From positions 1 to 64,000 of the IMG/VR virus record IMGVR_UViG_3300045988_137804: a stretch of DNA of 64,000 nt, one strand, 5' to 3'. The notes below the pieces were generated by a model. The model was not told the origin of the DNA and ran no database searches. It was given only the letters and a program-made list of their open reading frames with translations. A program made the translations under genes and the position numbers. This DNA is from a virus. Each line of letters starts with the position of its first letter. Within the stretch, counting starts at the first letter, position 1. This document shows, in pieces, positions 1 through 64,000 of the stretch.

Positions 1-68
1 TCAAATTCACAGAAGTTTACCAGTTTCCAATCTTTTTTGAATGAATTTATGCTTTTATCAGTATTCAT
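1..68 (-). CDS. C5 DNA methyltransferase paralog, first 22 codons only (gene runs off the left edge of the window)
   Basis: Minus-strand ATG at 68-66, with AAGGGA 5 nt upstream. It reads MNTDKSINSFKKDWKLVNFCEF. From codon 6 onward it is nucleotide-identical to the 5' end of the plus-strand methyltransferase. Confidence 0.4.
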   Translation of the reverse strand, partial: MNTDKSINSFKKDWKLVNFCEF

Positions 69-238
69 AAAAATCCCTTATTTATAGGGGATTGCGCAAT
101 CTCTTTATTCTAGAATTTACCTGTTTTCACCTTTCTTAATTTTAAAAACTCCTCGCTTTCAAGGCATTTGCAACTACCATGTGAAAGCATAAATTCATTC
201 AAAAAAGATTGGAAACTGGTAAACTTCTGTGAATTTGA
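1..238. repeat. Perfect 55-bp inverted repeat (1-55 vs 184-238) around a 128-bp spacer
   Basis: Bases 1-55 are the exact reverse complement of 184-238. The left arm touches the window edge, so the repeat may be longer. Confidence 0.95.
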
Positions 239-1679
239 TAAGTATGCAACAAAATCATACTGTGCAATTCATGGTGTAGATGAATCATTGAATCTTGGTG
301 ATATTACAAAAGTTGATGAGACAAATCTTGAACAATTTAATATGATTTGTGGAGGTAGCCCGTGTCAGGATTTTTCTGTAGCAGGTAAACAAAAGGGTTC
401 TGTTTGGACTTGTAAAGAATGTGGACATGAATATAATCCATTAACAGTTCATTGGGCTGAACGTGATAAGTGTCCAAATTGCAACAGTGAAAATATTGAA
501 AAGACAAGATCATCATTACTTGTTGAATATTTAAGAGTTATCAGAGCAAATAAACCAAATTTTGGAATTTATGAGAATGTAAAGAACATTGTCGGTAGAC
601 AGTTTAAAGACACAACATTTAAATTGTTTACTGATGAGTTGGAAGAATACGGATATAACGTGTATTGGAAGGTGCTTAATGCAAAGAATTATGGTATTCC
701 ACAAAATAGGGAGCGTGTGTATCTGATTTTTATTAAGAAAGATTTGGATAATGGTAAGTTTAAATTTCCAGAACCATTTGATAATGGTGTTAGATTGAAA
801 GATTTATTGGAAGACGTTGTTGATCAAAAATATTATCTTAGCAAAGAAGTTCAAGATAGATTCAAGCTAACTGATGATACTTTTACAAAAAATATTATTG
901 GCACAACAAAACCAGAGTTTAGAACAATCGGTCAAAGAGATTTGGTATATCAGAAAGATTCCGTAATGGGTGCATTAGTAGCAATAGATTATAAGCAACC
1001 GAAACAGATTTTGGATAATGATATTAAAACAGTTGCAATTCCACAAGCCACCAAAAAAGGTTACATAGAATGTGAAATTGGTGGAGTTGCAGATTTATCA
1101 TATCCAGATTCTAAAACTAGACGTGGAAGAGTACAAGATGGTGGTAATATTTGTCCAACATTAACTGCTACAGAGACAGGTGTATGTAGAATCGAATCTG
1201 TTGAAGACAAGCCTAAAGAAAGATTTTTTAGACAAGCATTAGATACATTTGATGATTCCGATGCAGAATATGGAGATACAATTGATGCATTTAATAAAAG
1301 AGTAAATAAATCGGGCTGTTCACCTACATTAACGACAAGACCAGAAGGGTTTAAAACAGCTATTTTGCCAGTAACAAATAATTTACGAGTAAGAAAATTA
1401 ACTCCGAAAGAATGCTTTAGACTTATGGGATTTTCGGATGAAAATTTCAATGCAGCACATAATGCAGGTATTTCAAATTCGCAGTTGTATAAGCAAGCTG
1501 GAAATTCAATCGTGGTAGATGTTTTATATTACATATTTGTTGAGCTGTATAAAGCCATGCCATATCTTTTTGATGATTTAAAGTTAAGCAGTTTCTTCTC
1601 AGGAATCGGAGCATTTGAAGTGGCATTGGACAGATTATACAAAGGAATTAATTTTGGAAATTTTACAAATTCACATTAA
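168..1679 (+). CDS. DNA (cytosine-5)-methyltransferase with motif I at the C-terminus (circularly permuted) and a zinc-ribbon insert
   Basis: Motif order: FCEFDKYA (II), GGSPCQDFSVAG (IV, catalytic PCQ), ENVKNI (VI), QNRERVYLIF (VIII), LTPKECFRLMGF (IX), AGNSIVVDVL (X), then FFSGIGAFEVAL (motif I, FxGxG) at 1593-1616. TTG start with a weak RBS, so the start is uncertain. Confidence 0.85.
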   Translation: MQLPCESINSFKKDWKLVNFCEFDKYATKSYCAIHGVDESLNLGDITKVDETNLEQFNMICGGSPCQDFSVAGKQKGSVWTCKECGHEYNPLTVHWAERDKCPNCNSENIEKTRSSLLVEYLRVIRANKPNFGIYENVKNIVGRQFKDTTFKLFTDELEEYGYNVYWKVLNAKNYGIPQNRERVYLIFIKKDLDNGKFKFPEPFDNGVRLKDLLEDVVDQKYYLSKEVQDRFKLTDDTFTKNIIGTTKPEFRTIGQRDLVYQKDSVMGALVAIDYKQPKQILDNDIKTVAIPQATKKGYIECEIGGVADLSYPDSKTRRGRVQDGGNICPTLTATETGVCRIESVEDKPKERFFRQALDTFDDSDAEYGDTIDAFNKRVNKSGCSPTLTTRPEGFKTAILPVTNNLRVRKLTPKECFRLMGFSDENFNAAHNAGISNSQLYKQAGNSIVVDVLYYIFVELYKAMPYLFDDLKLSSFFSGIGAFEVALDRLYKGINFGNFTNSH

Positions 1680-1699
1680 GCGAAAGGAACTGTCTATAT

Positions 1700-1993
1700 A
1701 TGGATAATTATTGTCTTAAATATTCAATTTATATTTTTGACGAAGAAGGAAAACTTTATGATTTAGTACATTCTAAATTTGGAATAAAAATAATTATGCA
1801 TACGAAAGAGAAAGGTCATAAAGAACCACATGTGCATGTCAAGTACGAAAATAAAGAAGCAGTGCTAAGTTTGATAGATGGAAGATTTATGAAAGGAAAC
1901 ATACATCCAAACAAAAGGAAATATGCGGAAGAATGGGTAATGAATAACAAAGAGGAACTTCTAAAAAGGTATAAAGAAGTGATTGTTTTATGA
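1700..1993 (+). CDS. DUF4160-like protein
   Basis: HKEPHVHVKYENKEAVLSL...G.IHPNKRKYAEEWVMNNKEELLKRY matches my recollection of the DUF4160 pattern (PPHFHA.Y....G.lp......eW......L...W). Confidence 0.55.
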   Translation: MDNYCLKYSIYIFDEEGKLYDLVHSKFGIKIIMHTKEKGHKEPHVHVKYENKEAVLSLIDGRFMKGNIHPNKRKYAEEWVMNNKEELLKRYKEVIVL

Positions 1994-2247
1994 ATCACAT
2001 AGAGAACACAATAGCTGTAAAATATGAAAACTTTAAGGAGAGAATAAACATTATGACGATTAAATTTATTAAAGATGTTGTCTTCAAAGACCAAAAAGAA
2101 GACAGTGTAAAGATTAAAAAAGGAAAGATTCTCACAGCAAAGGTTGTAAGAAACGAAGATGGTAAGGAAGAATATGAGATTACTCATAGGAAAAATACAT
2201 TCATGATTCCATCTTCTATGAAAGATGTAGTATTTGAGATTTTGTAA
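1990..2247 (+). CDS. hypothetical protein (possible small partner of the DUF4160 gene)
   Basis: ATGA overlap with the upstream gene, same strand. No recognisable motif. Confidence 0.45.
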   Translation: MNHIENTIAVKYENFKERINIMTIKFIKDVVFKDQKEDSVKIKKGKILTAKVVRNEDGKEEYEITHRKNTFMIPSSMKDVVFEIL

Positions 2248-2309
2248 ATTTGTTCAGATTCTTTTGGAGAATAAGTAAGTATACAAATAATGATTGCGAG
2301 GTATATAAA

Positions 2310-2819
2310 ATGCTTAACAAAGAACAAAAGAATCTGGTGGAAGAAAATTATAATCTTACATATAAATATGCAAAAGATCACAAGTTGGATATGGAAGAAT
2401 TCAGTGGATTGCTTTCTATTGGTTTGTGTAAAGCTGCGTTAAATTACGATTCAGATAAAACAAAGTTCTCTACGTTTGCATACAGATGTATGGGAAATGA
2501 AGTAAGTAATTATCTGAGAAAAGTTAATGCAGGTAAATACTTGAGACATGATGAAGTATATTCCATGGAAGCATTGAATGAAAACGAGAATAGAGCTATA
2601 GAAGAGACATTTCTTATGACTTCATCGGAGAATATTGAGATAGACTATATGTTCAAGGCTAAGTTTCAGAAAGAATATGACAAGCTGAAAGACCAGGTTA
2701 AGAACATTGTTGCTCTCAAATATCATGGATACACAAACAATGAAGTTGCAGAAATTATGAATATAAAAGCATCTACTATAAGTATGGCTTTGAAAAAGTT
2801 CAAATATGCGCTGGTATAA
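2310..2819 (+). CDS. phage sigma-70 family (ECF-like) sigma factor
   Basis: Region-2-like segment LLSIGLCKAALNYDSDKTKFSTFAYRCMGNEVSNYLRK and region-4 HTH YTNNEVAEIMNIKASTISMALKKFKY. Start moved to the ATG at 2310, which has GAGGT upstream. Confidence 0.7.
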   Translation: MLNKEQKNLVEENYNLTYKYAKDHKLDMEEFSGLLSIGLCKAALNYDSDKTKFSTFAYRCMGNEVSNYLRKVNAGKYLRHDEVYSMEALNENENRAIEETFLMTSSENIEIDYMFKAKFQKEYDKLKDQVKNIVALKYHGYTNNEVAEIMNIKASTISMALKKFKYALV

Positions 2820-2870
2820 ATGCTATATTATGAGATATATAGATAATATTGTGTGTTGCAATAAATCGTA

Positions 2871-2886
2871 ATACTACATGTAGTAT
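2871..2886. promoter_or_regulatory. perfect 16-bp palindrome ATACTACATGTAGTAT in an intergenic region
   Basis: Self-complementary by eye. TTGCAA lies 10 nt upstream and TATAAA just downstream, so it looks like an operator overlapping a promoter. Confidence 0.4.
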
Positions 2887-2900
2887 ATAAATATATCATC

Positions 2901-2918
2901 ACACACTATATATAGTAT
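2901..2918. promoter_or_regulatory. ACACACTATATATAGT operator-like motif, copy 1
   Basis: 16 nt identical (17 of 18) to the motif at 11947-11964. Followed by TAAAAT at 2919-2924. Confidence 0.4.
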
Positions 2919-2977
2919 TAAAATATAGATGAAATGCGAATTTCATTGGTGGAGAATATATAAGCGGAGGTGATAAC

Positions 2978-3502
2978 GTGGGAACAAATTATTACATGAT
3001 GATGAAGGACAAGGAACTTGCAATGAAGTATTTCGATAATGAGTACGAGCTTACAGATACTCCGTATTTTGGCTATGAAGTACATATCATGAAACTGAGT
3101 TATGGTTGGAAACCTTTATTTGAGTGGCATGGGAATGCGTATAAATCAGTAGAAGATATGCTAAAGTTCTTGGAATTTCATAGAATGGATATTGATATTT
3201 TTGACGAATATAATCGAGAATATACCATTGAAGAATTAAAAGAAGAGTTCGTAAGTCATAAAAATGTAAAACCAAGATATATGAAACATATTCCAGAAGG
3301 CATTCCGAATCATACATTTGGTGGTAGAGATTATTTAGCTGAGTCCACTGAGGATGATTATGACATTAAAATGCCATATGACCATGTAGAGTATCATAAA
3401 TTAGATCCTTACAATGAAAAAAGATGGATAGATGAAAGTAGAGAGCCATTATATTTTCACGATAAGGATGGTTATGATTTTACGAAAGGATGGTTCGAAT
3501 AA
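2978..3502 (+). CDS. hypothetical protein
   Basis: GTG start 6 nt after GGAGGTG. 174-aa ORF with no recognised motif. Confidence 0.6.
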   Translation: MGTNYYMMMKDKELAMKYFDNEYELTDTPYFGYEVHIMKLSYGWKPLFEWHGNAYKSVEDMLKFLEFHRMDIDIFDEYNREYTIEELKEEFVSHKNVKPRYMKHIPEGIPNHTFGGRDYLAESTEDDYDIKMPYDHVEYHKLDPYNEKRWIDESREPLYFHDKDGYDFTKGWFE

Positions 3503-3612
3503 TGAATAAACCAACATTATGGGTTATGGTTGGCTTGTCTGGAAGTGGTAAATCAAGTGTTGCAAAAGAAATCGCAGAGAATAATCCTAAGAAGGAGATG
3601 AATAACAAATAA
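3502..3612 (+). pseudogene. P-loop kinase remnant (Walker A only, 36 codons)
   Basis: MNKPTLWVMVGLSGSGKSSVAKEIAENNP then a stop. Looks like the N-terminus of an AAA_33/polynucleotide-kinase-type protein, truncated at the edge of the homing-endonuclease insert. Confidence 0.5.
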
Positions 3613-4477
3613 CAAAAAGAAAAATTTATTGTGGAATATATATGATACGCAATAAAATAAACGATAAAAAATATATAGGTCAAAGTATAGATATATGGTA
3701 TAGATATAGAAATCATTTGAGTGAATCATATAATGTAAACAAAAAAGCTTACAATATGGCAATTCATAAGGCGATAAGAAAATATGGTAAAAGTAATTTT
3801 GAATTAATTGTTTTAGAAGAATGTCCAAAAGAAAAATTAAATGAACGAGAAATTTATTGGATAGAATATTACGATACATACAATGATGGTTACAATCAAA
3901 CAATTGGTGGGGATACATTAAAAAATACAATTGATAGAGCAAATATATATATCGTCTGTGGGATGAAGGAAAATCTATTAAAGACATTCGTGAAATAACT
4001 AAGCATGGAAAACATCAAATTATTCGTATTTTAGAAGGTTATGATAAATATTCACCTGAAGAAAGCAAGAGAAGAGGATTTTCGTCTGCTTCAAAGACTA
4101 GGGGCAAAACTGTGTATAGATATCAAATGAATGGTGAATATATAGATGAATTTTGGTCAATTGCTGAAGCCGGAAGAAAAACAGGAACAAGAAATACAGA
4201 TATAAGTTTATGCTTAAATGGTTCTCAACAATCTGCAAATAATTATAGATGGAGTTTTGAGAAAAAAGATAATATCGGAGAATACAAAGCGGAGATGGCA
4301 AACAAAAAGAAAGCAGTTATAAAATATGATGAGGACAATAATTTTATTGAAGAATTTGCATCAATTACAGATGCGGCGAAATCAGTAGGGCTAAAAGGTT
4401 TATCTGGAATAATAAAATCATGTGAAAAAGATGTTTTGTGCAAAGGGTATAAGTGGAAATATAAATATCAAATCTAA
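3606..4477 (+). mobile_element. GIY-YIG homing endonuclease with NUMOD/IENR1-type DNA-binding repeats; frameshifted, no canonical start (probably decaying)
   Basis: The GIY motif (YCGIYMIRNKINDKKYIGQS) starts upstream of the first ATG (3642). The catalytic frame ends at 3998. The HTH and NUMOD-like part (LWDEGKSIKDIREI..., VYRYQMNGEYIDEFWSIAEAGRKTG..., VIKYDEDNNFIEEFASITDAAKSVG...) continues in another frame that opens after the stop at 3935-3937. The shift falls in the AAATATATATAT run near 3941-3952. Confidence 0.7.
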
Positions 4478-4561
4478 GGAACGTTGGAAGAAAAGGTTTG
4501 GAGAATATAAATATCAGATGCTTTTGGATTTTCATGAATGTGATAAAGTGAGGTGAGATAC

Positions 4562-4909
4562 ATGAGATGTAATACAGATTTGGAGACTTGGCTGCATGAT
4601 TTCGAAGACGATATATTCCGTATCTTAGTTTACAGAAAGCCTGGTCAGTATACTCCATACGAAGTGGAGAATAAGTTTAGTGATGAGTCTTTATATGTAG
4701 ACAATGAATACAAGAAAGTATTTATTGAAGACGTAATTGAACTACCGGACAAAGATGTTCTGATTGGATTTAGAGAAGTTCTTGATGTGAATCAAAATAA
4801 AGACGGAGAATATGAATGTGAGTTGGCAGATAGCATTGAATATTATAAGCTTTCTGAAATTAAACTGGAATGTTTTAAATGTGATCAAGTGATTGGAGGT
4901 GAGTTCTAA
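4562..4909 (+). CDS. hypothetical protein
   Basis: ATG at 4562, 6 nt after GAGGTGAG. No motif recognised. Confidence 0.55.
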   Translation: MRCNTDLETWLHDFEDDIFRILVYRKPGQYTPYEVENKFSDESLYVDNEYKKVFIEDVIELPDKDVLIGFREVLDVNQNKDGEYECELADSIEYYKLSEIKLECFKCDQVIGGEF

Positions 4910-5169
4910 TGGATATTTTCCAAAACATTGTATTGATCTTCATGGGAGTATTGCTCTTAGGAATTTTGGTTGCATTTTCAATCCTATTAGAGAAGTTCAT
5001 GGAGCTGTCAGACGAAGTACATAAGAAACTCTTTGAAATGTCAGTAGAGAATAATACAAATGTAGATGATGGATTCATTCTTGGAGATGAGTTCTTGACA
5101 GAAGACGAATTGACAAATGAAAGCGATGAAGATTCAAGAGAAGAATTCGGAATTTATTCTGAACGATAA
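4909..5169 (+). CDS. small membrane protein with acidic tail
   Basis: One hydrophobic helix (IVLIFMGVLLLGILVAFSILL) followed by a D/E-rich C-terminus. GGAGG RBS. Confidence 0.55.
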   Translation: MDIFQNIVLIFMGVLLLGILVAFSILLEKFMELSDEVHKKLFEMSVENNTNVDDGFILGDEFLTEDELTNESDEDSREEFGIYSER

Positions 5170-5384
5170 AAGAGTAATAGTATTATGGTTATACGTCAGA
5201 TATGAGGACAAATTCTTGCCGTAATCGTTCAAGATTAACAATTGGATACTGAAAAATAAAGAACTGAATTTGCTCTATGTATATATCAAATAGTAAGCAA
5301 TATATGATGTATTTTTGGACTTAAATTAGCTTAATTAAACTAACTAATTTTTGTATAAATATTTAAAAAAGAGGAGAAAGAAAA

Positions 5385-6965
5385 ATGGTAAATGAGATTA
5401 TTAATGGACTTGGTGTTTTAGTTCCTGTAGTGATTGTAGGAGCAGGTGGAATTGGAATTGTTGGTTCTGGATATGTAAAAGCATCGCCAGATAAAGCCTA
5501 TATCATTTCTGGTTTAAGAAAAGATCCAAAAGTTCTTATTGGAAAAGCTGGGCTTAAGATTCCATTCTTTGAAAAGAAAGACGAGCTAAATCTTCAGTTA
5601 ATTCCAATTGATGTAAAAACATCAAGTGCAGTTCCAACAGCAGATTACATCAACATTAACGTTGATGCAGCAGTAAACGTAAAGGTAAGTAGCGACACAG
5701 AAAGACTTAAACTTGCAGCAGAGAACTTTCTTAATAAACCAACTGACTACATTGGACAGGTTGCAAGAGAAGTTCTTGAGGGTAATATGCGTGAGATTGT
5801 TGGCAAAATGAACTTGGAAGAAATGGTTTCCGATCGTCAGAAGTTTGCAGAACTCGTAAAAGAAAATGCCGAACCAGATCTTGCTGCAATGGGACTCGAC
5901 ATTGTGAGCTTCAATGTACAGAATTTTGTTGATGAAAATGGAGTAATTGAAAATCTTGGTGTTGACAACATTGTTAAAATTCAGAAAAATGCAGCTATTT
6001 CAAGAGCTGATAGCGAAAAAGAAATTGCCAAGGCTCGTGCTATGGCTAAAAAAGAAGCGAATGATGCAGAGGTAACTTCTGAATTGGAAATTGCAAATGC
6101 TCAGGCTGAAGCACAGAAGAAGAAAGCAATTGTACAGGCTAACGCAGATAGAGAGTCAAGAGAAGCTCAAATTGCAGCAGACACACTTATTGCACAGAAA
6201 GAAAATGAACTTGAAATTAAAAAAGCAGAACTTCAGAAAGATGCTGATACGAAAAAGGCTTCAGCAGATGCAGCTTATAGTATTCAGGAAGAAAATGAAA
6301 GAAAATCTGTGGAGATTGCTACGGCAGATGCTAATCTTGCTAAACAGGAAAAAGCTGTGGAGATTAAAGAGAAAGAGATTGCACTCACAGAAAAAACTCT
6401 TGAAGCTACTGTAAAGAAACAGGCTGAAGCAGAAAAATATGCAAAACAGCAGGAAGCAGATGCAAGACTGTATGAAACACAGAGAAAATCAGAAGCAAAT
6501 CTTTTTGAGAGACAGAAAAATGCTGAAGCAGAGAAGTTTGAACGTGAGAAAGAAGCTGAAGCTATGAAAGCAACAGCAGAAGCTAACAAATATGCTATGG
6601 AACAGGAAGCAGAAGGTATTCGTAGTAAAGGACAGGCTGAAGCCGATGCAATCAAAGCAAAAGCTCTTGCAGAAGCAGAAGGTATTCAGAAGAAAGCAGA
6701 AGCAATGAAACAGATGGGTGAAGCAGCAGTTCTTGATATGTATTTCAAAGCTATGCCAGAAATCGCCAAGAATATCGCAGAACCTCTTGCCAAAGTTGAC
6801 AAAATTACAATGTATGGAGATGGAAACTCTTCAAAATTGATGAAAGATATCATGAACACTCTTAATCAGGTTACAGATGGTATGAAAGAGTCAACTGGAA
6901 TCGACTTAAATTCTATTCTTGCAGGTTTTGCAGGTGCTAAAATTGCTGAATCTACAGACAAATAA
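5385..6965 (+). CDS. flotillin-like SPFH (band-7) domain protein
   Basis: N-terminal TM segment, an SPFH core (YIISGLRKDPKVLIGKAGLKIPFFEKKDELNLQLIPIDV...MGLDIVSFNVQNF), then a long A/E/K-rich coiled coil as in FloT/YqiK. Strong RBS AGAGGAGAAAG. Confidence 0.85.
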   Translation: MVNEIINGLGVLVPVVIVGAGGIGIVGSGYVKASPDKAYIISGLRKDPKVLIGKAGLKIPFFEKKDELNLQLIPIDVKTSSAVPTADYININVDAAVNVKVSSDTERLKLAAENFLNKPTDYIGQVAREVLEGNMREIVGKMNLEEMVSDRQKFAELVKENAEPDLAAMGLDIVSFNVQNFVDENGVIENLGVDNIVKIQKNAAISRADSEKEIAKARAMAKKEANDAEVTSELEIANAQAEAQKKKAIVQANADRESREAQIAADTLIAQKENELEIKKAELQKDADTKKASADAAYSIQEENERKSVEIATADANLAKQEKAVEIKEKEIALTEKTLEATVKKQAEAEKYAKQQEADARLYETQRKSEANLFERQKNAEAEKFEREKEAEAMKATAEANKYAMEQEAEGIRSKGQAEADAIKAKALAEAEGIQKKAEAMKQMGEAAVLDMYFKAMPEIAKNIAEPLAKVDKITMYGDGNSSKLMKDIMNTLNQVTDGMKESTGIDLNSILAGFAGAKIAESTDK

Positions 6966-7040
6966 TCTGTACATAGTTTAATTTTACACATTCCAACTTT
7001 GCATAGTGTCACAGCTATGCAGAGTATTTCTAAAAATAAT

Positions 7041-7535
7041 ATGAGAGGAAGTGATTGTGTGGTTAATTTAGAACCACGGATGATGCAAAAAGTACAAAAG
7101 TGTTTAGAAACACATGTTGGTGGTGAAGCATATTTTAATGAATTAGACGCTGCGATTAAATCAGATGAAAATCTTTTGAAGTCTTTCATTAATCGCATTG
7201 TCATAGAAACGAAGTGTCGCAACTTTGTAATGTCAGGTGAAATTGGTGTTGTATATTCTAAATTATATTCATACGATGACATTCATTTGTTGTTGCTGCC
7301 AGGTGGCTTGAGACACGATAAAGAAATTCCTTATGACATTGGGAGAATATATGAAGGAATGGAATTTGTATTCGTAGACGATTCATATTACTCAGGAAAA
7401 ACTTTGAATGCTGTGAAGAAATATATGGAATCTACTGGTGCAAAAATCATTGCAAATTATGTTTTCTACGATGGTAGCAGAGAAAATAAAGATAATGTGA
7501 GATCAATTTACAGATATTATGATCATCACGAATAA
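7041..7535 (+). CDS. phosphoribosyltransferase-like protein (start uncertain; GTG at 7059 also possible)
   Basis: PRPP-binding-type motif FVFVDDSYYSGKTL. Confidence 0.5.
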   Translation: MRGSDCVVNLEPRMMQKVQKCLETHVGGEAYFNELDAAIKSDENLLKSFINRIVIETKCRNFVMSGEIGVVYSKLYSYDDIHLLLLPGGLRHDKEIPYDIGRIYEGMEFVFVDDSYYSGKTLNAVKKYMESTGAKIIANYVFYDGSRENKDNVRSIYRYYDHHE

Positions 7536-7549
7536 GGAGAATAACATAT

Positions 7550-7747
7550 ATGGGAAGAAAATTCAGATGGTTGGATGCAATCAGGACAATGAATGTAAAT
7601 GATCTTGCACCATATTTAATAAAGGAATGTTTCAATTTTCATGATGGAACATGGTGGTCATCTCCAAGTGGTAATAAATTTGATTATCATGATGATGCTC
7701 TTGAAGATTGTATTCGGTGGTTAAATTCTAAATATGATGGGAGATAA
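7550..7747 (+). CDS. hypothetical protein
   Basis: AAGGAGAATA RBS, 65-aa ORF. Confidence 0.5.
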   Translation: MGRKFRWLDAIRTMNVNDLAPYLIKECFNFHDGTWWSSPSGNKFDYHDDALEDCIRWLNSKYDGR

Positions 7748-7755
7748 TAATTATT

Positions 7756-8127
7756 ATGGGATGGTATGAAGAGTACAAGACTGATGAATATATAAAAAGT
7801 CTCCAGTCTGTAGTAGAAGGATTAAAAACAAAAGATAAGACAATTAATTCACTACAAGAAGAGAATAATAGATTGAGAGATGAACATTACAAGGATGGAG
7901 AGTTAAAGAAATTGCAAGAAAAAATTGATAAGTTGCAAGGCGACTGTAATAGAGGATTTCCAATTAGTTTCAATGAGCAAGAAGTGATTGATGAATTTCG
8001 AGAAGAACACAAGAAGGAATGTCCTCATTGTAGCTTCAAATACATATTTGAGCCTTATTCGATTGTTGAGTTTGGATATCTAAAATGCAATGTTTGTGGT
8101 GAAGAAATAAAATTTGCAGAACGGTGA
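7756..8127 (+). CDS. hypothetical coiled-coil protein with C-terminal CxxC...CxxC zinc ribbon
   Basis: CPHC ... CNVC pair at the C-terminus. Heptad-like N-terminal half. Confidence 0.5.
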   Translation: MGWYEEYKTDEYIKSLQSVVEGLKTKDKTINSLQEENNRLRDEHYKDGELKKLQEKIDKLQGDCNRGFPISFNEQEVIDEFREEHKKECPHCSFKYIFEPYSIVEFGYLKCNVCGEEIKFAER

Positions 8128-8169
8128 TGGAGAATAAGTAATTAAAGGTTATAGAAAGGAGTTTGTGAA

Positions 8170-8592
8170 ATGAGATTTTCTGAAGCAATCGAACATCTTC
8201 TTAACGGAGAACGCATAAAGGAAGCGTGTTGGGAAAATGGTTATTACATCAAGCTGGAAAACGACAAAATTGTGGATTGTGATGGATCAGCAGAAGTGTT
8301 CGATAGTAAAGACATTATATCTAACGATTGGGAGCTATATCAGCCTAAATTAGATGTAGGTGCGGTTATTCAATACAATGACGGTACAATCGGAATTGTG
8401 CTTAGTTTATCTGAACTAGATAAGGAATACATCATTTTAGATGAGAATTGGTGCGTAGAAACAGTGAATGAAAGCCAGGTTTCATTAATCAATATTGACT
8501 ATGGAAAAGTTAGTTTGCATGAAGATTCTGCGAGTAAAAATCTCAAAAGTATAGTTTTATCATTACAGATGATTTCAGAGTTAGTAAATTAA
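8170..8592 (+). CDS. DUF2829-like protein (family that, to my recollection, includes the Thoeris anti-defence protein Tad2)
   Basis: N-terminus MRFSEAIEHLLNGERIKEACWENGYYIKL fits the remembered DUF2829 start (M.F.eAl.al..G..v.R..W). The C-terminal half is unassigned. Confidence 0.4.
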   Translation: MRFSEAIEHLLNGERIKEACWENGYYIKLENDKIVDCDGSAEVFDSKDIISNDWELYQPKLDVGAVIQYNDGTIGIVLSLSELDKEYIILDENWCVETVNESQVSLINIDYGKVSLHEDSASKNLKSIVLSLQMISELVN

Positions 8593-8666
8593 TGATTTTA
8601 TCCACTACGAAGTGGAGAATAAATAAGTATAAAGTTTAAGTTTCAAAGATTAAAGGAGAAAACATT

Positions 8667-9311
8667 ATGAGTACAATTGAGAAAATGAGTGTTCACAAAG
8701 CATTAGCAGAGTTAAAGATTATTGATTCCAGAATTGAGAGATCAATTGATGATGCACAGTTCTGTGTAGCAAACAAACATTCTAATGAAAAGATTAATGG
8801 TATTCCGGTTGAGGACGCTAAGAAGTTAATGGTTGGAAGTTACGACAAAGCATCAGATCTTATTAAGAGAAGAAATGCAATCAAGAGAGCAGTTGTGCTT
8901 TCTAATGCTAAGACAATTGTTACGATTGCAGACAGAGAATATACTGTTGCAGAAGCAATTGAGATGAAAAATCATGGCATTGAGTTTGAGGAATTTCTTT
9001 TAAATGAAATGAGATGTCAATACGCAGATGCTAATAGAACTATCTCAGCAGAGAATGGCGAAAAACTGAGTGAAAGAGCAGATAAATTTGTCATTGACAT
9101 GTATGGATCAAAAGAGGGTAAAACAAATACTGCTGATTTTGAGAAAGCAAAGAAAGATTTTATCACAGCAAATTCTTATGACTTGGTTGATCCACTTGAT
9201 ATCAAGAAGAAGATTGATGAATTGGAAGAATATATCTCAAACTTCAAGACAGAAGTAGATGCTGCATTAAGTGTTAGCAATGCTATTACAGAAACTACTG
9301 TAGAGTATTAG
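8667..9311 (+). CDS. hypothetical protein
   Basis: AAAGGAG RBS, 214-aa ORF, no motif recognised. Confidence 0.6.
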   Translation: MSTIEKMSVHKALAELKIIDSRIERSIDDAQFCVANKHSNEKINGIPVEDAKKLMVGSYDKASDLIKRRNAIKRAVVLSNAKTIVTIADREYTVAEAIEMKNHGIEFEEFLLNEMRCQYADANRTISAENGEKLSERADKFVIDMYGSKEGKTNTADFEKAKKDFITANSYDLVDPLDIKKKIDELEEYISNFKTEVDAALSVSNAITETTVEY

Positions 9312-9507
9312 AGAATATATAAATAGGAAATTATTTCACTGTTTGCTGAAAACTTAGAACTACAATCATTCAGACTTTTGCAAGTATAGCCTGAATCAAA
9401 ATAATAAAGAAGCTTGCAACATAATAAAACATAAAAAGCAAGTATAGCAAATTATTACAGGAATGCTTGATGCACAGTGTTGAGCGTTTATAAATTACAA
9501 GATGACT

Positions 9508-9594
9508 GTAAAGAGTAAAGTTCAAATGTCAAGTAGTAAAGCTCAAAATTCAAAGATTATTTTTTATGTAAAGTTTAAGCAGTAAATAGTAAAG
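9508..9594. repeat. five GTAAAG-centred degenerate direct repeats (iteron-like)
   Basis: GTAAAG at 9508, 9515, 9536, 9568 and 9589, with similar flanks (AGTAAAGTTCAAATGTCAA / AGTAAAGCTCAAAATTCAA). Lies inside a 430-nt ORF-free stretch. Confidence 0.5.
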
Positions 9595-9744
9595 ATATAA
9601 AGTTTTATAAAATCTTCGACAAACAGTTTTCAGTATGATTGTACTTGGCTGTAAGTTGTCTGCGAAGCTAGTAAATGGTGAATTAATTAATAAATGTCAA
9701 CCTACATAATAATATGCATAGTTGTCGTGAGGGTTGGCAAATAT

Positions 9745-9833
9745 GGATCATTACATCAACTGGTAAGATGAGCTGCCTCATAAGCAGAAAGCCCTAATAA
9801 GGTATAAACTGGGTTCGACTCCCAGATGATCCA
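9745..9833 (+). tRNA. tRNA-like gene, anticodon CAU, unusually long (20-nt) variable region
   Basis: Acceptor GGATCAT/ATGATCC, D arm CATC-AACTGGTAA-GATG, anticodon loop CTCATAA, T arm CTGGG-TTCGACT-CCCAG. 89 nt, no encoded CCA. Confidence 0.55.
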
Positions 9834-9968
9834 CTGTATCTGAATATTCACAGAATGTGTTATTCGTTTCCTTTCTTTCTATGAACATTCTAGTTCAGAT
9901 ACAATGTTTTTCATAACTTCCTTTTGTTTGGTTGGCAACTTACCATATAGACAAAAAAGTTGCAATAA

Positions 9969-10039
9969 TGGGCTGTGGTGTAATGGTAGCACATAATACT
10001 TTGACTATTATAGATCCAGTTCAAATCTGGACAGCCTAG
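9969..10039 (+). tRNA. tRNA-Gln (UUG)
   Basis: Canonical cloverleaf: TGGGCTG/CAGCCTA acceptor with U1-A72 as in bacterial tRNA-Gln, anticodon arm TAATA-CTTTGAC-TATTA, T arm TCCAG-TTCAAAT-CTGGA. Confidence 0.85.
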
Positions 10040-10124
10040 CTTGTGAGATTTTGGAACGTCTCACAAATATTACTCCTTTCATGGGTTATTTATAGTGCAA
10101 AAGATGTGCAGAAATGCACATCGA

Positions 10125-10210
10125 GCTGGCATGGCGGAATTGGTAGACGCAATGGACTTAAAATCCATCGGTAAAAACACACCATACGAGTTCGAGTCTC
10201 GTTGCCAGTA
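10125..10210 (+). tRNA. tRNA-Leu (UAA)
   Basis: Type II tRNA: D arm GCGGAATTGGTAGACGC, anticodon arm ATGGA-CTTAAAA-TCCAT, long variable arm, T arm ACGAG-TTCGAGT-CTCGT. An 8-bp GAAA-tetraloop hairpin (10103-10122) lies immediately upstream. Confidence 0.8.
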
Positions 10211-10367
10211 TTAGCCATATGAGACACTTATTCCCTGAGCAAGAATGATGAAGTCGGTACAAAAGTGCTCAATTTCTGTATTTTACATTCGTGTGTTATG
10301 CAAGCAGCACGAATGACATATGGCATTAACCCCCAACATAGGGTATTTACATTTTACAAAAATGGTT

Positions 10368-10437
10368 TGGCTGTTAGTTCAGTGGGAAGAACATCTATTG
10401 CAAGAGAGGGTCACAGGTTCGAGTCCTGTACAGTCAA
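10368..10437 (+). tRNA. tRNA-like gene with a non-canonical anticodon arm (possible GCA/Cys)
   Basis: Good acceptor (TGGCTGT/ACAGTCA), D arm (GTTC-AGTGGGAA-GAAC) and T arm (ACAGG-TTCGAGT-CCTGT). The anticodon region folds only as a 3-bp stem TCT/AGA with an 8-nt loop ATTGCAAG. Confidence 0.4.
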
Positions 10438-10505
10438 CTTGACGCAGAAAACATTTGATTTTTGCATTCATGTTTTGCACGCCTCATTTCTTCAATGTGC
10501 AAAGT

Positions 10506-10627
10506 AGATTGTTAGTTCATTGGTAGAATATCTTATTGAAAAATAATGTAATCCTGTTCTTTTCGCTTTCTTAACGATGTGATGCATTATTAATAGGAAG
10601 AAACACGTTCGAATCGTGTGCAATCTA
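10506..10627 (+). tRNA. tRNA-like gene (possible GAA/Phe) with a roughly 51-nt insertion in the anticodon loop
   Basis: Acceptor AGATTGT/GCAATCT, D arm GTTC-ATTGGTA-GAAT, T arm ACACG-TTCGAAT-CGTGT. The anticodon stem TCTTA (10531-35) / TAGGA (10594-98) encloses 58 nt instead of 7. Confidence 0.4.
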
Positions 10628-10714
10628 TCAGTCTTGGTTGACTTACCACTTTCAAACGAGGACTTTAAATTCGGTAGTAAAGTGGAGAATAATAATCATA
10701 GGTGGTGAAAAATT

Positions 10715-11056
10715 ATGAGATGTCCGTATTGTGACAAAGAAATGATTAAGAAGTACAAGATTAAGCACTTCTGTAATTTCGATGATCCGTGTGACTCATG
10801 GGAAAAAGAAATACATATCTGTAAGAAGTGTGGTATCAAGAAAGTAGATGGCAAGTGGAAGATTCCACATAAGTACAGAAGACCATCAACTAATCAGATT
10901 CGCAGATGCAAGACTTTAGCTAAGATACACGACATAGATTTTGAGCCACTTCTTGCCAGACAATGCAAGAGATTCATCACAACAATGCTGAAAAAGTTAT
11001 ATGTTCAGGATCATTATTGTGATGGAGAACTCCATATCATTGGAGAGAATAAATAA
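10715..11056 (+). CDS. hypothetical zinc-ribbon protein
   Basis: CPYC ... CKKC pairs. GGTGGTG RBS. Confidence 0.55.
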   Translation: MRCPYCDKEMIKKYKIKHFCNFDDPCDSWEKEIHICKKCGIKKVDGKWKIPHKYRRPSTNQIRRCKTLAKIHDIDFEPLLARQCKRFITTMLKKLYVQDHYCDGELHIIGENK

Positions 11057-11074
11057 GAAAAGGAGATAAGAAAC

Positions 11075-11314
11075 ATGACAAGAGAAGAAAGAATGCAGAA
11101 AAGAAGAGACGCAGGTAAGGTTTATACTTACAAGAAAAATCCTTACGAGAAAGGAACTAAAGAGTGGGTTAAGGAAGAATGTGCGAGAGCAGAGAAAAGA
11201 AAATCCAAGAAACCACATTACGCTAAGATGACTTCTGTGTTTGCCAAGTTAGATAATGAGCTTGCAAAGGCTGAACTTGCTGCAAAGAAGAAGTCTAAAA
11301 AAGAGGGTAAGTAA
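11075..11314 (+). CDS. small basic hypothetical protein
   Basis: AAAGGAG RBS. K/R/E-rich 79-aa ORF. Confidence 0.5.
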   Translation: MTREERMQKRRDAGKVYTYKKNPYEKGTKEWVKEECARAEKRKSKKPHYAKMTSVFAKLDNELAKAELAAKKKSKKEGK

Positions 11315-11551
11315 ATGAGAGAAACTTTATTTTGGATTACCATTATCGTTGGAATCGGACTTGGTATTTACACTGGTGGTTGGTTGTTATTTATTAAACC
11401 GATTATTGTTGCATGTGCTGCATATGACGCAGGGACACTTACAGGAAGTATGATTGGATGGACAATTATCAAATGTTTGGTGTTTGCACCAATTGTTGCA
11501 AGAGTAATTATAAATGTTACACTTACGATTGCAGGAGATATTTTGGATTAA
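11315..11551 (+). CDS. small membrane protein (2-3 TM helices)
   Basis: Hydrophobic throughout (FWITIIVGIGLGIYTGGWLLFIKPIIVACAAY...). Start follows the upstream stop directly. Confidence 0.55.
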   Translation: MRETLFWITIIVGIGLGIYTGGWLLFIKPIIVACAAYDAGTLTGSMIGWTIIKCLVFAPIVARVIINVTLTIAGDILD

Positions 11552-11572
11552 TTTCAATAGGAGAACAAACCA

Positions 11573-11848
11573 ATGATAGAGATTATCGAAACTAATCTTG
11601 CTATAGATGAGAATAAAGATATTAGAGATCATCAGTCTAGAGTAGTTCTTGCAGATGATTGGGAGTCTTATTGCGAAGCATATGAAAAGTATGACGGATC
11701 AAGAGTGACATTTCCATCAAAGAGTCCTGGTGCTAGTATCTATGAAGACAGTAAAATAGAAGATTTAGAATATGACGAGTATCATTTGCATTGCAGAATT
11801 AATAAAGTATATTTTACAGATACAAGATTGGCATACAAAATCAGTTAA
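11573..11848 (+). CDS. hypothetical protein
   Basis: TAGGAG RBS, 91-aa ORF. Confidence 0.5.
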   Translation: MIEIIETNLAIDENKDIRDHQSRVVLADDWESYCEAYEKYDGSRVTFPSKSPGASIYEDSKIEDLEYDEYHLHCRINKVYFTDTRLAYKIS

Positions 11849-11943
11849 TCACTTTTGAGCAATTCGCTCACAATTTCAAATCAAAATTGAATAGAGAATA
11901 TAAATTTAGAGGTTGCACAGCGTACCTTTGGTTTCTTGTAAAA

Positions 11944-11972
11944 TTGACACACTATATATAGTGTTTATAAAT
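11944..11972 (+). promoter_or_regulatory. sigma-A-type promoter with a palindromic operator in the spacer
   Basis: TTGACA (11944-49), 16-17 nt spacer, TATAAA/ATAAAT (11966-72). The spacer holds the perfect 16-bp palindrome ACACTATATATAGTGT (11949-11964) and precedes the highly expressed-looking gene at 12134. Confidence 0.55.
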
Positions 11973-12133
11973 AATATAAATACAATATATTGACATAAAA
12001 ACACCATAAAATCGCTGTTTCATATAGATTTTTGCATAAATTTATTTTTGTGTTCCGTCCGGTTGGGCGTTTAGATAGATTGTTTTATTAACAATATTTA
12101 CATAAATTTTTTATTTTTAAGGAGGATTTTCTG

Positions 12134-13162
12134 ATGGCAGAAAAGAAAAAAGGTATTGATTTACCACAGACAAAAGGAACATTTCAGGTAAGAGGTAAGG
12201 TTAGTGGTACACAGAAAGATAATTTCTATGTCGAAAAGCTTACAAAAACAAACAAGCCTTGGAGATCAACAAGTTTTGGAATTGAATTCAATCCAGGTTC
12301 TACAATGTATGTTGGTTTAAATGGAATGGAAAGAGATGTTGTCAAGTTTTCAAAAAAAGATAACGAAACAGGTAAATATGTTTCAAAAGATGTTCCTTGG
12401 AAAGACCGTTTTACATTCAATGAGGAAGGTTATGGGCTGATGGGTGTAAAAGTTGGTGTTGAAAAAGTAAAAGACGAAAAAGGCAACGATGTAAACAATA
12501 AGAAAACTCTTGTTGAATTTGATGCTGCAAAAGAGATTTCCGACCATCTCGTTGATGATAAGACAGTATTTGTAAAAGGAAGAATTGAGTATGGAAGTTA
12601 CAATGACAGTCATACAACAAAATTTGTTCCTAGTCAGGTATCACTTGCAAAAGATATTGACTTTGAAGCAGAAGATTTTAATTCACTTGCAGACTTCACA
12701 CAGACAATTGTATTTATGTCAGTCACACCAAACGATGATAAAACAAAAGCGACTGTTGAAGCAAAGATTGTTAATTACGATTCCATTGAAGATGCAGAAT
12801 TTGTAATTACAGATATGGGTCTTGCTCGTGTATTCGCAAAACAGCTTAAGCCATACACAAGTATCAAAGTATGGGGAAATATTTCTGTAGAAAAAGATAC
12901 AACAGAAGTTGAGACAACAGATTGTTGGGGACAGAAAAATAATATGGAGCGTGTAAACACACCTACAGTTCGTGAACTTATTATCACTGGTGCTGATCCG
13001 GAGACAATCGACACAGAAACATACACAGAAGCAGAGATTGACAGAGCAATCGAAACAATCAAGGCATCCAAAGAAGCTGCTAAAGACTTTGGTGGTTCTG
13101 AAAATGGTACATGGGGTTCAGTTCACGCAGGTTCAGAAGATGATGATAATGCAGGTTGGTAA
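12134..13162 (+). CDS. putative ssDNA-binding protein (acidic C-terminal tail)
   Basis: Very strong RBS (AAGGAGG). First gene of the replication block. C-terminus GSEDDDNAGW resembles SSB-type acidic tails. No domain verified. Confidence 0.35.
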   Translation: MAEKKKGIDLPQTKGTFQVRGKVSGTQKDNFYVEKLTKTNKPWRSTSFGIEFNPGSTMYVGLNGMERDVVKFSKKDNETGKYVSKDVPWKDRFTFNEEGYGLMGVKVGVEKVKDEKGNDVNNKKTLVEFDAAKEISDHLVDDKTVFVKGRIEYGSYNDSHTTKFVPSQVSLAKDIDFEAEDFNSLADFTQTIVFMSVTPNDDKTKATVEAKIVNYDSIEDAEFVITDMGLARVFAKQLKPYTSIKVWGNISVEKDTTEVETTDCWGQKNNMERVNTPTVRELIITGADPETIDTETYTEAEIDRAIETIKASKEAAKDFGGSENGTWGSVHAGSEDDDNAGW

Positions 13163-13217
13163 AAACCAATCTGCAACTAACGAAGTGATTATTTTTAAAA
13201 TTTAGGAGGAATTACAC

Positions 13218-14384
13218 ATGGCAACAGGACGTGGTGGAAAGAAAATTAAGACAAGACTTGGATTTTTACTTTATGGAGCATACGGAACATGGAAATCTAG
13301 CTTTTGTCTTGAGTCAATGAAACTTGTAAATGAAGATGGAAGTCCGTTTAAGGTATTGTTTATTGATCCAGAAAACGGTGGTATTGACACATACTTAGAT
13401 AAGTACGAAGAAGAGGGTTATGATCTTCAGAATATTTACATCGTATACACACAGTCACTTTCCGAGGTGAGCGAATTTATTAAGAGGGCAAAAGACGGAG
13501 ATGACTTTTACGAATTTGATGATGACGGAAATGAAACAGATGAAGTATATCTTGATTCTGATGGAAAACCATTTAGACCAGACATGATTGTTGTTGACGG
13601 AGCAACACTTCTTTACACAGCAAAACAGCAGAGTATTATTGAATTCTCAAAGAAGAGAGCAACCGTAAGAGCTAAGAAAAATGAACTTACAGGAATGTCA
13701 AAAGAAGTTGCAATCGAAGGCGCAGGAATGGAGCAGAAAGATTGGGGAACACTGAAGTTTGATGGTCAGAATTTAATTCTTGATCTTCTTGCATCTGGAA
13801 AACACTTTGCTGTTACATCAAGAGAGAAACCAGAAACCGATCAGTTTAAAGACAAGAATGGTGAGTTTAAAACTGTAAGAACTGGTGCATTTGTTCCTGA
13901 TGGATTTAAAGATGTTGGATACAACTGCAAAACTGTAATCCGTATGTTTAAAGACGATGATGGAATTATCAAAGGTCTTATTGACAACAAAGACAGAACT
14001 CTTGTACATCAGCAGAATGAAGTAATTATTGAACCATCCATTCTTGATTGGCAGACAGCAATCACAAAGAATAAAGACAAAAAAGACTTTGTTGTACAGA
14101 ACAACATGAACTCTGCGATCCAGAAAGAACTCAAGGCTGTTGAAAAAGATAATGCTAAGTATGATTCAGAGTTTGAAGAGAAGTCTGAAACAAATGTAGG
14201 TTCAGACCTTAAAACAGTAGAGGATTACTGTGATGCAATCAAAGCTGTTATTACAGCACTTCCTGCAACAGAAAAGAACAAAAAACAGACAGAGATTACA
14301 AAAGCAGGTCTTCCAAAGGCTTATATGAAGTTGACAGACATTGAAGAACTGAAGAAATATTACGATATTGTTTCTGCTAAATAA
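13218..14384 (+). CDS. RecA-fold/AAA_24-like ATPase with a degenerate Walker A
   Basis: LLYGAYGTWKSS (GxxGxWKS instead of GxxxxGKS/T) and a Walker-B-like MIVVDGATLLY. Confidence 0.4.
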   Translation: MATGRGGKKIKTRLGFLLYGAYGTWKSSFCLESMKLVNEDGSPFKVLFIDPENGGIDTYLDKYEEEGYDLQNIYIVYTQSLSEVSEFIKRAKDGDDFYEFDDDGNETDEVYLDSDGKPFRPDMIVVDGATLLYTAKQQSIIEFSKKRATVRAKKNELTGMSKEVAIEGAGMEQKDWGTLKFDGQNLILDLLASGKHFAVTSREKPETDQFKDKNGEFKTVRTGAFVPDGFKDVGYNCKTVIRMFKDDDGIIKGLIDNKDRTLVHQQNEVIIEPSILDWQTAITKNKDKKDFVVQNNMNSAIQKELKAVEKDNAKYDSEFEEKSETNVGSDLKTVEDYCDAIKAVITALPATEKNKKQTEITKAGLPKAYMKLTDIEELKKYYDIVSAK

Positions 14385-14448
14385 ACTAAATTTATAAAAA
14401 CGTTACGCCAGTATATTTTTATATGCTGGTGTAACTATTGGAGAAAAA

Positions 14449-15135
14449 ATGGCTAGAAGTAAAAAATACAAATGCGGATATTGTAAAAATGAAATAAATT
14501 TAGAAAAAGAAGATGAGCAATCATATTTTTTTATAGTAGACGAAAAAAGAAATACTAGAAAATGTTTTCATTGTGATTGTTTTGTAGAACATCAGACTTC
14601 AAAAAAGAAAAAACCATTAACTGTCGATGAATGTATTGAAAAAATTGACCAATATAGAACATTGGAAAAACAGTACGAAGATAAAATCCAAAAAAGTGAA
14701 AATCCAAGAAATCAATTGTTTGAATATGTAATGGACATGTATGATTTAACTTTTGTGCCATCATATTTTTATGTAAGAATGAGCGAAGTTTTTAATGGTA
14801 GTTACAAAGGACTTAGCAAGCCAGTTCCACCGGAAGACTTATTGGACATGTGGCAACAAAAAAGAAATTTTCTTTTACAGAATGCGGAAAAACAAAGAAA
14901 ACGTGACAAGAATATAGATGGTATTTCAAGAGTATGGTATGACATGTCTATTTTGCTTTCCAGATACGATGCGTATTTAGATTGGAAAGAAAAACAAAAA
15001 TTAGCAATGATTGATATAGAAGAAAAGAAGAAAGAAAGCATTGACTTTGTTAAATACAATGACATTGTTAAAAATTCAAATACAAAGAAAGAGAATAATG
15101 CAATAGATATCAATTCAATGCTTGATGAAATTTAA
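14449..15135 (+). CDS. hypothetical protein upstream of the helicase (possible initiator or loader)
   Basis: Call rests on position only. N-terminal CGYC...CFHC cysteine pairs. Confidence 0.3.
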   Translation: MARSKKYKCGYCKNEINLEKEDEQSYFFIVDEKRNTRKCFHCDCFVEHQTSKKKKPLTVDECIEKIDQYRTLEKQYEDKIQKSENPRNQLFEYVMDMYDLTFVPSYFYVRMSEVFNGSYKGLSKPVPPEDLLDMWQQKRNFLLQNAEKQRKRDKNIDGISRVWYDMSILLSRYDAYLDWKEKQKLAMIDIEEKKKESIDFVKYNDIVKNSNTKKENNAIDINSMLDEI

Positions 15136-15150
15136 AGGCAGGTGTTTTCA

Positions 15151-16671
15151 ATGGAGATAATTAGTAACGTAACAAATGAAATATTGCTCGTTGGAAGCAT
15201 ATACAAAAAACCAGATTTGTTTGTAGAACATGGTAATAACATTAGGTCAAAATATGATTTTTATGATGAAGCAACAAAGTTCTTTTATGACAATGCAGAA
15301 ATTTTATATAAGACTCGCAGCCAGGAATTTAACAGAAGTATTGTTAGTACATACATGGCAGAAGAATCTGAGAGATTAAGCCTGTATAAAAAATATGGTG
15401 GATGGAAAACAATTGAAAAATGGATGGAACTTTCAGTACCAGACAATATGGCTGGGTACTATGAAGTCCTTAAAAAGTATTCGTTACTTAGAGAATATCA
15501 AAGAAATGGTTTTGATGTAAGTAAGATTGTTTCTCATCCTAAATTTGAAATGTTATCAGCAATGGATATTTACAGATTGATCCGTTCAAAAACAGATAGA
15601 ATTCATACTGTAATTTTAACGAACGAAGAAGCTGAAATATTAAATAGCAATATTCGTACAACATTATTGCACTGTATGGAAACACCTGACTTGGGACTTC
15701 AAATGCCATTTCCTATTATGAATGATATCACAAGAGGAATGAAAAAGAAGTCTGTAATGGCTGTTGGTATGCTTAGTAATGCAGGTAAAAGTAGACTTAT
15801 GACAAAGTTAATTGCTTATATTACTTTGGTATTAAAAGAAAAAGTCTTTGTTCTTTTAAACGAGATGTCTGTTGAAGAAATAAGATATGCATTAATAACA
15901 ACTGTTATTAACAATCCAGAGTTCCAAGAAATTCACGGATTAAAGATAAAAAAGAAAGAAAAAGAATTCACTCTTGGGTTATACAAAGATAACAAAGGTG
16001 AATTTATTTATCAGAAACGTGACGAATGGGGAGATATTACAGAATCTATTGAAGATTATATAGAGAGAGTCGCTGCAAACTCTGACGAATACATAAAGAT
16101 TATGCAGATTGCAGACTGGATCGAACAAGAGACACAAGGTCTTATTTTTGTAAAAGATGTTGCTTCTGCATATGATGATAAAACACTTGAATTCGAAATA
16201 AGAAAAGCACATCTTACTCTTGGAATAGATTATTTTTTCTATGATACATTCAAAAATGACATTTCCACAACTGGTGATTGGGCAGCAATGAAAGTAACAG
16301 CAACAAGGCTTACAGAAGTTGCGAAGGATCTTAATATGTTTGGCTACTTGTCAATTCAGTTGACGGACGATGCAAACTTTGTAAAACCAGACGAGCTTAC
16401 ATCAAGTAACATTGCAAACTGTAAATCAATCAAACATGTCTTACATACATTGTTTTTATTCAAAGAAATTCCAAAATCAGATTTTCATAAATATGGATAT
16501 ACTACAACAACAGATTGGGGGACTAATACAGTTCATTCGTTAGACGAGACAAAACGATATTATTGTTGTGTTTGTGATAAGAACAGATTTGGCGCAAAGA
16601 AAAAAACATTATTTGAAATAAATTTAGATTACAACATTTGGTTGGAAGTCGGAGAAATTATTAAAAAATAA
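15151..16671 (+). CDS. DnaB-like replicative DNA helicase
   Basis: DnaB-type N-terminal region (ILLVGSIYKKPDLF), Walker A MLSNAGKSRLM, RecA-like C-terminal domain. ATG at 15151 preferred over GTG at 15142. Confidence 0.65.
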   Translation: MEIISNVTNEILLVGSIYKKPDLFVEHGNNIRSKYDFYDEATKFFYDNAEILYKTRSQEFNRSIVSTYMAEESERLSLYKKYGGWKTIEKWMELSVPDNMAGYYEVLKKYSLLREYQRNGFDVSKIVSHPKFEMLSAMDIYRLIRSKTDRIHTVILTNEEAEILNSNIRTTLLHCMETPDLGLQMPFPIMNDITRGMKKKSVMAVGMLSNAGKSRLMTKLIAYITLVLKEKVFVLLNEMSVEEIRYALITTVINNPEFQEIHGLKIKKKEKEFTLGLYKDNKGEFIYQKRDEWGDITESIEDYIERVAANSDEYIKIMQIADWIEQETQGLIFVKDVASAYDDKTLEFEIRKAHLTLGIDYFFYDTFKNDISTTGDWAAMKVTATRLTEVAKDLNMFGYLSIQLTDDANFVKPDELTSSNIANCKSIKHVLHTLFLFKEIPKSDFHKYGYTTTTDWGTNTVHSLDETKRYYCCVCDKNRFGAKKKTLFEINLDYNIWLEVGEIIKK

Positions 16672-16688
16672 AGGAAGTGGTGGTTTAA

Positions 16689-17711
16689 TTGGATATCGAA
16701 TCTCTCAAAGAAAATATACTAGAAAATGATTTAATACCAGTAGTTTTAGAAGAAGTTGGATGTCATCATATCAAACATAGAGATGGGTTTTATCAATGTG
16801 CAAATCCAGATGGTGATAACACAACAGCGGTTTGTGTGTATGAAAATACCAATTTAACCACCATTAATTATACAAGAGATATAACAAACGGAAGAAAAGG
16901 TTCTGATTTAATCTCTTTAGTTGAATTTTATAAGAACGAAACATTTCCACATGCAATCAAATGGATTTGTGATGTTCTTGATATAGATTACTATTCTAAT
17001 CCAGAAGATGAACTTCCAGAAAGTCTTAAATTGACGAAAATGTTGTTAGATTTACAGGAAAATGACAATGTGGAAGAAGAGGAAAAACCATTAAAACCAA
17101 TCTCTGAAAGAATTCTTTCCTATTATAAGCCTTATGTAAATGACATGTTTCTTGAAGATAATGTTGATTACGATACACAGTCAGAATTTGAGATTGGATA
17201 TGATGAAGAAAGTAACAGAATAACAATTCCTATAAGAGATGATTTGGGAAATTTAGTTGGTGTAAAAGCAAGGTATTTTTATAGAGAAGTGCCAGAAGAT
17301 ACTATGAAATTTATCTATCTTGAAAAATGTGCAAGGTCACAAATCTTATACGGTCTGTATAAAACAATCAATTTTATAAAACAGAAAAAAAGAGTATTTG
17401 TTGTAGAAGCAGAAAAGGGTGTTCAGCAATTATGGAATGCTGGATATCAAGAAGCTGTTGCAACTGGTGGAAAAAAGATAACGCAATGTCAAATTAATAA
17501 ACTAACAAGACTTTGTGTTCCGATCATTTTTGTTTTTGACAAGGATGTTGAAAAAGAAGAATTGGATTCTATAGCAAAGCGTTTTATAGACGAAGTTGAG
17601 ATTTATGCATTGATAGATAAAGATGGAATTTTATCTAAGAAAGAATCACCGACAGATAATATAGAAAAATTTGAACAATTATTAAATAAGAATATTTATA
17701 AATTACGATAG
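16689..17711 (+). CDS. DNA primase (zinc-binding N-terminus plus Toprim)
   Basis: CHHIKHRDGFYQCANPDGDN zinc-finger-like region. Toprim-like VFVVEAEKGVQQLW ... FVFDKD. TTG start with an AAGGAAGTGG RBS. Confidence 0.65.
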   Translation: MDIESLKENILENDLIPVVLEEVGCHHIKHRDGFYQCANPDGDNTTAVCVYENTNLTTINYTRDITNGRKGSDLISLVEFYKNETFPHAIKWICDVLDIDYYSNPEDELPESLKLTKMLLDLQENDNVEEEEKPLKPISERILSYYKPYVNDMFLEDNVDYDTQSEFEIGYDEESNRITIPIRDDLGNLVGVKARYFYREVPEDTMKFIYLEKCARSQILYGLYKTINFIKQKKRVFVVEAEKGVQQLWNAGYQEAVATGGKKITQCQINKLTRLCVPIIFVFDKDVEKEELDSIAKRFIDEVEIYALIDKDGILSKKESPTDNIEKFEQLLNKNIYKLR

Positions 17712-17718
17712 GAGTGAT

Positions 17719-19446
17719 TTGTTGAAATATAGATTAATCAAAGACTCATTAAACGATGAGTACAACGTACAAAAAACGATCCTACTAAATCGTGGTGTAG
17801 AAAATTGGAAAGAATATTTAAACATAGACGAATCATGTATTAACGACTATTCGATGCTCGACAATATTCACGAAGCAGTTTTATGTTATATATCACATTT
17901 AGACAGAGGGTCAAAAATTCATGTAATTGTAGATCCTGATGTTGATGGCTTTTGTTCTGCCAGCGAGATTATAAGATATACAAAAAAGATAAATTCTGAA
18001 GCAAATATAACATATTCATTGCATACGCAAAAACAGCATGGAATTTCTGAAGATATTACAATTCCAGAAGATATAGATTTATTAATTGTACCAGACGCAG
18101 GAAGTAATGATGTAATTCAATGTAAGGAATTGAATGAAAACGGAATTGACGTTATCGTTTTAGATCATCATATTTGTGATAAAAAGAATCCGTATGCAAT
18201 TGTTGTAAATAATCAGATGTGCGATTATCCAAACAAAAACTTTTGTGGTGGCGGTATTGTATATAAGTTCTTAAAAGCTGTAGATGATGAGCTTTGGGAG
18301 AATTACGCAGATGATTTTCTTGATATGGTAGCACTGTCAAACATTAGTGATGTAATGGACATGAGAGAATTTGAGACAAGATATTATGTCAATACAGGAT
18401 TAAACAAGATTAGAAGTAAGGTTTTTAAAGCACTTATTGATAAGCAATCATACTCAATGAAAGATGTTGTGAACATTATTTCTGTGCAATTTTACGTAAC
18501 ACCAATCTTAAATGCAATGATTAGAGTTGGTAATCAGGATGACAAAGACTTATTATTCAGAGCGTTTATTGAAACTGATGAAGTGTTTAAGTATAAAAAA
18601 CGTGGTGCTACAGAAGAAACGGATGAAGATATTTACACAAGAGCAGCAAGACTTTGTTATAACGCTAAAAATAGACAGGGAAAAGAAGTGTCTAAAAGCG
18701 TTGATGAAATTGATAATATTATAAAACAGAACGAGTTATATAAGAACAAAGCAATTTTTGTCAATGTCTCTAATGTTCTTAGCCAAACATTGACTGGTCT
18801 TGTAGCAATGAAAATTGCAGATAAATATAATAAACCATGCTTATTATTACGAAGACAGAAGTTACGTGATGATGGTGGAATGTTCTATGGTGGTTCTTGC
18901 AGAAACTTTGATCATAGTCCAATTGGCAGTCTAAAGAATGAACTTGATAGCACCAATCTATTTGAGTTTGTACAAGGTCATGATAATGCAGCAGGTTTTA
19001 GTATCAACAGAAACAATGTTGAAAAAGCAATTAGTAGAATAAATACAATGTGGAAAAACATTGATTTTACAGCATATTACGAAGTTGATTTTGACAAAGA
19101 TGTTAGTGAGATTGATATATCATTTGTAAAAGAAATTGATGATATAAAAGACTTGTTTGGACAAGGGATCAAAGAACCTTATGTTCATATATCAAATATT
19201 CCTGTTGTAAAAGAAGATACATTTGTTATGGGGAAAGAGTCAAATAGTTGGAAAGTCATTTACAATGATGAACTTGCATTTGTAAAGTTCTCAGTTGATA
19301 AAGAAAAAGATGCAATTATCAATAGTATGTTTTCTGATACGGACGGACTTCTTGGAACAATGGATGTTGTAGGAACAGTTAGTTTAAATAATTACAAAGG
19401 AATTTTAACACCACAAGTAATTGTAAAAGACTATGAATTTAAGTAG
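17719..19446 (+). CDS. DHH-family phosphoesterase / RecJ-like exonuclease
   Basis: DHH motifs VIVDPDVDG, VPDAGS and VLDHH. Confidence 0.7.
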   Translation: MLKYRLIKDSLNDEYNVQKTILLNRGVENWKEYLNIDESCINDYSMLDNIHEAVLCYISHLDRGSKIHVIVDPDVDGFCSASEIIRYTKKINSEANITYSLHTQKQHGISEDITIPEDIDLLIVPDAGSNDVIQCKELNENGIDVIVLDHHICDKKNPYAIVVNNQMCDYPNKNFCGGGIVYKFLKAVDDELWENYADDFLDMVALSNISDVMDMREFETRYYVNTGLNKIRSKVFKALIDKQSYSMKDVVNIISVQFYVTPILNAMIRVGNQDDKDLLFRAFIETDEVFKYKKRGATEETDEDIYTRAARLCYNAKNRQGKEVSKSVDEIDNIIKQNELYKNKAIFVNVSNVLSQTLTGLVAMKIADKYNKPCLLLRRQKLRDDGGMFYGGSCRNFDHSPIGSLKNELDSTNLFEFVQGHDNAAGFSINRNNVEKAISRINTMWKNIDFTAYYEVDFDKDVSEIDISFVKEIDDIKDLFGQGIKEPYVHISNIPVVKEDTFVMGKESNSWKVIYNDELAFVKFSVDKEKDAIINSMFSDTDGLLGTMDVVGTVSLNNYKGILTPQVIVKDYEFK

Positions 19447-19456
19447 GAGATAAAAT

Positions 19457-22400
19457 ATGGCTAGTTCATTACATAATCATAGTGAGTATTCAGTTTTGGA
19501 TGGATTTTCCCATCCTGAAGAATACTTAAAAAGAGCGCAAGAGATTGGACTACATGCTTTTGCCATTACGGAACACGGAAATGAATACAGTTGGATTTAT
19601 TTTGACAAGTTAAAAAGTAAGTATCCAGATGTGAAAATGATTTACGGAGTAGAACTTTACGAATGTTTTGATATAAAAGTGCAAGATCCAGACAATAAAT
19701 ACTTTCACTTGGTTGCACTTGCGAAGAATGAAAAAGGAAGAATTGCTTTAAACGAGATTGTTACAAAAAGTAATTTTGAAGGATTTTATTACAAGCCTAG
19801 AACAGATTTGAAAATGTTAAAACCATACGCAAAAGATTTAATCATTCTTTCTGCATGTTTGGCATCCAAAATTGCTCGTGAAAAAGACTTTGATAAATGC
19901 GTAGATTATATCAATGAATACAAAAGTATTTTTCCAAATTTCTTTCTTGAAATGCAAAGTCATAAAACAGAAGACCAATCTATTTACAATCAAAAAATTC
20001 TTAAATTATCAGAAGTAACAAATACACCATATACAATTACAACTGATTCTCATGCTGCCACAGAAGAAGATTTGTATTATCAAGCAAGACATGTTCAGAT
20101 TGCTCGTGATAATGAAACAATGACAGAACTATATGATGGTTGCTATGTACAATCAGAAAATGAAATTCATTCAATAATGGACAAACAAATCGGACATGAT
20201 AATGTGTCAAAAGGAATTGAAATGTCTGATTACATTGCTGATATGGTTGATGATGTAAGTATGCCATTTCAGTCTCCGCAGTTGCCTACATTTCCATTGC
20301 CTGATGGTTTTAAAGACAATTTTGAATACTTGAAATATCTTTGTGAAGATGGTTGGAAAACAAGAAAACTAGATGAATTGTCAGAAGAAGATAAAGAAAT
20401 AAGAAGAAAAAGACTTGATTATGAGCTTGGAATCATTCATCAAATGGGTTTTGACGGTTATTTCCTTATAGTTTGGGATTTTATAAAATGGTCAAAACAT
20501 AATGGCGTTTACGTAGGTGACGGAAGAGGAAGTGGCGGAGGATCTATTGTAGATTATCTGCTTGGAATTTCTCAGCTTGATCCAATTACATACAATCTGA
20601 TTTTTGAACGTTTTCTTAACCCAGAACGTGTATCTATGCCTGATATTGATACCGATTTCTCTGATAGAGAAAAAGTTGTTCAGTATCTAATGGATAAATA
20701 CGGTGCAGATAGGGTATGTCAGATTATCAACTTTTCTTATATCACTCCGGTTGTAGCGATTAAAGATGTTGGTCGTGTATTAAAGATTCCATATAAAATC
20801 TGTGACAAAATCAGCAAGAAGTTTACATATCCTACGTTTGAAGAATGCGTAGATAACAATCCATCATTGTATGAAGAATATGCAGACTACAAAGAACTAT
20901 TTGACATCGCAGGAAAAATAAGTGGAAGAGTTAGACAGACATCCGTTCATGCAGGTGGAGTTGGAATTGTAGATACAAAAGTTACAGATTACATGGCTAT
21001 GAAAGTTGGTAGCAAAGGTGAGCATGTAATTCAAGTAGACAAAAAGAACGTTGAAGAAATTGGAATTATTAAGTTTGACTGTTTGGGATTGGCAGATACA
21101 TTAAATACAATCAAATACGCTGTTGAATATGCAGGTATTGATGAATGGGAGATTGATGCAAATAATCCAGATTTCTTAAACAATAAGGAAATGTATGAAC
21201 TACTATGTTCAGCAAAAACAAATGGTGTGTTCCAAGTTGAATCACAGGGAATGAAAGACCTTCTATTAAGACTTCAACCATCAAATCTAGAAGATGTATC
21301 TGCTGTATTGGCTCTGTACAGACCTGACAGTATGGGTGCGTTGGATGAATATATTGAGTGCAAACACGGTAGAAAGACAGTTGAATATATGCATCCAGAT
21401 ATGAAACCAATTTTGGAAAGCACTTATGGTTGTATGATCTATCAAGAAGAAATGATGGATATAGTACGTATTTTTGGTGGAAGAACTTACGGTGGAGCAG
21501 ACAAGTTTCGTAAGGCTGTAGGCAAGAAGGATGTAAAGCTTATAAAAACAGAGTCTGAAAAAATATATAAAGAAATTATTGACTGTGGATATGGAGAAGA
21601 TATTGCAAAAGAAATTAGTGATTTTTTAGCAAGTAAGGGTAATTACCTCTTCAACAAAAGTCATTCCGCCCTGTACTCGCTTTTGACTCTTAAAACAGCA
21701 TATCTTAAAGCAAAATATCCAGTTGAATTCTTTTGTGCATTATTAAATCAAAAAAGAGATGATTATGGCGCATTGAACAAATATATTCTTGATGCAAAAG
21801 ACTTTGGAGTTGAACTTTTACCACCACATCTTAATCGTTCTGAACGTGGATTCAAAGTATTTAATGGCAAGATTTTGTTTGGTCTTGAAGCAATCAAGGG
21901 TGTTGGAGAAAAATTCGTAGATGCATTGATCGAAGAAAGAAATAAAAAACCATTTGAGAACTTTAAAGATTTCTACGAAAGAATGTCTCCGTCAGTGTCT
22001 ATTGTAGTATCACTTGCAAAGGCTGGTGCAATTCCATGTAAGGATAAGCGTCAATTATTAATTAATTTTGCAGCAGGTCAATATCAGAAAAAAGAATTTA
22101 CACCAGTAAAAACATTGCCAAAACTATCAATTCTTAAAGAAAAATATGGAATTGATGGTGGAGTTATCAAAGACAAAGAAGAGAGAATAAGATTATATAA
22201 CATAGAAAAAGAAAAAGAATTCAATAAATTGCAAAAAGAGAAGTTTGACAAGTCAATGCAGACGTTCTGTGACAAATACCTACAGAATGAAAACCTATGG
22301 GAATTTGAAGCATTATCTGTTTTTATTGACAAAAATCCATTTGTAGAAGCATACCAATATATTCAAAAAGATTTTGACGAAGTTGAAGATGGTGGAGATG

Positions 22401-22663
22401 GAGTTGTTGTAGGTATTGTTGCAAACATTCAAAAGAAAAAAGACAGAACAGGAAAACAGTTTGCTTTTGTATGGTTGTATTCTGCATATGGGCTTATAGA
22501 AGTAACTTGTTGGCATTCTCAATTAAAATCTTATGAAGACTTAATTAAAAAAGGAACACAAGTTTCTGTGTTGTATAGAAAGAGTGATGACAAAGCGATT
22601 GTAAAAGAGATGAAAACATACGAACAATGGCTTTCGGATCGTCACATACAAATGTCAAAATAA
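19457..22663 (+). CDS. dnaE: DNA polymerase III alpha subunit (DnaE-type, PHP domain)
   Basis: PHP start HNHSEYSVLDG, ITEHGN, palm region PDIDTDF, YQEEMM, fingers FNKSHSALYS. 1068 aa. Confidence 0.9.
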   Translation: MASSLHNHSEYSVLDGFSHPEEYLKRAQEIGLHAFAITEHGNEYSWIYFDKLKSKYPDVKMIYGVELYECFDIKVQDPDNKYFHLVALAKNEKGRIALNEIVTKSNFEGFYYKPRTDLKMLKPYAKDLIILSACLASKIAREKDFDKCVDYINEYKSIFPNFFLEMQSHKTEDQSIYNQKILKLSEVTNTPYTITTDSHAATEEDLYYQARHVQIARDNETMTELYDGCYVQSENEIHSIMDKQIGHDNVSKGIEMSDYIADMVDDVSMPFQSPQLPTFPLPDGFKDNFEYLKYLCEDGWKTRKLDELSEEDKEIRRKRLDYELGIIHQMGFDGYFLIVWDFIKWSKHNGVYVGDGRGSGGGSIVDYLLGISQLDPITYNLIFERFLNPERVSMPDIDTDFSDREKVVQYLMDKYGADRVCQIINFSYITPVVAIKDVGRVLKIPYKICDKISKKFTYPTFEECVDNNPSLYEEYADYKELFDIAGKISGRVRQTSVHAGGVGIVDTKVTDYMAMKVGSKGEHVIQVDKKNVEEIGIIKFDCLGLADTLNTIKYAVEYAGIDEWEIDANNPDFLNNKEMYELLCSAKTNGVFQVESQGMKDLLLRLQPSNLEDVSAVLALYRPDSMGALDEYIECKHGRKTVEYMHPDMKPILESTYGCMIYQEEMMDIVRIFGGRTYGGADKFRKAVGKKDVKLIKTESEKIYKEIIDCGYGEDIAKEISDFLASKGNYLFNKSHSALYSLLTLKTAYLKAKYPVEFFCALLNQKRDDYGALNKYILDAKDFGVELLPPHLNRSERGFKVFNGKILFGLEAIKGVGEKFVDALIEERNKKPFENFKDFYERMSPSVSIVVSLAKAGAIPCKDKRQLLINFAAGQYQKKEFTPVKTLPKLSILKEKYGIDGGVIKDKEERIRLYNIEKEKEFNKLQKEKFDKSMQTFCDKYLQNENLWEFEALSVFIDKNPFVEAYQYIQKDFDEVEDGGDGVVVGIVANIQKKKDRTGKQFAFVWLYSAYGLIEVTCWHSQLKSYEDLIKKGTQVSVLYRKSDDKAIVKEMKTYEQWLSDRHIQMSK

Positions 22664-22675
22664 AGGAGATATTCA

Positions 22676-24922
22676 ATGAAAGTTGGAGAAGAAGTAAAGT
22701 TTAAATGTGTTCCAGTTACAGAAAGATATTACAATGATGATTCTTCGTATGGGGTATTTGTATTCCATACGAAGGACGAAATACCAGAATACGATGAAGT
22801 TCCTGATTCTCCATTTGAAAGTATTGAATCAACTTCTGGTAAACGAATGTCTATATTAGCTGGAAACATGCAGCAGTTATATGTTGGATCAGAATACGAA
22901 GTAACTGCTACGTTAGATTACAATAGTAAATACAAATCTTATCAGTATAAGCCAAAGATTATTACATCTATAACGCCCAAAACAGAAGAACAACAAAAGA
23001 AATTCTTGCAATCAATTGTTACGAAAAACCAAGCAGAAACATTATTAGCAAAATATCCAAATATTGTAGAAGATATTATTAATGGCAATGATAATGTTGA
23101 TATTCGTTCTTTGAAAGGAATAGGGGACAGGACATATGCTTCAATTAAAAAGAAAGTAATTGATAATTATGTTATTTCAGACATTCTAACATTGCTTCAA
23201 CCACTTGGAGTTACTTATGCAAAAATCAAAAAGTTGCTTTCCAATGAACCAAATCCAACATTATTAAAAGAAAAGTTGCTAAGTAACCCATATATCATGC
23301 TTAATATTAGAGGGTTTGGATTCAAGACAGTGGATCAACTTGCGTTAAAACTAAATCCAGGAATCAAATGTTCTGCAAAAAGAACTTACGCTTTTATAAA
23401 ATATTACCTTAAAGATATTGGAAACAATCAAGGACATACATGGGTTGATATAGATGCACTTGAAAATGCTGTCATTGACAACATTAACGAATGCACAGAT
23501 ATTTTTAAATCAATCATTGAGAATGAGAAAAATAAAGAAATAAATCTTCATTTCTATTATGACAAAGTTGGTCTTATGGAGTATTACGAATCTGAAAAAA
23601 ATGTATTTGAACAGTTAAAAAGATTAAATAATACAACTCCGTTAAAGATAACTGAAGAAGATATAAGAATAGGAATAGAACAGTCAGAAAAGGATCAAGG
23701 TTTTACACTTACAGAAGAACAAAAAGAACTTGTCAAAAACAGCGTAAAAAGCAATGTTGTAATAGTAGTTGGATTCGCAGGTGTTGGTAAAACTTGTGTT
23801 TCAAGAGCAATTCTTAATGTTTACAAACATGCAAAATATTCAATTTCCTGTTGTGCTTTATCAGCAATGGCAGGTCAGAGAATAACTGAAGCAACAGGTT
23901 TTGAAGCATCTACAATTCATAGATTACTTGGCTATAGTCCAAATGGTTTTGCATTTAACTCAGATGTACCATTACAACAAGACGTTATTTTCGTAGATGA
24001 ATGTTCGATGATTAATTCGTATCTATTTGAATCAATCGTTTCTGCAATACAGACTGGCAAAAAAATTATCATGTGTGGTGATAACAGACAGTTACCACCA
24101 ATAGGATATGGAAATATATTTGGTGATTTGCTTGAAAAAACAGATGATTTCTCAATATTCAAATTGACAAAAGTTCTTAGACAGGCTGAAAAGTCTGGAA
24201 TTCTTATGGACGCAAATAAAATTCGTGAAGGAAAATTTCCAATAAAACAACCGGAATTGAAAATTATCAACGGTGAACTGCAAGATATGACATATATGTT
24301 CAGAGATTCAAGAGAAAGTCTATCGTCAATTGCAATAAAAACATATATGAAAGTAGTTGAAAAAGATGGTCTTGATAATGTTGTAATCATAACACCAAGA
24401 CGTGAGAATTGTGAGAACAGTGCAAACGAAATGAACAAAAAGATTGTGAATTTAATAGCAGACAAGACTCAAAAATATATGAAAATCGGAGATAAGACAT
24501 TTTATGTTGGTTCTAAAGTGATGCAGACAGATAACAACTATGACAAGAATGTATTTAATGGCGAGATAGGATATATCAAAGATATTAAAACTGAGTATGA
24601 CGGTAATGAAAAAACAACAGTTTTTAATGTTGAATATAAGATGAATGGGAAATCGAAAGTTGTTAAATACAATAGAAACGAATTAGGTCAGATTGATTTG
24701 GCGTATGCTATGACAGTTCATAAAGTACAGGGACAATCAATTAAATCTGTAATTATTATTACGGATATGACTCATTACACATTGCTTGATACATGTTTAT
24801 TATATACAGCAATAACTAGAGCAAAAGAAAGATGCTTGCTATTATCAGAGCCTATGGCATTTAAAATCTGTATGGAGAATAACAAAAGTAGAAACAGACA
24901 AACATGGTTAAGTTTAATGTAA
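22676..24922 (+). CDS. RecD2-like SF1 helicase
   Basis: Walker A GFAGVGKT, FVDECSM, CGDNRQLPPI, AMTVHKVQGQS, YTAITRAK. HhH-like N-terminal half. Confidence 0.8.
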   Translation: MKVGEEVKFKCVPVTERYYNDDSSYGVFVFHTKDEIPEYDEVPDSPFESIESTSGKRMSILAGNMQQLYVGSEYEVTATLDYNSKYKSYQYKPKIITSITPKTEEQQKKFLQSIVTKNQAETLLAKYPNIVEDIINGNDNVDIRSLKGIGDRTYASIKKKVIDNYVISDILTLLQPLGVTYAKIKKLLSNEPNPTLLKEKLLSNPYIMLNIRGFGFKTVDQLALKLNPGIKCSAKRTYAFIKYYLKDIGNNQGHTWVDIDALENAVIDNINECTDIFKSIIENEKNKEINLHFYYDKVGLMEYYESEKNVFEQLKRLNNTTPLKITEEDIRIGIEQSEKDQGFTLTEEQKELVKNSVKSNVVIVVGFAGVGKTCVSRAILNVYKHAKYSISCCALSAMAGQRITEATGFEASTIHRLLGYSPNGFAFNSDVPLQQDVIFVDECSMINSYLFESIVSAIQTGKKIIMCGDNRQLPPIGYGNIFGDLLEKTDDFSIFKLTKVLRQAEKSGILMDANKIREGKFPIKQPELKIINGELQDMTYMFRDSRESLSSIAIKTYMKVVEKDGLDNVVIITPRRENCENSANEMNKKIVNLIADKTQKYMKIGDKTFYVGSKVMQTDNNYDKNVFNGEIGYIKDIKTEYDGNEKTTVFNVEYKMNGKSKVVKYNRNELGQIDLAYAMTVHKVQGQSIKSVIIITDMTHYTLLDTCLLYTAITRAKERCLLLSEPMAFKICMENNKSRNRQTWLSLM

Positions 24923-24940
24923 AGGAGAAATAAGAATCAA

Positions 24941-25747
24941 ATGATTAAAATTTCATGTAAAGAATACGCAGCCAATCTAAAAGAAGAACTAAAAGAGTTA
25001 TGCGAAAAATCACCAAGACAGCGTTGCCTTACAGTGGTTCAGATTGGGAATGATGCAGCAAGTAACTCTTATGTAAATGGCAAAAGAAAAGATTGTGAGT
25101 ATGTTGGGATCAAGTTCAATCATGTACATATTACAGATTATGAAAATCTTGACGAATCAGATCTATGCCAAATTATTAAAGAACTTGATAAATCAGAGGA
25201 AGTAGATGGAATCATCATCCAGCTTCCTATTCCAGACAAATACAATGTAAAAATATTGCAGCAGTTCATTAGTCCAGAAAAAGATGTTGATGGTTTCAGA
25301 AAGGATTCGCTTTACAATCCATGCACTCCGCAAGGAATTATTGATTGGCTCGAAGCTAATGACATTGATTTAAGAGGTAAGTTAATAACTGTATTAGGAA
25401 GAAGTGAGATAGTAGGTAAGCCACTTGTAAACATGTTGATTGATAATGGTGCAACAGTTATTAATTGCAACAGCAAAACACCAGAGAATAAAATAAAGTA
25501 TTTTACTAGAATGTCAGATATTGTTGTTTCTGCAATTGGTAAACCACTTAAGTTAGATTGGATTTATTTTGATGATTATACAATTATTGTAGATGTTGGA
25601 ATCAATAGAGATAAGGACGGTAAGTTATGTGGAGATGTAAATACGAAAGACTTTGATAAATTCTTTTCATCTAATTATGTAACACCTGTTCCGGGTGGTG
25701 TTGGTCTGTTAACAAGGGTTACATTGCTGAAAAATGTGATGAGATAA
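24941..25747 (+). CDS. folD: bifunctional methylenetetrahydrofolate dehydrogenase/cyclohydrolase
   Basis: YVNGKRKDCEYVGI, IIIQLPIP, GRSEIVGKPL, TPVPGGVGLLT. Confidence 0.85.
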   Translation: MIKISCKEYAANLKEELKELCEKSPRQRCLTVVQIGNDAASNSYVNGKRKDCEYVGIKFNHVHITDYENLDESDLCQIIKELDKSEEVDGIIIQLPIPDKYNVKILQQFISPEKDVDGFRKDSLYNPCTPQGIIDWLEANDIDLRGKLITVLGRSEIVGKPLVNMLIDNGATVINCNSKTPENKIKYFTRMSDIVVSAIGKPLKLDWIYFDDYTIIVDVGINRDKDGKLCGDVNTKDFDKFFSSNYVTPVPGGVGLLTRVTLLKNVMR

Positions 25748-25782
25748 GCAGATGAAAGAATCGTTTCATTAGGAGGAAACAT

Positions 25783-26112
25783 ATGAAAATGTTGTATACA
25801 GTAATGATTATTGCTTGTGCTATTGCTTACGTTGTTAGTGTTATTTCTCTTCTAAACCCAGATGGATGGAAAAGGAAGAAGTTCACAGCAGATGAGGCTA
25901 GGAAGATATCTGATGATTATTCTGAAGATATTGCCTTTATCGAGAAAGAAATTAAACAAACCGCTAAACAAAACAAAACTTCTGTCGAACTGACTATTAA
26001 CAGTGAAGAAGTAGTGAAGCATTTCGAGAACGCTAAATTTGTTGTAACACATGTCGATAAATGTATTTATAACATTGATTGGAGCAATGATGCAGAAAGT
26101 AAAAGACATTAG
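25783..26112 (+). CDS. membrane-anchored hypothetical protein
   Basis: N-terminal TM helix. AGGAGG RBS. Confidence 0.5.
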   Translation: MKMLYTVMIIACAIAYVVSVISLLNPDGWKRKKFTADEARKISDDYSEDIAFIEKEIKQTAKQNKTSVELTINSEEVVKHFENAKFVVTHVDKCIYNIDWSNDAESKRH

Positions 26113-26239
26113 AGAATATTCAATAGAGGAAATAATCTATCCTAAAACATTGGAACTCCGAGTCAGTATGGAAGATTTCAAACGCTGGCTTGGAGTCGAT
26201 GAAGAAAGAAAATTTGGTTACACATTGGAGGAGAATAAA

Positions 26240-26932
26240 ATGGGAACAGTAATAATTACAAAAGACACAACAAAATATCCTATCACAATGATTGGAAGAT
26301 ATGCAGGTGTATGTTGGGGAGCAAATACATCAGACAATGAAAAAAATTACAAACGTGGTTTGGATTGCATTGAAAGTGAACACGGAAGGACATGGGAGTT
26401 TCCAGATGTATATGCAATTATTGATGGATATTCAGCCAAGGTTTTGCGTGAATGGTATACACATGTAGGAGGTTTGCCAACCAGATTACAAGCATCTACG
26501 AGATATATCAATTATTCTAAGGGTGAAGGATTTAAATATGTAACTCCACCTACAATTGCAAATAATAATGATGCGTTGGCAGAGTGGTCATCAATGATGA
26601 GTAATATTAATGATATGATTAGCAAATTTATCAATGTATATAATATTCCGGTCGAAGATGCGACAATGGCACTACCTATAGCATATCAAAGTAAAATGGT
26701 AGACAAACGTAATTTTAGAAACGTTGTAGATATGTCAAATCAGAGAACTTGTACAAGAGCATATTGGGAATATAGAAATCAGTTAATGAAAGATTACCTT
26801 CATGCATTAAGAGAATATTCAGAAGAGTGGAAGACATTAATAGATATGAAATGCAAACCAAAATGTGAGAAAACAGGATTCTGTACAGAAAAGAAGACAT
26901 GTGAAAGAAAACCAAAAAGAGACGAAAAATAG
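26240..26932 (+). CDS. thyX: ThyX-like flavin-dependent thymidylate synthase (divergent; an in-frame N-terminal extension back to 26087 is possible)
   Basis: ESEHGRTWEF..., LQASTRY (SxRY of the ThyX motif) and TRAYWEYR. The usual RHR is replaced by THV. Confidence 0.65.
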   Translation: MGTVIITKDTTKYPITMIGRYAGVCWGANTSDNEKNYKRGLDCIESEHGRTWEFPDVYAIIDGYSAKVLREWYTHVGGLPTRLQASTRYINYSKGEGFKYVTPPTIANNNDALAEWSSMMSNINDMISKFINVYNIPVEDATMALPIAYQSKMVDKRNFRNVVDMSNQRTCTRAYWEYRNQLMKDYLHALREYSEEWKTLIDMKCKPKCEKTGFCTEKKTCERKPKRDEK

Positions 26933-26945
26933 GAGAGTATTTATT

Positions 26946-27125
26946 ATGAATAAAAATATCGAAAAAGAAATTTTAAACAATCAAAAAGTAATTATGAGAG
27001 TATTACGCACAATTACGTCAGAAAAATACAATAATAACGATAATTCTAAATTGGATTATGACCTGCTCGAATACAGAATTGGGAAAACAGGTGAACTTTT
27101 AAGAACCTTGGAGGATGAAAATTAA
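26946..27125 (+). CDS. hypothetical protein
   Basis: ATG after TAGGAGAG. 59 aa. Confidence 0.45.
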   Translation: MNKNIEKEILNNQKVIMRVLRTITSEKYNNNDNSKLDYDLLEYRIGKTGELLRTLEDEN

Positions 27126-27331
27126 TGAGAGATCCGAATAGAACATATCCATTTTGCAGAGAATTAGCAACAATTTGGAGTGAAAAATATCCTGACTTAA
27201 GATTTGGTCAGCTTATGTATAACTTCATTGTTTGGTGCAGCAATACAAAGAAGCGTGATATTTTCTTTCCAGAAGAAAAAGAATTTATGGAACTGTTTAA
27301 AGAATTTTGTGGAGTTGAAGAAGGAGAATAA
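27125..27331 (+). CDS. hypothetical protein
   Basis: TAATG overlap, GGAGG RBS. Confidence 0.5.
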   Translation: MRDPNRTYPFCRELATIWSEKYPDLRFGQLMYNFIVWCSNTKKRDIFFPEEKEFMELFKEFCGVEEGE

Positions 27332-27334
27332 AGA

Positions 27335-27832
27335 ATGAACACATTAATGGGTTATTTATTACAACCAGACACAGTGATTTTCTTTGATGTGGACGGAGTA
27401 TTAGCACCGTATGAATTTGGTGTTAATAAACATTGTATTGATGACGAAGAATGGGATAGAAAAATGACAGCAGGAGAAGACATGTATTCTACGGTATCTC
27501 CAATTAGATTGTTCCAAAATTTTATTGAAAGAAAAGGAACAGATAATGTATATGTTTGCTCTAAAGCATCGACAGAAGAGTATGCGTCCAAAATGAAATT
27601 CTGCCAAGATGGATATGGTATTCCATCTGACCACATTTTTCTAGTTGCTTCTAAAAAGGAAAAGCTTGATATCCTGAGAAGTTTTTCAGTTGCTCTTGGT
27701 ATTCCAGAAGAAAAGATTGCAATGGTAGAGGATACAGTAGAAACGCTTGATATGATTTTTAATAATACAAATTGTGCAACAGTACATGTATCTTCGTTCC
27801 TTGATTATAATGATGAGGTAATTTATGAATAA
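27335..27832 (+). CDS. HAD-superfamily hydrolase (nucleotidase-like)
   Basis: HAD motif I FFDVDGVL. Confidence 0.5.
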   Translation: MNTLMGYLLQPDTVIFFDVDGVLAPYEFGVNKHCIDDEEWDRKMTAGEDMYSTVSPIRLFQNFIERKGTDNVYVCSKASTEEYASKMKFCQDGYGIPSDHIFLVASKKEKLDILRSFSVALGIPEEKIAMVEDTVETLDMIFNNTNCATVHVSSFLDYNDEVIYE

Positions 27833-29780
27833 AGTAGATAGAATTAAAGAATTAATTTCAACACTCAACAAAGCATCAGACGCTTATTATAACAGTGGTA
27901 ATCCTATTATGACAGATTATGAATGGGATAACTTATATGATGAGCTTGCGAAATTAGAGAGAGAAACAGGTGTTGTTTATCTTAATAGTCCTACGCAACA
28001 GGTTGGATATGAGGTTAAAACAAAACTTGAAAAAGTAACTCATTCACATCCAATGCTTTCTCTTGGGAAAACAAAGTCTGTTAATGATTTAGTGAAATTT
28101 TCCAATGGGAGAGATTGTATTATTTCTCTTAAAATGGATGGTCTTACGGTTTTAAATACATATGAAGATGGCAAATTGACCCAAAGTGAGACTAGGGGGA
28201 ATGGTGAGGTTGGTGAATTGATTACTCACAACGCCAAAGTATTTGATAATTTACCTGTATCTATTGATATGGATAAGAAGTTTGAGATTGAGGGAGAAGC
28301 AATTATCACAAAAGAAGACTTCCACAATATTAATTTAAAACTTAAAAATGGTGAGAAATATAAGAACCCTCGTAACTTGGCAAGCGGATCAGTTAGACAG
28401 TTAGATAGTAAAATTACAAAAGACCGTCATGTAAAATTTATTGCTTGGAAGATTCCTCATGGATTTACAAGATTTACAGATGGTTTCAAATTTGCAGAAG
28501 AATTAGGCTTTGATGTTGTGCCTTATTCAAAATATAACAGTAAAACAGATGATATTAATGTAATTGTTGAATATCTAAAAGACCTTGCAGACGTAAAAGG
28601 TTATCCGATTGATGGTCTTGTTATTACATATGATAATGTAGAATATGGCAAATCACTTGGTAACACGGGACACCATCCTAGACATTCGTTGGCGTTCAAA
28701 TTTTATGATGAAGAAGAAGTTACCATATTAAAAGATATTGAATGGGGAATGGGTAAAACAGGACAGCTCACGCCAGTAGCAATTTTCGATGACGTAGAAA
28801 TTGATGGTACAACAGTTAATAGAGCATCACTCCATAATGTTTCCATTCTTAAAGAACTGCAACTTGGTATTGGGGATAAGATTACAGTATATAAAGCCAA
28901 TCAGATAATTCCTCAGCTACGAGAAAATCTTACAAAAAGCAATACAATCACAATCCCATCAACCTGTCCTATTTGTGGAAAACCTACAAAGATTGTAAAA
29001 GATAACGATTCAGAAGTTCTTATGTGTACGAATGATAACTGTGCAGGTAAACTTCTTGGTAAACTTTGTCATGCAGTTAGCAAAAATGCATTGAATATTG
29101 ATGGTTTATCTGAAGCAACAATTCAGAAATTCATTGACCTTGGCTGGTTAAAATCAATCAGAGATATCTATTACCTGCATCTTCATAAGATGGACATGTA
29201 TAAACTCGAAGGATTTGGTAAGAAGTCAGTAGATAAACTTCTTAAATCAATTGAAGAAAGTAGAAATACAGACTTAGTTAGATACATTTATGCACAATCA
29301 ATTCCTTTAATTGGACACACTGCAAGTAAAGCAATTTCTAGAGTGTGTAATGGAGATTTTGACATATTTTTAATGCGTATGTCTGGAATGGAGGATTATA
29401 ATTTTTCATCAATAGATGGCTTTGGGACAGAAATGGTCAAATCACTTAGTAGTTGGTGGGATAAAAATGCTTGGCAATTTACAGATACTGGTCACAACGA
29501 ATTTACATTTAAGAAGAAAGAAACAGTTAATGTATCAGGAACAGATTTAACAGGAAAAGTATTCGTAATCACCGGAAGCCTTAGTCAATTCAGAAATCGT
29601 GATGAGTTAAAAGAAGTGATTGAGAGTCTTGGTGGTAAAGTTTCTGGATCAGTAAGTACCAAAACAGCAGCTTTAATTAACAACGATATTGAATCTTCAA
29701 GTAGTAAGAATAAGAAAGCAAAAAGTCTTGGTATTCCGATTCTTACAGAGAATATGTTTATGGAGAAATATCTAAGATAA
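27825..29780 (+). CDS. ligA: NAD-dependent DNA ligase
   Basis: Adenylation lysine LKMDG, OB and zinc-finger region (CPICG...C), HhH repeats, C-terminal BRCT (FVITGSL...). Confidence 0.9.
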   Translation: MNKVDRIKELISTLNKASDAYYNSGNPIMTDYEWDNLYDELAKLERETGVVYLNSPTQQVGYEVKTKLEKVTHSHPMLSLGKTKSVNDLVKFSNGRDCIISLKMDGLTVLNTYEDGKLTQSETRGNGEVGELITHNAKVFDNLPVSIDMDKKFEIEGEAIITKEDFHNINLKLKNGEKYKNPRNLASGSVRQLDSKITKDRHVKFIAWKIPHGFTRFTDGFKFAEELGFDVVPYSKYNSKTDDINVIVEYLKDLADVKGYPIDGLVITYDNVEYGKSLGNTGHHPRHSLAFKFYDEEEVTILKDIEWGMGKTGQLTPVAIFDDVEIDGTTVNRASLHNVSILKELQLGIGDKITVYKANQIIPQLRENLTKSNTITIPSTCPICGKPTKIVKDNDSEVLMCTNDNCAGKLLGKLCHAVSKNALNIDGLSEATIQKFIDLGWLKSIRDIYYLHLHKMDMYKLEGFGKKSVDKLLKSIEESRNTDLVRYIYAQSIPLIGHTASKAISRVCNGDFDIFLMRMSGMEDYNFSSIDGFGTEMVKSLSSWWDKNAWQFTDTGHNEFTFKKKETVNVSGTDLTGKVFVITGSLSQFRNRDELKEVIESLGGKVSGSVSTKTAALINNDIESSSSKNKKAKSLGIPILTENMFMEKYLR

Positions 29781-29793
29781 GGAGAACAAGAAT

Positions 29794-29997
29794 ATGATAG
29801 AAACTATGATCGTATTTTTTCTATTTCTATTTATAAATTCATTTGTAATTTCTATATTCTTTTCAGGAATTAGTGGTCTATCATTATGTAGGCGTATATT
29901 ATATTCCTTATTACTTGCTTTAGTACTTTCCGGTTTATTAACATTTTCAACTTTAGCTGTTTACTTTATAGATACAGGAGTGAATTTATTAATATGA
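29794..29997 (+). CDS. small membrane protein
   Basis: Two hydrophobic helices. AAGGAG RBS. Confidence 0.5.
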   Translation: MIETMIVFFLFLFINSFVISIFFSGISGLSLCRRILYSLLLALVLSGLLTFSTLAVYFIDTGVNLLI

Positions 29998-30545
29998 TTT
30001 ATGTATTACTTGGCAAAACAGCCAGTGGTAAGGACACCATAGCTTCAAAACTGGCTAAAAAAGGACTTAAACGGGTTGTAACTTACACAACCCGTCCACC
30101 AAGAAAAGGTGAAAAAGATGGCGAGAATTATCATTTTATCACTAACGATGAATTTGAAGGATTGATTCAAAGCGGATTTTTCGCAGAGTGGAGGTCTTAC
30201 GACACTGTAGATGGTGTTTGGTATTATGGATCGTCAATAGATAGCTATGATACAGATGAAGATAGAATTATAATTTTGAACCCTGATGGGTTTCATCAAA
30301 TCAAAAAAATCTTAGAACCTGAAAAGGTCAAATCAATTTATGTATATTCAAACATAAAAACAATCAGAAATAGATTAAAAAAACGTGGAGACAAGAAAGA
30401 AGAAGCTGAAAGACGTATTGAACACGACTTAATTGACTTCAAAGGTCTTGAAAATGAAGTAGATAAGATTATGTATAACAACGAAGATGATAATCTCGAT
30501 GACGTAGTTCAAAAAATTCTTTCTTATATAACAGAGAATAAGTAA
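29994..30545 (+). CDS. gmk: guanylate kinase-like nucleotide kinase
   Basis: P-loop GKTASGKDT and the Gmk signature TTRPPRKGEKDGENYHF. Confidence 0.8.
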   Translation: MIYVLLGKTASGKDTIASKLAKKGLKRVVTYTTRPPRKGEKDGENYHFITNDEFEGLIQSGFFAEWRSYDTVDGVWYYGSSIDSYDTDEDRIIILNPDGFHQIKKILEPEKVKSIYVYSNIKTIRNRLKKRGDKKEEAERRIEHDLIDFKGLENEVDKIMYNNEDDNLDDVVQKILSYITENK

Positions 30546-30561
30546 GTGGAGGATTAGTTAA

Positions 30562-30756
30562 TTGGTATCAACGACAGCACAATTAGCTAGAGACTTGCAT
30601 AATTTAGGTGACAATTTTGTAATTGCAGTGGATGAAGATGGTGTGGAATACATCATCGATTCCATTGGCAAAGCGTGTAGACATTATGATAACCCATACG
30701 AATATTGTTTAGCACTTAAGTTAAAAAGAGCAAGTTCTGGCTGTATTAAAAGATAG
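30562..30756 (+). CDS. hypothetical protein
   Basis: TTG start after GTGGAGG. Confidence 0.4.
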   Translation: MVSTTAQLARDLHNLGDNFVIAVDEDGVEYIIDSIGKACRHYDNPYEYCLALKLKRASSGCIKR

Positions 30757-30768
30757 GAGAATATAGAA

Positions 30769-31002
30769 ATGTATATTAATTTTGCAACAGTTAATGACGT
30801 AGCATTATTTACAACAACGTGTGATAAATATGATGAAGATATAGATATCTACTTTGGTCACATGTGTTTTGATGCAAAATCTCTTGGAGCTAATATGAAT
30901 CTAATTGGCAAAGATGCAAAAGTTGTTATTCATACAGATGATGAGTCTGTGGAGAATAAATTTAAAGAGGATGTAAATTTGTGGATTGTAAAGAAAGGGT
31001 GA
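30769..31002 (+). CDS. HPr-like fold protein, paralog 1
   Basis: CDKYDEDIDIYFGHMCFDAKSLGANMNLIGKDAKVVIHTDD aligns by eye with the HPr core (..vnaKSimgvmsLg...g..i.i.a.G.de). The His15 region is not conserved. Confidence 0.4.
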   Translation: MYINFATVNDVALFTTTCDKYDEDIDIYFGHMCFDAKSLGANMNLIGKDAKVVIHTDDESVENKFKEDVNLWIVKKG

Positions 31003-31008
31003 TTAAAG

Positions 31009-31248
31009 ATGTGGATTCTATTGAACGACACAACTGAATTAGTTGCATTTAGGAATGGTGCAAGGTTCTTTGATGGAACAATTGAAGTGCAGCAGGGCAG
31101 ATATATTATTGATGCCAAAAGTACACTTGGTCTGTTTAGCTTGGATCTTTCAAAGCCTGTAGATGTGACCATCACATGTGATAGTGAGAGAGTAAAAAAT
31201 AATTTCTATGATTATGTCAAGAAGTGGAGAGCAGAAGATGGCATTTAG
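31009..31248 (+). CDS. HPr-like fold protein, paralog 2
   Basis: ARFFDGTIEVQQGRYIIDAKSTLGLFSLDLSKPVDVTITCD. Same pattern as the neighbouring gene. Confidence 0.4.
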   Translation: MWILLNDTTELVAFRNGARFFDGTIEVQQGRYIIDAKSTLGLFSLDLSKPVDVTITCDSERVKNNFYDYVKKWRAEDGI

Positions 31249-31603
31249 GTATTCTGCATACAATACAACAATTTTCAATTGTCCATGTAAATGCTGTTTG
31301 ACGTGGGAAGAATGTAGCGTTACACAACCATCAAAATGTCAAAGAATATTGGATAATTATGTGGACTACTACGAAAGTAAAAAGAAAATAACTAATAAAA
31401 CAAGATATTCCGAAACAAAGAAATCTAAAGCTATCCGTGAAAAACTTGAGAAAGATTCAAATGACATTGAGAAGTTAATTCTGCAATTGTCAAAAGATGG
31501 ATGTAAAAACGACAATAACGAACTTGTTTTTCTCACATCCAGGTATTCATACATAAAAGAATTGCTTAAAAAATATTGGAAAGATGGTGAGAAAAATGAA
31601 TAA
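31238..31603 (+). CDS. hypothetical cysteine-rich/basic protein
   Basis: ATG at 31238 after GGAGAG. Confidence 0.45.
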   Translation: MAFRYSAYNTTIFNCPCKCCLTWEECSVTQPSKCQRILDNYVDYYESKKKITNKTRYSETKKSKAIREKLEKDSNDIEKLILQLSKDGCKNDNNELVFLTSRYSYIKELLKKYWKDGEKNE

Positions 31604-32192
31604 ACCTAAACTATTTTTAGATTTTGACAACACAATCGTAGATACAATCGCAGCAGTTGTGTCTCTATACAATGAAGATTACGCATCTAATGAAGGCTTT
31701 GTTCAGATTAATCCTGAAGATGTAACAAGTTGGGAGTTTACCGAATGTAATCTTGCTACATATGAAGAGATTGACAGATATTTTGGTGATGAAAGATTCT
31801 TCCAAAGAGTCAAATTGTATCCAAGTGCAGGTCAAGTCTTACGATCGTTATCCCATAGATATGATATCACTATTGTCTCACATGGGTATGCTAACAATTT
31901 GAGACTGAAAGAAAAATGGGTAAAAGATAATTTGTTTAAAGAAATCTTCGATAGTAGTTGCAATGCTGAATTTGTTGGTGTTGATTGGGAAACACATAAC
32001 GACAAATCTCATGTAGACATGTCTAATTCTATTTTCGTAGATGATTCTATCAGAAATCTCGAAACAAGTAGTGCAAAATATAAAATCTTATATGGAGAAT
32101 ATATGGATTGGAATAATACAAATATTGAGTTCATTCGATGCAAGAATTGGCTCGATTTGAACAATCAGATTTGTCTGATCGAAAGATTTTAA
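31596..32192 (+). CDS. HAD-type 5'(3')-deoxyribonucleotidase-like protein
   Basis: HAD motif I LFLDFDNTIVDT. Size and layout resemble NT5C-family enzymes. Confidence 0.5.
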   Translation: MNKPKLFLDFDNTIVDTIAAVVSLYNEDYASNEGFVQINPEDVTSWEFTECNLATYEEIDRYFGDERFFQRVKLYPSAGQVLRSLSHRYDITIVSHGYANNLRLKEKWVKDNLFKEIFDSSCNAEFVGVDWETHNDKSHVDMSNSIFVDDSIRNLETSSAKYKILYGEYMDWNNTNIEFIRCKNWLDLNNQICLIERF

Positions 32193-32206
32193 GGAGGTAT
32201 CTGAAA

Positions 32207-32383
32207 ATGGTAGTAACTAATTTTTTATGTTTTTTAGTTGGTGCAGTTATTGGAGTCATAATGACGTGTTTTTGTAATGTTAATTACGATGATTCTCGTG
32301 AAAGAGAATGGAATGAATGGAAAAGTGATATGGAAGAATTCGAACTTGATGAAGATTTGAAAGAAACAAAGGAGGATAAGTAA
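32207..32383 (+). CDS. small membrane protein
   Basis: AAGGAGG RBS. One TM helix then an acidic tail. Confidence 0.5.
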   Translation: MVVTNFLCFLVGAVIGVIMTCFCNVNYDDSREREWNEWKSDMEEFELDEDLKETKEDK

Positions 32384-32385
32384 TA

Positions 32386-35300
32386 ATGGTAAGAGTTATT
32401 AAAAGAGATTGCTCTGAAGTTGATTTTGATAAGAATAAAATTTCAACGGCAATCTTAAAGGCTATGAAAAATGGTAGCGGAATTGTTAAACCCAAAATTG
32501 CGGAATCTATTGCAGATGAGATTGAAAAGGAATGTAAGGATCGAGAAGAGATTGATATTTCTGAAATTGAAGCAATGGTATTTGACAAGCTGATTACCAA
32601 AAAACAGAGACTTACTGCAAGAGCATATGAAGGTTATAGAAGTACAAGAGAATTCCAGAGAGAGAATGAGAATACTGTTGACGAGGAAATTCTTGGAATT
32701 GTAGAAGCAAACAACGAAGAATGGAAAGATGAAAATGCGAATAAAAATCCAGCATTAAACCCTACAATTCGTGATTATATTGCTGGATCTGTAAGTAAAG
32801 ACGCAACAAAAAGATTTTTATTATCTCCAGAAATTATTCAGAGTCATTTAGAAGGAATTATTCATTTCCATGATTCAGATTACTTTATTCAACATATGCA
32901 TAACTGCGGATTAGTAAATCTTGAAGATATGCTTCAGAATGGTACTGTTATTAGTGAAACAATGATTGAAAAGCCACATAGTTTTTCTACAGCATGTACC
33001 GTGACTACTCAGATCATTGCTCAAGTTGCATCTAGTCAGTATGGTGGACAGAGTATCTCACTTGCACATCTGGCACCGTTTGTGGATGTTTCCAGAGAGA
33101 AGATCCGTAAGGAAGTGATCAGCGAGCAGGAACTGGTCGGAATGGAATATCCGGAAGATGTGCTCAATGAGATCGTAGAGAGAAGACTGAAAAAAGAGAT
33201 TACAAAAGGTGTTCAAACAATTCAGTACCAGTTAATCACACTTATGACAACAAATGGGCAAGCACCGTTCATCACAATTTTTATGTATCTGAATGAAGCA
33301 AAGAATGAGAGAGAAAAGAAAGACCTAGCGATGTTAATTGAAGAAATGTTACTTCAGAGAAAACTTGGTGTGAAAAATGAAGATGGTGTTTATATTGCAC
33401 CAGCATTTCCAAAACTCATTTATGTTCTTGAGGATGACAATTGTAACGAATCAACAGAATATTGGTATTTAACAGAACTTGCTGCCGAATGCACGTCAAA
33501 AAGATTAGTTCCAGATTACATCTCTGAAAAAGTAATGAAAGAACTTAAAGGTGATGTGTATACATGCATGGGATGTGTTGATGGAAAAGAACTTGTTACA
33601 TATACATATAACAATAATCTTTACGTTGAATCATTTGAAAGAATGTGGAATAGACTTTCTGATAGATTTGAAATAAAACATCAGTATAATGACAACAACC
33701 CAAATCTATATATGGATTTGAGCGATGTAGAAATCTATGACACAGACAAAGGATTTGTTAATACAGAGAGAATAATCAGAAATATATCAACCTCTTGGCT
33801 TGATGTTAATTTTTCCAACGGAAGAAGATTACTTTGTACAGAAGATCACCCACTTACATTAAGAGATGGAAGAACAATCCATGCATCTGAATTAAAATTA
33901 AAGGATAGAATTCTCATTAATTCACATCAGTATAATGAAGAAAATATTGTATTCAATGAAGACAAGGCGTGGTTGTTAGGTTTTATGCTTTGTGATGGAT
34001 GTTATCAAGGCTCTTTATTTTCTTCAATTGCAGCAGAAAATGAAGATGAAATTGCAGATAAGTTTTCAGAAACAATGAAGAAATATTTTGATCTCGATAT
34101 TGAAAAAAAATTACAGCAAAGAGGTAAGAAAGGAACATATTACGATTTGATTGCACATAGTCAGAATGAAAAAATATCTGTGTATTGTAATTATTTCGCT
34201 AAAAAATTCGAAGGTCTGAATAAGATTGATAGACATGTTCCTAATGAAGTATTTTCATGGAATTATTCGTCAAAACTTGCTTTCCTGGCAGGAATGATTG
34301 ATGCAGATGGGTACATTAATAGTTCTCAGAATAAAGGATTTTCTATAGTTCAAATTGGTTCTACAAACAAAGAACTTGCATTACAACAAATGGCACTTGC
34401 ACAGTCTTTAGGTATGCCAGCAAAGCTGTACCATAACCATTACAGTAAACGTAACCCAGAATTGATTAGATACAGAGTTGAGTTTTATCCAACAGATGAA
34501 CTAATTAATTATATTGTATGTAAAAAGAAATATGATAATTATATTGATTCAAATGTATCTAGTTATAATCATGAATCTGAAGTTACTGAAATCAACAAAA
34601 TTAATAAAAAAATGTTTTCTTACGATGTAACAACAACAAGTGAGCATTTTGAAATTAGCGGAATCTATAGTCATAATTGTAGGTCTTTTTTAACTGTTGA
34701 TAGATTTTCTGATAAAGTTGGAAACATTTCTAACGCTAAAAACTTTAATGGAAAACATAAATATTACGGAAGATTTAATCAGGGTGTTGTTACAATTAAT
34801 CTTCCAGATATTGCATTTTCATCTGATGGCGACATGGATAAGTTTTGGGGAATTTTCGAAGAAAGAACAGAATTATGCCATAAGGCTTTAAAGGCTAGAC
34901 ATAACCGTTTGCTTAAAACTTCTTCTGATATTGCACCAATCCTGTGGCAGAACGGAGCATATGCAAGACTTAAAAAACATGAACCAATTGACAAACTTTT
35001 ATTTGATGGATATTCAACGATTTCTCTTGGATATGCAGGACTTTATGAGTGTGTGAAATATATGACAGGAAAATCCCATACAGATGGTGATGTAGGAGAA
35101 AAGTTTGGATTGGAAGTAATGCAAGCATTAAATGATAAATGTAATCAGTGGAAAGAAGCTGAAAACATTGATTATAGTTTGTATGGCAGCCCAATCGAAA
35201 GCACTACGTATAAATTTGCAAAGTGCTTAAAAAATAGATTCGGTGATGATATTTTTATTAAACTTGATGGATTTGATAGAAATTATATTACAAATAGTTA

Positions 35301-35730
35301 TCACGTTCCTGTGTTTGAAAGAATTACAGCATTTGACAAATTTAAAATTGAATCAAAATTCCAAAACCTTAGTCCAGGAGGCGCAATTTCGTATTGTGAA
35401 ATCCCATCAATTAACGTAAATATTCCAGCATTATTGGAAGTAATTAAATTTATTTATGACAATATTATGTACGCAGAAATCAATACAAAAGATTGTTATT
35501 GCGAAGTGTGTGGATACGATGGAGACATTCCACTTATTGACGATGATAACGGTAAACTTGTATGGGAATGCCCTAATTGTGGCAACACAGATAATACAAA
35601 AATGGACATCGCATTTAGAGTTTGTGGTTATGTTGGTACTGCAAAAAATGGTGGAAACCAAGGAAGATATGGAGATATCCACGATAGAGTTTACCACATC
35701 GATGACTTTGAATACGAGGAAAATGAATAA
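32386..35730 (+). CDS. nrdD: anaerobic ribonucleoside-triphosphate reductase (class III), interrupted by an intein
   Basis: ATP-cone start VIKRDCSEVDFDKNKI, conserved MGC|RSFL site split by the intein, C-terminal zinc site CxxC...CPNC and glycyl-radical motif RVCGYVG. Confidence 0.9.
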   Translation: MVRVIKRDCSEVDFDKNKISTAILKAMKNGSGIVKPKIAESIADEIEKECKDREEIDISEIEAMVFDKLITKKQRLTARAYEGYRSTREFQRENENTVDEEILGIVEANNEEWKDENANKNPALNPTIRDYIAGSVSKDATKRFLLSPEIIQSHLEGIIHFHDSDYFIQHMHNCGLVNLEDMLQNGTVISETMIEKPHSFSTACTVTTQIIAQVASSQYGGQSISLAHLAPFVDVSREKIRKEVISEQELVGMEYPEDVLNEIVERRLKKEITKGVQTIQYQLITLMTTNGQAPFITIFMYLNEAKNEREKKDLAMLIEEMLLQRKLGVKNEDGVYIAPAFPKLIYVLEDDNCNESTEYWYLTELAAECTSKRLVPDYISEKVMKELKGDVYTCMGCVDGKELVTYTYNNNLYVESFERMWNRLSDRFEIKHQYNDNNPNLYMDLSDVEIYDTDKGFVNTERIIRNISTSWLDVNFSNGRRLLCTEDHPLTLRDGRTIHASELKLKDRILINSHQYNEENIVFNEDKAWLLGFMLCDGCYQGSLFSSIAAENEDEIADKFSETMKKYFDLDIEKKLQQRGKKGTYYDLIAHSQNEKISVYCNYFAKKFEGLNKIDRHVPNEVFSWNYSSKLAFLAGMIDADGYINSSQNKGFSIVQIGSTNKELALQQMALAQSLGMPAKLYHNHYSKRNPELIRYRVEFYPTDELINYIVCKKKYDNYIDSNVSSYNHESEVTEINKINKKMFSYDVTTTSEHFEISGIYSHNCRSFLTVDRFSDKVGNISNAKNFNGKHKYYGRFNQGVVTINLPDIAFSSDGDMDKFWGIFEERTELCHKALKARHNRLLKTSSDIAPILWQNGAYARLKKHEPIDKLLFDGYSTISLGYAGLYECVKYMTGKSHTDGDVGEKFGLEVMQALNDKCNQWKEAENIDYSLYGSPIESTTYKFAKCLKNRFGDDIFIKLDGFDRNYITNSYHVPVFERITAFDKFKIESKFQNLSPGGAISYCEIPSINVNIPALLEVIKFIYDNIMYAEINTKDCYCEVCGYDGDIPLIDDDNGKLVWECPNCGNTDNTKMDIAFRVCGYVGTAKNGGNQGRYGDIHDRVYHIDDFEYEENE
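33574..34677 (+). mobile_element. 368-aa intein with a LAGLIDADG homing endonuclease inside nrdD
   Basis: Starts at Cys (CVDGKELVT) right after YTCMG. Block B TEDHP. Two LAGLIDADG motifs (LLGFMLCDGC, LAGMIDADGYI). Ends ...IYSHN followed by the +1 Cys of CRSFL. Confidence 0.85.
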
Positions 35731-36275
35731 TGAAATATAACTCAATTAGATACATGGACATCAGTAATGGAGAGGGCGTTGGAGTCGCCCTTTTCGTACA
35801 AGGCTGCAATTTCCATTGTCCTTCTTGTTTTAACCAAGATACTTGGGACTTCAATGGTGGCAAAGAATGGACAGAAAAAACTAAAGAAACATTTCTTAAA
35901 TTAGCAGATAAACCATACATAAAAAGAGTTTCATTTCTTGGTGGAGAATGTTTAGCAAATGAAAATCTTGAAGGAGTTTATGATGTTATCAAAGATGTAA
36001 ACGAATTATTTCCTGATAAAAAGATATGGATGTATACAGGCTATACTTGGGAATCTATTTTTAATCCAATTGTGACTGACAATCTTGATCTGGAAAGAGA
36101 TAGACTTATTGAACTCAGAAAAATGATTGTTAAAATGACAGATGTTCTTATTGATGGACAATATATTCATGAACAAAGAGATATGAATTTAAAATTCCGT
36201 GGCAGCAAAAATCAGTGTGTTATTGATACAAAAAAATCTCTTGATCAGGGCAAAATAGTTCTATATCTTGATTAA
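35730..36275 (+). CDS. nrdG: anaerobic RNR activating protein (radical SAM)
   Basis: CNFHCPSCFN cluster motif. ATGA-type overlap with nrdD. Confidence 0.85.
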   Translation: MKYNSIRYMDISNGEGVGVALFVQGCNFHCPSCFNQDTWDFNGGKEWTEKTKETFLKLADKPYIKRVSFLGGECLANENLEGVYDVIKDVNELFPDKKIWMYTGYTWESIFNPIVTDNLDLERDRLIELRKMIVKMTDVLIDGQYIHEQRDMNLKFRGSKNQCVIDTKKSLDQGKIVLYLD

Positions 36276-36331
36276 TTAATTATAATGAGGACGCATTAAT
36301 TTGTGTCCTCTTAATTAAAAGGAGCAACAAA

Positions 36332-36604
36332 ATGAACGAAGAAATCAAACCAAAACAAGTTCTATATTATGCACAAATTCTTCCGACAGTTGGTATTTAT
36401 CATGTATTAGAAATGAAAGTAGCAACAGTCTATGATACTTATTTTGCAGTCACAGAAAAGCGTGATAAACATCGCTATTTGTTCAATTATGAAGATGTTG
36501 GTAGAACCATTTTCTTCAATAGAAGTGAGTGTTTAGAAAAAGTAAAATACGCTGAAGCTCATGGCAAAAAAGTAAGCAACGAAACATATTACGAAGAAGA
36601 TTAA
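36332..36604 (+). CDS. hypothetical protein
   Basis: AAAGGAG RBS, 90 aa. Confidence 0.5.
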   Translation: MNEEIKPKQVLYYAQILPTVGIYHVLEMKVATVYDTYFAVTEKRDKHRYLFNYEDVGRTIFFNRSECLEKVKYAEAHGKKVSNETYYEED

Positions 36605-36615
36605 GGTGATAAAAC

Positions 36616-37365
36616 ATGGCGAATAAATTATTAGAATATAAAAATAGATTTCGTTTACGTGTACCTATTTGCGAATCAACTCATGATTTTTCACGTAAGC
36701 TAGATGGAAGTTTAGAAGATATTGATATCTATGTTGATTGTGCTTGTGATTGTAAAATTTTTCATTATGGTCATAAAATTTTTGAAGCATATATTCCATC
36801 TATACAAAGAGGACATAACATTTTAAAACAATTATATTATGAAAATATTAATCCAAATAATGTAAATGTTACTGAGAAAGAAATGGTAGCAAGAGGAACA
36901 AAAACAACAAAACTTTCTTACCATATCATCGACAATGATCTATATAAATCAGAATTAAAATCATCAGATTTTTTCCCATTTATTCAGGAATCAGATTCAG
37001 AAGTTATCTTTAGATTTCACGAAAAAGATTTTGAGAAAGTAATTAAATTATTAAAACCAAAAACTCTTGGTGCAGGTATTTCTCCATTCAGTACGAAGAA
37101 TTTACCTAAACGAAAGTATGAAATAAGTGATGACCAGTTAAGAGAATATAAGAGTATAAACGACTCTATTCCTCAGTCTGATAAATTAAAGCTCTCAAGA
37201 ATTACGAGCGATTTTATCAACAATATTATGTCGAAAAACAAACGATATAATATTGTTGATATGAAAAAATTAATGAGAAAAAAGATGCTAAATGGTAAAG
37301 AATTTATTCACGAAGAAGGTTTCTGGAATGAATATATTTCTTATTTAAAGAAGAGATTGTGGTGA
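36616..37365 (+). CDS. hypothetical protein
   Basis: 249-aa ORF with an RBS. No motif recognised. Confidence 0.55.
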   Translation: MANKLLEYKNRFRLRVPICESTHDFSRKLDGSLEDIDIYVDCACDCKIFHYGHKIFEAYIPSIQRGHNILKQLYYENINPNNVNVTEKEMVARGTKTTKLSYHIIDNDLYKSELKSSDFFPFIQESDSEVIFRFHEKDFEKVIKLLKPKTLGAGISPFSTKNLPKRKYEISDDQLREYKSINDSIPQSDKLKLSRITSDFINNIMSKNKRYNIVDMKKLMRKKMLNGKEFIHEEGFWNEYISYLKKRLW

Positions 37366-37371
37366 AGAAAA

Positions 37372-37719
37372 ATGAAACAATTAAAGTTGAGTAAAAAATG
37401 CAAGCATGAAGATTTAGTTGCGTATGGTTTCAGAAAACACGGACTGAATTATAAACTTTCAGTTCCATTATATACATATAAAAAGATTCCGGTTATTAGT
37501 GTAAGTTTTCTCGTTTCATGTCTTGATAATTATGTTGGTTATGATGTGATCGACAACAATTCTGACATGATTTACACAGCTTATTATGACACAAGTTTGT
37601 GCGGAGAGAATAAAGTATTAGAGAAAGTTAAACGAAAACTTGATGAAGTTTTTGAGGAAATGACTGAGAAAAATATTTTAAAAGGAGATAAAGAAGATGC
37701 AGAGAATTGCGAAATTTAG
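37372..37719 (+). CDS. hypothetical protein
   Basis: 115-aa ORF directly following the previous gene. Confidence 0.5.
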   Translation: MKQLKLSKKCKHEDLVAYGFRKHGLNYKLSVPLYTYKKIPVISVSFLVSCLDNYVGYDVIDNNSDMIYTAYYDTSLCGENKVLEKVKRKLDEVFEEMTEKNILKGDKEDAENCEI

Positions 37720-38203
37720 TAAAGTTAGTTTTGAACAGTTTAAAAAAGATTGGATTGATACATTTGGAGATGTAACAGAAGATAAGATTAAAGAGGTTTA
37801 TGATAACATTAAATTGCCAAAAAGAGCTACTGCAATGTCAGCAGGTCATGATATAAGCATTCCATTTGATACAAGTATTAAGAATGGCGAGGTTGTAAAA
37901 ATTCCTACCGGAATTCGATGCAAAATGGATGATGGATATGTAATGTTTGTGTTCCCCCGAAGTAGCATGGGAATTAAAAAAGGAATGGTAATTTGTAATA
38001 CTATTCCTGTAATTGATGGAGATTATTTTGGAGCAGATAACGAAGGTCATATCTTTATTTGTGTCACAAATACATACAAAAAATCAATAGAATTAAATTC
38101 TGGGGATAATATTGTACAGGCAGTTTTCACTAAATTTGGTGTAGCAGATGACGAAAAAATTACAGAAAAACGATTGGGAGGAGTTGGTAGCACTGGATTA
38201 TAA
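37697..38203 (+). CDS. dut: dUTP diphosphatase (trimeric dUTPase)
   Basis: Motifs SAGHDI, PRSSMGIKKG, IDGDYFG and RLGGVGSTG. Confidence 0.85.
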   Translation: MQRIAKFSKVSFEQFKKDWIDTFGDVTEDKIKEVYDNIKLPKRATAMSAGHDISIPFDTSIKNGEVVKIPTGIRCKMDDGYVMFVFPRSSMGIKKGMVICNTIPVIDGDYFGADNEGHIFICVTNTYKKSIELNSGDNIVQAVFTKFGVADDEKITEKRLGGVGSTGL

Positions 38204-38855
38204 ACCTATAGATTTTGACGAATCAAAAGAAGTATGGAAATTATGTGATGATTATCCTGGCAATTATATTAGTAATTATGGAAGAGTTAAAAGGGATTCT
38301 TATACATATCATTATAAAAATGGAAAAATAAAAAATTACAAGCCTATAATAAAAAAATTAACTGAAACTAGCAAAAGGAAAGGTACAATTCAAGGGTATT
38401 TATGTACTCGAATGATTGGTTCTGATGGAAATAGTAAATGTGAAATGGGTCATAGGCTTGTAGCAAAAGCTTTTATTCCTAACCCAAATAACCTACCTAC
38501 AGTAAATCATAAAAATGGCAATAAACATGATAACCGAGTAGAAAATTTAGAATGGACTTCTTATTCTGACAACAATCAACATGCATACGCAAATGGCTTA
38601 AAAGGCGATAATGTTATAATGCTACAAGTTGACCAAGATAATTATATCAAACAAATATATTTTTCTGAAGAATATGCAGCGTTATGTAATTGTTTATCTA
38701 CGAAAAACATTAGAAATAGTTCTGAGAAAAATACGTTAGATTATTATAATAATAAATGGATTAGATTTTATCCAAACAAATACAAAATTACAGTAGACGA
38801 CAACGCAACGGAAGTTCGCAATGGTGGTTTCGGATCTACAACAAAATCTAAATAA
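38148..38855 (+). mobile_element. HNH homing endonuclease (NUMOD4-like N-terminus plus HNH_3 core)
   Basis: WKLCDDYPGNYISNYGRVKR, then HRLVAKAFIPNP...VNHKNGNKHDNRVENLEW. The ATG overlaps the dut 3' end by 56 nt, so the start is uncertain. Confidence 0.8.
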
Positions 38856-38871
38856 ACACATGTAATAATTA

Positions 38872-38899
38872 TTGACAGGAATGCATAGTGTGGTAAAAT
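38872..38899 (+). promoter_or_regulatory. near-consensus sigma-A promoter (TTGACA, 16 nt, TGnTAAAAT)
   Basis: TTGACA at 38872-77, extended -10 TGGTAAAAT at 38891-99. The 10-bp inverted repeat AGGAATGCAT / ATGCATTCCT (38877-86 / 38911-20) straddles it. Confidence 0.65.
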
Positions 38900-38905
38900 G
38901 ATACT

Positions 38906-39240
38906 AACAAATGCATTCCTCTATGTCCCTATGCAATCCAAATTTGCATTTTTTCATCAAAATTGTGTAAATTATTTTTGCACTTTTGTCGAGCGTCAAA
39001 TAAACGAAATAGTTTACAAAATAGACATAGAAGGTAGTGTTTTTGGGAAAATCTAAGAAAATGGTTTTAGTACCCAATTTTTGCTCTATGTCGAGTTCGA
39101 AAAATGGCTTAAAATAAGGCTTTTTTGAGGGTCAAAATCCTAATGAAATACCAATTTCATTCGAACTCAAAATCCACATTAAAAAGTAAAAATAAAGGGT
39201 ACTAGACTTAGCAAATTGCTGGTTTAGTACCCTTTTATAA
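38906..39240 (+). ncRNA. putative ~330-nt structured leader or non-coding RNA (promoter to terminator)
   Basis: No credible ORF. Bounded by the promoter at 38872 and the terminator at 39194-39240. Several strong helices and repeated GGTTT(T)AGTACCC segments. Confidence 0.4.
39194..39240 (+). terminator. intrinsic terminator (long hairpin plus T-tract)
   Basis: AAAGGGTACTA (39194-204) pairs perfectly with TAGTACCCTTT (39225-35). The helix extends through most of the intervening 20 nt. Followed by TTTTAT. Confidence 0.6.
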
Positions 39241-39299
39241 AACGCAAAAATTATTTGCCCCAAAAGTGCAAAATTAGATTACACAATGACATAGAGAAT

Positions 39300-39442
39300 T
39301 TCCCAAAAACGATTTTTGGGAAGAAGATGAAAATGCCGATAAAGCCCGTGGTTGACACGTTTTCTCTTTCCCAAAAATTTTCCCAAAAATGAAGAAAAAG
39401 TTCCCAAAAACGATTTTTGGGGAAAATAGCCATTTTTGGGAA
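39300..39442. promoter_or_regulatory. array of TTCCCAAAAA sites including two 23-bp palindromes
   Basis: TTCCCAAAAA-CGA-TTTTTGGGAA at 39300-22 and 39401-23 (one mismatch). Half-sites at 39368, 39380 and 39433, plus 39040. They flank a TTGACA at 39352-57 upstream of the tns operon. Confidence 0.6.
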
Positions 39443-39518
39443 GCTTTATTCTTACACATGAATGCATTTGTTATTCATCAAAAACTGTATAAACATACAG
39501 ATGAAAGGAGCAAATGCT

Positions 39519-39863
39519 ATGCAGAAAAAGAATTACAAAGGTCGCTGCGAGAAATTAACAGTGCCAAAATCTAAGGATGTCTGCCATATCTATAATGACA
39601 TCCAAAAGTCTTATCTATTACAACTTCAGGACGATCCAAACATCAAAGAGATAAAATGTAATGTCCTTATGCTTGGATTGGAACTTGGAGAATTCACATC
39701 TGATTTTCAGTGTGTTACAGCAGACAACAATCTAATAGTGCGTGAATGTATCTCACGAGATGCTATCGCCAAACCAATGACAGCAAAACGATTAGATGCT
39801 TCAAGAGAGTATTGGTTTCGTCATGGCATAACAGATTGGGGGATTGTAACCGATGAAAAATAA
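39519..39863 (+). CDS. tnsA: short TnsA-like protein (endonuclease N-terminal-domain-like, 114 aa)
   Basis: AAAGGAG RBS. LQDDPNIKEI...GEFTSDFQCV...LIVRECIS...REYWFRHGITDWGIVTDE resembles the TnsA core (..YTPDF.V....EVK....E.yW...g..w.ivte). The expected E and K positions do not look conserved. Confidence 0.45.
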   Translation: MQKKNYKGRCEKLTVPKSKDVCHIYNDIQKSYLLQLQDDPNIKEIKCNVLMLGLELGEFTSDFQCVTADNNLIVRECISRDAIAKPMTAKRLDASREYWFRHGITDWGIVTDEK

Positions 39864-41661
39864 GAGTCTATTTTATAATCCAAAAACCAAAGAAATATTT
39901 CGTGTGTTAGACAGTAAAGGTTCAAAAGTTCTTATCATTAATTGCACAAAGAAACAGATGCCTTATTGGACAGAATTCGATTCAATTTCTTCCTGTCGTT
40001 TAATCACAGAAGATGAATTACAGGACATGACTGGCACACATTTTCAAGAACTAACTGTACCATCAAAAGAATACAGATATGTTCAAGAAAGGTTTTCACT
40101 GATTTCAAATATCATTCCTATCATCGGAAATAAAAGCAAGCGTACTCAGATGATACGAATCATATCTGAAACAAATAATTGCAGTAAACAAACAATCAAA
40201 AACATCTTGTGCCAGTATCTCATCTATCAAAATATTTCTGCATTAGCACCGCAAAAGAGCAATGAAAAAGAACTAACAACAGATGAGAAAAACATGCGTT
40301 GGGCATTAAATAAGTTCTTCTATACAAAGAATAAGAATTCATTATCAACCGCTTACGTCATGATGCTTAAAGAAAAATATACAGATGAATACAACAACTT
40401 ATTACCACACCCAACCATTCATCAGTTCCGTTATTTCTATCGCAAAACAAAAAAGATGGAAACGTATTATATCTCAAGAGATGGCATAAAAGATTACCAA
40501 AGAAATCACAGACCATTGCTAGGAGAAGGAATTAGAACAGTTGCAAATAGCATTGGAACAGCTATGTTGGATTATACAATCTGTGATATTTATCTCGTAA
40601 ACGATAAACAAGAATTAATTGGTCGTCCATTAATGACAGCTTGCATTGATGTCTACAGCGGATTGTGTTGTGGTTACTCATTAACATGGGAAGGTGGAAT
40701 GTACAGTTTGCGTTCTTTGATGTTAAATGTGGTCACTAATAAGAAAGAACATTGTAGAAAGTTTGGAATAAATATCGAAGAATCCGACTGGAATTGTCAT
40801 CAATTACCTGCAACATTAATCACAGATAAAGGTTCAGAATATGCGTCAGAAAACTTTGAACAACTTACAGATTTAGGAGTGTCTATTATAAATCTACCAG
40901 CCTATAGACCAGAGTTAAAAGGATCAGTTGAAAAGTTTTTTGATATGATTCAATCACTTTATAAGCCACAGTTACTAGGAAAAGGTGTCATAGAATCTGA
41001 TTTCCAGGAACGTGGCTCACATGATTATAGAAGAGATGCTTGTCTAACATTAGAACAATTTGAAAAAATAATTCTTCGTTGCATCATCTATTATAATACA
41101 CAGAGAATTATCAAAAATTCACCACTGATTGAACAAAATATTCCGCCACATTCTTGTGACATATGGAACTATTATTTGACCTATAATGATGACTTTTTGA
41201 TAAGAATATCGCCACAGAATCTACTTTTATGTTTGCTACCAAGAACGAAAGGAGTGTTTAAAAGAAATGGTTTAAACGTCAATAGTCTCCGCTATAAGCA
41301 TAAAACATACACCGAAATGTATCTTGTAGGAGGAGATGTAACAGTAGCCTACAATCCAGAAGATGTTTCTTACATTTGGCTCATTGAAGAAAATGGAACG
41401 TATGTAAAATTTGAATTAATCAATTCTCAGTTCTATGGAAAGGATTTATCATTTGTAGAAAAATATATGGAGTCATCTAAGAAGCTAATTGCAGAAAATA
41501 CCGATGATAATTTACGAGCAAAAGTTACGCTTTCAAAAGATATAGATTTTGTAATTTCTGAAAGTGTACGTTCTAATGTAAGCACAAAAAATATCCGCAA
41601 GAATCGTCAGAAAGAACAGGAACTTACTCATAGAGATTTCGTAAAGGAGTATGAATTATGA
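39853..41661 (+). CDS. tnsB: TnsB/MuA-family DDE transposase
   Basis: DDE candidates in MLDYTICDIYLV, LITDKGSEYAS and RPELKGSVEKFF. 602 aa. Overlaps tnsA-like by 11 nt. Confidence 0.8.
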   Translation: MKNKSLFYNPKTKEIFRVLDSKGSKVLIINCTKKQMPYWTEFDSISSCRLITEDELQDMTGTHFQELTVPSKEYRYVQERFSLISNIIPIIGNKSKRTQMIRIISETNNCSKQTIKNILCQYLIYQNISALAPQKSNEKELTTDEKNMRWALNKFFYTKNKNSLSTAYVMMLKEKYTDEYNNLLPHPTIHQFRYFYRKTKKMETYYISRDGIKDYQRNHRPLLGEGIRTVANSIGTAMLDYTICDIYLVNDKQELIGRPLMTACIDVYSGLCCGYSLTWEGGMYSLRSLMLNVVTNKKEHCRKFGINIEESDWNCHQLPATLITDKGSEYASENFEQLTDLGVSIINLPAYRPELKGSVEKFFDMIQSLYKPQLLGKGVIESDFQERGSHDYRRDACLTLEQFEKIILRCIIYYNTQRIIKNSPLIEQNIPPHSCDIWNYYLTYNDDFLIRISPQNLLLCLLPRTKGVFKRNGLNVNSLRYKHKTYTEMYLVGGDVTVAYNPEDVSYIWLIEENGTYVKFELINSQFYGKDLSFVEKYMESSKKLIAENTDDNLRAKVTLSKDIDFVISESVRSNVSTKNIRKNRQKEQELTHRDFVKEYEL

Positions 41662-42917
41662 TTAATATGAATAAAGTAATCAAAGAACTTCCTGATATGC
41701 TGTCCGGAAATGAACTTCAGAAAGCAATGTCTATTATTCCAAAATACGACAAACAGATTCAGGAAGATGGAAGTATGACCGAAAGACTTTTGAAATTATC
41801 TGACCTTTATAGCATTTATATTCCATCACAAATGTCTACTGAAATTTATAGCAAACTATATCTTGGAATCATTCGTTCTATGCAGAAAAAAGGAAACAAG
41901 TTAACTGTACAACAATTCAATTCAACTTATAGAACGATGCAGAATATTAAGAATAAAACTGGCAATCAGCAATATGATGGAATCATAGGTGGATCAGATT
42001 CATTTACAATTATTGGTGCAAGTGGGATAGGAAAATCATCAGCTATTTCTCGTGCATTGAATCTGATTGAAGCAAATCATGTAATAGAAATTGAACAGCC
42101 TTACACTAAAATACTTCCATGCTTAACAGTGCAATGTCCATTCGATTCTTCTGTAAAAGGATTATTACTTGAAATTCTTCGCAAAGTTGATGAGCAGTTA
42201 GGAACAGATTATGCACAAACAAAAAGGTTCACGACTGATATGCTTATAGGTGCTGTTAGTCAGGTGTGTTTAAATCATATTGGCTTGCTTGTTGTAGACG
42301 AAATACAGAACGTAGTTAATTCAAAGAACGGCAAGAACTTAATCGGATCATTGACGCAGCTAATCAACAATTCAGGCATTAGCATCTGCATGGTTGGAAC
42401 ACCAGATAGTGAAATATTCTTTGAACAGGCTATGCAATTAGCTCGTAGAAGTGTCGGATTAAAATACACAGCTTTGCCATACGATGAACATTTTTGCGAA
42501 GTATGTGAATGCTTATTTTCTTACCAATATGTAAAAAATATCACATATATAAATAGCACGACTATAGAATGGTTGTATCAACACAGTGCAGGAGTTATCT
42601 CTATTGTTGTATCATTAATTCATGATGCACAAGAGATTGCAATCTTAAATGGGAGAGAAGTATTAGATATTAAATCGTTAGACGAAGCATACAACAATAG
42701 ACTTTCTATGTTGCACGATTATATTAGACCTACTATGAGAAAGAAATCTATCGGCAATAATAAAATAAAGAAACAAAATATCATTACAACTTTGTCGATA
42801 AAAAATAGCGCAGATATTCAAACAGATTTAATACAAAGTCTTGCGAAAGAATGTAAGAAAGATGGAACAGATATTGTAGAAATACTGAGTCAACATATTA
42901 CAATTGAGGTGATTTAA
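41658..42917 (+). CDS. tnsC: TnsC/TniB-type AAA+ transposition ATPase
   Basis: Walker A IIGASGIGKSSAI, Walker B LLVVDEIQN. ATGA overlap with tnsB. Confidence 0.8.
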   Translation: MINMNKVIKELPDMLSGNELQKAMSIIPKYDKQIQEDGSMTERLLKLSDLYSIYIPSQMSTEIYSKLYLGIIRSMQKKGNKLTVQQFNSTYRTMQNIKNKTGNQQYDGIIGGSDSFTIIGASGIGKSSAISRALNLIEANHVIEIEQPYTKILPCLTVQCPFDSSVKGLLLEILRKVDEQLGTDYAQTKRFTTDMLIGAVSQVCLNHIGLLVVDEIQNVVNSKNGKNLIGSLTQLINNSGISICMVGTPDSEIFFEQAMQLARRSVGLKYTALPYDEHFCEVCECLFSYQYVKNITYINSTTIEWLYQHSAGVISIVVSLIHDAQEIAILNGREVLDIKSLDEAYNNRLSMLHDYIRPTMRKKSIGNNKIKKQNIITTLSIKNSADIQTDLIQSLAKECKKDGTDIVEILSQHITIEVI

Positions 42918-44318
42918 ATGATTGGATTTATGCCTAAATTATATCCAGATGAATTAGTGTATAGTTGGATTGCTAGGTATCATGTAAGAACTGGACATTA
43001 TAGTTATCAGCAAACAGCAAAACATCTACTAGATAAGAAAGCAAATATTGTCTCGAAAAAGTTTTTAAACGAATACTCAAATGAATTTTTTAACATCATC
43101 AAAAAGAATATTCCAATAAAAGAGTTAGTAATAAATCATAGTATGCTGTCAGCTTATATTAAATTTTTGCCAAAAGATAAGCGCAATAATCTAATAGAAT
43201 CCTATGAAAACAATTTAAGATATAAAGAGTCATCAATTGGATTTAAGACAAGAAGTAATGGTATTAGTATGCGATATTGTCCTATATGTGTAAAGGAAGA
43301 TCGAGAAAAATATGGAGAAACTTACTGGCACAGAGAACATCAATTTGTTGGAATTAATGTATGCACAAAGCATAAATGTTATCTTATAGATTCCAAAATG
43401 TCTGTAAAAAGTATTGATAAGTCTGAGTTTTATACCGCAGAATATGTCATAGAACAACATGATGATGTTAAGATTTCCAATAATGAGTATGAGATAAAGT
43501 TTGCCAAGTATTTTACAGAAGTCATAAATACAGAGTCAAATAATGACTCAAATATTGTGGAATATCTCAATACTATATTATTGAACTCAAAGTATAGAGC
43601 AAATGGATGTATGCTAAAAGATTTTAATAAATTGTACGATGATTATTCTGAATTATGCGAAAAGATTAATGTAAATATAATTTCTTCACAACCATCGTTA
43701 AGAGAGATATTAAAAAATAAACGCAGAACATTGGATATTTGTATCCTTGGAATGCTATTGAATATTTCGCCTTACGATCTCGTGAATAGAGTATTGCCAA
43801 ATACAAACAAAGAGGATATCAGAGAGCAAGTCATATTTTTAAGAGATGTAAAAAAGATGAGTTATAATCGTATTGCAAAAGAATTAAACGCAAGTAGAAG
43901 AGCAGTTGGTACAATATATCATAGTAAAAAAACTGAAAATGATTTAGATGTTCTTAAACTTCTTAAAGATGAACTGCCAAAATTCTATAATGGAGATTTA
44001 ACTAATGGAAGACCGCAAAAAATAACAGTATACACAGTTGAAAAACAATTTGATATTCCACAAAAAGTATTAATAAATAATAAATCCTATTATAACGAAA
44101 TAATCAAGTATGAAGAGTCTTATCCTGAATATTGGGCGAGAGAATTAGTATGGTCTTATAATAAACTAAAGGAAGATAAAGCATATATAAGTCAAAATAA
44201 AATAACCAAACAAATAAATATTCGTAAGGAGCAACCTGTAAAAGCTATACCATACATCTCTAAATATACAGACAAAGAAACTGCTGAAGCTATTAAATCA
44301 TTATTGCAAAAATCGTAA
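42918..44318 (+). CDS. tniQ: TniQ/TnsD-family target-selection protein with C-terminal HTH
   Basis: N-terminal LYPDELVYSWIARYHVRTGH, zinc module RYCPICVKED...HREHQFVGINVCTKHKCYL, and a later HTH-like MSYNRIAKELNASRRAVGTIY. Starts immediately after the tnsC stop. Confidence 0.8.
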   Translation: MIGFMPKLYPDELVYSWIARYHVRTGHYSYQQTAKHLLDKKANIVSKKFLNEYSNEFFNIIKKNIPIKELVINHSMLSAYIKFLPKDKRNNLIESYENNLRYKESSIGFKTRSNGISMRYCPICVKEDREKYGETYWHREHQFVGINVCTKHKCYLIDSKMSVKSIDKSEFYTAEYVIEQHDDVKISNNEYEIKFAKYFTEVINTESNNDSNIVEYLNTILLNSKYRANGCMLKDFNKLYDDYSELCEKINVNIISSQPSLREILKNKRRTLDICILGMLLNISPYDLVNRVLPNTNKEDIREQVIFLRDVKKMSYNRIAKELNASRRAVGTIYHSKKTENDLDVLKLLKDELPKFYNGDLTNGRPQKITVYTVEKQFDIPQKVLINNKSYYNEIIKYEESYPEYWARELVWSYNKLKEDKAYISQNKITKQINIRKEQPVKAIPYISKYTDKETAEAIKSLLQKS

Positions 44319-44324
44319 AAAAAT

Positions 44325-44360
44325 GGGGAATAGAAGAGTATTAAATCTCAACTATTCCCC
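44325..44360. terminator. hairpin terminator shared by convergent tniQ and the endolysin gene
   Basis: GGGGAATAG (44325-33) / CTATTCCCC (44352-60). The T-tract (ATTTTTTT) is on the minus-strand side, so it fits best as the endolysin terminator. Confidence 0.6.
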
Positions 44361-44378
44361 ATAATTAATTATAGAAAA

Positions 44379-45524
44379 TTATTTTAAAGCACCGCTTGAA
44401 TTAAAGCTATATTCTTTTCCACCTATTTTAATTATTTCATTACAAGCCATTGATCCATCATCTTTAAGATAATATTTTGTGCCTTTATCTGTAACCCAAT
44501 GATTTCTCATCATTGCTCCGACTGGGATACAATCCTTATCTTTATTATACCAATACCATTTATTATTTTTTTTTAACCAACCAGTTACCATTGAACATCC
44601 TGGAAATCCAGAGACTTCTCCACTTGATACAAAATAATAATCATTTGTCCCATCATTATATTCGCCTAAAACTGCTGAACCAGTTTGATGATTTTTACCT
44701 CCACTTGTTCTCAATAGATACCAAAAACCATCAATTTTTCTCCAACCCGTAACCATCGCACCGATTGCATAATATGGCGTATTAGATTCACTTAAATAAT
44801 ACCAGTCGCCATTATCACAAAGCCAACCAGTTTTCATACTGCAATCATCATTAAAATAATACCAATGTCCATTTATTGATTCCCATTTATTATTTATAGC
44901 ATAACCATTTTTGTCAAAGTAGTACCAAACGTTATCTAGACATTTCCACTGTTCCTTTGGGTATGATTCGTCATCATTTCTATACCACCAGCCAATATTG
45001 TCTTTTTTCCAACCAACAGATATTTTATTAGTAATATCTTTCTTGAACTGATTCCAAATAGAAGAGTCACAACCGTTTGCACCCCAACCTGTCCAACCTG
45101 GACAAGACTTAGAGCATACATCCCAATGACGAACAACATGAGCTGCATCGATGTTATATTTCTTCATAAGTGTTTTAGTAAGTTCAACTGTATTTCTATA
45201 TGTTCCATCAGAAATCTTTCCGTCTGTAGAACACATTTCGATGCTAATTGAATTACTATTCGTACATTTTCCAAATAAGTTATTTGAACCGTAATTTCTT
45301 CCAACAGCCCAAGCCGTGTCACTATCGGAAACTACCTGTACTACGTTCTCTGTATCAACGAAATAATGAGCAGATGCACCACGGTTAGTACTTTTAAAGT
45401 AGTTGCCGTTGTTCACAGATTTGTCCCACCAATTTCCTGTGTAGTGAATTACAATATACTTTCTTCCGTTATTACCTTTTGTGTAATTAACTTTAGTAAG
45501 GTTTTGAATAAGTTTGTAAGCCAT
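44379..45524 (-). CDS. endolysin: N-acetylmuramoyl-L-alanine amidase (Amidase_2/PGRP-like) plus cell-wall-binding repeats
   Basis: IVIHYTGN...ASAHYFVD...AWAVG...SISIEMC amidase core. The C-terminal half holds about 6 GW..(x)..WYYF/WYYL repeats. Confidence 0.85.
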   Translation of the reverse strand: MAYKLIQNLTKVNYTKGNNGRKYIVIHYTGNWWDKSVNNGNYFKSTNRGASAHYFVDTENVVQVVSDSDTAWAVGRNYGSNNLFGKCTNSNSISIEMCSTDGKISDGTYRNTVELTKTLMKKYNIDAAHVVRHWDVCSKSCPGWTGWGANGCDSSIWNQFKKDITNKISVGWKKDNIGWWYRNDDESYPKEQWKCLDNVWYYFDKNGYAINNKWESINGHWYYFNDDCSMKTGWLCDNGDWYYLSESNTPYYAIGAMVTGWRKIDGFWYLLRTSGGKNHQTGSAVLGEYNDGTNDYYFVSSGEVSGFPGCSMVTGWLKKNNKWYWYNKDKDCIPVGAMMRNHWVTDKGTKYYLKDDGSMACNEIIKIGGKEYSFNSSGALK

Positions 45525-45561
45525 AAAAATACCTCCTTTGAAATAAAAGAACTTTATAGAT

Positions 45562-45598
45562 ACAAAAAGAGAGCAACGAATAAAATCGTCACTCTCTG
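45562..45598 (-). terminator. candidate intrinsic terminator between the fibre genes and the endolysin
   Basis: AGAGAG/CTCTCT plus ACG/CGT helix with an internal loop, followed on the minus strand by TCTTTTTG. Confidence 0.4.
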
Positions 45599-45624
45599 AA
45601 TTAATAAAATTAGATATTTAGTTG

Positions 45625-46887
45625 TTAGATTCCTCTGGTTACTAGTAATGTTCCACTTGTAAGATCTGGTAATCCTGTAAGTTTTCCATTAGATACCCCT
45701 AGTGTAATAGAAGTGGCAGATGGTGTTCCATATGTTACAGATTTATAATAACTTGTTCCGTTGAATGCATACATAGTAGTGGTTGAAGTTCCCCATGAAC
45801 TTGAACTGGAAGCTGTAGCATAACCATACGCTTTGATTGTCCCAGATGTAGTTTTAAATGATACTGTTGGGTTTGTAACATCAATCAAATAAGCTTCGCA
45901 ATTGTTATTGGACGATGTTGAAGATGAAGAATCTCCAGTATATGTACCAGTTACTCCAAGAATTGATACTCCAGATTTGATATTAGAAGCAATAATTTTA
46001 TTTTGTTCTGTAGAAGAAATTGATACTTTTCCAGAGCCATTATGGTATCCGGATGGAATAGTATATGTTCCAGCTTTAGTAGAAATTGTTCCAGTAACCG
46101 CACCATTATTTGTCATTGTACCTGTAGTTTTACCACTACTAATATAAGCGGTTTTACCAGAGAGAATGTTTGTTGCTGTAGCTGTTGCATCTGAAGTGTT
46201 TGTGCCTGTGGAAGTACCAGAAGAGGAGACATCGAGTGTTCCAGTCAATTTAACGCCGTTAATTGATGTAAATGTAACACCTTTTTTTACTTCTCTAACA
46301 GAAGCATTACCAAATTTGCTTGCATCCACAAGCAAAGTCAAATCTTGATCACCTACATATGCGCCGATTTTATCATCATTATTAGGATTCCAAGTCCCAG
46401 TTATTTTTGCAAATTTTAAATTATAACCTCCAATCGAGCTTACATGTGTTTCTACTGAAGACACGGTATGTGCAACATCTGGATTTCTAGGTAATGTTCC
46501 ACTAATATTTACGCCATTCGCACTTGTAAAAGTATAGCCTGATACAACAGCGTCTTGTGGCGCGTCACCAAATTTATTAGCTCTTGTTGTTGTTGTTAAA
46601 ATATCGCCCTGTTGAACAATTGCTTTGTTTGTATCTGCATTAGATCCCAAATTATTTACATTTTGTGAAATACTAATACTTGCTGATGTACCGCTTTTAT
46701 TATATATAGGATCTGTACCAACTGAGCCATATTGAAACAAATCTGTTCTATGTTCAAGCGTACCAGTAATAGCAGTACCACTTTTATTATGAGCCTTTAC
46801 GCCACTTGCCATACCACTCGCAGTAACCGTATCCCCTGTCAAATCAATCAGAGTTTTTCCATTATAAACAACTTTATTTGTCGCCAT
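45625..46887 (-). CDS. tail fibre / structural repeat protein
   Basis: G/T/S-rich with repeated G.TA.I.G(T)L and SGKT.GTM units. Located in the fibre cluster. Confidence 0.45.
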   Translation of the reverse strand: MATNKVVYNGKTLIDLTGDTVTASGMASGVKAHNKSGTAITGTLEHRTDLFQYGSVGTDPIYNKSGTSASISISQNVNNLGSNADTNKAIVQQGDILTTTTRANKFGDAPQDAVVSGYTFTSANGVNISGTLPRNPDVAHTVSSVETHVSSIGGYNLKFAKITGTWNPNNDDKIGAYVGDQDLTLLVDASKFGNASVREVKKGVTFTSINGVKLTGTLDVSSSGTSTGTNTSDATATATNILSGKTAYISSGKTTGTMTNNGAVTGTISTKAGTYTIPSGYHNGSGKVSISSTEQNKIIASNIKSGVSILGVTGTYTGDSSSSTSSNNNCEAYLIDVTNPTVSFKTTSGTIKAYGYATASSSSSWGTSTTTMYAFNGTSYYKSVTYGTPSATSITLGVSNGKLTGLPDLTSGTLLVTRGI

Positions 46888-46899
46888 ATAATCCCTCCT

Positions 46900-48618
46900 T
46901 TATCCTATTGTTACAGTAGTACCAGAGCTATTTGACTCTTCCTTATACGGAATCGCACTTACTGATACGTTATCTTTCATGACCTTACCGCTTGTACTAA
47001 GTGACTGTGTGGTAGCTGACGGAGTTACACTATATGAGCCTGAATAAGTCTCTGGAAGTTTAGCGATAATTGCTTTAAGAATTGAAGTCACATCTGAGCC
47101 ATAAGATGAGAGAGAAGATAAGTCTCCCAGTTTTGTATTGATTTCTGATTCTGTGTAATAACGATCATCGTGCGTATGACTTGAAGCTGCTTTTCCATTA
47201 AGAGCGGTAGTAATTGTACTCTGTGTCATAGTACCATCTGTTGCAGTACCCGTACCTGTATAAAGTTTTGTAAGACCTGCTGTTGATGTTGTTCCTGTAC
47301 TGTAAGTAGTATTTGTAGGAACTACCCATGTACCATCTCCACGTAAAAATGATGCTTGTTTTCCAGCCGCAGGAGCCGGAACTAAACCTGCTTTTCCAGC
47401 AGCACTTGCTGTAGCGGCAGTCATATTGCTATAAGTTGTATTATTATCCGGTGGAACAGTCCAAGTTCCATCCTCTCTAAGATATTTTGTAGTACCTGCT
47501 GTTGTAGATGGAGCAGGTACAAGACCAGCCTTTGCTCCAGAACCAGACTTAACAAAATTTGAATATGTTGTGTTGTTATCTGCTCCCCAAACAGCAGTAC
47601 CATCCGCTGACCATCTAAGAATTTGCCCAGAAGACCCTCCGGATGGAATATGTTTATTTCCAGATGTTGTTGGGTGAGTATATACTGTATCTGTGAATTT
47701 TGCCCCGGATGGAACATCTGCATTAACTGTATGATTATTTACTTTTGATGCATTTGTTGCAGTTGAAGCATTTCCACTTAAAGCACCTTTAAAGGTTGTT
47801 GCTCTGATTGTTCCAGAAGACGGCTGAACAGACAATCCAGCACTTGAGAAAACTTGATCCGTAACAGTTGTTGGCGAGAATCCTTCTGTAGCACTATTTG
47901 AAGCACCCCAAACCAATGATCTCCAGTTTGTATAATCTGAATCTTTTACAGCTGCCTGTGTTACCTTTGTGTCCGTATTCGTATCACTTCCAGGAATACC
48001 TAATCCTGTAATATCTGCCTTTGTAACAGCAGTAGCAGCACTAACATGTCCTGTTGCATCAACTGTAACTTTGTAAAGTCCAGAAGATTTTGCTGTGTAA
48101 CTTGGATGGGTATAAACTGTATTATTATCAGTTAATTCGATAGTTGTGTTCCCAGATTGGTTCATAGTAAAAGTCCCTTTACTAGTGCCATTTTGTTTGA
48201 CAGTCACTGTACCATTACCAACTGACGGTATTGTAGCAGAACTATAAGCAAGAGAACCAAGTCCAAGCCATGATTTCAATGCGTCTTTACTGACATCCTT
48301 GATTTTTGCAATATTTGAACCACCGTCTCCGCCTGTATATCCTGCAATGAATTTAATGTTATCTCCTGTAATTCCACTTCCGCTATAACCAATCTTAATA
48401 TTTTTTGATGTATTTCCATAATCGACTACAGTAGTAGCCGAATCCGCACTTGTTGCTTTAGTCGCAGTATCTGCATTTCCCTGTAATTTTCCAATAAATG
48501 TTGGAGCTGTAACTGAGTCGCTTACATATAATTTTGACAAAAGCCTCGAAACTCCCGTTACGATTAGATTGCTTAACTGAGCCAAGTTAACTCCTCCTTT
48601 CGTATATTTAAAAATCAA
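46900..48618 (-). CDS. tail fibre protein
   Basis: Shares modules with 54527-57607 (VYTHPSYTAKSSGLYKVTVDATGHVS; GLTKLYTGTGTATDGTMTQ; SSHTHDDRYYTESEINTKL). His-x-His fibre-type motifs. Confidence 0.65.
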   Translation of the reverse strand: MIFKYTKGGVNLAQLSNLIVTGVSRLLSKLYVSDSVTAPTFIGKLQGNADTATKATSADSATTVVDYGNTSKNIKIGYSGSGITGDNIKFIAGYTGGDGGSNIAKIKDVSKDALKSWLGLGSLAYSSATIPSVGNGTVTVKQNGTSKGTFTMNQSGNTTIELTDNNTVYTHPSYTAKSSGLYKVTVDATGHVSAATAVTKADITGLGIPGSDTNTDTKVTQAAVKDSDYTNWRSLVWGASNSATEGFSPTTVTDQVFSSAGLSVQPSSGTIRATTFKGALSGNASTATNASKVNNHTVNADVPSGAKFTDTVYTHPTTSGNKHIPSGGSSGQILRWSADGTAVWGADNNTTYSNFVKSGSGAKAGLVPAPSTTAGTTKYLREDGTWTVPPDNNTTYSNMTAATASAAGKAGLVPAPAAGKQASFLRGDGTWVVPTNTTYSTGTTSTAGLTKLYTGTGTATDGTMTQSTITTALNGKAASSHTHDDRYYTESEINTKLGDLSSLSSYGSDVTSILKAIIAKLPETYSGSYSVTPSATTQSLSTSGKVMKDNVSVSAIPYKEESNSSGTTVTIG

Positions 48619-49295
48619 TATTCGATAAAGTCATCGAACTCTATTTTGTTTTCGTATATCTTGTTTGAATTTGGGATAGAATAAATCCCGTGAATTTGAT
48701 CATTATAAGACGGTCTATAAATTTCTGTTCCTTCATGGATTCTAAGACCTGTAAATAAAATGTATCCTTGTGTAAACGTATTTTCCAAATTTGGGTTTGG
48801 GTAAAACATAATATAAATCTTTCCATCATCTGCATTTGATCTAAATTTTGCCCAAACCAATATCACTTTTCCTTTTGTAGTGTCTACAATACTCCACGAG
48901 TTACCGTTTGTATTATATTTTTCTGTATACGAACAACCATGTTCTAAATGTAATCGAAAATCCGCATCACAATCCTCAGAAACATAAGCGTACATGCTTA
49001 CTGTGAAATCTCCATTTTTTATTCTTTCTTTTTGCCAATCGAGAATATAAGAGTAAACCATGAATCGTTTTGTATTATTCCAATATTTTCGTTTCTCCTC
49101 TGATACGGGATTAATTTTTTTACAAGTATCAAATCCATAAGGAAGAAAAATATCCGTCTTATAGTTAGATTCACAGGTACAATTACTATTTGCTATATTT
49201 TGTTTTCCTAAATATAAATTTTGCGGGGGGGGGGTAACAGAATAGTTTACATCAATTATCCCATTTTCATTAAGTTGCGTCATTCTATCCTCCAA
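48615..49295 (-). CDS. hypothetical fibre-locus protein carrying a C10 tract at codons 21-24
   Basis: 226-aa ORF overlapping the next gene's start by 4 nt. C-terminus ...FDDFIEY like its neighbours. Confidence 0.55.
   Translation of the reverse strand: MEDRMTQLNENGIIDVNYSVTPPPQNLYLGKQNIANSNCTCESNYKTDIFLPYGFDTCKKINPVSEEKRKYWNNTKRFMVYSYILDWQKERIKNGDFTVSMYAYVSEDCDADFRLHLEHGCSYTEKYNTNGNSWSIVDTTKGKVILVWAKFRSNADDGKIYIMFYPNPNLENTFTQGYILFTGLRIHEGTEIYRPSYNDQIHGIYSIPNSNKIYENKIEFDDFIEY
49225..49234. repeat. G10/C10 homopolymer inside the 5' end of the 48615-49295 gene
   Basis: gcGGGGGGGGGGta counted directly. Encodes TPPPQ on the coding strand. Confidence 0.95.
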
Positions 49296-49313
49296 AAATC
49301 CATTTAAATAAGG

Positions 49314-49709
49314 CTAAAATTCAATGAAATCTGCCGATGAAATTCCACTTTCATTAAAAGTACATTTTGATGTTATTTCTGTGTCTATGCGGTAATATAA
49401 GTCGTAATAACCATCTATAACCACTTCTCCAAGTGTAGATGGAATACCACCATTAAATTTATTCCAACAACCGATAGCTCCCCACCAGTTACTGCTATAT
49501 GTATTGTTCATACAGAGATAAGTATTACCTTTCTTTAGATAAACTCCACCGTAACTACTTGAAGTCCAATATTCATCACCTGTATAGACCTCAACATCAT
49601 CGTGACCCACATCTGCGAAAGCAGCAGTCATCGGATTTACATTTTGAATAAACCTATATTTAAAATCTGGATTACTTTCTGTTATTTTTGAATTGTCATA
49701 AGTTCCCAT
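49314..49709 (-). CDS. hypothetical fibre-locus protein
   Basis: 131-aa ORF. C-terminus ...SSADFIEF. Confidence 0.5.
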   Translation of the reverse strand: MGTYDNSKITESNPDFKYRFIQNVNPMTAAFADVGHDDVEVYTGDEYWTSSSYGGVYLKKGNTYLCMNNTYSSNWWGAIGCWNKFNGGIPSTLGEVVIDGYYDLYYRIDTEITSKCTFNESGISSADFIEF

Positions 49710-49960
49710 TTGCCTGACGTGTTGTAATTACATAATGAAACATTAAACCATGCATTTTCGTTCTTGTATACATGTGTTGCAAATGAGTCAGATTCTGAGA
49801 ATAAGTTAAAAGAACCGTCAGATAAGACGGGAGTATGATGAAAGACTCTTACCCATACTGATCCATCTGATTCAGTATAAAAGTTTGAGTCATACATATT
49901 AATAATAGGAGAGGTAGCAAATGCAGTTGCAAGGATGTTTCCATTTTTACAAATATTCAT
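49682..49960 (-). CDS. hypothetical fibre-locus protein (N-terminal KNGN motif)
   Basis: Starts MNICKNGNI. Overlaps the downstream ORF by 28 nt. Confidence 0.45.
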   Translation of the reverse strand: MNICKNGNILATAFATSPIINMYDSNFYTESDGSVWVRVFHHTPVLSDGSFNLFSESDSFATHVYKNENAWFNVSLCNYNTSGKWELMTIQK

Positions 49961-49962
49961 AA

Positions 49963-50523
49963 TTACACCTCCTCAATCTGTATTGCTACGATTTTATCTG
50001 AAGCAATTGAACCAGATTTAGTAGAGTTGTCAATAGCATATTCTGCTGGCATAACCTTGATATTTGAGAATGTAATTCTTCCTATACCATTCGAATAGTC
50101 ACTACGAACTCCTAAGTATTGTCGTGTCCATTTGTCGTCTTTATTATTAAAGAATCCAGATACAAATTTTGATCCAGATTTTGCACTAAGAACCAAATCT
50201 TTGTTTAATACTTTATTTACAACAGTACACATCGAGTTTCCACTAGACCAATAATATGTATTATCATTTTTGTTAAACGTTGATCCTTGCGCCCATATAT
50301 CAAAATTATCTGCAACATTTTCTTGAAATCCGTCCCAAGAAATAAGAAGCTCAATGTAATACCTTTTAGTTCCTTCAAATCCAGCAATTGATTCTCCAGT
50401 TAATGTTGAGTTATTAGTATCTTTCCTTGGAACATATGTAACACTTTTGACATTATTCATCAACACTCCACCATGCTCATACATTTCAGTTCCAGTTACA
50501 TTACCATTCTTATATATACTCAT
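49963..50523 (-). CDS. hypothetical fibre-locus protein (N-terminal KNGN motif)
   Basis: Starts MSIYKNGNV. 186 aa. Confidence 0.5.
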   Translation of the reverse strand: MSIYKNGNVTGTEMYEHGGVLMNNVKSVTYVPRKDTNNSTLTGESIAGFEGTKRYYIELLISWDGFQENVADNFDIWAQGSTFNKNDNTYYWSSGNSMCTVVNKVLNKDLVLSAKSGSKFVSGFFNNKDDKWTRQYLGVRSDYSNGIGRITFSNIKVMPAEYAIDNSTKSGSIASDKIVAIQIEEV

Positions 50524-50524
50524 A

Positions 50525-50770
50525 TTAAACCACCGCCTTCCGGTAATTTAGATTTCCATAACTTCTCTTGTTGGTCTGTTTTGTCATATAATAATATATT
50601 TTTCCTGGCGTTATATGGCAATACTGATTTGTTATTGTATATATATCATTACTTATTCCGGAAAGAACATATGGATTTTCTTTTGTATATTTCTCAGAAT
50701 TTACTAATATATTCATCGCATCTGATTCATATATATTTTCTTTTTTAATATTTCCATTTTTATTTATCAC
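50525..50770 (-). CDS. hypothetical fibre-locus protein (N-terminal KNGN motif)
   Basis: Starts MINKNGNI. 81 aa. 4-nt overlap with the upstream LamG gene. Confidence 0.45.
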   Translation of the reverse strand: MINKNGNIKKENIYESDAMNILVNSEKYTKENPYVLSGISNDIYTITNQYCHITPGKIYYYMTKQTNKRSYGNLNYRKAVV

Positions 50771-52575
50771 TGCTCAATAAATTCTCCTTGTGTCATTAGA
50801 GTACCTGTATTAGTAATAGATACAGGTGTCTTATATAAGTTCATAACATCTTCAGCAGAGAGTGCTGTGGCGTAGATACGAAAGTCAGAAAGATAACCGT
50901 TAGTCCAATTACCTTTTGGGATTCCATTATCAGAATTTTCCGATCCTCCAATTGTCCCTTTTGTGCCAACTCCTTGTAATGTCCCAACTTCATCTTTTGT
51001 CGAAACTAAATTTCCATCTACGTATAATTTTTTGGCTGTGTTACTTCTTGTTACACAAATATGATGCCAACAATTTGTGGTCACAAGATAATCAAATTCT
51101 GTATGTACTTCATCATCAAGTCTTATTACACCTCCAAGAAAGAATACGGCTACTCCAACACCAACGGCTGTTCTTGCAGTATATATAGTGTGCACAGTAT
51201 TTTTTGTAAAATAAGCCCAACAAGCAATAGAAAAATCTGTAGCTGTAGAATTGATTGGATTTTGGACTCCGATATAATTTGAACTACCATTAAATTTATA
51301 ACAACAATTATATCTAGGTGAATCATTATAGATGGTAGGAGCAGAAGAGGAAGTAATCCATCCGTGATGACCAAAGCCAGAAGTATCATAGATTGTGTTA
51401 TCATACATTTCTGGAGTATCTTTTAGAGATGTCATATAAGGAGTGGGAGATGAACCAAGTTCCACTTTTGCATTCTTTACATAAAGATCAGCATTATATC
51501 CGCCTCCGACACAAAAGTAATCAGAATCTTTGCCAGTATACAAATCTCTTAATGTCACGGTTACAGAATATCTTGTCCATTCATCACTTTTAACATCATC
51601 CATTAAATCTCCAAACTCGCGTCTGTTCCAGAAATCAATAGAAGAAGTTGTTGTACTCCAATACTGAATATAAGGACTTCCGCTATCTATAGTTCCTTTT
51701 ACATCAACTGAAAAGGTTACAACATCTCCTGTTTTTAATCCGGAATTCTTACGTTCAAAATTTATACAAATCCCATTTGAATTAAAAATGCCAGTATTTC
51801 CAGTTTTAAAATGCCAACCTTCCGATGTTACTTCGTTGATGATGATATTATTTATTACACCATCACCCCAGTTTCTCCCATTCCAATCAATTAACCCTGA
51901 AGAATCTAATAAGTTTCTTCCAATGATATTTCCATCAATCATACTCATCGGATAATGGCACATTAACCCTTGAGATAAAAGACGAACTTCTTTAGGAGAT
52001 ATGGCATTATTGTAAATACGATAATCATTAAACATATGATATTCTGAATTGTAAATCATCTGTGTGTCATAAGCAAATGTAGAAGAGTTACTAACTTTTC
52101 CGCCTTCAGACCATTTTAGTTGTCCATTAATATAGATATTAATAGTAGGATTTTTATATACAACTGCAACATGTGTCCATTGATAGGATGGAAGTACACC
52201 TTTTATAAAATTTCCACAAAATATTGTATTTTCAGCATCATTCATCCAACTCCAATGAAAGTCATTACATGTAGGATATTGAAATAATGAAAACTTTCTA
52301 CTATTGTTTGCTGTCATATTATCGTTTCCAAATATCCTTGTGCGATTTGTAGTACTTCCTTCTTCCGCATTTACATATATCCAGAAAGCAATAGTAAGTT
52401 CATCATTATTTAGAACCTTTTCTGTACCTTCAGCCGGAATCAAAACTCCGCCTTTATTTAAACACTTTCCAAGTTTTCCGTCTTTGTAAGTTGCTCCTGT
52501 AACTTGTAAATCTACGTCCAGTAATCCCTGATTATTAGTATGTCCGTTCAGTGGCAGGTGTATCATCAAACTCAT
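50767..52575 (-). CDS. double LamG/concanavalin-like lectin-domain protein (putative receptor-binding protein), paralog A
   Basis: Two LamG-type units (ELTIAFWIYV...WTHVAVVY...IYINGQL...DYRIYNNAISPKEV and FSIACWAYF...WHHICVTRS...LYVDGNLV...DFRIYATALSAEDV). C-terminus NTGTLMTQGEFIEQ. Confidence 0.65.
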   Translation of the reverse strand: MSLMIHLPLNGHTNNQGLLDVDLQVTGATYKDGKLGKCLNKGGVLIPAEGTEKVLNNDELTIAFWIYVNAEEGSTTNRTRIFGNDNMTANNSRKFSLFQYPTCNDFHWSWMNDAENTIFCGNFIKGVLPSYQWTHVAVVYKNPTINIYINGQLKWSEGGKVSNSSTFAYDTQMIYNSEYHMFNDYRIYNNAISPKEVRLLSQGLMCHYPMSMIDGNIIGRNLLDSSGLIDWNGRNWGDGVINNIIINEVTSEGWHFKTGNTGIFNSNGICINFERKNSGLKTGDVVTFSVDVKGTIDSGSPYIQYWSTTTSSIDFWNRREFGDLMDDVKSDEWTRYSVTVTLRDLYTGKDSDYFCVGGGYNADLYVKNAKVELGSSPTPYMTSLKDTPEMYDNTIYDTSGFGHHGWITSSSAPTIYNDSPRYNCCYKFNGSSNYIGVQNPINSTATDFSIACWAYFTKNTVHTIYTARTAVGVGVAVFFLGGVIRLDDEVHTEFDYLVTTNCWHHICVTRSNTAKKLYVDGNLVSTKDEVGTLQGVGTKGTIGGSENSDNGIPKGNWTNGYLSDFRIYATALSAEDVMNLYKTPVSITNTGTLMTQGEFIEQ

Positions 52576-52612
52576 ACAACTACCTCCAGAATATTCAGAC
52601 AGTTTCTATCTA

Positions 52613-52629
52613 TTTTTTTTTTTTTTTTT
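52613..52629. repeat. T17 (A17 on the coding strand) homopolymer between the two LamG paralogs
   Basis: 17 consecutive T counted (52613-52629). Lies 37 nt upstream of the ATG of the 50767-52575 gene. Confidence 0.95.
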
Positions 52630-52659
52630 GAATAATTTCTTCGCATCTCGTTCATTTTC

Positions 52660-54513
52660 CTACATCTCCTTAAATTCACCCTGAGTCATTAATGTTCCAG
52701 TATTCGTAAGTGACACTGGCGTATTGTATAATTCTTTTATATCTTGATCCGATAGAGCAGTAGCATACATTCTGAAATCTGATATAGAATAATCAGAAGT
52801 GGAAGAGCTGTCCTCACTATAACAATTACCAATACGATGTAATGCATGTGCTGATGCATACTCGGTATCTATATTGCTGTGTGTAACAGTTTTTCTCAAC
52901 ACGCCATTTAAATAATATTTGGCTGTATGTGTTTCTAAATCCCATGTGATTGTGAACATATTCCATACATTTAAATTAACATCAAACGTACATGTATTAC
53001 TGCAACAATCCATTGTAATAGCTTGTGCCCCTGTAGAACCAATTATAATAAAATCATATTTGTTTCCTGTCCAGTTATAACCATTTGCAAAAAATAGATA
53101 AGTTCTCCATGTATTGCTAGTTGAATGTCTATTAATCCAGAGATTTGCTGTTCCCTGAGACATATTTTCAAATGAAAAATTCGGTGTAATTATTCCTGTT
53201 TGCGCACCATTTAATAGTTTGCATGAACCATCATATCTTGGAGCATCGTTGTTATATGAAATATAATCTTTATTATACATTGTTCCATGATTCCCATAAC
53301 CACTTGTATCATAAACAATTCCATCATTCCAAGCACCATTACTTATAGGAGTATCAACATCACATTCTGATACTTGCACATCTTTAAGGTCAAAATCAAA
53401 TGAAAAAGTTGCGTCTTTAGTAGCCATAGCACTTGTATAAAATTCTAAGATTGGGTTAGTTTTATAAGTTGTTCCAGATCTATCTGATGTTTCTTCAAGT
53501 TGGATAATTAAATGATGTTCTCGCCATTTACCATCAGCCAAACTTGACGAGCAGACTGTTGAATTTTTAGGTCTAGCCCAGTCATTATCCATTCTACTTG
53601 CTCTTAATTCAAAAGATACATTAGAAGTACATGTATTGCATCTAGTCTTACAACTATAATCATATTTCTTTCCTGCCGTGAAATTAAATACTGGAAAGCT
53701 AATTGACTTCCAACTATTTGTTCCAGTACCTGTATATGTATATTTATAATTATATCCACGTTCATCTGTTAGCTTTGTACATGTTATATCATTTACACCA
53801 CCATTGGCTCTTCCTTCAAAGAAATCTCCGGAATATTTATTAATAGAAGCAGTAGGATACGGATCGTTTAAAGGATAGTGACAGATCATACCTTTTGCTA
53901 ATTCTTTAATTTCGCGTGGTGATAGGGCGTTGTCGTAGATGCGGATGTCTGACATATAAGATTGATACATCATATCGCCTTTAATTCTAGAGCCAATTGT
54001 AATTGATTTGTTTGAACCCCAAATATCAGACAAGTTATTAACCTTTGTTTTTTCTACTATTAAAGAACCATTAACATAAAATTTTCTACTTGTTCCATCA
54101 ATTATAAATGCAATATGATGCCATTTGTCATTTGACAAATTAAAAAGACATGTATTTCCACCAATTAAACCTTTTGAGTCTGAAAACCAATAGTAACCAG
54201 TCGTCGTATTTACTTCTAACCGATTATCATATTCGCCTATTGCAAATATATCTGACCATGCTCTAGGTGTCTTTGGTTTTACCCATAATGCAATAGTCAA
54301 TTCTTCTGAGTCATATTCCCACGGGACTCTTAAACAATAATCTCCCATAGATATACTCTTACCAAATTTATCATCTATATACGAAGGACTTGATGATGCT
54401 GTAATATTCATCGTACCAAGTCCATGATTTTCTAAGTTGTTCTGTGTGTTTAACCACACTTGTAAAGCCAATAAAGACCACTCCCTTTCTTTGAAAAAAG
54501 GAGCAGAATTCAT
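52660..54513 (-). CDS. double LamG/concanavalin-like lectin-domain protein, paralog B
   Basis: Same architecture and C-terminus (NTGTLMTQGEFKEM) as paralog A. Start moved to the ATG at 54513 (AAGGAG upstream), which avoids the overlap with the preceding fibre gene. Confidence 0.65.
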   Translation of the reverse strand: MNSAPFFKEREWSLLALQVWLNTQNNLENHGLGTMNITASSSPSYIDDKFGKSISMGDYCLRVPWEYDSEELTIALWVKPKTPRAWSDIFAIGEYDNRLEVNTTTGYYWFSDSKGLIGGNTCLFNLSNDKWHHIAFIIDGTSRKFYVNGSLIVEKTKVNNLSDIWGSNKSITIGSRIKGDMMYQSYMSDIRIYDNALSPREIKELAKGMICHYPLNDPYPTASINKYSGDFFEGRANGGVNDITCTKLTDERGYNYKYTYTGTGTNSWKSISFPVFNFTAGKKYDYSCKTRCNTCTSNVSFELRASRMDNDWARPKNSTVCSSSLADGKWREHHLIIQLEETSDRSGTTYKTNPILEFYTSAMATKDATFSFDFDLKDVQVSECDVDTPISNGAWNDGIVYDTSGYGNHGTMYNKDYISYNNDAPRYDGSCKLLNGAQTGIITPNFSFENMSQGTANLWINRHSTSNTWRTYLFFANGYNWTGNKYDFIIIGSTGAQAITMDCCSNTCTFDVNLNVWNMFTITWDLETHTAKYYLNGVLRKTVTHSNIDTEYASAHALHRIGNCYSEDSSSTSDYSISDFRMYATALSDQDIKELYNTPVSLTNTGTLMTQGEFKEM

Positions 54514-54526
54514 CCGCTCCTTAATA

Positions 54527-57500
54527 TTAATTAAATGTAAAGTCAATACACTTATTTGTGCTGTTGTATGTAATAGTCGCTCCGCCACCAAGCTGGAATG
54601 ATGTGGCACTTGTTTCTAGTTTACCTGATGCAGAAGAACCAATATTACATAAATTTGTTCCATCTGATTTAACAAAAGTTGCTTTAGGTGATCCATTAAG
54701 ACCTTTAATTCCAAGTGAACCAGTTTTATCATGGTCGCCAATGGCAACATCGTCACCAAGCGTATTCCATGTATTATTTGCAAGGTTTAATGCGCCCGTC
54801 ATGGTTCCTCCAGAGAGTTTTAAATATGTTGAATCATGATTGTGTGTAGCCGGAGTAAATGTACTTGGTTTTCCAGATACATTAGCCCATGTAACTGAGT
54901 TAGCTACTTTTGCTACATCCGCAGTTCCAGCTGTGTTTGCTTTACCAGAATAAATACCGTTGGTATCAATGTATGTATGTGTTGCACCTGCAATACCATT
55001 ATTGCAATTAGTGTAAAAGTCAATATTGCCATCATTTGTAAGGAATAATTTTTCATCTCCGCCATTACTAAGCAATGATTTAGCTGCATCTGCGGATTCT
55101 CCACCACCAACGATAGTTGCTCCACCTCCGCCAATTACAACACCATTACCATATACATCTGAGGTATTGTCGATAAATTTAATCATCTCATAAGTAGATT
55201 TTGAACCTTTGTAGCTAATATTCCCTGTCATCACACCACCAGTTAGCTTCAAATAACTACTATCATGATTATGACTACTTGGTGGGTAAGTAGCAGGTTT
55301 ACCAGTAATTCCACTCCAAGGTGCAGAAGTAGCACTACCAGCGGTATAAACTGTATATCCATCTTCAGAAGATAACTTCGTATCATCTATAACGAAATAC
55401 ATCTTTCCTGTGCCTGTAACTTTTACAGTATCACCTTTCTGGATACTTGCTGTAGTTAATTTAAAACGATCCGTATCGTCAGCTACAATAACACAGCGTT
55501 CTAATGCACCTTGAGGAAGACGAGCAATATCAATTGTTCCTGTAGTGATTTTACTTGCATCTACAGATGTAATAGTAGAATTATCATGATTATGAGTTGA
55601 TGGAGTATAAGTAGATGGTTTATTTTTTACATTATTCCATTCTACAGATTGTGCAGAAGCTGCGGTTGTCGCAGATGTTGCGCTTTTAACTGAAGCATTT
55701 GCAATATCTGTAATCTGAGAAATTGTATGATTGTGAGAAGTGTTTGCCTTACCACTAAGTTTTGAATCTACTTCAGATTCAGTGTAATATCTATCATCAT
55801 GGGTGTGAGAAGATGGTGTGAATGTGGAAGGTTTGCCTGTGACATTTCCCCAAGCTACAGCACCAGCAGAATTTGCGTAGTTTACAGAACCTCCGTCGGA
55901 CGAAGTAACTGTTGCTGTTGGAGTGGCGGATTCTGGTGTGTCATTACTTTTTATTTCCATGTTCCAATTGTTAGAAGTGTTAGTTGACTCTAAAACACGG
56001 ACTTTCATTCTGCCATATTGATTTTGATGGTTATAAATATAAAGAGTCCACGTATTTCCATTTGTGTTGATGATTGCATCACCAGGCAAGAAAGCTGTGC
56101 CTGTTCTTGATTCCCATTTTAATTCTCTTACATATATAGTGGTAGAATTATCACATCTTATATGCAAATCTAAAATAGCAGAACCGATATTACCATATCC
56201 ATATGTAAAGAGTAATCTCGCAACATGATTTGAGTATCCGGTTAATGTCGTACTATAAACTTTATACCAACCTGCTGTATTAGCCTTATCTGAACCAATA
56301 TAAGCTACGCTACCTATTTTGTCTAGTGAGACATGTGTATGCCCCGTATCTGATTTCCCATCCAAAACACTCTTAATAGCAGCTTGTGTCATTGTTCCGT
56401 CAGTAGCTGTTCCGGTTCCAGTATATAACTTAGTCAATCCGGAAGTAGAAGCAGTACCCGTAGAATATGTTGTATTTGTACTTGGGATTCCAAGAGCTGT
56501 GATATCAGATTTTGCTACCGCAGTTGTTCCAGAAACATGACCTGTAGAATCTACAGTTACTTTGTATAATCCATTTGTTTTAGCAGTATAAGAAGGATGC
56601 GTGTAGACGGTATCGGTGAGTTTTTCTTCTGTCCAGTTTCCCCATGTGCCATCTTGACAAAATCTTCTATACGATTTGTTTATTGTTGTAGAGCCAGTTG
56701 TAAATAGAATTTGGGTATAATATGTTCCATTTGCTGTATGCGATACAATTAATCCAAAATTGTCAACTCCAGATGGTTTATTTGAAACGGTATTTCCACC
56801 ACCAGCGTTATAAAAACCAGGAGTAGTAACACTATTTAAATTTTGATTTGTAAGTGTCATCATTGCGGCTTTATTTTCATTTAACCACTTACCCTGTGCT
56901 GCACTCAAACTTTTATCTGTCGCTGTAGAAGTAAGATTATCTATAACATCACGCCATGTATTTGTATTATTATCTGTAAGTTCAATAGTGGTTGCACCAG
57001 ACTGATTAGTTGTAAATGATCCTTTTACAGCTCCAGCCTGCTTTATTGTAATTGTTCCATTACCTACACTTGGAATAGTAGGCTTATTAGAAAGATCATT
57101 ATAAGAACCACTGATAGCAACCTTATGTAATTTACTTTTAATGTATTCAAATAATGCTTTCAATGGTCTACGATGATAAGTAGTTGTTGTAGTTCCTCCA
57201 CCTGCGTATTGAGACACGTAATAGTCATCATCATTCGGTGTGGCAGTTCCGGTTGTTAACGTATTAATCATCGTAGATAAATCATGTGTATGATTTGTAT
57301 TTGATTTTCCAGCCAAAGCAGAATTTACAACTTTATTTTGCACTGGATTTGTAGAAGTAGAACTCAACGCAGAGTCTACAGTTGTTTTATTGGCTCCAGA
57401 TGCGATGCCATCAAGTTTGGAACGGTCGTCTGGAGATAAGGATTCGTAAAGTGGAAGTTCTGACCATTTCTTAGAACCATCTCCAATTTTAAAATTGCCA

Positions 57501-57607
57501 GAATTTTTTACAAACCCGAGTTCGTCTTCACCGAGAACTGGGTTGGTGGATTCCCAGTTCTTTTCAGTGTCTGATCTTTGTAAAAGTTTAACTGATAAAG
57601 TTTTCAT
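54527..57607 (-). CDS. long tail fibre protein (1026 aa)
   Basis: N-terminal fibre-anchor-type sequence (TEKNWESTNPVLGEDELGFV...KIGDGSKKWSELPLY). Repeated S.HTH/HNHD motifs. Modules shared with 46900-48618 and 60286-62025. Confidence 0.7.
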   Translation of the reverse strand: MKTLSVKLLQRSDTEKNWESTNPVLGEDELGFVKNSGNFKIGDGSKKWSELPLYESLSPDDRSKLDGIASGANKTTVDSALSSTSTNPVQNKVVNSALAGKSNTNHTHDLSTMINTLTTGTATPNDDDYYVSQYAGGGTTTTTYHRRPLKALFEYIKSKLHKVAISGSYNDLSNKPTIPSVGNGTITIKQAGAVKGSFTTNQSGATTIELTDNNTNTWRDVIDNLTSTATDKSLSAAQGKWLNENKAAMMTLTNQNLNSVTTPGFYNAGGGNTVSNKPSGVDNFGLIVSHTANGTYYTQILFTTGSTTINKSYRRFCQDGTWGNWTEEKLTDTVYTHPSYTAKTNGLYKVTVDSTGHVSGTTAVAKSDITALGIPSTNTTYSTGTASTSGLTKLYTGTGTATDGTMTQAAIKSVLDGKSDTGHTHVSLDKIGSVAYIGSDKANTAGWYKVYSTTLTGYSNHVARLLFTYGYGNIGSAILDLHIRCDNSTTIYVRELKWESRTGTAFLPGDAIINTNGNTWTLYIYNHQNQYGRMKVRVLESTNTSNNWNMEIKSNDTPESATPTATVTSSDGGSVNYANSAGAVAWGNVTGKPSTFTPSSHTHDDRYYTESEVDSKLSGKANTSHNHTISQITDIANASVKSATSATTAASAQSVEWNNVKNKPSTYTPSTHNHDNSTITSVDASKITTGTIDIARLPQGALERCVIVADDTDRFKLTTASIQKGDTVKVTGTGKMYFVIDDTKLSSEDGYTVYTAGSATSAPWSGITGKPATYPPSSHNHDSSYLKLTGGVMTGNISYKGSKSTYEMIKFIDNTSDVYGNGVVIGGGGATIVGGGESADAAKSLLSNGGDEKLFLTNDGNIDFYTNCNNGIAGATHTYIDTNGIYSGKANTAGTADVAKVANSVTWANVSGKPSTFTPATHNHDSTYLKLSGGTMTGALNLANNTWNTLGDDVAIGDHDKTGSLGIKGLNGSPKATFVKSDGTNLCNIGSSASGKLETSATSFQLGGGATITYNSTNKCIDFTFN

Positions 57608-57628
57608 TAATTATTTACTCCAATCTTT

Positions 57629-60271
57629 TTATTCAAGTTTCGTATTTATAAGTTTATACAAAGATGCTCCAAAATCTATAGGAGTGCCTTTGTACCCAGC
57701 CGACACAGCTCCAGCATATATACTACCAGCAATGTCTATCTTTTCTCCTTTTAAATCATAACAATAAACACTACCTTTTTCTGTAATATATAAAGCGTTT
57801 CTAAATTTTGAAGGAGTTAAATTTTCCTGTTCTTCATTAATTCTACATAATCTCAACGAAGCATTAGTGGATGATTTTCCACGTATGGACACCTCCTCGT
57901 CCAAATCATACATATATACATCATCTAATGTTAATGTTACATTTGTACCGAATCCAAAACTTTGGAAGCCAACACACAAGCTTGTTGCATTATCTGGAAT
58001 GGTATATCTTATACAACATATTTTTTCACCAGACCACACATCTGATTTATTTTTTGTATTACTATACAAACGCACTGTGTTTGGATTATCTGTATTAACT
58101 CCTAATCCAAAAGCATAATTTACCCATCCGTTAGATGCTGTTCCTAATCCAGTTGATCCATCAGAAAACACAAATGTTGAACAGCCAAGTTCTATAGTGT
58201 GTCCTCTTAAAGCTATGACATCATCTCCACTATATTTGTATTTAGACCATCCCCATGCATTAGTATGTGATATATTGTAATCATATACTTTCCAACCATT
58301 CTTTGTATCTGGTGTCATTTTTGCACTCATTTCTGATGAATTATTGAAGCTTGTTGGAAAAATATTTGTATACCATTTTTTTGAAACTTCGTCTGAATGT
58401 TCGCCAAGATCAATGAGGTATGCGTTTTTAAGTGTCACTGTTCCATTAAACTTTTCGTTCTCTGGTGCATGAAACCATACTCTTATATTGTAAGAAGTAA
58501 ATATATCTTCAGACGTTTTATCATAGTATCCAGTTGCCGTACCAAGATCACTTCCAACACCACTGATTTTATAGTTTGTTACAGCATCCCCGTTTAAAGG
58601 TTGCATATCAACATAGATGTAAAAAGATGGCACAGACCATAACCATTTCGCATCATATACTGTTCCATTTGGTAAAGTCCAACTATCTTCTGACATATCA
58701 AACACAACGTCAGAAAAACCGAATTCTAGCCCTTTACCTGTTTGTTTAAAGTCTTCGTAGTTTGTTGGTTGTATAACATTCAAATAAATTCCACCTTGGT
58801 TCAAATCTGTATAGCTACAAACAATATCAGTTGTTCCATCAGAATTTTGAACAACTTCAATCGCTCCTCCAGAAATTCCATGACTTTCTGAGTCAGTTGA
58901 TATAAAATTTGTGTAATCCGAAAATGATAATGTGTTATTCCAGTCATCGATTGCCATTCTCCAGTATGAAACAGCGTTTCTTTTTGAATCAGCAGTGGCA
59001 TTATTTACAAGGTCTGATAAGGTAGTAATTTCGTCCATCAGTTCATGTTCAATAACTGGTGCAGTTAGGAATCCATTATTGAACTTATGTCCATCTAAAA
59101 TACAGTAATTTTTAATTGCTGTTTCTTTAGATACTTTACCAGATAAATTTTTCCATTTATGAACCTCTAAAACATGAGAATTAACTTTTAATTGATAGAT
59201 ATTGTCATCAATTTTTTTGATAACTTTTGTATTCCCTTTAGAAAACATATCTACAAATTCAGGCTTTTCAATACAATTAAACGTCCCCATAGATACATAT
59301 CCACCGCCACAAGCTAGTGTTGTGGCGCATAAATATGTAAGCAAAATATCTTTATAGTCTCCAGCATCATTTGGAAGATAATTCAATGTCCAAATTTTTG
59401 CTTTACATTTTCCAGTTGAATACCAATTCGCACAATAATCATATATGTTTGTTTGACCGTTTTGCCAAGCATAATCATCTTTATAATTTGTTGAAGAAAT
59501 CAAACACGATTCTAAACATATAACGTCATCAGCATTTAGAGATGAATACCAATCCCCAACAGTAAATGGCATTCCACCATTAGTGATAACAAATAAACCT
59601 CTTGAATAACAGGCATTGATAAGAGTAATCCATTTCTGATTTAATGCTTCGTTTTTATCTTTGAAGTTATCTGGCTTCCATCCAAATTGATAACAAATAT
59701 CTTCTTTTGTAAAATCATATCCCCAATCATCAAAGAACACACCATCTGTGCCAGATCCTTTAAAATAATCTAACCAGTCACAAATTTGCTGGAATGTATA
59801 TATTCTTGTACAACCAGATAAATCTGCTGTTGAACCGTCCCATGAACCATCTGAATTCAGATGTGCATGATCTCCGTTATATGTAAAATCAGTACGTCCA
59901 CTTTCTGATTGGAGATATTCAAATGTACGTAATTTTGGATTTAATTCTTTGGCACGTTTTAGTATTTTTGTTGTATTATCTGTGAAAGTCGGTCTTGAAT
60001 CGGCTAATCTATTTAAATTTAAACGTTGCATTCCAACAAGATCATGTTTTGAAAACATAATTGCATCATTTTCAATTCCGTTTCCACGTTCAATATTATT
60101 ACTCCAACCTAACCAAACAAGTCCCAAACTTTGATCTATAGGCATTGTGTTTTCATATTTCTCAAGCGATTTATTGATTTCATCAATTGAATTTCGAGAT
60201 GCTTCATCCATAATCTCATATACTGGAGAATTATTTATGGCAAAAGTTTTCATAACTTTATTCGTGCTCAA
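57629..60271 (-). CDS. tail-associated protein, possible TIM-barrel glycosidase-like depolymerase
   Basis: 880 aa in the fibre cluster. The segment GSGTDGVFFDDWGYDF loosely resembles the GH114/GHL-type DGVFLD motif. Unverified. Confidence 0.35.
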   Translation of the reverse strand: MSTNKVMKTFAINNSPVYEIMDEASRNSIDEINKSLEKYENTMPIDQSLGLVWLGWSNNIERGNGIENDAIMFSKHDLVGMQRLNLNRLADSRPTFTDNTTKILKRAKELNPKLRTFEYLQSESGRTDFTYNGDHAHLNSDGSWDGSTADLSGCTRIYTFQQICDWLDYFKGSGTDGVFFDDWGYDFTKEDICYQFGWKPDNFKDKNEALNQKWITLINACYSRGLFVITNGGMPFTVGDWYSSLNADDVICLESCLISSTNYKDDYAWQNGQTNIYDYCANWYSTGKCKAKIWTLNYLPNDAGDYKDILLTYLCATTLACGGGYVSMGTFNCIEKPEFVDMFSKGNTKVIKKIDDNIYQLKVNSHVLEVHKWKNLSGKVSKETAIKNYCILDGHKFNNGFLTAPVIEHELMDEITTLSDLVNNATADSKRNAVSYWRMAIDDWNNTLSFSDYTNFISTDSESHGISGGAIEVVQNSDGTTDIVCSYTDLNQGGIYLNVIQPTNYEDFKQTGKGLEFGFSDVVFDMSEDSWTLPNGTVYDAKWLWSVPSFYIYVDMQPLNGDAVTNYKISGVGSDLGTATGYYDKTSEDIFTSYNIRVWFHAPENEKFNGTVTLKNAYLIDLGEHSDEVSKKWYTNIFPTSFNNSSEMSAKMTPDTKNGWKVYDYNISHTNAWGWSKYKYSGDDVIALRGHTIELGCSTFVFSDGSTGLGTASNGWVNYAFGLGVNTDNPNTVRLYSNTKNKSDVWSGEKICCIRYTIPDNATSLCVGFQSFGFGTNVTLTLDDVYMYDLDEEVSIRGKSSTNASLRLCRINEEQENLTPSKFRNALYITEKGSVYCYDLKGEKIDIAGSIYAGAVSAGYKGTPIDFGASLYKLINTKLE

Positions 60272-60285
60272 AAAATCACCTCCAT

Positions 60286-62025
60286 TTAAATAGTTAAAAC
60301 AACGTTGCCGTTATCATCATCTGCTACAGAAATTTCCTTCCCAGCAAGCTGTGTGTCTCCGTTACTATCAGTAACAGTAGAACTTACAACACTGGTAACT
60401 TTAAGATTTCCATCATTATTTGATACATAAGTTGTTGCGCCACCGGCATTTCCACCATCAAGAATTAATAATTCAGTCCCTTGAACCAAATAATTTGTTG
60501 ATACATTCGCCTCTACAGGAATACCATTTGCAAAATATACTGGATGTGTTGTAGAACCTGCGTTTGTTCCTAATTTACTTGCAGTTGTAGCATTAGTAGC
60601 AGAACTAGCAGATCCTGCACTTGTTGCATATTTAACAGATTTATCCTTATCTGCCGTATTATCTACATTTCCAAGACCTACTTCCGATTTCGTGTAAGTT
60701 GGCTTTTTTGCTGCTTTCGCCCATGCAGGAACGTCAGATGCAGGTAGAGTAGTAGGATAAGCTGGAAGAGTTACCGTAGTTCCGGATTTATATTCTGTTG
60801 TACCAATTTTTACAGACTGAACAGCGCTATCAGCTTTTGCTCCCTGTGCAGCCGTAGCTTTTCCATCAAGAGCAGCCTGTAATCCTGTAATAGTGCTAAT
60901 TGCCTGATTATGCGCAGATGGTGTATATGATGTTGGTTTGCCTGTTACACCAGACCACGGAACAGAAGTAGCTGATCCGGCTGTGTAAATCTCATAACCT
61001 TCTTCACTTGAAAGTTTGCTTTCGTCAACAACATAGTACATTTTTCCAGTACCAGTTACTTTGACTGTATCACCAAGCTGTACATTAGTTTTTGTAAGCT
61101 TAAATCTTGCAGTGTCATCTGCAACGATTGTTAATCTTTCAAGAGCACCTTGAGGCAATCTTGCGATATCAATCGTTCCTGTTGTAATCTTTCCTGCATC
61201 AATTGCTGTGATATCAGCATTTCCATGTGTATGATGTTTAGCGGCGGCATCTGTAATTCCATAACCACCTAAAGTTGTAGGATTAGAACCACCTGTTACA
61301 TGTCCCTGTGCATTCACCGTAACTTTAGTGTATGTACCAGCAGAAACTCCGGAAGTAGGATGTGAATATTTTGTATCTGTAGAATTGACTACAATTGCCC
61401 CATTAGCATCTGTTGTTACAGAAGTAGCTCCGGAACCTTTAATTGTAACAGACTGTTTCTTGGAGTCGCTGTCTACAATATCTACGGTCGCATTACCATT
61501 CGTTGCATTTGTTGGAGTTCCAAGAGTGTATGTTGTATTTTTATAAGAAGAAATATAATTCTTATCGTTTGTAAGTTCTGAGACTTTGGTTGGTACTTTT
61601 ACATTTACAGCCTTAGAATTTGGTGTGAGGGCAGTACCATTTACTTTCACAGTCTCAATTACGTTAGCCTGTGCATTACTTGGAGCATGTGCTGACTGAG
61701 AATGCGTAAAAGCTTTATCATAATTTGATTTTAATCCTGTTGTAAATGAAGCTGTAATAGCATCTAGGATCGCTTTATTTGAGTGAGAATGTGAAGCTGC
61801 CTTAACCGCAGCATTAATAGCATTTGTAATTTCTGTTGGAGTATTTGTAAGATAAGGAAGGTCTGCAAATTTGTCTGTACCATTACCAACCTTTACTTTC
61901 GGTTCTCCGCTTTCAGGAAATTCAATAGCGTACTCACCTTTTAGCAGTACTTTTTCAGAAGTCCCCCAATTTGCAGTAGTATCGTTACAAATAACCAGTC
62001 TTGTGTTTAAAGTATTATTTGCCAT
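60286..62025 (-). CDS. tail fibre protein
   Basis: N-terminus NDTTANWGTSEKVLLKGEYAIE...VGNGTDKFADLPYL. Shares ITTGTIDIARLPQGALER...GDTVKVTGTGKMY...YTAGSATS.PWSG.TGKP with 54527-57607. Confidence 0.7.
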   Translation of the reverse strand: MANNTLNTRLVICNDTTANWGTSEKVLLKGEYAIEFPESGEPKVKVGNGTDKFADLPYLTNTPTEITNAINAAVKAASHSHSNKAILDAITASFTTGLKSNYDKAFTHSQSAHAPSNAQANVIETVKVNGTALTPNSKAVNVKVPTKVSELTNDKNYISSYKNTTYTLGTPTNATNGNATVDIVDSDSKKQSVTIKGSGATSVTTDANGAIVVNSTDTKYSHPTSGVSAGTYTKVTVNAQGHVTGGSNPTTLGGYGITDAAAKHHTHGNADITAIDAGKITTGTIDIARLPQGALERLTIVADDTARFKLTKTNVQLGDTVKVTGTGKMYYVVDESKLSSEEGYEIYTAGSATSVPWSGVTGKPTSYTPSAHNQAISTITGLQAALDGKATAAQGAKADSAVQSVKIGTTEYKSGTTVTLPAYPTTLPASDVPAWAKAAKKPTYTKSEVGLGNVDNTADKDKSVKYATSAGSASSATNATTASKLGTNAGSTTHPVYFANGIPVEANVSTNYLVQGTELLILDGGNAGGATTYVSNNDGNLKVTSVVSSTVTDSNGDTQLAGKEISVADDDNGNVVLTI

Positions 62026-62050
62026 TGTTCCTCCAATCTAAAAAGGAACT

Positions 62051-62482
62051 CTAAGAGTTAGAGTTCCCACAGTTTATAATATTAATTTCATCATAATTGC
62101 TACCTACGCAATAGTATTTTGTATTCTCGTTGTCCCAACGATAAATACGATTTGTTTTAGTAGCAACATAAATATGATATGTATCTCCCATAGTCGGGAA
62201 AGAATATATTGTATCTTTTGTCACGATAGGAGATTCATTCAGTTCAATCCATTCTCCGTTAAAATAATATAATGTATTTGGTAAGAGCAAATAAATTTTA
62301 TTAGCTAATGGAGCAAGAGGAAGTTCTGAACAAATAACCAAATCAGATGACATTTTTATTCGTGTTGTTGCATCATCTTTATAAAAATTCCCCGTATCTC
62401 TACAGAAAATCAATTGACCATCTGTAATAGGGATGTCTGACAAACGAGACTGTGATGCTTCTGTAAGAGATAAAAATCCCAT
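62051..62482 (-). CDS. hypothetical tail/fibre-associated protein
   Basis: 143-aa ORF in the cluster. Confidence 0.45.
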   Translation of the reverse strand: MGFLSLTEASQSRLSDIPITDGQLIFCRDTGNFYKDDATTRIKMSSDLVICSELPLAPLANKIYLLLPNTLYYFNGEWIELNESPIVTKDTIYSFPTMGDTYHIYVATKTNRIYRWDNENTKYYCVGSNYDEINIINCGNSNS

Positions 62483-62517
62483 ATCATCCTCCTTTTATAA
62501 CATCCCATAAGGAAAAA

Positions 62518-63456
62518 TTATGCAATTTCTGTCCAAGTAATTGCGTTTTCAGTTGCTTTTACTCTTGTATCCATTGCTCCATTAAGACCATCGGCATAGG
62601 CTTTTGCATCATTAAGAGCCTTTGTAGCTTTTTCCTGTGCATCTGTTGCAGCCGCATCGATCGCAGCCTGTTTTGCTGTATCAATAGCAGAATTGATAGT
62701 CTGTACTTTTTCATCAATCTGCTCTTTTGTATAGTAGTCCTCAAGAGATTTTGTAACTTCTGCAAATTTGTCATTGATTGCTTTTGTCACAGCTTCAGTT
62801 GTTGCATAAGCAGAGAGGTCTACTGTAAATCCAAGAAGCTCCCAAGCTGTTCCTGTATATACATACTCTTTACCATCGTCATTTGTATGCCATACATCAC
62901 CTGTAACCATACCCTTAACTGCTTCGAGTTCTTTGTAATTCTCTTTAGCTCCTTTAAATCTAAAAACGGACGCTACCTTAGAATCAATCTGCTGCTGAAG
63001 TTCTGATTTTGCGTCATTAACTTTCTTTGTTGCGTCAGCAGAAGCTGTTTCTGTTGCAGACTTAATAGCATCCTCTTTTGCTGCATCAATCTTAGCCTGA
63101 ATTGCTTCGGAGCCTTCTACGCCCTTAAGCTTTTTGGCAAGATAAGTCTTTACGGCAGCCTGTGTTACAACTTTTCCATCATTGTCTGTTGTATCACCAA
63201 TAGTACCGATTGTACCTACTGCAAGATCAACATAATCTGCACCTGTATAAATTTTTGCTGAATAATCATCCAGAACATAAATTACTCCCTGTGATGGTGT
63301 TCCTGGAAGAGCAGAAACTTTTACAACTTTCTGGCTGTATACTTTGTCTCCTTTAAAAATCTGACCATCTGCAAAATAGAGTGTGTCATTGTCTTTTGTT
63401 TCAATTGCATTATACTTATCAAGAGTACCAAATTTAAAATTAATAATGTTATTCAT
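62518..63456 (-). CDS. coiled-coil fibre-like structural protein
   Basis: N-terminal domain similar in style to its neighbours (FKFGTLDKYNAIETKDNDTLYFADGQIF), followed by a long A/K/E-rich coiled coil. Confidence 0.45.
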   Translation of the reverse strand: MNNIINFKFGTLDKYNAIETKDNDTLYFADGQIFKGDKVYSQKVVKVSALPGTPSQGVIYVLDDYSAKIYTGADYVDLAVGTIGTIGDTTDNDGKVVTQAAVKTYLAKKLKGVEGSEAIQAKIDAAKEDAIKSATETASADATKKVNDAKSELQQQIDSKVASVFRFKGAKENYKELEAVKGMVTGDVWHTNDDGKEYVYTGTAWELLGFTVDLSAYATTEAVTKAINDKFAEVTKSLEDYYTKEQIDEKVQTINSAIDTAKQAAIDAAATDAQEKATKALNDAKAYADGLNGAMDTRVKATENAITWTEIA

Positions 63457-63471
63457 CGATTTTCTCCTTTA

Positions 63472-63837
63472 CTAAAATTCTGTCCATACCATACCTGCAC
63501 CGGAAATCTGTGTAATTACTGGTTCTACAGTAAATGAAGAAGTTCCCTGTTGTACAAGATATGGATAAAACTTACCGTCTGAAGCACTTTTAATTACTAC
63601 TGGTTGTCCGGCATATGTATCTGAGCTTTTATTGACTGTAGTAGTAGCTTCCTCAGTACTATTGAAACAAAGAATACGTGGGCGAATTGCCTGTTTTTCT
63701 TTGTTGTCGGTAATATAGAAAAGCTCTGCTGTATCTTTTGTCAGAACCAAATCTCTTTCATCAATGATTCCATTTTCAATTGCAGTATCAAGATTCGCAA
63801 TATTACCGTAACCAAATTTCATAGATGTGTCTGCCAT
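63472..63837 (-). CDS. hypothetical tail/fibre-associated protein
   Basis: 121 aa. N-terminus FGYGNIANLDTAIENGIIDERDLVLTKDT resembles the N-terminus of the 62518 gene. Confidence 0.45.
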   Translation of the reverse strand: MADTSMKFGYGNIANLDTAIENGIIDERDLVLTKDTAELFYITDNKEKQAIRPRILCFNSTEEATTTVNKSSDTYAGQPVVIKSASDGKFYPYLVQQGTSSFTVEPVITQISGAGMVWTEF

Positions 63838-63858
63838 GATGTACCTCCTTTGAATTTA

Positions 63859-64000
63859 TTAAAATTCGACCACTTCAATTTTGCCTGGATTATCAGTGCC
63901 AGGATCAGGACTTGTTCCTTTTGAAATGTCAATTTTATTTCCAATTGGTGTACCATTTGCAAGTAACTGGAGAATATTATCTCTAAGAGTAATATTGTCA
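63859..64000 (-). CDS. 3' end of a further minus-strand structural gene (partial, continues beyond the window)
   Basis: Open minus-strand frame ending ...EVVEF with the stop at 63859-61. GGAGG for the next gene follows. Confidence 0.35.
   Translation of the reverse strand, partial: DNITLRDNILQLLANGTPIGNKIDISKGTSPDPGTDNPGKIEVVEF

Follow-up and report, generated by a model that had tools for sequence, protein, structure and literature searches.

We analysed a tRNA-like gene (gene B) at positions 10506..10627, on the plus strand, of a 64-kb stretch of phage DNA (64,000 nt, hereafter the window). Three ordinary tRNA genes, called by ARAGORN and Rfam, lie upstream in the same array and on the same strand (9745..10210): one with the anticodon CAT and a long variable arm (9745-9834), Gln-TTG (9969-10040) and Leu-TAA (10125-10210). 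Gene B is thus part of a phage tRNA cluster, as a preliminary description of this DNA had placed it. Between the Leu-TAA gene and B lies a second tRNA-like gene, A (10368..10438, plus strand), which has a 6-nt loop, TTGCAA, on a weak anticodon stem. ARAGORN reports gene A as 'tRNA-???', and the Rfam tRNA model scores it at 48.1 bits. Judging by their sequences, which match at 50 of 70 positions, A may be a paralogue of B; in near-identical relatives its anticodon arm is replaced or truncated. Directly 3' of B are two conserved hairpins (10628..10685, plus strand; 10628-41 and 10646-85), in which RNAalifold analysis of 11 sequences revealed two pairs with compensatory double changes, and which precede an ORF starting at 10715. 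Elsewhere, the phage genome carries other mobile or intervening elements, namely an intein, an HNH endonuclease and a Tni module. Our working label 'crAss-like phage' was dropped, as the polymerase is DnaE/Pol III-alpha-like. Protein coding at the locus was also rejected, because 1-nt indels interrupt the 43-aa minus-strand ORF at 10492-10623 in 4 of the 13 insert-bearing copies. Promoter and terminator searches returned consensus-level matches only, no more than in shuffled sequences.

Gene B is 122 nt long and carries every outer element of a cloverleaf. Its 5' body (10506..10535, plus strand) comprises the 5' strand of the acceptor, U8/A9, the D arm, A26 and the 5' strand of the anticodon stem, and its 3' body (10594..10627, plus strand) the 3' strand of the anticodon stem, the variable region, the T arm, the 3' strand of the acceptor and the discriminator. 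The acceptor is formed by AGATTGT (10506-12) and GCAATCT (10620-26), the D arm (10515-29) has the loop ATTGGTA with G18 and G19, the 4-nt variable region is AGAA (10599-602), the T arm (10603-19) has the loop TTCGAAT, and the discriminator is A 10627; no CCA is encoded, and TCAG follows. The 5-bp anticodon stem (TCTTA 10531-35 with TAGGA 10594-98) encloses 58 nt. The window copy has all four arms together with U8, A14, G18, G19, T54, T55, C56 and A58. Both the MFE fold and RNAalifold (15 orthologues) arrive at a cloverleaf with an extended anticodon arm, and 99% of the stem cells are paired, in contrast to 31-51% when the partners are slid. B is a real tRNA-like gene, and the coordinates and anatomy given for it in the preliminary description, down to the 5-bp stem around 58 nt, were exact; an insertion of ~51-52 nt in the anticodon loop is supported.

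With the intron option (-i), which had been proposed as a check, ARAGORN calls the same locus, at 10505-10629, with a 51-nt intron. It calls no other intron in the 64 kb, and 20 shuffles of the window gave none. In the default mode, with the intron search off, ARAGORN misses B, and the Rfam tRNA model (RF00005) does not match 10506-10627 even at E<=10, its gathering score not being reached. Long 'introns' that ARAGORN reports in the loci L046 and L080 were rejected as artefacts, since Rfam places ordinary tRNAs there and no group I intron.

We aligned the 58 nt inside the anticodon stem (10536..10593, plus strand) to orthologues that lack the insert and have TATAAA or TGTAAA as their loop. One parse gives a 6-nt loop equivalent, TTGAAA (10536-41), with the remaining 52 nt (10542-93) as an expansion. 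The boundary between the two is ambiguous, and the insertion point cannot be fixed within the A/T-rich loop. In the MFE fold, TTGA (10536..10539), which takes in the putative anticodon bases 34/35, pairs with TTAA (10590-93) and lengthens the anticodon stem to 9 bp. There follow a bulge, AAAA, on the 5' strand only (10540..10543) and TAATGTA (10544..10550), which forms a 7-bp helix with TGCATTA (10583-89) that RNAalifold also recovers; the 3' strands of this helix and of the 4-bp stem extension occupy 10583..10593. The expanded arm is thus an interrupted 5+4+7 bp, capped by a 32-nt terminal loop (10551..10582) that is pyrimidine-rich in its 5' part. The 19-nt core of the loop, CCTGTTCTTTTCGCTTTCT (10553-71), is the same in 12 of 13 copies. 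All these elements are on the plus strand.

Comparison with homologous clusters, which the preliminary description had also called for, yielded copies with and without the insert. The same insert is shared by 13 copies, the window copy and 12 more, from metagenomes and viromes of the gut, whose identity is 93-95% where it was measured. Four copies from a sister clade are insert-free and have a loop of 6 nt, not 7 (T[A/G]TAAA), relative to which the loop of the window clade has grown by ~52 nt. The one insert-free copy scanned with Rfam, L005:8116-8185, scores 42.8 bits as a tRNA, against a gathering score of 29. In L003, a TnpB element replaces the 5' part of B, and B is dispensable in at least this relative. 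There were no relatives among GenBank phages or 185,579 species genomes, and searches with the neighbouring genes led to the same few contigs and nothing beyond. The lineage of B is small and specific to phages, and its insert-free members have the 6-nt loop.

The substitutions in these copies point to selection on the tRNA fold. Pairs 1-7/115-121, 10-13/21-24 and 26-30/89-93 are 99-100% paired. Double compensatory changes occur at pairs 2-71 and 6-67, and wobble series at 3-70 (G-C/G.U/A-U) and 29-41 (C-G/U.G/U-A), all four tRNA stems being preserved through compensatory and wobble changes. Within the insert-bearing clade, the tRNA-stem pairs that vary all stay standard pairs (6/6), and changes in the unpaired body are found only at tRNA positions 9, 57, 59 and 60 and at loop positions 34/35. 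The T loop varies only at 57, 59 and 60, T54, T55, C56 and A58 being invariant. From this pattern, we conclude that the tRNA fold of B is under selection; the covariation rests on few events, because the set is shallow (two sister clades, 17 copies in all). The helices of the insert are less clearly selected than the tRNA stems, because about half of their changes break a pair (A.G in L096, A.C in L001, G.A in L002 and 1-nt deletions); pair 44-79, for example, is C-G, U.G, U-A and, in one copy, A.G.

The insert and the tRNA body show about equally low variation. Variation affects 9 of 52 columns in the insert and 5 of 32 in its terminal loop; in the neighbouring ORF, it affects 46 of 114 third codon positions (Fisher p=0.004 for the insert). 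In pairwise comparisons of five genomes, the insert diverged by 6.2% and the body by 8.3%, whereas the third positions of the two flanking ORFs diverged by 16.0% and 18.7%. By these measures the insert is constrained. As the intergenic spacers (3.4-5.1% divergent) are conserved as much as the insert or more, the scarcity of changes in it may be due to local constraint on the region or to its recent exchange, and not to a function of the insert as such.

Recent exchange, or youth, would also explain the conservation if B were a decaying tRNA pseudogene, with its loop shortened in one clade and enlarged by a 52-nt insertion in the other. Decay would fit the lack of a canonical anticodon loop in every copy, the destruction of B by the TnpB element in L003, the A.C mismatch within the T stem of L005, and the loss of G19 in L125 and L126, an insert-free sublineage in which the neighbouring gene A has a T-stem mismatch. 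It would also fit the pattern in the helices of the insert, where about half of the changes are disruptive, and the wholesale replacement of the anticodon arm in gene A. We nevertheless consider a plain pseudogene unlikely, because the stems are maintained and variation is below that at synonymous-type sites. Three acceptor pairs differ between the clades on both sides or via wobble intermediates, and the chance that all six variable stem pairs of the insert clade would still be paired is ~0.016 (our estimate, assuming that ~50% of transitions preserve a pair). The changes in the body spare the universally conserved tRNA positions, body and insert are 2-3 times less variable than the third codon positions of both flanking ORFs, and the 6-nt loop is stable over the four diverged insert-free copies.

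We analysed whether the copies agree on an anticodon. None of them has a 7-nt anticodon loop: the loop is 58 nt in the window and 6 nt in all four insert-free copies. The first seven nucleotides of the loop, TTGAAAA, had been read as giving the anticodon GAA (Phe), which turned out to be only one of several equally valid parses, and orthologues differ. Indeed, the loop starts with TTGAAAA in 9 of 13 copies and with TTAGAAA in the other 4 (L002, L004, L114 and L117), where GA at '34/35' is swapped to AG. The swap alters the anticodon, yet both pairs with the TT opposite are kept in the extended arm (G.U/A-U becomes A-U/G.U). Read from the 5' side the anticodon is GAA or AGA, and from the 3' side ATT, TAT or AAT, and whichever excision register is chosen, the 13 insert-bearing copies do not share one anticodon. 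ARAGORN assigns Ile(GAT) to the window copy, with the intron at loop position 35/36, and Phe(GAA), Ser(AGA) or Thr(AGT) to orthologues that are 93-95% identical; for the insert-free L005 it reports an undetermined anticodon of two bases, 'ta'. Of the features expected of a decoding tRNA, B lacks the 7-nt anticodon loop, the conserved anticodon and an RF00005 score at the gathering level. Judged by the copies compared, the decoding identity of B is not conserved.

These results bear on whether the insert could be a real intervening sequence of a novel type. In that case, enzymes of the host or the phage (such as a double-strand-specific RNase together with an RNA ligase) would remove the hairpin, or it would excise itself, and the halves would be joined into a decoding tRNA such as Phe-GAA. 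The spliced form, if real, would be ~70-72 nt, joining ...ATCTTATTGAA(A) to (A)ATAGGAAG.... We regard this as very unlikely, even though the first seven loop nucleotides of nine copies are those of a canonical tRNA-Phe loop, the insert is constrained, the universal tertiary nucleotides (U8, A14, G18, G19, T54, T55, C56, A58) are all kept, and the genome is rich in mobile and intervening elements (the intein, HNH endonuclease and Tni module). Splicing would produce GAA in some copies and AGA in others on one unchanged body, with no register giving one anticodon throughout. Removal of the insert restores no 7-nt loop: with loops of 6 nt in the insert-free orthologues, even the 'spliced' state is non-canonical. 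Furthermore, 1-nt indels and substitutions are found at the 3' junction of the insert among the 13 copies, and an arm of ~16 interrupted bp is short for RNase III, which we also count against splicing. Among ~40 ORFs scanned in the window, which is part of the genome, there was no RNA ligase, RtcB or splicing endonuclease; the sole ligase met was an NAD-dependent DNA ligase.

We compared the insert with known tRNA introns. Like archaeal and eukaryal introns, it is a short insertion (tens of nt) that pairs with the loop and lengthens the anticodon stem. The bulge-helix-bulge of those introns, however, has two 3-nt bulges and a 4-bp helix, whereas B has one 4-nt bulge, on the 5' strand. The AAAA bulge is not part of a bulge-helix-bulge because the 3' strand is without a matching 3-nt bulge, and no such motif is present in the MFE or consensus folds (9-bp stem, bulge, 7-bp helix, 32-nt loop). 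With the insert-free loops being 6 nt, the idea that the insertion occupies the canonical 37/38 intron site was not borne out: in contrast to archaeal and eukaryal introns, the insert cannot be placed at 37/38, and its removal restores no canonical loop. The setting also differs, being a tailed bacteriophage with no splicing endonuclease in the ORFs scanned. Group I introns of bacterial and phage tRNAs likewise reside in the anticodon loop of bacterial-type tRNA genes. They are ~200 nt or more, whereas the insert is 51-52 nt and has no catalytic core (P3-P8), consistent with the initial view that it is too short to be one. Rfam gave no match of B to Intron_gpI or to any tRNA, intron or ribozyme family at E<=10. 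Covariance models of self-cleaving ribozymes (hammerhead, twister, pistol, hatchet, HDV-like and others) did not match 10480-10660, where a permissive Rfam scan returned chance snoRNA-type matches alone (E>1). An intervening sequence that is neither group I nor bulge-helix-bulge, removed by protein-dependent tRNA splicing in a bacterial system, is in our judgement highly improbable.

A role of the insert as DNA, with the RNA irrelevant, has a similarly slight probability. In this case, the insert would be the footprint or a miniature derivative of a mobile element, or a protective allele, by which the tRNA gene would escape a site-specific nuclease that competing phages produce. In favour of this, the tRNA clusters are hot spots of recombination in which anticodon arms are swapped, a TnpB element lies in B of L003, the window encodes an HNH endonuclease and an intein, and the insert is flanked by a direct repeat, TTATT, on both sides. 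The repeat is not a clean target-site duplication, because removing one copy and the intervening sequence leaves a 4-nt loop. Terminal inverted repeats are absent beyond the hairpin, and the insert is single copy: the window holds no second match to the 19-nt core at <=3 mismatches, and a short-word blastn search of the window and 130 fetched loci with the whole insert found no other copy. A miniature mobile element (MITE or IS-derived) was rejected on these three grounds. The single outside match is the all but invariant 19-mer, in antisense within a 212-aa ORF of other gut phages; it extends by not one base, that ORF has no homologue in the window, and we estimate the match to be compatible with chance, given the size of the collection. 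The conserved pairing at the RNA level also speaks against a role confined to DNA.

The preliminary description had offered a disrupted pseudogene, a small intervening sequence and a tRNA-shaped RNA with another role; our results favour the last over the other two. On the comparative evidence, gene B may well encode a tRNA-shaped RNA without a decoding role. Because a conserved hairpin of ~52 bases occupies the place of the anticodon, such an RNA is the most likely product of B, rather than a tRNA with a new intron. As part of the same reading, and with the same balanced degree of belief, the expanded arm would be a lineage-specific payload, and the L-shaped body would give processing and stability. 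B shares with canonical phage tRNAs its setting behind three ordinary tRNAs on the same strand, the cloverleaf and the universal tertiary nucleotides, and its insert-free orthologue passes the Rfam tRNA model. It differs from them in that its lineage has neither a 7-nt loop nor a conserved anticodon, and in that the window copy, with a 58-nt loop, is missed by Rfam. The top half and elbow of B are conserved under selection while its anticodon region is non-canonical, the combination expected of a natural tRNA-scaffolded or non-decoding tRNA-like RNA.

A known system with this architecture is the engineered 'tRNA scaffold', where a hairpin replaces the anticodon stem-loop on an acceptor/T/D scaffold, and which experiments show to be recognized by cellular factors, precisely processed and stable in E. 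coli (PMC3753655). The architecture is identical to that of B; the scaffold is an artificial construct, whereas the arrangement of B is natural. Because engineered scaffolds behave in this way, B might, by analogy, be excised and stable in its host. We infer that B would be transcribed together with the tRNA array, and that, by way of its intact 'top half' (acceptor, T arm and D arm), it would be excised and stabilized by host RNase P, a 3' tRNA-processing enzyme and the CCA-adding enzyme. The product would be ~122 nt plus CCA, would retain the insert and read no codons, and would act through its L-shaped body, the arm that it displays or both, for instance with a protein or an RNA as its binding partner. 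A search of the window for an antisense target of the B loop found nothing beyond chance (best duplex -27.2 kcal/mol, against -23.3 to -28.0 for eight shuffled loops).

Non-tRNA RNAs inside a phage tRNA cluster have a precedent in location: the T4 tRNA region also yields two small RNAs without a known role (PMC3014915). B matched none of the tRNA-like non-decoding RNA families of Rfam, and the ARAGORN tmRNA search and Rfam families gave no match to tmRNA or YrlA-type RNAs. In bacterial YrlA/Y-RNA-like RNAs, Bacillus cereus 'tRNA-Other' and viral processing handles such as the MHV68 TMERs, a tRNA-like module serves processing, stability or protein binding and not decoding. In YrlA, the ends of the RNA form a stem that bears this module at its tip, the reverse of the topology of B, and in TMERs the hairpins come after the tRNA-like part, whereas in B the hairpin sits in the anticodon loop.

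A more specific version of the non-decoding reading is that B is a tRNA mimic acting as a decoy or sponge, whose body engages a host tRNA-binding factor and whose abnormal arm blocks cleavage or use in translation; the target could be a defence nuclease that attacks tRNAs, or an enzyme that modifies or processes them. We consider this version quite unlikely. No feature of the window links B to tRNA-targeting defence or another tRNA-binding factor, and one would expect a decoy for an anticodon nuclease to retain a recognizable anticodon loop, which the copies of B lack. A decoy role is consistent with the conserved top half and elbow and with the quick change of the anticodon region in both B and A, as well as in other tRNA scaffolds that related phages carry. 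For the PARIS system, a review documents phage tRNAs that act against anticodon nucleases (PMC11455837).

Phage tRNA clusters are usually read only as codon-supply or anti-defence devices, and genes like B are dropped or mislabelled by predictors, ARAGORN having given four amino acids to near-identical copies. If B RNA is neither a stable RNA with a partner nor spliced, B would be a well-documented example of decay in phage tRNA genes and a warning to annotators. Splicing of the RNA, an unlikely outcome, would reveal a bacterial splicing route that is new. A stable RNA for which a partner can be found would represent a new type of phage small RNA. In the non-decoding reading, the B lineage would be a natural counterpart of the engineered tRNA scaffold, and it suggests that the tRNA shape may also serve phages as a chassis for non-decoding RNAs.

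Gene B, a tRNA-like gene of 122 nt at window positions 10506-10627 (plus strand), has all the cloverleaf elements that the preliminary description had assigned to it. Reading the sequence we found an acceptor stem (AGATTGT 10506-12/GCAATCT 10620-26), a D arm (10515-29, loop ATTGGTA), an anticodon stem (TCTTA 10531-35/TAGGA 10594-98) enclosing 58 nt, a variable region of 4 nt, a T arm (10603-19, loop TTCGAAT) and the discriminator A at 10627, with no encoded CCA (all on the plus strand). The cloverleaf was retained in the single-sequence MFE fold. Default ARAGORN called four genes in the tRNA cluster, all on the plus strand: tRNA(CAT) (9745-9834), tRNA Gln (9969-10040), tRNA Leu (10125-10210) and the adjoining tRNA-like gene A (10368-10438), labelled 'tRNA-???' with a 6-nt loop; gene B was not among them. 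In intron mode the program did call gene B, at 10505-10629 and with an intron of 51 nt. Nowhere else in the 64 kb did it call an intron-containing gene, and it made no calls in 20 shuffles of the window. The Rfam tRNA model did not reach gene B at the gathering threshold or at E<=10, and no Rfam intron or ribozyme family matched it.

A search of IMG/VR with the tail-fibre-like protein (gene at 8667-9311) as query gave 80 loci, in six of which this protein was 93-97% identical. Four of the six (L001, L002, L004 and L006) carry gene B with the same insert, the ~51-52-nt expansion of its anticodon loop, at 93-95% identity; L005 has gene B without the insert; and in L003 an IS605-family TnpB element has displaced the spacer together with the initial ~100 nt of gene B. 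This element (L003:8500-9790) has a 368-aa ORF at 8583-9689 with Pfam OrfB_IS605, Cas12f1-like TNB and HTH matches, and the DNA next to its 3' end, from which a guide would be read, is the T arm and acceptor 3' strand of gene B. Scanning metagenomes with a degenerate 21-mer from the D arm recovered eight more insert-bearing copies and the insert-free L120, and a 3'-half pattern added two more insert-free copies (L125 and L126); none was found in 185,579 species-representative bacterial and archaeal genomes. The comparison with related phages proposed earlier could thus draw on two sister clades, with 13 sequences that bear the insert and 4 that lack it; this set is shallow, and all evolutionary inferences here are limited accordingly. 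Gene B, recovered in 13 independent assemblies, is a real and reproducible feature. Among unrelated metagenome contigs, the D-arm pattern also caught a tRNA-Gly(GCC) that in three of them (L094:5581-5680, L102 and L110) is interrupted directly behind loop position 37 by 19 nt, CAAATTTTATTTTGCAAGA, and is uninterrupted in L100, L116, L119 and others; this insert looks like a canonical-position small intron.

The insert-free copy in L005 (8116-8185) scored 42.8 bits on the Rfam tRNA model (gathering score 29), and the 6-nt loop on its anticodon stem (TCCTA/TAGGA) reads TATAAA. The same loop is present in L120, and TGTAAA in L125 and L126; removal of the insert therefore does not restore a canonical 7-nt loop. 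Since this A/T-rich loop resembles both ends of the 58 nt (TTGAAA on the 5' side, TATTAA or TATAA on the 3' side), the insertion point is not placeable, and the canonical 37/38 site proposed earlier is just one parse. The most telling variant is a GA-to-AG swap at the would-be anticodon bases 34/35 in L002, L004, L114 and L117. It turns 'GAA' into 'AGA', with the rest of the body unchanged, and replaces G.U and A-U by A-U and G.U against the same two U's, keeping the structure and not the 'anticodon'. When all ways of cutting 51 nt to leave 7 were enumerated, no anticodon was common to 13/13 copies; in line with this, ARAGORN gives orthologues that are nearly identical the labels Ile, Phe, Ser or Thr. 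The preliminary description was thus correct as to what is there, and over-interpreted the anticodon, GAA (Phe), and the intron position. The exciting reading would be that the insert is a new kind of spliced intervening sequence. We consider it very improbable: the anticodon is not conserved, insert-free copies have 6-nt loops, the 3' junction contains indels, no known splicing motif is present, and no RNA ligase or splicing endonuclease was found among the roughly 40 ORFs scanned in the 64 kb.

In MFE and consensus folds the anticodon stem is extended by four more pairs (TTGA 10536-39/TTAA 10590-93), followed by an AAAA bulge on the 5' strand only (10540-43), a 7-bp helix (10544-50/10583-89) and a 32-nt terminal loop (10551-82), all on the plus strand; a small internal stem within this loop was unsupported by variants. 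With its single bulge, the arm is not a bulge-helix-bulge. On the 15-sequence alignment used for pairing counts, the cloverleaf with the extended arm was 99% paired, as against 31-51% of cells when partners were slid by 1-3 columns, and RNAalifold independently gave the same structure. Between clades, both sides of acceptor pairs 2-71 and 6-67 (standard tRNA positions) changed, from G-C to A-U, while pair 3-70 is G-C, G.U or A-U, pair 7-66 U.G or U-A, and anticodon-stem pair 29-41 C-G, U.G or U-A. Within the insert-bearing clade, where changes presumably postdate the insertion, 6/6 variable tRNA-stem pairs are still standard pairs, with a chance probability of ~0.016 by our own estimate (a transition at a Watson-Crick pair keeps pairing about half the time). 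The unpaired body columns that vary in this clade are the 34/35 swap and positions 9, 57, 59 and 60, which are also variable in ordinary tRNAs; U8, A14, G18, G19, T54, T55, C56 and A58 are invariant. The case for selection on the fold is weakened by one A.C mismatch in the T stem of L005 and by the absence of G19 from L125 and L126.

We counted variation over the 13 insert-bearing sequences, taking as reference the third codon positions of the ORF that starts 87 nt downstream. Variable columns numbered 9/52 in the insert (mean pairwise divergence 4.7%), 5/32 in the 32-nt loop (4.0%) and 12/70 in the tRNA body (6.5%), compared with 46/114 at third positions (13.8%); Fisher's exact test against the latter gave p=0.004, 0.011 and 0.001, respectively. 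Five genomes extend far enough to include the upstream gene as well; in these, divergence was 16.0% and 18.7% at third positions of the two flanking ORFs, against 6.2% for the insert and 8.3% for the body. It follows that the insert is not free to drift. The intergenic spacers match or exceed the insert in conservation (3.4-5.1% divergence). A constraint that has nothing to do with the insert may therefore act on the entire 10211-10700 stretch, or this stretch may have been recently exchanged; in the helices of the insert itself, about half of the few changes disrupt a pair. Reduced variation and maintained stems argue against a plain pseudogene, a reading that we regard as unlikely even with the loss of gene B in L003, the lost G19 and the non-canonical loops in its favour. 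A purely DNA-level element deserves hardly any credence, as the insert is single-copy and the pairing is at the RNA level. An invariant 19-mer of the loop, CCTGTTCTTTTCGCTTTCT (10553-10571), is identical to a stretch of the antisense strand of a conserved 212-aa ORF (...GNRKRKEQAEANEK...) present in five other gut-phage contigs (L082-L086). We treated this link as chance: identity ends exactly at 19 nt and no such ORF occurs in the window. When the loop was scanned for duplexes with either strand of the window, it did no better than shuffled loops.

Gene A reached 48.1 bits on the Rfam tRNA model; its 6-nt loop is TTGCAA and its anticodon stem has three Watson-Crick pairs only. It matches gene B at 50/70 positions, and the anticodon regions share the run ATCT(T)ATTG(C/A)AA; from this likeness the two may be tandem paralogues, in which our confidence is low because all tRNAs resemble one another. 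In near-identical relatives, gene A orthologues have unchanged acceptor and T arms and a replaced D and anticodon region, with a truncated arm lacking an anticodon loop (...GCGCATATGTATGAAGA...) in L004, L096, L098, L114, L117 and L124, and a 6-bp CATATG stem with a 9-nt loop in L005. The tRNA(CAT) at 9745-9834 has an unusual ~20-nt variable arm (Rfam 51 bits with permissive filters), and its homologues have anticodon TAT (L033:5605-5693) or a 3-nt anticodon loop (L005:7601-7687). More distant phages (L050-L074, ~5681-5957) carry one tRNA scaffold, with the same acceptor, D and T arms, and differing anticodon arms in near-identical genomes: GAA versus GAT on one scaffold, GCA or ACA versus CAT on another. 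Other phage tRNAs with non-canonical loops (L040:4560-4634, L043:8768-8842, L051:5884-5956 and L047:3646-3716) have loops of 8 nt ('catg', 'tttc') or 6 nt (TTAATT, 6-bp stem); those of L043 and L051 pass the Rfam tRNA model, and those of L040 and L047 have no recorded Rfam hit.

The window derives from an uncultivated tailed phage, and GenBank phages held nothing similar to it at the DNA level. Annotated functions include a DnaB-like helicase, primase and RecJ-like exonuclease, as well as an NAD-dependent DNA ligase, NrdD/NrdG, dUTPase, a sigma factor, endolysin and tail proteins. The best GenBank phage matches of its 1068-aa polymerase are DnaE/Pol III-alpha-like (Brevibacillus phage Sundance, 34% identity), which does not support a crAss-like identity. 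NrdD (anaerobic ribonucleotide reductase, 1114 aa, 32386-35730, plus strand) is interrupted at ~residues 436-764 by an intein with a LAGLIDADG homing-endonuclease domain. A three-gene transposition module (39853-44318, plus strand) inside the phage genome encodes a transposase with a Mu-transposase C-terminal domain, a TniB-like AAA ATPase and TniQ (Tn5053/Tn7-like), just downstream of an HNH endonuclease gene (38148-38855). Directly after the tail-fibre-like gene and ahead of the tRNA array lies a RAGATH-27 RNA (RF03100; 80 bits; 9335-9418, plus strand), found in the same place in 11 related loci (L001, L002, L004-L006, L033, L043, L046, L052, L061 and L070, ~6640-6770). In L001-L004 the tail-fibre-like gene is closely preceded by a FuFi-1 RNA (RF02986; 67-75 bits; ~5655-5835, minus strand); in the window this RNA did not reach the Rfam gathering score. 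Directly 3' of gene B are two conserved hairpins (10628-10685, plus strand; 10628-41 and 10646-85, the latter CCACTTT/AAAGTGG), with two pairs altered on both sides between clades; they may form a leader for the ORF that starts at 10715, or be a further small RNA. No signal stood out in a promoter and terminator scan.

The reading that fits best, and to which we give about even credence, is that gene B encodes a non-decoding tRNA-like RNA with an expanded anticodon arm, because its acceptor, T and D arms are maintained, its anticodon position is non-canonical in every copy, its insert is conserved without a splicing signature, and in near-identical phages the anticodon arm of the like neighbour gene A has been replaced or cut short. 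What RNase P, the enzymes of 3'-end processing and the CCA-adding enzyme recognise in a tRNA is its top half and elbow. In E. coli, a scaffold of tRNA acceptor stem, T arm and D arm in which a hairpin cargo replaces the anticodon stem-loop is precisely processed and accumulates stably (PMC3753655). On the strength of this recognition and this precedent, we propose that gene B gives a processed, stable RNA: it would be transcribed together with the tRNA array, excised by host tRNA-processing enzymes and persist as an L-shaped RNA of ~122 nt plus CCA, its long arm being a clade-specific payload or a tolerated expansion. The RNA might bind a protein, present itself to a host factor as a tRNA mimic, or set the 5' end of the message downstream, whose start lies after the 10628-85 hairpins. 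A more specific version, that the RNA is a decoy for a tRNA-binding host factor, we hold to be decidedly unlikely. The T4 tRNA region, which yields two small RNAs of unknown role (PMC3014915), offers a loose precedent. Most likely, gene B belongs with the known aberrant or tRNA-like genes of phage tRNA clusters; what appears unusual about its lineage, on shallow evidence, is the conservation of the insert together with the recurring 6-nt loops.

Follow-up and report, generated by a model that had tools for sequence, protein, structure and literature searches.

Prototypic Tn7, which uses TnsABC with TnsD and inserts at attTn7 downstream of glmS, has TGT...ACA ends with repeated subterminal sites and makes a 5-bp target duplication, all of which are shared by the locus we describe here. 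Where TnsA activity is missing, Tn7-like elements give rise to cointegrates, which recombination turns into one copy in the donor and one in the target (PMC11406308). In the replicative systems (Tn7 TnsA catalytic mutants, type V-K CAST and Tn5053/Tn402), 3'-end transfer alone is followed by replication to a cointegrate, which is an intermediate or by-product that is resolved by TniR at res or by the host. Mu-like phages likewise enter the chromosome with a DDE transposase and an AAA+ partner (MuA/MuB), homologues of TnsB and TnsC. In Mu, the transposon ends coincide with the termini of the genome, insertion is almost random, the genome is copied by round after round of transposition, and host flanks are packaged with it. 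Tyrosine-integrase/Xis modules, with an unrelated chemistry, give a site-specific prophage. A 2021 survey reported no Tn7-like transposases in viruses (PMC8649781).

We found a Tn7-type cassette with a short TnsA homologue, a DDE TnsB, an AAA+ TnsC and a TnsD-like TniQ at positions 39519-44318 of the window, the whole stretch of 64,000 nucleotides of phage DNA that was analysed. We read it, with a probability of about two in three, as part of the module through which a large temperate phage integrates to become a prophage; on this reading the module is built from Tn7-family parts arranged inside-out, and the cointegrate is the prophage. On one side of the cassette is the replication/nucleotide block, on the plus strand, and on the other the lysis/tail block, on the minus strand; a preliminary description had placed four overlapping plus-strand Tn7-type genes at this junction, and the ORFs and their Pfam and solved-structure matches confirm both the genes and the junction:

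39519-39863, plus strand: tnsA' (tnsA-like), 114 aa from an RBS-supported start (mechanical alternative, a 133-aa ORF from 39462), identified by Pfam and profile searches
39853-41661, plus strand: tnsB, DDE transposase, identified by Pfam and solved-structure relatives
41658-42917, plus strand: tnsC, AAA+ regulator with Walker A GASGIGKS and Walker B VVDE
42918-44318, plus strand: tniQ, tnsD-like target selector, with a TniQ zinc domain at residues 5-156 and an HTH at ~297-335
44319-44378, no strand: tniQ/endolysin intergenic hairpin, stem 44325-44333 / 44352-44360, read by eye

As had been anticipated, profile searches place TnsB, TnsC and TniQ in Tn7-like families, with TnsB, TnsC and TnsD of Tn7 as their best solved relatives. 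TnsB matches Pfam Mu-transpos_C (1.5e-7) and prototypic Tn7 TnsB (1.1e-37), and all three residues of its DDE triad align with the IDAT, ADRGE and KGIVES motifs of the latter. TnsC, whose gene adjoins tnsB, matches AAA_22 (9e-14), TniB (6e-13) and Tn7 TnsC (1e-18), while TniQ matches Pfam TniQ (6e-21), followed by a C-terminal HTH, and Tn7 TnsD (1.8e-9). Purifying selection is strong on each of the four genes, with dN/dS of 0.04-0.24 at dS up to 0.75 (0.06-0.24 for tnsA', 0.06-0.14 for tnsB and 0.04-0.09 for tnsC). The fastest evolving is tniQ, with 83-89% identity among close phages; in the wider clade TniQ is 25-35% identical, compared to ~50% for TnsB.

Besides short overlapping ORFs, the four tns genes are the only ORFs of at least 50 aa in the cassette, and therefore it contains no cas, tnsE or resolvase gene, in agreement with the preliminary description. 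Unlike the replicative systems, it has no resolvase, cas12k or CRISPR array; the search for an array gave only a two-copy repeat of 12 nt, and the combination of cas effectors and CRISPR array that marks a CAST is absent. The serine resolvase TniR, which with a res site is the hallmark of Tn5053/Tn402, was not found among the four cassette ORFs and ten other window proteins that were scanned. Those ten proteins gave no recombinase match, the cassette showed neither a resolvase nor any other gene dedicated to excision, and no repressor was identified among the window proteins scanned. We read the hairpin between tniQ and the convergent endolysin gene as a putative shared terminator.

TnsA' could be placed only through its family. 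The protein alone matches PF08722 with E = 0.094, below threshold, but a profile of 35 family members finds Tn7 TnsA (1F1Z, N-terminal domain) with E = 1.9e-4, and 27 of the 35 match PF08722 themselves. In the alignment, with Tn7 TnsA residues numbered after the 1F1Z structure work, E63 is replaced by Q29, D114 corresponds to the invariant D62, Q130 to E76, and K132 to I78, which is V in most family members. Thus the protein, reduced to one domain of 114 aa in which the catalytic Glu and Lys are missing, lacks the complete E-D-K triad of the cut-and-paste subclass. It corresponds to the N-terminal PD-(D/E)XK domain alone, and the C-terminal domain, which contacts TnsC in Tn7 (PMC11406308), is absent. 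To judge from its residues, TnsA' is presumably nuclease-dead. Similarly short proteins form ~420 clusters, and the single-sequence structure model is poor (pLDDT 42). TnsA' retains D62 and E76 and is under purifying selection, so that it may keep some nuclease activity.

The ~600-nt stretch upstream of these genes (38856-39518), which had been passed over as intergenic, contains the mobile element:

38856-38923, plus strand: phage flank, from the HNH homing-endonuclease stop codon to the mini-element, with the left cassette boundary at ~38889
38924-39291, no strand: mini-transposon of 368 bp with termini 5'-TGTCC...TGACA-3', upstream of tnsA'
38924-38988, plus strand: E1 arm, terminal inverted repeat with two spaced TnsB-site-like repeats, 38929-38953 and 38964-38988
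38989-39236, no strand: mini-element interior, conserved and strongly structured
39237-39291, minus strand: E2 arm, terminal inverted repeat with two contiguous TnsB-site-like repeats, terminus toward tnsA'
39299-39424, no strand: control region with two palindromes, tandem half-sites and a TTGACA hexamer

This mini-transposon is the mobile unit and the functional 'attP'. All 10 recovered copies are exactly 368 nt long, homology between the window and contigs with bacterial flanks is lost exactly at the TGT at 38924, and one contig (L010) begins exactly at this TGT. As in Tn7-like elements, the ends are imperfect TGT/ACA terminal inverted repeats with several subterminal repeats, which are candidate transposase sites. 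The motif TGTGTAANNWAWTTTTGCAC occurs without mismatch only at 38964 (plus strand) and 39266 (minus strand) in the 64 kb, in which 0.79 occurrences are expected by chance even with up to three mismatches. By-eye comparison gives a second repeat in each arm (38929-38953 in E1 and 39237-39260 in E2) and 22 matches in the terminal 30 nt of the two arms. No further end-like sites were found elsewhere in the 64 kb. E2 faces tnsA', and the 368-bp solo copies found in bacterial DNA carry no genes; the tns genes cannot move themselves because they lie outside the only pair of transposon ends. In this the locus differs from Tn7: the genes are outside a mobile unit of just 368 bp, and the 'cargo', the whole phage, would arrive as the donor backbone and not between the ends.

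The whole element folds at -106.7 kcal/mol (z = -9.9), partly owing to its terminal repeats, and its interior varies among copies at 41 of 248 positions, with no indels. Reading of the sequence and fold reveals a hairpin followed by a T-run at ~39203-39243 (GGGTACTAGAC...GGTTTAGTACCC, then TTTTAT), which was not listed by a terminator scan, and no Rfam family matched the element. The interior may act as an insulating terminator, a small RNA, a host-factor site or a resolution site. A promoter-like site, TTGACA-16-TAAAAT at 38872-38899 (11 of 12 positions match), would read into the mini-element. On the other side, the control region contains two copies of the 24-bp palindrome TTCCCAAAAACGATTTTTGGGAA (39299-39322 and 39401-39424), tandem half-sites TTTCCCAAAAAT at 39367-39390 and the TTGACA hexamer at ~39352, and is probably the operator and promoter of the tns operon. 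The motif TTCCCAAAAA / TTTTTGGGGAA is found at the same position in relatives of ~50% TnsB identity (L013 and IMG/VR loci).

Solo copies of the mini-element in bacterial DNA are flanked by 5-bp target duplications, ACACA in L021 and L022 and AAGGT in L019. L021 and L022, from two samples, carry the element in the intergenic site between a polysaccharide-deacetylase and an ABC-F gene, ~30 nt downstream of the deacetylase gene, and this site is empty in L023; the L019 copy interrupts a radical-SAM gene. The phage is joined to the same deacetylase/ABC-F locus. At left junctions, L001 and L020 read from the deacetylase gene into the mini-element and tnsA', and L001, a scaffold of 287,853 bp, runs on through tnsB, tnsC, tniQ, lysin and tail fibre; the L020 mini-element has 0/368 mismatches to the window copy. 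At the right junction, L040 reads from dUTPase and HNH through the mini-element to the ABC-F and patatin genes. L045, the same phage as L040 (99.93% identical up to the E2 terminus), diverges exactly there into a different flank. Thus five contigs (L001, L020, L021, L022 and L040) mark this locus and others (L019, L045) mark other sites, and E1 lies beside the deacetylase gene in four of the five. Insertion in one orientation a few tens of nucleotides past the 3' end of a conserved gene is as in Tn7, and here too the integrated state puts tnsA next to the gene-proximal end. TniQ had been suggested to home to a phage locus; the recurrent target is instead a bacterial chromosomal site.

Some details of these junctions stand apart. 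The L020 flank ends in CCAAAA at the element, departing from the canonical ACACA. The L040 junction is unclean: between E2 and the ABC-F gene lie 119 nt of a second, partial mini-element, which adjoins E2, and a toxin-antitoxin-like pair. The Tn7 family has target immunity, and re-insertion of a mini-element at an occupied site fits awkwardly with it.

We propose that upon infection the phage genome would circularise and that TniQ, with its TnsD-like character and C-terminal HTH, would bind the chromosomal attachment site, which we infer it reads at the 3' end of the polysaccharide-deacetylase gene. TnsC would serve as the bridge from TniQ to TnsB, and TnsB, bound to both arms of the mini-element, would join its 3' ends to a target staggered by 5 bp, ~30 nt past the deacetylase stop codon. 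Since two catalytic residues and the C-terminal domain are missing from TnsA', the 5' strands would be left uncut and the Shapiro intermediate would be replicated. The resulting cointegrate would read chromosome - mini-element - tnsA'BCQ - lysis/tail ... replication genes - HNH - mini-element - chromosome, and this structure, bounded by two copies of the mini-element, would be the prophage. Such replicative chemistry is what would be expected from the described replicative systems, in which the cointegrate is transient or incidental; here it would be the end product, favoured by selection. The two direct 368-bp copies would then recombine, freeing a circular phage and leaving a solo mini-element with its 5-bp duplication. 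One copy each in donor and target, the pattern of TnsA-inactive Tn7-like elements (PMC11406308), is the pattern seen for this phage.

The same end structure, a prophage between two copies, would result if the mini-element alone were inserted by cutting, through an active TnsA' or another nuclease, and the phage then entered through homologous recombination of the copy that it carries with the one in the chromosome. Solo copies do exist at the attachment site, and TnsA' is conserved, with D62 and E76 kept. We consider this two-step route unlikely, however, because cut-and-paste would open a double-strand gap in the donor phage genome and TnsA' has neither equivalents of K132 and E63 nor the C-terminal domain. 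Moreover, the phage-linked copy in L040 lies inside a resident copy (E2 directly followed by TCCAC...), which homologous recombination alone cannot yield.

Integration by a cointegrate, which we favour, also has to be weighed against the source of the junctions, all of which come from short-read metagenome assemblies crossing a 368-bp repeat, where individual misjoins are possible; none of the fetched contigs holds both junctions of one prophage. Free-form contigs run continuously across the module. Other contigs end within the element at a depth of k-1 nt, which is 30 nt in seven Logan contigs (k = 31); on the E2 side, the start of Logan contigs (k = 31) lies exactly 30 nt before the terminus and the MEGAHIT k141 contig L002 starts 141 nt before it. 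The breaks, which also fall 54 nt into E1 in L036 and at 53-55 nt in the IMG/VR contigs L076 and L084, are consistent with a repeat bounded by E1 and E2. L001 extends ~238 kb past its junction on the phage side, more than the largest related viral contig (222 kb), and thus host DNA must flank both sides. If the junction contigs were chimeras formed via the repeat, the phage would not integrate and the module would only plant mini-elements, for terminator or RNA delivery, site marking or occupancy, or competitor exclusion. The strong hairpin and structured interior would suit such a role, and solo copies together with free phage in one sample would give the same graph branches. Nevertheless, we regard this as improbable: contigs obtained independently, in different studies and with different assemblers, pass through the repeat in the 'hybrid' configuration (L001, L020, L040, L045 and eight similar places), the phage side of L001 is too long, and the phage otherwise lacks an integration function while its sisters are temperate.

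Exactly the slot of the tns cassette, from the end of the replication block to the lysin gene, is occupied in near-isogenic sister phages by a tyrosine integrase gene together with an Xis-like one. In L042 the order is HNH - HTH_17 (Xis-like) - tyrosine integrase - lysin; its identity is 95% with the Tn7-type L003 on the downstream side and 90% with L006 on the upstream side. Alignment to such module-lacking relatives, which had been expected to define the insertion, bounds the slot as the solo copies do the 5-bp duplications: homology to L042 stops ~34 nt past the HNH stop, at the left cassette boundary, and in the right boundary region, the tniQ/endolysin gap, a segment of 82-87 nt is 97-98% identical in L042. 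The Int/Xis and tns modules have thus been directly exchanged, and prophage boundaries in the Tn7-type phages fall in this slot, at E1 and E2. Int-type relatives were found integrated (L026, L027, L037-L039, L043 and L044). The phage had wrongly been taken for a lytic, virulent type; its sisters with Int/Xis in the slot occur as prophages, and its own type is found joined to bacterial DNA. The outcome of the two modules, a site-specific prophage, is apparently the same, but attP is here a transposon and not a core site, integration would duplicate 368 bp plus 5 bp, and excision would scar attB. Compared to Mu, the ends are internal and 368 bp apart, insertion is site-specific, probably via TniQ, and a replisome (DNA polymerase, helicase, ligase, NrdDG and ThyX) is encoded by the phage itself; judged from contigs, terminal ends and transpositional replication are apparently absent.

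The module extends well beyond these close relatives. A TnsB relative at 48-58% identity (67% for one partial match) is carried by 46 IMG/VR contigs of up to 222 kb from diverged large phages. NrdD-NrdG-p249-dUTPase lies upstream of the tns genes in most of the IMG/VR loci that reach the flanks, a lysin match lies downstream in 15, and TGT...ACA mini-elements of 251 or ~458-471 bp lie 189-231 nt upstream of tnsA' in 10. Backbone proteins across this syntenic clade are 30-45% identical; the tns module is old and syntenic over a deep phage clade, whose hosts are probably Lachnospiraceae or other Clostridia. TnsB relatives of 55-60% are present in Roseburia and other genomes. That the cassette is a selfish Tn7-like element using the phage as a vehicle, with no part in lysogeny, was the default of the preliminary description and accords with the spread of Tn7-like elements in related bacterial chromosomes and with a relative in a non-phage mobilisable island (L013), but is very improbable for an element that leaves its own genes outside its ends, sits exactly in the Int/Xis slot, is syntenic over so diverged a clade and keeps all four genes under strong purifying selection. 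Domesticated machinery that inserts into host DNA, also suggested, came closest, except that what is inserted appears to be the phage itself.

For the clade of large gut phages as a whole (~100-220 kb contigs), we lean towards the view that the integrase has been replaced by a protein-guided, inside-out Tn7-type system, in which a mini-element of 250-470 bp serves as attP, a nuclease-dead TnsA remnant enforces replication, and the site-specific cointegrate is the prophage. We found no description in the literature of a Tn7-like module in a phage, as had been supposed, nor of such a route to the prophage state. The statement of the 2021 survey (PMC8649781) is overturned, and among large gut phages that have not been cultivated the module is common. 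It explains their 'integrase-less' look, for which they are likely to be scored as virulent, and predicts that earlier lysogeny leaves 368-bp scars as its trace. Work on CAST engineering treats the cointegrate as a defect; in this phage, it has apparently been selected by nature as the product. If our reading is true, targeted replicative transposition of a tiny element drags a whole viral replicon into the chromosome, which would join site-specific recombinases and random transposition of the Mu type as a third way into lysogeny. It would also be a natural machine for placing payloads of at least 100 kb at a defined site without CRISPR or a recombinase, and compact TnsA'BC-TniQ sets with minimal ends may serve for very large DNA insertion at defined sites.

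The interval 38856-44378 opens with a 663-nt stretch without a credible gene, which is followed by four overlapping plus-strand genes (tnsA'BCQ):

39519-39863, plus strand, tnsA', a short TnsA homologue, 114 aa
39853-41661, plus strand, tnsB, 602 aa
41658-42917, plus strand, tnsC, 419 aa
42918-44318, plus strand, tniQ, 466 aa

The preliminary description had assigned these proteins to their families by eye, and rightly so: the best solved relatives of TnsB, TnsC and TniQ are all prototypic Tn7 proteins, namely TnsB (1.1e-37), TnsC (1e-18) and TnsD (1.8e-9), respectively, and the DDE triad of TnsB is intact. The cassette also lacks cas genes, tnsE and a resolvase, as had been stated, and we found no CRISPR array with it. 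The plus-strand phage genes immediately upstream encode NrdD (with an intein), NrdG, a 249-aa protein, dUTPase and an HNH homing endonuclease, and those farther upstream a DNA polymerase, DnaB-like and Dda-like helicases, a RecJ-like exonuclease, ligase, ThyX and four tRNAs; the convergent downstream genes encode an amidase/choline-binding endolysin and tail fibres.

Several features of the surrounding phage genome were noted in passing. The intein of NrdD (window 32386-35730, 1114 aa) carries a LAGLIDADG homing endonuclease. Relatives have NrdD either without an intein (717-734 aa) or in split form. In related phages, genes for HNH and NUMOD homing endonucleases are dispersed across the replication block; the HNH/NUMOD4 gene at 38148-38855 overlaps the 3' end of the dUTPase gene and is variably present among relatives (it is absent in the compared locus L017), so that assemblies break additionally just to the left of the cassette. 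The tRNA genes form a cluster in the early region (9745-10438; Met, Gln, Leu and one with an odd anticodon loop). The phage also encodes auxiliary functions of a kind that is typical in large phages: a sigma-70-like factor (2250-2819), an SPFH/flotillin-like protein (5385-6965) and a FolD-type methylene-THF dehydrogenase/cyclohydrolase (24941-25747). The window itself starts with a perfect inverted repeat of 55 nt (1-55 and 184-238, 128-nt spacer), which overlaps the start of a C5-cytosine methylase ORF (168-1679); this looks like a contig-end assembly artefact, the alternative being a hairpin terminus.

The noncoding stretch contains an inverted repeat with two copies of a TGTGTAAnnnAnTTTTGCAC(TTTTG) motif in each arm, and this motif is confined to these arms within the 64 kb. 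The arm termini, 5'-TGTCC at 38924 (arm E1) and TGACA-3' at 39291 (arm E2, facing tnsA'), both point outward from a 368-bp segment, the mini-element. The window has no other pair of transposon ends, and the tns genes therefore lie outside the ends. Ten copies of the mini-element, each exactly 368 nt, were recovered from a JGI metagenome scan for the E2 arm and from look-ups of contigs encoding neighbouring proteins.

The interior of the mini-element (38989-39236) is conserved without indels across the ten copies; in it the motif GGTTT(T)AGTACCC is repeated, and a hairpin precedes a T-run. The whole mini-element folds strongly (z = -9.9), and a promoter-like site at 38872-38899 reads into the interior, which may act as a small RNA, as an insulator or as a resolution site. 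An Rfam scan of the noncoding stretch returned no family (best E = 0.028, under the gathering score). The gap between E2 and tnsA' holds two 24-bp palindromes TTCCCAAAAACGATTTTTGGGAA, tandem half-sites and a TTGACA hexamer, which by their sequence look like an operator and promoter.

The mini-element is also found alone in bacterial DNA. One solo copy (L019) lies within a radical-SAM gene with AAGGT on both sides, and two others from two samples (L021 and L022) lie ∼30 nt past the stop codon of a gene encoding a 512-aa polysaccharide deacetylase, with ACACA on both sides. The corresponding empty site (L023) reads ...GGCACCACACACGGTGTC..., and a convergent ABC-F gene is 67 nt off. The flanks of the solo copies are 5-bp duplications, and together with the targeting of a gene 3' end they are typical of Tn7.

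The same attachment site is joined to phage DNA. The evidence, here as elsewhere, is all comparative and comes from short-read assemblies, and the left and right junctions are on separate contigs. On scaffold L001 (287,853 bp), bacterial genes (NTP-transferase, epimerase, RecQ, SulP) lead up to the deacetylase gene, the left junction GGCACAACACA|TGTCGC... is the one seen in the solo copies, and beyond the mini-element are tnsA'BCQ, the lysin and a tail fibre gene. A contig from another data set (L020) has the same arrangement up to tnsA, where it ends, and its mini-element matches the window copy at 368/368 positions. The right junction is found on L040, in which the phage replication block (dUTPase, HNH, mini-element) leads into the ABC-F/patatin side of the deacetylase/ABC-F locus. 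This junction (11145-12070) is complex: E2 is followed by TCCAC... and abuts a 119-nt 3' fragment of a second mini-element, with its terminus at 11263, and a Gp49/HTH_37 toxin-antitoxin-like pair lies between the partial mini-element and the ABC-F gene. The partial copy suggests insertion into an earlier resident mini-element, and the arrangement suggests serial insertions at the site and incomplete target immunity. L045 derives from the same phage as L040 (99.93% identity over 11,145 nt); the two part precisely where E2 ends, and L045 runs on into a further, different flank. Putative lysogen contigs at ENA are ERZ28639385 (VISC19-1_SAMEA5813863 scaffold_15, 287,853 bp), ERZ27304975 (k141_68773, 195,808 bp), ERZ28614167 (scaffold_51, 209,343 bp) and ERZ28615530 (scaffold_436).

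The left flank of L020 (about 1956-1960) reads ...GGCACCAAAA|E1, compared to ...ACACA|E1 elsewhere, and the right flank of L045 (11145-11160) reads E2|TAAAAGTGTC. Possibly both flanks come from one variant attachment site, of which each is one side, in a different strain of the host; the duplication would then be ?AAAA and differ at a single base.

The free-form order HNH, mini-element, tnsA is seen in the window and in three other contigs (L006, L034 and L035). Seven k = 31 contigs start ∼30 nt before the E2 terminus (L003-L005, L008, L009 and L011 at 30 nt, L007 at 36 nt) and a k141 contig starts 141 nt before it, while the first base of contig L010 is exactly the TGT of E1 and contig L036 ends 54 nt into E1. 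These contig ends fit a repeat bounded by E1 and E2. Similarly, two IMG/VR contigs, one of which (L076) has a genome-type numeric identifier, start 53-55 nt inside E2, which points to a repeated mini-element.

Sister phages carry an integrase cassette in the same slot. L042, a sister with the same HNH protein, has the order HNH, HTH_17 (Xis-like), tyrosine integrase, lysin, and in seven further contigs (L026, L027, L037-L039, L043 and L044) HNH and HTH_17 are joined to bacterial genes; that is, these are integrated prophages of the integrase-type sisters. The lysis side of L042 is 95% identical to L003, which carries the Tn7-type cassette, and its replication side is 90% identical to L006. The swap is bounded by a point ∼34 nt past the HNH stop codon and by a shared 82-87-nt hairpin segment at the tniQ/lysin boundary, which we read from its sequence as a putative terminator. 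In window coordinates, the exchanged cassette spans about 38889-44300, essentially the segment flagged in the preliminary description. In phages of both types, the lysis cassette is separated from the tail-fibre genes by a 132-aa ORF with a weak Phage_integrase match (L003 7567-7965; L042 15451-15849), possibly the remnant of an integrase or else a small recombinase such as a fibre invertase.

The TnsA' protein alone falls under the Pfam threshold. Its family comprises ∼420 clusters, whose proteins are just as short. A profile built from 35 family members matches the N-terminal nuclease domain of Tn7 TnsA (E = 1.9e-4), and 27 of the 35 match PF08722. In the profile alignment to Tn7 TnsA, D114 is retained as the invariant D62 of TnsA', but E63 is replaced by Q29 and K132 by I78 (V in most members), and the C-terminal domain is missing. 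A single-sequence structure model (pLDDT 42) predicts the element order alpha-beta-beta-beta-alpha-beta. It has been reported that if TnsA cleavage is absent, the Shapiro intermediate is replicated to a cointegrate, that donor and target each keep one copy once a resolvase or host recombination has resolved it, and that TnsA is contacted by the C-terminal domain of TnsC (PMC11406308).

Based on the junction structure, the residue changes in TnsA' and these published points, we propose TniQ-directed replicative transposition. The circular phage genome would be the donor, TniQ would contact DNA and direct insertion, and TnsB and TnsC would catalyse replicative transposition of the mini-element into the attachment site. 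If TnsA' is inactive, as its residues suggest, the product would be a cointegrate, which would be the prophage. The resulting order, chromosome, mini-element, tnsA'BCQ, phage, mini-element, chromosome, pieced together from separate contigs, fits all junction types. Excision by cointegrate resolution would leave a solo mini-element at the attachment site, and the solo copies found there are the expected residue. No recombinase or repressor was found among ten early-region proteins scanned.

The main rival has two steps, a simple insertion of the mini-element and then homologous recombination between the phage and the chromosomal copy, and it gives the same end structure; however, the nesting of copies in L040 favours transposition of the phage-linked one. 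An invertible segment behind the recurrent contig breaks was dropped, since repeat boundaries predict the k-1 offsets (k = 31, about 55 and 141). That the phage in its entirety is a canonical Tn7-like transposon whose left end is distal was rejected on two counts: there is no other end-like site in the 64 kb, and the free-form sequence left of E1 has no inverted-repeat partner. The repeat pair at 38.9-39.3 kb is not a circle junction of two abutting ends, as its termini face outward from the 368-bp segment.

By sequence and hallmarks the system is of the Tn7 family, but it departs from an autonomous Tn7-like transposon in two defining respects: its genes do not lie between the ends, and its TnsA appears not to be catalytic. 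With no resolvase in the cassette it is not Tn5053-like, and it is not a CAST. Unlike Mu, the phage has internal and adjacent ends, site-specific targeting and its own replisome. Tn7-like transposase homologues were reported in no viral genome (Benler et al. 2021, PMC8649781), and in the literature, including a 2023 target-selector survey and a 2024 review, we found no phage described as using Tn7-type machinery for lysogeny.

A single-protein search of phage GenBank records and IMG/VR gave no close relatives, only TniA in Acinetobacter contigs at 22-24% identity. An alignment-based IMG/VR scan identified 46 viral contigs whose TnsB is 48-58% identical, apart from a single partial match at 67%; related viral contigs are 105 to 222 kb. 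Most loci that reach the flank have NrdD, NrdG, the 249-aa protein and dUTPase upstream of tnsA'BCQ, with backbone proteins merely 27-50% identical, and 15 have a lysin match downstream. Ten have TGT...ACA mini-elements (251 bp or about 458-471 bp; threshold 21/30 terminal bases matching) 189-231 nt upstream of tnsA', and TTTTTGGGGA-type motifs lie in between. TniQ is the most diverged of the four proteins (25-35%), as expected of a target selector tracking different hosts. Among close phages, dN/dS is 0.04-0.24 for all four genes, with dS up to 0.75. The module is old, selected and widespread. Indirect hints to the host are a cluster member named from 'Lachnospiraceae bacterium SGI.054' and Mediterraneibacter-like relatives of the deacetylase at ∼55% identity. 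Isolate genomes with the module are listed under IMG taxa 2854395284 and 2936984999 and as Lachnospiraceae bacterium SGI.054.

A TnsB relative (51% identity) is also present in L013, from a Ruminococcus MAG, in a non-phage mobilisable island whose neighbouring genes (1-9000) encode MmeI-type restriction-modification, PHP/Schlafen, AAA-ATPase/PD-(D/E)XK and NikA-like mobilisation functions. The layout is that of the window, with a 229-bp TGT...ACA mini-element (9214-9442), TTCCCAAAAA motifs and a 115-aa tnsA'. The inside-out layout thus belongs to the family as such and extends beyond this phage, and non-phage elements may use the same integration strategy.

Follow-up and report, generated by a model that had tools for sequence, protein, structure and literature searches.

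A putative miniature Tn7-type transposon on a large gut phage as a candidate site for insertion of the whole phage genome at one bacterial locus

Judging from sequence comparisons, a large gut phage appears to insert its entire genome at a single bacterial site by means of a short DNA cassette and of tns genes that lie just beyond this cassette. The window, that is, the whole 64-kb stretch of viral DNA analysed here, carries this cassette at 38924-39291 on the plus strand (368 bp, 5'-TGTC...GACA-3'), and we regard it as highly probable that it is a miniature Tn7-type transposon made up of two inverted ends with two TnsB-binding repeats each and a terminator hairpin between them. The cassette would be the cis-acting integration site and would be duplicated at both borders of the prophage. 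More tentatively, and with a chance that we place a little short of even, we propose that such two-ended cassettes reside on circular phages and on integrative mobilisable elements, that TnsB, TnsC, and TniQ/TnsD, whose genes lie outside the cassettes, move them by replicative transposition so that the whole carrier (possibly ~160-200 kb) is fused at a protein-chosen site, and that excision leaves a terminator-restoring solo cassette, which perhaps marks the site as used via target immunity. The region had previously been described as a structured RNA placed in front of Tn7-like genes. Most of that stretch, from 38924 to 39240, makes up the greater part of an element at the level of DNA, namely the two Tn7-type ends.

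The borders of the cassette can be read from host-integrated copies, whose homology with the window begins and ends exactly at 38924 and 39291, with TGTC at the first terminus and GACA at the second. Position-weight scanning placed two repeats at each end, as in Tn7-like elements: the terminal repeat F1 (CCCTATGCAATCCAAATTTGCATTTTT, 38927-38953) and the inner repeat F2 (AATTGTGTAAATTATTTTTGCACTTTT, 38961-38987) on the plus strand, and the inner repeat R2 (39238-39264) and the terminal repeat R1 (CATTGTGTAATCTAATTTTGCACTTTT, 39262-39288) on the minus strand, F2 and R1 also being found as an inverted-repeat match. These repeats of about 27 nt share the consensus TGYAA-N7-TTTGCAY and are spaced 34 nt at one cassette end and 24 nt at the other. 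With a weight matrix built from the four repeats themselves, they are the sole strong matches in 64 kb (23-29 bits, versus 15 for the next best). In addition, the stretch is enclosed by a 26-35-nt inverted repeat (38919-88 versus 39261-96), which was overlooked in the initial annotation and leaves the promoter at 38872-99 outside. The 26-nt core of this repeat (38963-88 versus 39261-86) contains three mismatches, and no such match was found in shuffled sequences. On the phage side the cassette is flanked by CTCTA and TAGAG, which are inverted with respect to each other and form no direct duplication. Pattern and weight-matrix scans found no conventional second transposon end left of 38923 or downstream of tniQ, which led us to the reading that both ends are held in the one cassette. 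The transposition genes are not located between these ends: the tns operon begins 228 bp beyond the GACA terminus, and one would have to take the entire two-copy prophage as the element for the operon to fall between ends.

The phage in the window has a G+C content of ~33% and encodes a DNA polymerase, a helicase, NrdD, a dUTPase, tail proteins, and a choline-binding lysin. The stretch with the cassette sits between an HNH endonuclease gene and a four-gene operon on the plus strand, whose order tnsA-B-C-Q is kept at all loci. The TnsB transposase (39853-41661) has Tn7 TnsB as its best solved relative (7pik, E 1.1e-37) and matches the Pfam families Mu-transpos_C and HTH_TnsB, which assigns it to the Tn7-like DDE transposases at the level of the family and not of individual residues. 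It is encoded together with a TnsC AAA+ regulator (41658-42917; Tn7 TnsC at E 1.1e-18, Pfam TniB and AAA_22) and with a TniQ/TnsD-type target selector carrying a C-terminal helix-turn-helix (42918-44318; PF06527 at 6e-21, Tn7 TnsD at E 1.8e-9). The first gene of the operon (39519-39863) encodes a mini-TnsA of 114 aa that comprises the endonuclease domain only; a sequence search of this protein against solved structures gave no match, and only fold comparison gave TnsA. Its residues D62 and E76 are invariant, and a TnsA-fold protein is present in every relative. The C-terminal domain that contacts TnsC in Tn7 is absent from it, and V/I seems to stand in place of the lysine of the D...ExK motif, a reading based on where the motif lies and not on aligning individual residues with TnsA. 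The mini-TnsA may nevertheless retain the ability to cut 5' strands, in which case cut-and-paste would be favoured over a replicative route. At the other end of the operon, tniQ is followed at once by a hairpin and then by the convergent lysin gene, with no transposon end there.

Between the cassette and the operon lies the tns leader (39292-39518, plus strand), which contains seven TTCCCAAAAA/TTTTTGGGAA motifs (39300-39442). These motifs cluster in the leader only, with a single further copy at 39040-49, and the repeat type is kept in L017, L019, and L022, the diverged relatives described below. The leader also holds a dyad, AATGCATT (39460-73), the third of its kind, which forms a 14-nt perfect inverted repeat with 38905-18. 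No cas gene, such as would be expected near a CRISPR-associated transposon, is among the gene calls of the loci. In passing, and not by a dedicated scan, we noticed no resolvase or other recombinase beside the cassette.

As pieced together from junctions in public assemblies, the prophage is the whole phage at one host site bracketed by two direct cassette copies, and has the structure of a cointegrate. The contexts of the cassette were collected via TnsB homologs, of which those with >90% identity are common in gut metagenomes, as well as via the phage dUTPase and the host deacetylase. All four combinations of flanks are present, plus one empty site. Phage sequence adjoins the cassette on both sides in the window and in two further assemblies (L010 and L011). 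Host sequence is joined through the cassette to the tns side of the phage in three others (L005, L030, and L009, the last being the isolate [Ruminococcus] faecis JCM 15917), and in these the homology to the window starts exactly at TGTC, 38924. The reverse junction, from phage through cassette to host, was found in L012 only, where the HNH gene and the promoter are followed by CTCTA joined to TGTC...TTGACA, the latter joined to ACACACGG and then to the host ABC-F gene; a look-up with the HNH protein gave no further junctions of this type. The two prophage junctions thus come from different samples, and no one molecule spans both. Finally, solo cassettes of 368 bp with host sequence on both sides were found in two samples (L031 and L032), where they read ACACA joined to TGTC...GACA joined to ACACA, a perfect 5-bp duplication. 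The same 5 bp, ACACA, are also found at the L009/L005 and L012 junctions, in line with a Tn7-like 5-bp target duplication. In principle, assemblers could mis-thread a repeat of 368 bp.

The target is a host terminator hairpin, with insertion into its loop; a gene for a polysaccharide deacetylase lies on one side of it and a convergent gene for an ABC-F ATPase on the other. In the empty site (L033) these genes are separated by a 67-nt gap that holds the hairpin (-29.1 kcal/mol), whose loop, CACACA, is the insertion point. This intergenic hairpin is occupied in L005, L009, L012, L030, L031, and L032, that is, at a fixed site adjacent to the 3' end of a gene. In L030 the cassette has another flank (CAAAA) together with an allele identical to that of the window, which points to at least two independent insertions.

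The layout is not confined to this phage. Its diverged relatives, which comprise another phage as well as integrative elements located at guaA or at ssrA, have a cassette of 190-250 bp outside the tns operon, and the cassette interiors are unrelated. The second phage (L017), whose TnsB shares 79% identity with that of the window, has a 250-bp cassette with a different interior and keeps the promoter, the CTCTA/TAGAG flanks, and the tns leader. An element with a D5-type primase at the 3' end of guaA (L019; 60% TnsB identity) carries a cassette of ~192 bp. In L022-L029 (58% TnsB identity), located at guaA and ssrA, the cassette measures 220 bp and is accompanied by an ArdC-like gene and a D5-type primase gene; a relaxase gene was found in L021, a relative of the latter elements. 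Within the 22-kb loci of the integrative elements, no far cassette copy was found. Annotated phage records gave no DNA match to 38600-39900 and only distant Acinetobacter matches to the TnsB protein, so that this phage family is missing from that collection. In IMG/VR we found no TnsB relative, and of the end-pattern scans of this collection two patterns had no match and one gave a single contig, which stops 55 nt into the cassette.

On this basis we propose the following route. TniQ/TnsD would mark the host site, and TnsC would recruit TnsB, which, bound to the four repeats, would pair both cassette ends and attach the 3' end of each to the target, at positions separated by 5 bp. With the ends facing each other on the circle and the donor 5' strands left uncut, replication of the joint would turn the whole phage circle and the chromosome into one cointegrate. 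The circle would later be set free when the two cassette copies recombine, with a solo cassette left behind. Catalytic mutants of TnsA are said to give cointegrates, an observation attributed to May and Craig in 1996. Moreover, replicative transposition is predicted for relatives without TnsA (PMC8649781), and 39% cointegrates were reported for Tn6022 (PMC10293859).

The same product, with two full copies and a 5-bp duplication, is also expected from a cut-and-paste route, in which mini-TnsA and TnsB would cut at the outer termini of successive cassettes, either on a concatemer or on a linear genome with cassette terminal repeats, so that cassette-phage-cassette is inserted. We consider this route unlikely, though it deserves to be taken seriously: every relative encodes a TnsA-fold protein with the invariant acidic residues, the proteins are closest to those of the cut-and-paste transposon Tn7, and the phage-encoded DNA polymerase would fit concatemeric replication. 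However, cassette ends that are 368 bp apart should pair preferentially with each other, and cutting them destroys the phage circle. The architecture of mini-TnsA also speaks against it, as the protein is devoid of the domain for contact with TnsC and, apparently, of the motif lysine.

Solo cassettes occur in the host population at this site, and a single crossover between one of them and the phage cassette yields exactly the two-copy prophage. Routine lysogeny might hence proceed by Campbell-type homologous recombination between the phage cassette and a resident solo cassette, with the Tns proteins only seeding the latter. We find this rather improbable, because 368 bp at 92-97% identity make a weak recombination substrate, and because the flank of L030 taken together with the allele of the window requires at least two independent insertions. 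Furthermore, the cassette and the tns operon occur together in four diverged families and in different kinds of elements, which is hard to explain if Tns served no carrier. Homologous recombination is nonetheless suggested at least for excision, given that no resolvase was noticed nearby.

All parts of the proposed replicative system are already known from Tn7 (TnsABC+D, attTn7 downstream of glmS), whose proteins are the closest solved relatives of those described here. Both systems have 5'-TGT...ACA-3' termini, several TnsB repeats per end with unequal spacing (here 34 versus 24 nt), a 5-bp duplication, and one chromosomal site just downstream of a gene, in the terminator region. In contrast to Tn7, the phage has its tns genes outside the transposon ends, these ends are separated by only 368 bp and point toward each other on a carrier that is circular, TnsA is reduced to a 114-aa nuclease domain, and the natural product is two copies of the element around a whole phage, with one copy in the free form. 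Type V-K CRISPR-associated transposons and the Tn5053/Tn402 family share the TnsB, TnsC, and TniQ core, and donor-target cointegrates are a normal product of theirs (PMC8649781). Unlike the phage system, in which the TnsA fold is kept, they are without any TnsA and carry their genes inside the ends; their targets are set by Cas12k, or are res sites with a TniR resolvase, whereas in the phage neither a CRISPR array nor a cas gene was noticed among the gene calls around the tns operon, and the product of use to the phage seems to be the cointegrate as such.

Phage Mu (MuA/MuB) is likewise integrated by a DDE transposase of the same superfamily and an AAA+ partner homologous to TnsC. The ends of Mu are, however, its genome termini, its integration is near-random, and it replicates by transposition, whereas the phage described here has a fixed site, a TniQ/TnsD selector, its own DNA polymerase, and both ends in one small cassette. 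Instead of ends at the genome termini and variable host flanks, as in Mu, we found an internal 368-bp cassette and a single host site. The arrangement further resembles lambda-type attP/integrase systems in that a short cis site on a circular phage, with the enzymes encoded next to it, provides for site-specific integration and is duplicated at the prophage borders; it differs in that DDE transposition with a 5-bp duplication takes the place of conservative recombination, in that no core sequence is shared with the host site, and in that excision would leave a 368-bp copy.

In our full-text search of the literature, the coverage of which is incomplete, we found no account of tns genes placed beyond their own transposon ends or of a phage that lysogenises through Tn7-type proteins; the arrangement itself is likewise absent from the literature searched. 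If the proposal is correct, a large phage with its own replication machinery would be temperate without an integrase, by means of Tn7-type proteins and a 368-bp site, and in other gut Clostridia the same layout would be used by integrative elements that occupy guaA and ssrA sites. With its minimal TnsA, the system may offer a natural case for what decides between simple insertion and cointegrate formation in Tn7 relatives. Solo cassettes could be read as scars of past lysogeny, and a compact tool is suggested as well, in which a donor site of 190-370 bp and four genes would serve to insert entire circular DNAs into gut commensals at one defined position.

We also considered how the cassette may bear on transcription. 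A sigma-70-type promoter-like site, TTGACA-16-TGgTAAAAT (38872-38899, plus strand), belongs to the phage backbone; it is separated from the cassette by 25 bp and directed into it, in agreement with the promoter proposed there in the initial annotation. It matches 11/12 consensus positions, with an extended -10 TG, and is the best match in 38000-40500. The site is kept in L010-L016 (variant TGaTACAAT) and in the 79% relative L017, and is missing at the host-side junctions L005, L009, and L030. In the lysogen, this promoter comes to lie at the distal border of the prophage, where it faces the host ABC-F gene across the second copy of the cassette, and on the circle it is directed at tns. The 10-bp inverted repeat described over the promoter is present, too, with AGGAATGCAT at 38878-87 and ATGCATTCCT at 38910-19. 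Together they form operator-like AATGCAT(T) dyads (38878-38919) that overlap the promoter spacer and the likely start site, and a base flanking the dyad co-varies among the phages (GGAATGCAT/ATGCATTCC, GTAATGCAT/ATGCATTAC, GAAATGCAT/ATGCATTTC). Because the first of the two is located upstream of the -10 element, they cannot pair within a transcript, and we infer that they form a DNA operator pattern instead of an RNA helix.

Inside the cassette, AAAGGGTACTA (39194-204) pairs with TAGTACCCTTT (39225-35) and, folded alone, gives a long, nearly continuous stem with an A-run before it and a T-run after it (39194-39235). The plus strand of this hairpin folds at -24.7 kcal/mol (z -6.9) and is followed by TTTTAT, three of the T's being already within the stem; the minus strand folds at -19.1 kcal/mol and is followed by UUUAUUUUU. 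The hairpin, which had been annotated as a terminator between the promoter and the tns operon and is indeed found there, looks like a two-way intrinsic terminator by prediction from its sequence. It was missed by a simple terminator scan, which allows loops of 3-8 nt only. The hairpin is invariant in 7 relatives, and the solo copy L031 differs from it in loop bases only. Four diverged cassettes each contain a hairpin and T-run in the same orientation (-21.0, -16.8, -16.5, and -22.5 kcal/mol), with sequences unrelated to one another, and such non-homologous hairpins with T-runs include those in L017, L019, and L022; this argues that terminator function is under selection. Acting as a two-way terminator, the hairpin would replace the host terminator that is split by the insertion and would serve both convergent genes. 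Besides, it would shield the tns operon from incoming transcription, which would come from the host gene in the lysogen or from the 38872-99 promoter on the circle.

From the promoter and the hairpin, the initial annotation had drawn a ~330-nt regulatory leader or stand-alone ncRNA that controls the tns operon by a terminator/antiterminator choice or by a guide function. The promoter is conserved and points into the stretch, the hairpin with its T-run is strong, and the reported near-copy of the 3' arm exists (TTTAGTACCC at 39066-75 and 39223-32), which allows an alternative pairing of 8 bp. We nevertheless give such an RNA little credence. In L017, the 79% relative, the near-copy is missing, as is most of the interior, and the terminator hairpin forms by itself in the minimum-energy fold; the missing near-copy and this fold speak against the switch. 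Folding of 38906-39245 did yield a low energy (-91.5 kcal/mol, z -6.7), but the opposite strand folds well too (z -3.7), as is expected from DNA-level inverted repeats, and the fold signal is explained by those of the transposon ends. Among 7 close relatives we counted 0 compensatory changes, in a set that is too similar for covariation and in which the terminator never varies and a single helix is variable. As for the individual helices, the one proposed between 39093-101 and 39160-68 loses 2/9 pairs in 3/4 distinct sequences and is not compensated, and that between 38931-36 and 38944-49 is the internal dyad of the transposase-site repeat F1.

The stretch is ORF-free only loosely, as mechanical ORFs of 43-57 aa exist in it, and its interior is not conserved in the 79% relative. 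A search of 36000-42000 against Rfam returned no family above threshold, the only entry being a sub-threshold match to rli56 on the minus strand at 39373-39482. Thus, neither compensatory structure nor a curated family marks the stretch as a riboswitch, an attenuator, or an ncRNA. The guide function is unsupported as well, because complementarity to the 300-nt target flanks is not beyond chance, with a longest match of 9 nt, as in shuffled sequences; in the guaA/ssrA element, too, there were no guide matches beyond chance. In addition, the promoter and the terminator belong to separate genetic units, the phage backbone and the mobile cassette, respectively. Of the regulatory leader, the promoter and terminator features are supported; the switch, the structured RNA, and the guide are not. 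The stretch resembles intrinsic terminators and attenuator leaders in having a G+C-containing hairpin and a T-run between a promoter and an operon; unlike these, it has no conserved alternative pairing, and its hairpin lies in a mobile DNA cassette and is predicted for both strands. Caution seems warranted in general, as inverted transposon ends can mimic structured RNA.

It is very improbable that the cassette is an unrelated non-autonomous element present in the phage by chance and that the joins of host, cassette, and phage are assembly chimeras: a 368-bp repeat common to phage and host could mislead short-read assemblers, and solo copies are present in the hosts, but the join of host, cassette, and tns occurs in three records from different assemblers, one of them an isolate genome, the cassette is found at the same place beside the tns genes in diverged phages and integrative elements, and its repeats match no other site in the window.

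The assemblies themselves carry a trace of the cassette, as contigs break k or k-1 nt from its two termini. Of the Logan contigs (k=31), four have their first base exactly 30 nt ahead of 39291, one MEGAHIT k141 contig begins 141 nt before the same position, and another contig begins at 38924. On the HNH side, contigs end ~55 nt (L013 and L016) and ~32 nt (L014) past 38923, offsets that would fit assemblies with k=55 and k=33, values that we infer and that the records do not state. De Bruijn graphs branch where a repeat meets differing flanks, so that breaks at the termini identify the cassette as a repeat that has several different flanks within those samples, and the cassette accounts for the interruption of metagenome contigs of these phages at this position. 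In the diverged elements L022-29, Logan contigs likewise start exactly 30 nt before ...GGAACA. The neighbourhood with phage sequence on both sides of the cassette is also found on two contigs of 0.2-1 Mb, an observation that we count against the cointegrate explanation. Among long contigs, one of 160.8 kb spans the junction, and one of 195.8 kb starts within the cassette.

Three AATGCAT(T) dyads are found at positions 38878-87, 38910-19 and 39460-73 of the window. Positions 38905-18 and 39460-73 form a perfect 14-nt inverted repeat with its arms 541 bp apart, which encloses both the 368-bp cassette of miniature Tn7-type ends and the tns leader located between the cassette and mini-tnsA. Between phages, the base flanking the AATGCAT(T) dyads co-varies (G, T or A), and this sequence pattern suggests that one common sequence-specific regulator recognizes them.

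A second repeat family, TTCCCAAAAA/TTTTTGGGAA, occurs seven times between the cassette and mini-tnsA (39300-39442, with both orientations among the leader copies) and once more within the cassette (39040-49), while no occurrences beyond chance were detected elsewhere in the window. Similar repeats were observed in relatives as far as 58% TnsB identity, namely in the phage L017 (79% TnsB identity; 4447-4596), the guaA element L019 (60%; 4350-4660) and the guaA element L022 (58%; 9434-9658). Candidate roles for these motifs include a transposition enhancer or an operator.

Inside the cassette, copies of which are otherwise about 95% identical, a patch of about 60 bp (39083-39141) exists as two sharply distinct haplotypes, each of which can fold as a small hairpin in a register that differs between the haplotypes. 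Directly downstream lies a small dyad, AATGAAA-N5-TTTCATT (39142-39161), which is among the few interior pieces common to the window and L017 (4339-4358 in the latter). Its loop is variable across close relatives, and the dyad may be a protein site.

One integrative element among the 58% relatives was encountered at two attachment sites, guaA (L022, L024) and ssrA (L023, L025), with TnsB, TnsC and TniQ proteins that are 100% identical. At guaA it lies a few nucleotides past the stop codon, and at ssrA about 18 nt past the tmRNA gene. Comparison of the flanks of the two sites (300-370 nt each) revealed no common sequence longer than 9 nt, and no guide-like match to these flanks was found.

Contig sizes, including those of the contigs behind L006 and L010/L034, suggest that the phage genome spans at least 160 kb, perhaps about 196 kb. 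An identical HNH protein and the phage-cassette-phage neighbourhood were also identified on two contigs of 0.2-1 Mb, which could reflect tandem prophages or scaffolding. In the window, the HNH/NUMOD4 homing-type endonuclease gene (38148-38855) and the end of the dUTPase gene overlap; L017 has no such gene at the corresponding position and carries an HNH gene at another place. Further upstream, NrdD (anaerobic ribonucleotide reductase; 32386-35730, 1114 aa) contains an intein that includes a homing endonuclease of the LAGLIDADG type, and its 706-aa homolog in L011, a contig of the same phage-cassette-phage order, has no recorded intein or homing-endonuclease domain. On the other side, the lysin gene convergent with tniQ (44379-45524) has been exchanged between close relatives (the window, L001, L002, L005 and L007), with domain types comprising Amidase_2 plus choline-binding repeats, Amidase_2 alone, Amidase_3, and Amidase_3 plus choline-binding repeats. 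Between the stops of tniQ and the lysin gene, the hairpin GGGGAATAG...CTATTCCCC (44325-44360) is predicted as a likely two-way terminator serving both convergent units.

Follow-up and report, generated by a model that had tools for sequence, protein, structure and literature searches.

To our knowledge, control of tns gene expression is understood only in Tn7 and in a few CRISPR-associated relatives that have separate regulators. In phage Mu, both the repressor and the N-terminal domain of MuA bind an internal activation sequence. At the right end of Tn7, TnsB sites of 22 bp tile near-contiguously with overlaps of 1-2 nt, about 20-21 bp apart (PMC9308760). The innermost of them, site 4, overlaps the tnsAB promoter, which is blocked when TnsB occupies this site (Arciszewska et al. 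1991, cited in PMC9308760). CRISPR-associated Tn7-like transposons carry dedicated regulators, for example the MerR-type CvkR (PMC9938897). The DNA analysed here is a stretch of 64,000 nucleotides of viral DNA (IMGVR_UViG_3300045988_137804; hereafter the window) in which an array of short repeats precedes a tnsA-tnsB-tnsC-tniQ operon. Nothing specific was found in the searchable literature on this family, its mini-TnsA, its duplicated end modules, the guaA attachment site or phage-borne Tn7-like copies; large surveys of Tn7-like elements probably include the family without comment.

Repeat array and tns operon of the window

The 64-kb window holds seven exact copies of TTCCCAAAAA where 0.49 are expected, all of them within positions 39040-39442 (Table 1), and this number was reached in none of 100 shuffles of the window. 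The preliminary description had listed eight copies; all were found again at their positions, seven exact and one with a single mismatch. The motif density elsewhere, on which that description had made its proposal depend, is at chance level, with 14 one-mismatch copies found in the rest of the window and 12.3 expected. The observation of TTCCCAAAAA repeats is real, and their occurrence is far from random. A TTGACA (39352-57) lies within the array, as had been noted, and the distance from its end at 39442 to the ATG of the tnsA-like gene is 76 nt (about 75 in the earlier count).

Table 1. Features of the tns locus, with positions counted from the first nucleotide of the window
Feature	Position	Strand	Remarks
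Sigma-70-like promoter, strong	38872..38899	+	TTGACA-16-TAAAAT with TG extension; 11/12 matches
Right-end module of Tn7-like element	38924..39291	+	inverted/direct repeats; architecture as in bacterial relatives
TnsB-site-like repeats, ~25 bp	38924-49, 38962-88, 39239-56, 39261-91	+, +, -, -	
Isolated TTTTTGGGAA copy within end module	39040..39049	-	
Intrinsic terminator hairpin in module	39196..39240	+	RNAfold -24.7 kcal/mol, then UUUUAU
TTCCCAAAAA, exact copies	39300, 39368, 39380, 39401	+	sequence reading, 38700-39700
TTCCCAAAAA, exact copies	39040, 39313, 39433	-	sequence reading
TTCCCAAAAA, eighth copy	39414-23/39415-24	-	one mismatch
Array proper, seven motif copies	39300..39442	both	family consensus tTTTTGGGAAa
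Palindrome 1	39300-39322		perfect, TTCCCAAAAA-CGA-TTTTTGGGAA
Conserved box GATAAAGCCCGTGGTTGACAC	39336..39357	+	includes TTGACA; between site 1 and direct sites
Direct sites in array	39368-77, 39380-89	+	
Palindrome 2	39401-39423/4		one extra G
Reverse site closing array	39433-42	-	
tnsA leader, conserved	39460..39493	+	GAATGCATTTGTTATTCATC then TGTATAAA; TATAAA at 39488-93
Mini-TnsA, 114 aa	39519..39863	+	nuclease core only, without C-terminal domain; ribosome-binding site AGGAG 39506-10
TnsB transposase	39853..41661	+	DDE type, Mu-transposase C-terminal domain
TnsC/TniB AAA+ ATPase	41658..42917	+	Pfam TniB/AAA_22
TniQ/TnsD-like target selector	42918..44318	+	Pfam TniQ
Hairpin between tniQ and convergent lysin gene	44325..44368		GGGGAATAG...CTATTCCCC

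The genes downstream of the array were confirmed as tnsA-like, tnsB, tnsC and tniQ. A sequence profile of the 114-aa first product has no match in the PDB; its AlphaFold2 model (pLDDT 94.8) was matched by Foldseek to the catalytic domain of Tn7 TnsA (1t0f/1f1z; E 8e-7, TM 0.82). D62, E76 and R75 are invariant across 43 homologs, whose ExK motif is without its canonical Lys in this protein. According to the model, this first gene has a TnsA nuclease fold and is not a regulator; the ORF had been considered as a hidden repressor, a candidate ruled out by the fold match. The TnsB profile aligns to Tn7 TnsB (7pik; E 3.7e-57) over residues 9-592 with identical domain order, and its DNA-binding domains are an SH3/HTH DBD1 and a winged-helix DBD2, as in Tn7 TnsB (PMC9308760). 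Conservation of DBD2 (mean 0.81) is about that of the catalytic core (0.83). Genes for a heteromeric transposase, with a TnsA-like subunit whose activity is predicted from the fold model and a DDE-type TnsB, are combined in one operon with a TnsC/TniB AAA+ regulator and a TniQ/TnsD protein, which identifies the element as Tn7-like. Between tniQ and the convergent lysin gene there is just a 60-bp hairpin, and no end-like repeats were found at 44325-44368.

TniQ has diverged much faster than its operon partners. Between the window protein and that of the sister phage L005 (9206-10417), identity is 37% and confined to residues 1-306; the C-termini are unrelated, and the one of L005 is shorter. 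Identity to the TniQ of bacterial carriers is 26-36%. The corresponding ranges are 50-77% for TnsC and 55-79% for TnsB, the values between the window and L005 being 77% and 79%, respectively. This pattern suggests that the target selector was swapped between sister phages.

The right-end module has outer TGTC... and inner, inverted ...GACA termini and is 368 bp long in the window. Homology between the phage element and the bacterial element L095 starts exactly at the TGTC at 38924, where contig L097 also begins. The terminal repeats of the window are TGTCCCTATGCAATCCAAATTTGCAT and TGTGTAAATTATTTTTGCAC, and terminal-type repeats of the phage element are TGTCCCTATGCAATCC and GTGCAAAATTAGATTACACA; the array motif TTTTTGGGAA is an unrelated sequence. 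A position-weight matrix built from ten terminal sites retrieved only the four module sites of Table 1 and nothing comparable elsewhere in the window. An inverted repeat at 38964/39266 was considered as a separate miniature element, an assignment ruled out by complete bacterial elements, in which it is the family's standard end module.

The terminator within the module is directed towards tnsA and would shield the tns operon from transcription that arrives from upstream. What lies upstream of it is a highly expressed host gene in the relatives and, in the phage, the near-consensus promoter at 38872-99, which belongs to phage DNA left of the transposon terminus, outside the element, and is conserved in L005. 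A strong terminator at this place implies that the tns operon is transcribed or controlled from the 230 bp between terminator and ATG, which is where the array is found. As far as sequence can tell, the array sits in the control region of the tns operon. The likely tns promoter of the earlier description was not recovered: a scan of 39300-39520 on the + strand gave no hit, and no acceptable -10 follows the TTGACA. A consensus-like sigma-70 promoter is present in the 260 bp before tnsA in 12 of 66 relatives, overlapping a site in three of them, and is missing from the window and the other 54; with so few promoters and overlaps in three relatives only, promoter occlusion is unproven. An Rfam search of 38800-39600 gave sub-threshold matches only.

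Two further segments of this region are conserved. The GATAAAGCCCGTGGTTGACAC box is near-identical in the window, the sister phages L005 and L091 and the bacterial L095, and diverges more in L098. Its TTGACA is conserved in the phage-like subgroup only, and similarly placed boxes were seen by eye in distant relatives (AACCGCATAAATAAAGG in L014; close variants in L007, L010 and L025). The tnsA leader is kept in all five aligned phage-like elements, including L095, and pairs with 38899-38918 as a 21-nt inverted repeat. The motif [G/T]AATGCAT(TTGTTA) occurs at 38879-38886, 38905-38918 and 39460-39473. Outside the element its copies flank the -10 of the phage promoter, and inside the element it returns in the tnsA leader. 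Outer and inner copies together form a 14-21-nt inverted repeat that brackets module and array. At the variable position, the three window copies all have G and the three of L005 all have T.

Related elements and the phage copy

TnsB homologues number in the thousands. Three groups of relatives were compared. Two are the sister phages L005 and L091 (TnsB 76-79% identical) and a bacterial element (L095-L098; 74%); the third, with TnsB at 50-60%, comprises 80 bacterial loci from Lachnospiraceae, Oscillospiraceae, Ruminococcus and Negativicutes, plus L007 and L010. The non-redundant set used for counting has 66 loci from gut Clostridia, Negativicutes and sister phages, with TnsB 50-100% identical. 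All carriers have only tnsA, tnsB, tnsC and tniQ in common. The bacterial elements, whose cargo includes Rep, ArdC and relaxase genes, have the habits of ordinary Tn7-like transposons: they lie just downstream of guaA, ppdK or an ABC permease gene with the tnsA side always nearest, and insertion is thus orientation-specific.

The strict core of the motif (the 8-mer TCCC[AC]AAA / TTT[TG]GGGA) occurs at 10.66/kb in the 455 bp before tnsA versus 0.092/kb in the remaining 1.1 Mb of the 66 loci. At least two sites are present in 60 of the 66 loci, mostly 3-8 and up to 13, clustered between -210 and -30 relative to the tnsA ATG. Most loci below this threshold have looser forms of the motif (TTTTGGGG, for instance). 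Cores of variant sequence, among them TTCGGGGA, occur in L025 and L086, and in L078 and L084, also below the strict threshold, the upstream sequence is different. No cluster other than upstream of tnsA was found in any of the loci scanned (L001-L090 and the window). Two clusters occur only in L007-L009, three copies of the L007 element, and both are upstream of tnsA. From its sequence conservation, the array is shown to be a family-conserved, position-specific cluster in about 60 independent relatives, and the proposal that the repeats are a non-random cis-element tied to the tns operon holds both against shuffles of the window and across the 66 relatives.

In the family consensus tTTTTGGGAAa the flanks are uninformative, which points to a recognised unit of 10-11 bp, the size of the site of one DNA-binding domain. 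The sites are alike in orientation in 72% of cases (GGGAA strand equal to the coding strand), and sites in the same orientation are most often 12-13 or 20-22 bp apart. For inverted pairs the distance is 16-17 bp in the phage-like group versus 26-28 bp elsewhere. The arrays of L011 and L014 are made of 11-13 near-direct repeats that reach the ribosome-binding site, and L014 has 13 sites in one orientation and one in the other. In five elements with TnsB 73-79% identical, the segment between inner terminus and ATG matches almost base for base, with half-sites preserved and palindrome spacers that vary (CGA in the window versus TCCTG or TTTGCA in the relatives). Given this mix of orientations, the spacing differences and the near-direct arrays, the dyad symmetry is, at the level of motif arrangement, a local trait of the phage-like subgroup and is not conserved family-wide.

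A deletion is found in L074, which lost (at about 9330-9660) the inner half of the module together with the entire TTTTTGGGAA array and kept tnsA and its leader. Its tns genes are intact, and this natural deletion could serve for a functional comparison.

Modules measure ~250-370 bp in the family (~245-250 bp in bacterial copies), and a hairpin followed by a T-run equivalent to the terminator of the window is present in those of L044, L079, L056 and L095. Three complete bacterial elements (L044, L056 and L060) have a module at both ends, in direct orientation and 94-100% identical, and are flanked by 5-bp target duplications (ATAAA in L056, AGGGT in L060 and the inexact ATTTT/ATTTC in L044). 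Their TTTTTGGGAA array is found solely between the tnsA-proximal module and tnsA and is absent from the far end; with a module at both ends and the array at the tnsA side alone, the array is internal and asymmetric to the ends. It shows neither the inverted repetition at both ends nor the sequence kinship to the TGT-terminus repeats that end sites have, and the earlier idea that the repeats are TnsB-type end-binding sites was abandoned, the terminal repeats (38924-39291) being different and the far end of these three relatives being without array. By eye, the repeats of about a dozen termini seem to differ by lineage (GGGCAAT...TTTATCC, ATGCAAT...TTTGCAT, CACxCxTCATTATCC). Elements L044 and L056 span 9192-19612 and 9247-21367 of their loci, respectively. 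Many metagenome contigs break within the module, which suggests that it is multi-copy; module recombination might leave solo copies, or the module might move alone as a miniature element.

The window belongs to the genome of a large virulent-type phage from gut metagenomes, with genes for DNA polymerase, DnaB, RecJ, ligase, NrdD/NrdG, dUTPase, tRNAs, tail proteins and a choline-binding lysin; the exact TnsB protein is encoded on contigs of 160 kb and >200 kb. The element occupies one shared place in three phage lineages, the interval between the dUTPase region and the lysin gene, where its genes are intact (tnsABC-tniQ intact across lineages, TnsB 74-96% identical). It starts 68 bp past the stop codon of an HNH-endonuclease ORF (38148-38855) that overlaps the dUTPase gene (37697-38203), itself complete with its own motif V. 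This ORF ends in a second dUTPase C-terminus (VRNGGFGSTTKSK), 67% identical to that of the sister phage; it looks like insertion of the homing endonuclease duplicated the 3' end of the dUTPase gene. Elsewhere in the window, the 1114-aa NrdD (32386-35730) contains intein and LAGLIDADG homing-endonuclease domains (Pfam), and a RAGATH-27 RNA scoring 80 bits, above the gathering score, adjoins four tRNA genes (Met, Gln, Leu and one without assigned type; 9335-10438).

The window has one end module only (38924-39291). A second module or terminal repeat was not found in the 64 kb (BLAST with word size 7, weight matrix), a far end was absent within 10 kb downstream in the sister phages and in lysin-anchored contigs, and no empty-site variant was seen among these phages and contigs. 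Either the far end of the phage copy is more than 25 kb away, with phage genes as cargo, or the copy is one-ended. A search of phage and plasmid collections for DNA near-identical to 38800-44400 gave no match; TnsB searches by tblastn gave no match in phages and just Tn7-type matches of 26-28% identity in plasmids. Scans of IMG/VR found no TnsB relatives, 23-mer palindrome or inner-terminus pattern, and a scan of JGI metagenomes found no inner-terminus pattern.

Proposed function of the array and candidate binding proteins

Our best explanation, held with moderate confidence, is that the array is an element-controlled cluster of regulatory sites for the tnsA-tnsB-tnsC-tniQ operon. From its place just inside the right-end module, downstream of the terminator and in what would be the promoter/leader region, it could be occupied cooperatively by an element-encoded protein that determines how strongly the tns genes are expressed. 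Such control would amount to autoregulation, like that by TnsB at site 4 of the Tn7 right end, and might act by repression or by activation. No repressor gene is adjacent, as the preliminary description had observed: the genes shared by carriers are tnsA, tnsB, tnsC and tniQ, and the first has the nuclease fold.

By elimination, TnsB is the candidate binder, a tentative assignment. TnsC is a non-specific AAA+ DNA binder, and TnsB is favoured as the sole conserved sequence-specific DNA binder among the four shared genes; the 20-22-bp spacing peak is also close to the near-contiguous tiling of Tn7 TnsB sites. Against TnsB, the motif is near-invariant while the terminal repeats are lineage-variable by eye, without co-variation, and it is not obvious how one domain would read both. 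The bipartite terminal sites already call for both of its DNA-binding domains, and the 12-13-bp spacing peak does not fit TnsB tiling. Of the earlier proposals on the binder, TnsB is thus kept as the most plausible candidate, with Tn7 autoregulation as the closest precedent, and TniQ is not. Binding by the C-terminal HTH of TniQ had been proposed, and residues 297-335 of the window protein do have a weak Sigma70_r4_2/HTH_23 match. However, L005 has the same array and an unrelated, shorter C-terminus beyond residues 1-306 (37% identity), without that region, and the TniQ of bacterial carriers is only 26-36% identical; with identities of 25-37% overall, TniQ is a most improbable binder.

It is unlikely, though it deserves weight, that the array consists of accessory transposase sites, acting as an enhancer or an identity element of the right end, in the manner of the Mu internal activation sequence, or as extra TnsB sites that strengthen target immunity, with or without a role in transcription. 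Such a role would make sense because the two end modules are near-identical direct copies. With modules 94-100% identical, the array is the main cis feature near one end alone, and its side adjoins the target gene (guaA, ppdK or ABC permease) in all insertions. Head-to-tail spacing of 20-22 bp is common, and motif copies extend into the modules: single-mismatch copies, which may be chance occurrences, were seen there by eye (TTTTCGGAA in L044, TTTTAGGGAA in L056, TTTTTAGGAA in L079), and the copy at 39040 in the window is exact. Yet the modules are asymmetric and direct, so that the outer termini differ without any array; the number of sites varies from 2 to 13, and L074 has intact tns genes and no array. 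Some sites reach or overlap the ribosome-binding site, which suggests expression control.

The phage copies bring in a more doubtful reading, in which the phage has retained a one-ended Tn7-type system whose machinery is domesticated or acts in trans and whose array is a new internal control or enhancer element. The sole phage module is bounded by both terminus types (TGTC...GACA). During infection the machinery could then mobilise this 368-bp module with its terminator as a mini-element, or else elements resident in the host, and the array would be the switch by which TnsB, a host factor or a phage factor times this activity.

Regulation from outside the element is improbable in the form of a host transcription factor or nucleoid protein of Clostridia and Negativicutes that would bind TTTTTGGGAA and couple tns expression to host physiology. 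The invariance of the motif while all element proteins diverge would fit such a factor, as would the absence of a dedicated regulator gene. But across the 1.1 Mb outside the array, mostly host DNA, the 8-mer has a density of 0.092/kb, versus ~0.065/kb expected by chance from our estimate of base composition, and a rate near chance outside the array gives no sign of a regulon. The carriers, moreover, comprise two bacterial classes and a virulent-type phage. We know of no Firmicute regulator with this box.

Action at the RNA level is rated lower still, as very improbable: leader hairpins, or repeated UUUUUGGGAA bound by a GGA-binding protein or the ribosome, would control translation or termination. 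As RNA, each palindrome gives a hairpin with 10 bp and a folding energy of -9.5 to -10.2 kcal/mol, GGGAA lies on the coding strand in 72% of sites, and some sites overlap the ribosome-binding site; against this, the orientation mix and the pairing partners vary (13 versus 1 in L014), the stems are AT-rich and no Rfam family was matched at threshold.

Hardly tenable is a dimeric repressor of the classical type, with its gene elsewhere in the phage, that would bind both 23-bp palindromes and loop the 100 bp between them: the palindromes are near-identical, 101 bp apart and conserved in the phage-like subgroup, but the array also occurs in bacterial transposons whose only genes in common with the phage are tnsABC-tniQ, and the palindromic arrangement varies across the family. 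The looping repressor of the preliminary description does not survive as a family feature, with 72% of sites in one orientation, lineage-dependent spacing and neither fixed dyad spacing nor a linked repressor gene.

Comparison with described systems

Regulatory sites that form a separate, near-invariant motif class would be a new form of a known type of control, here in an abundant family of gut Clostridia. The identity of the binder would reveal how the family sets its transposase level, and also if transposases of the Tn7 type are able, like MuA, to recognise sites of a second class. The phage context raises the question of why a large virulent-type phage keeps an intact Tn7-type machine with one visible end.

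The Tn7 right end is similar in having a cluster of short repeats between the terminus and tnsA, a tnsA-first operon reading inward, the transposase as the likely binder and a common head-to-tail spacing of ~20-22 bp. It differs in that the regulatory site of Tn7 is one of four end sites, with the same 22-bp sequence as at the left end, whereas the present array is built from a distinct 10-11-bp motif, follows a complete module and terminator, is found at one end only and reaches 13 copies. Systems of the CvkR type also control tns genes from sites upstream of the operon, but the present element is without a regulator gene. Plasmid iterons are likewise arrays of direct repeats with a period of ~21 bp; unlike iterons, the array is not accompanied by a conserved Rep gene, and its position is fixed to tnsA and not to an origin. 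The operator/enhancer of phage Mu is, like the array, an internal cluster near one end of a DDE/AAA+ module, distinct in sequence from the ends and placed in the early promoter region. In contrast to Mu, TnsB has no extra N-terminal domain comparable to MuA I-alpha, and a repressor gene is absent here. By analogy, with a putative enhancer role, the arrangement resembles the Mu operator/enhancer more than the right end of Tn7.
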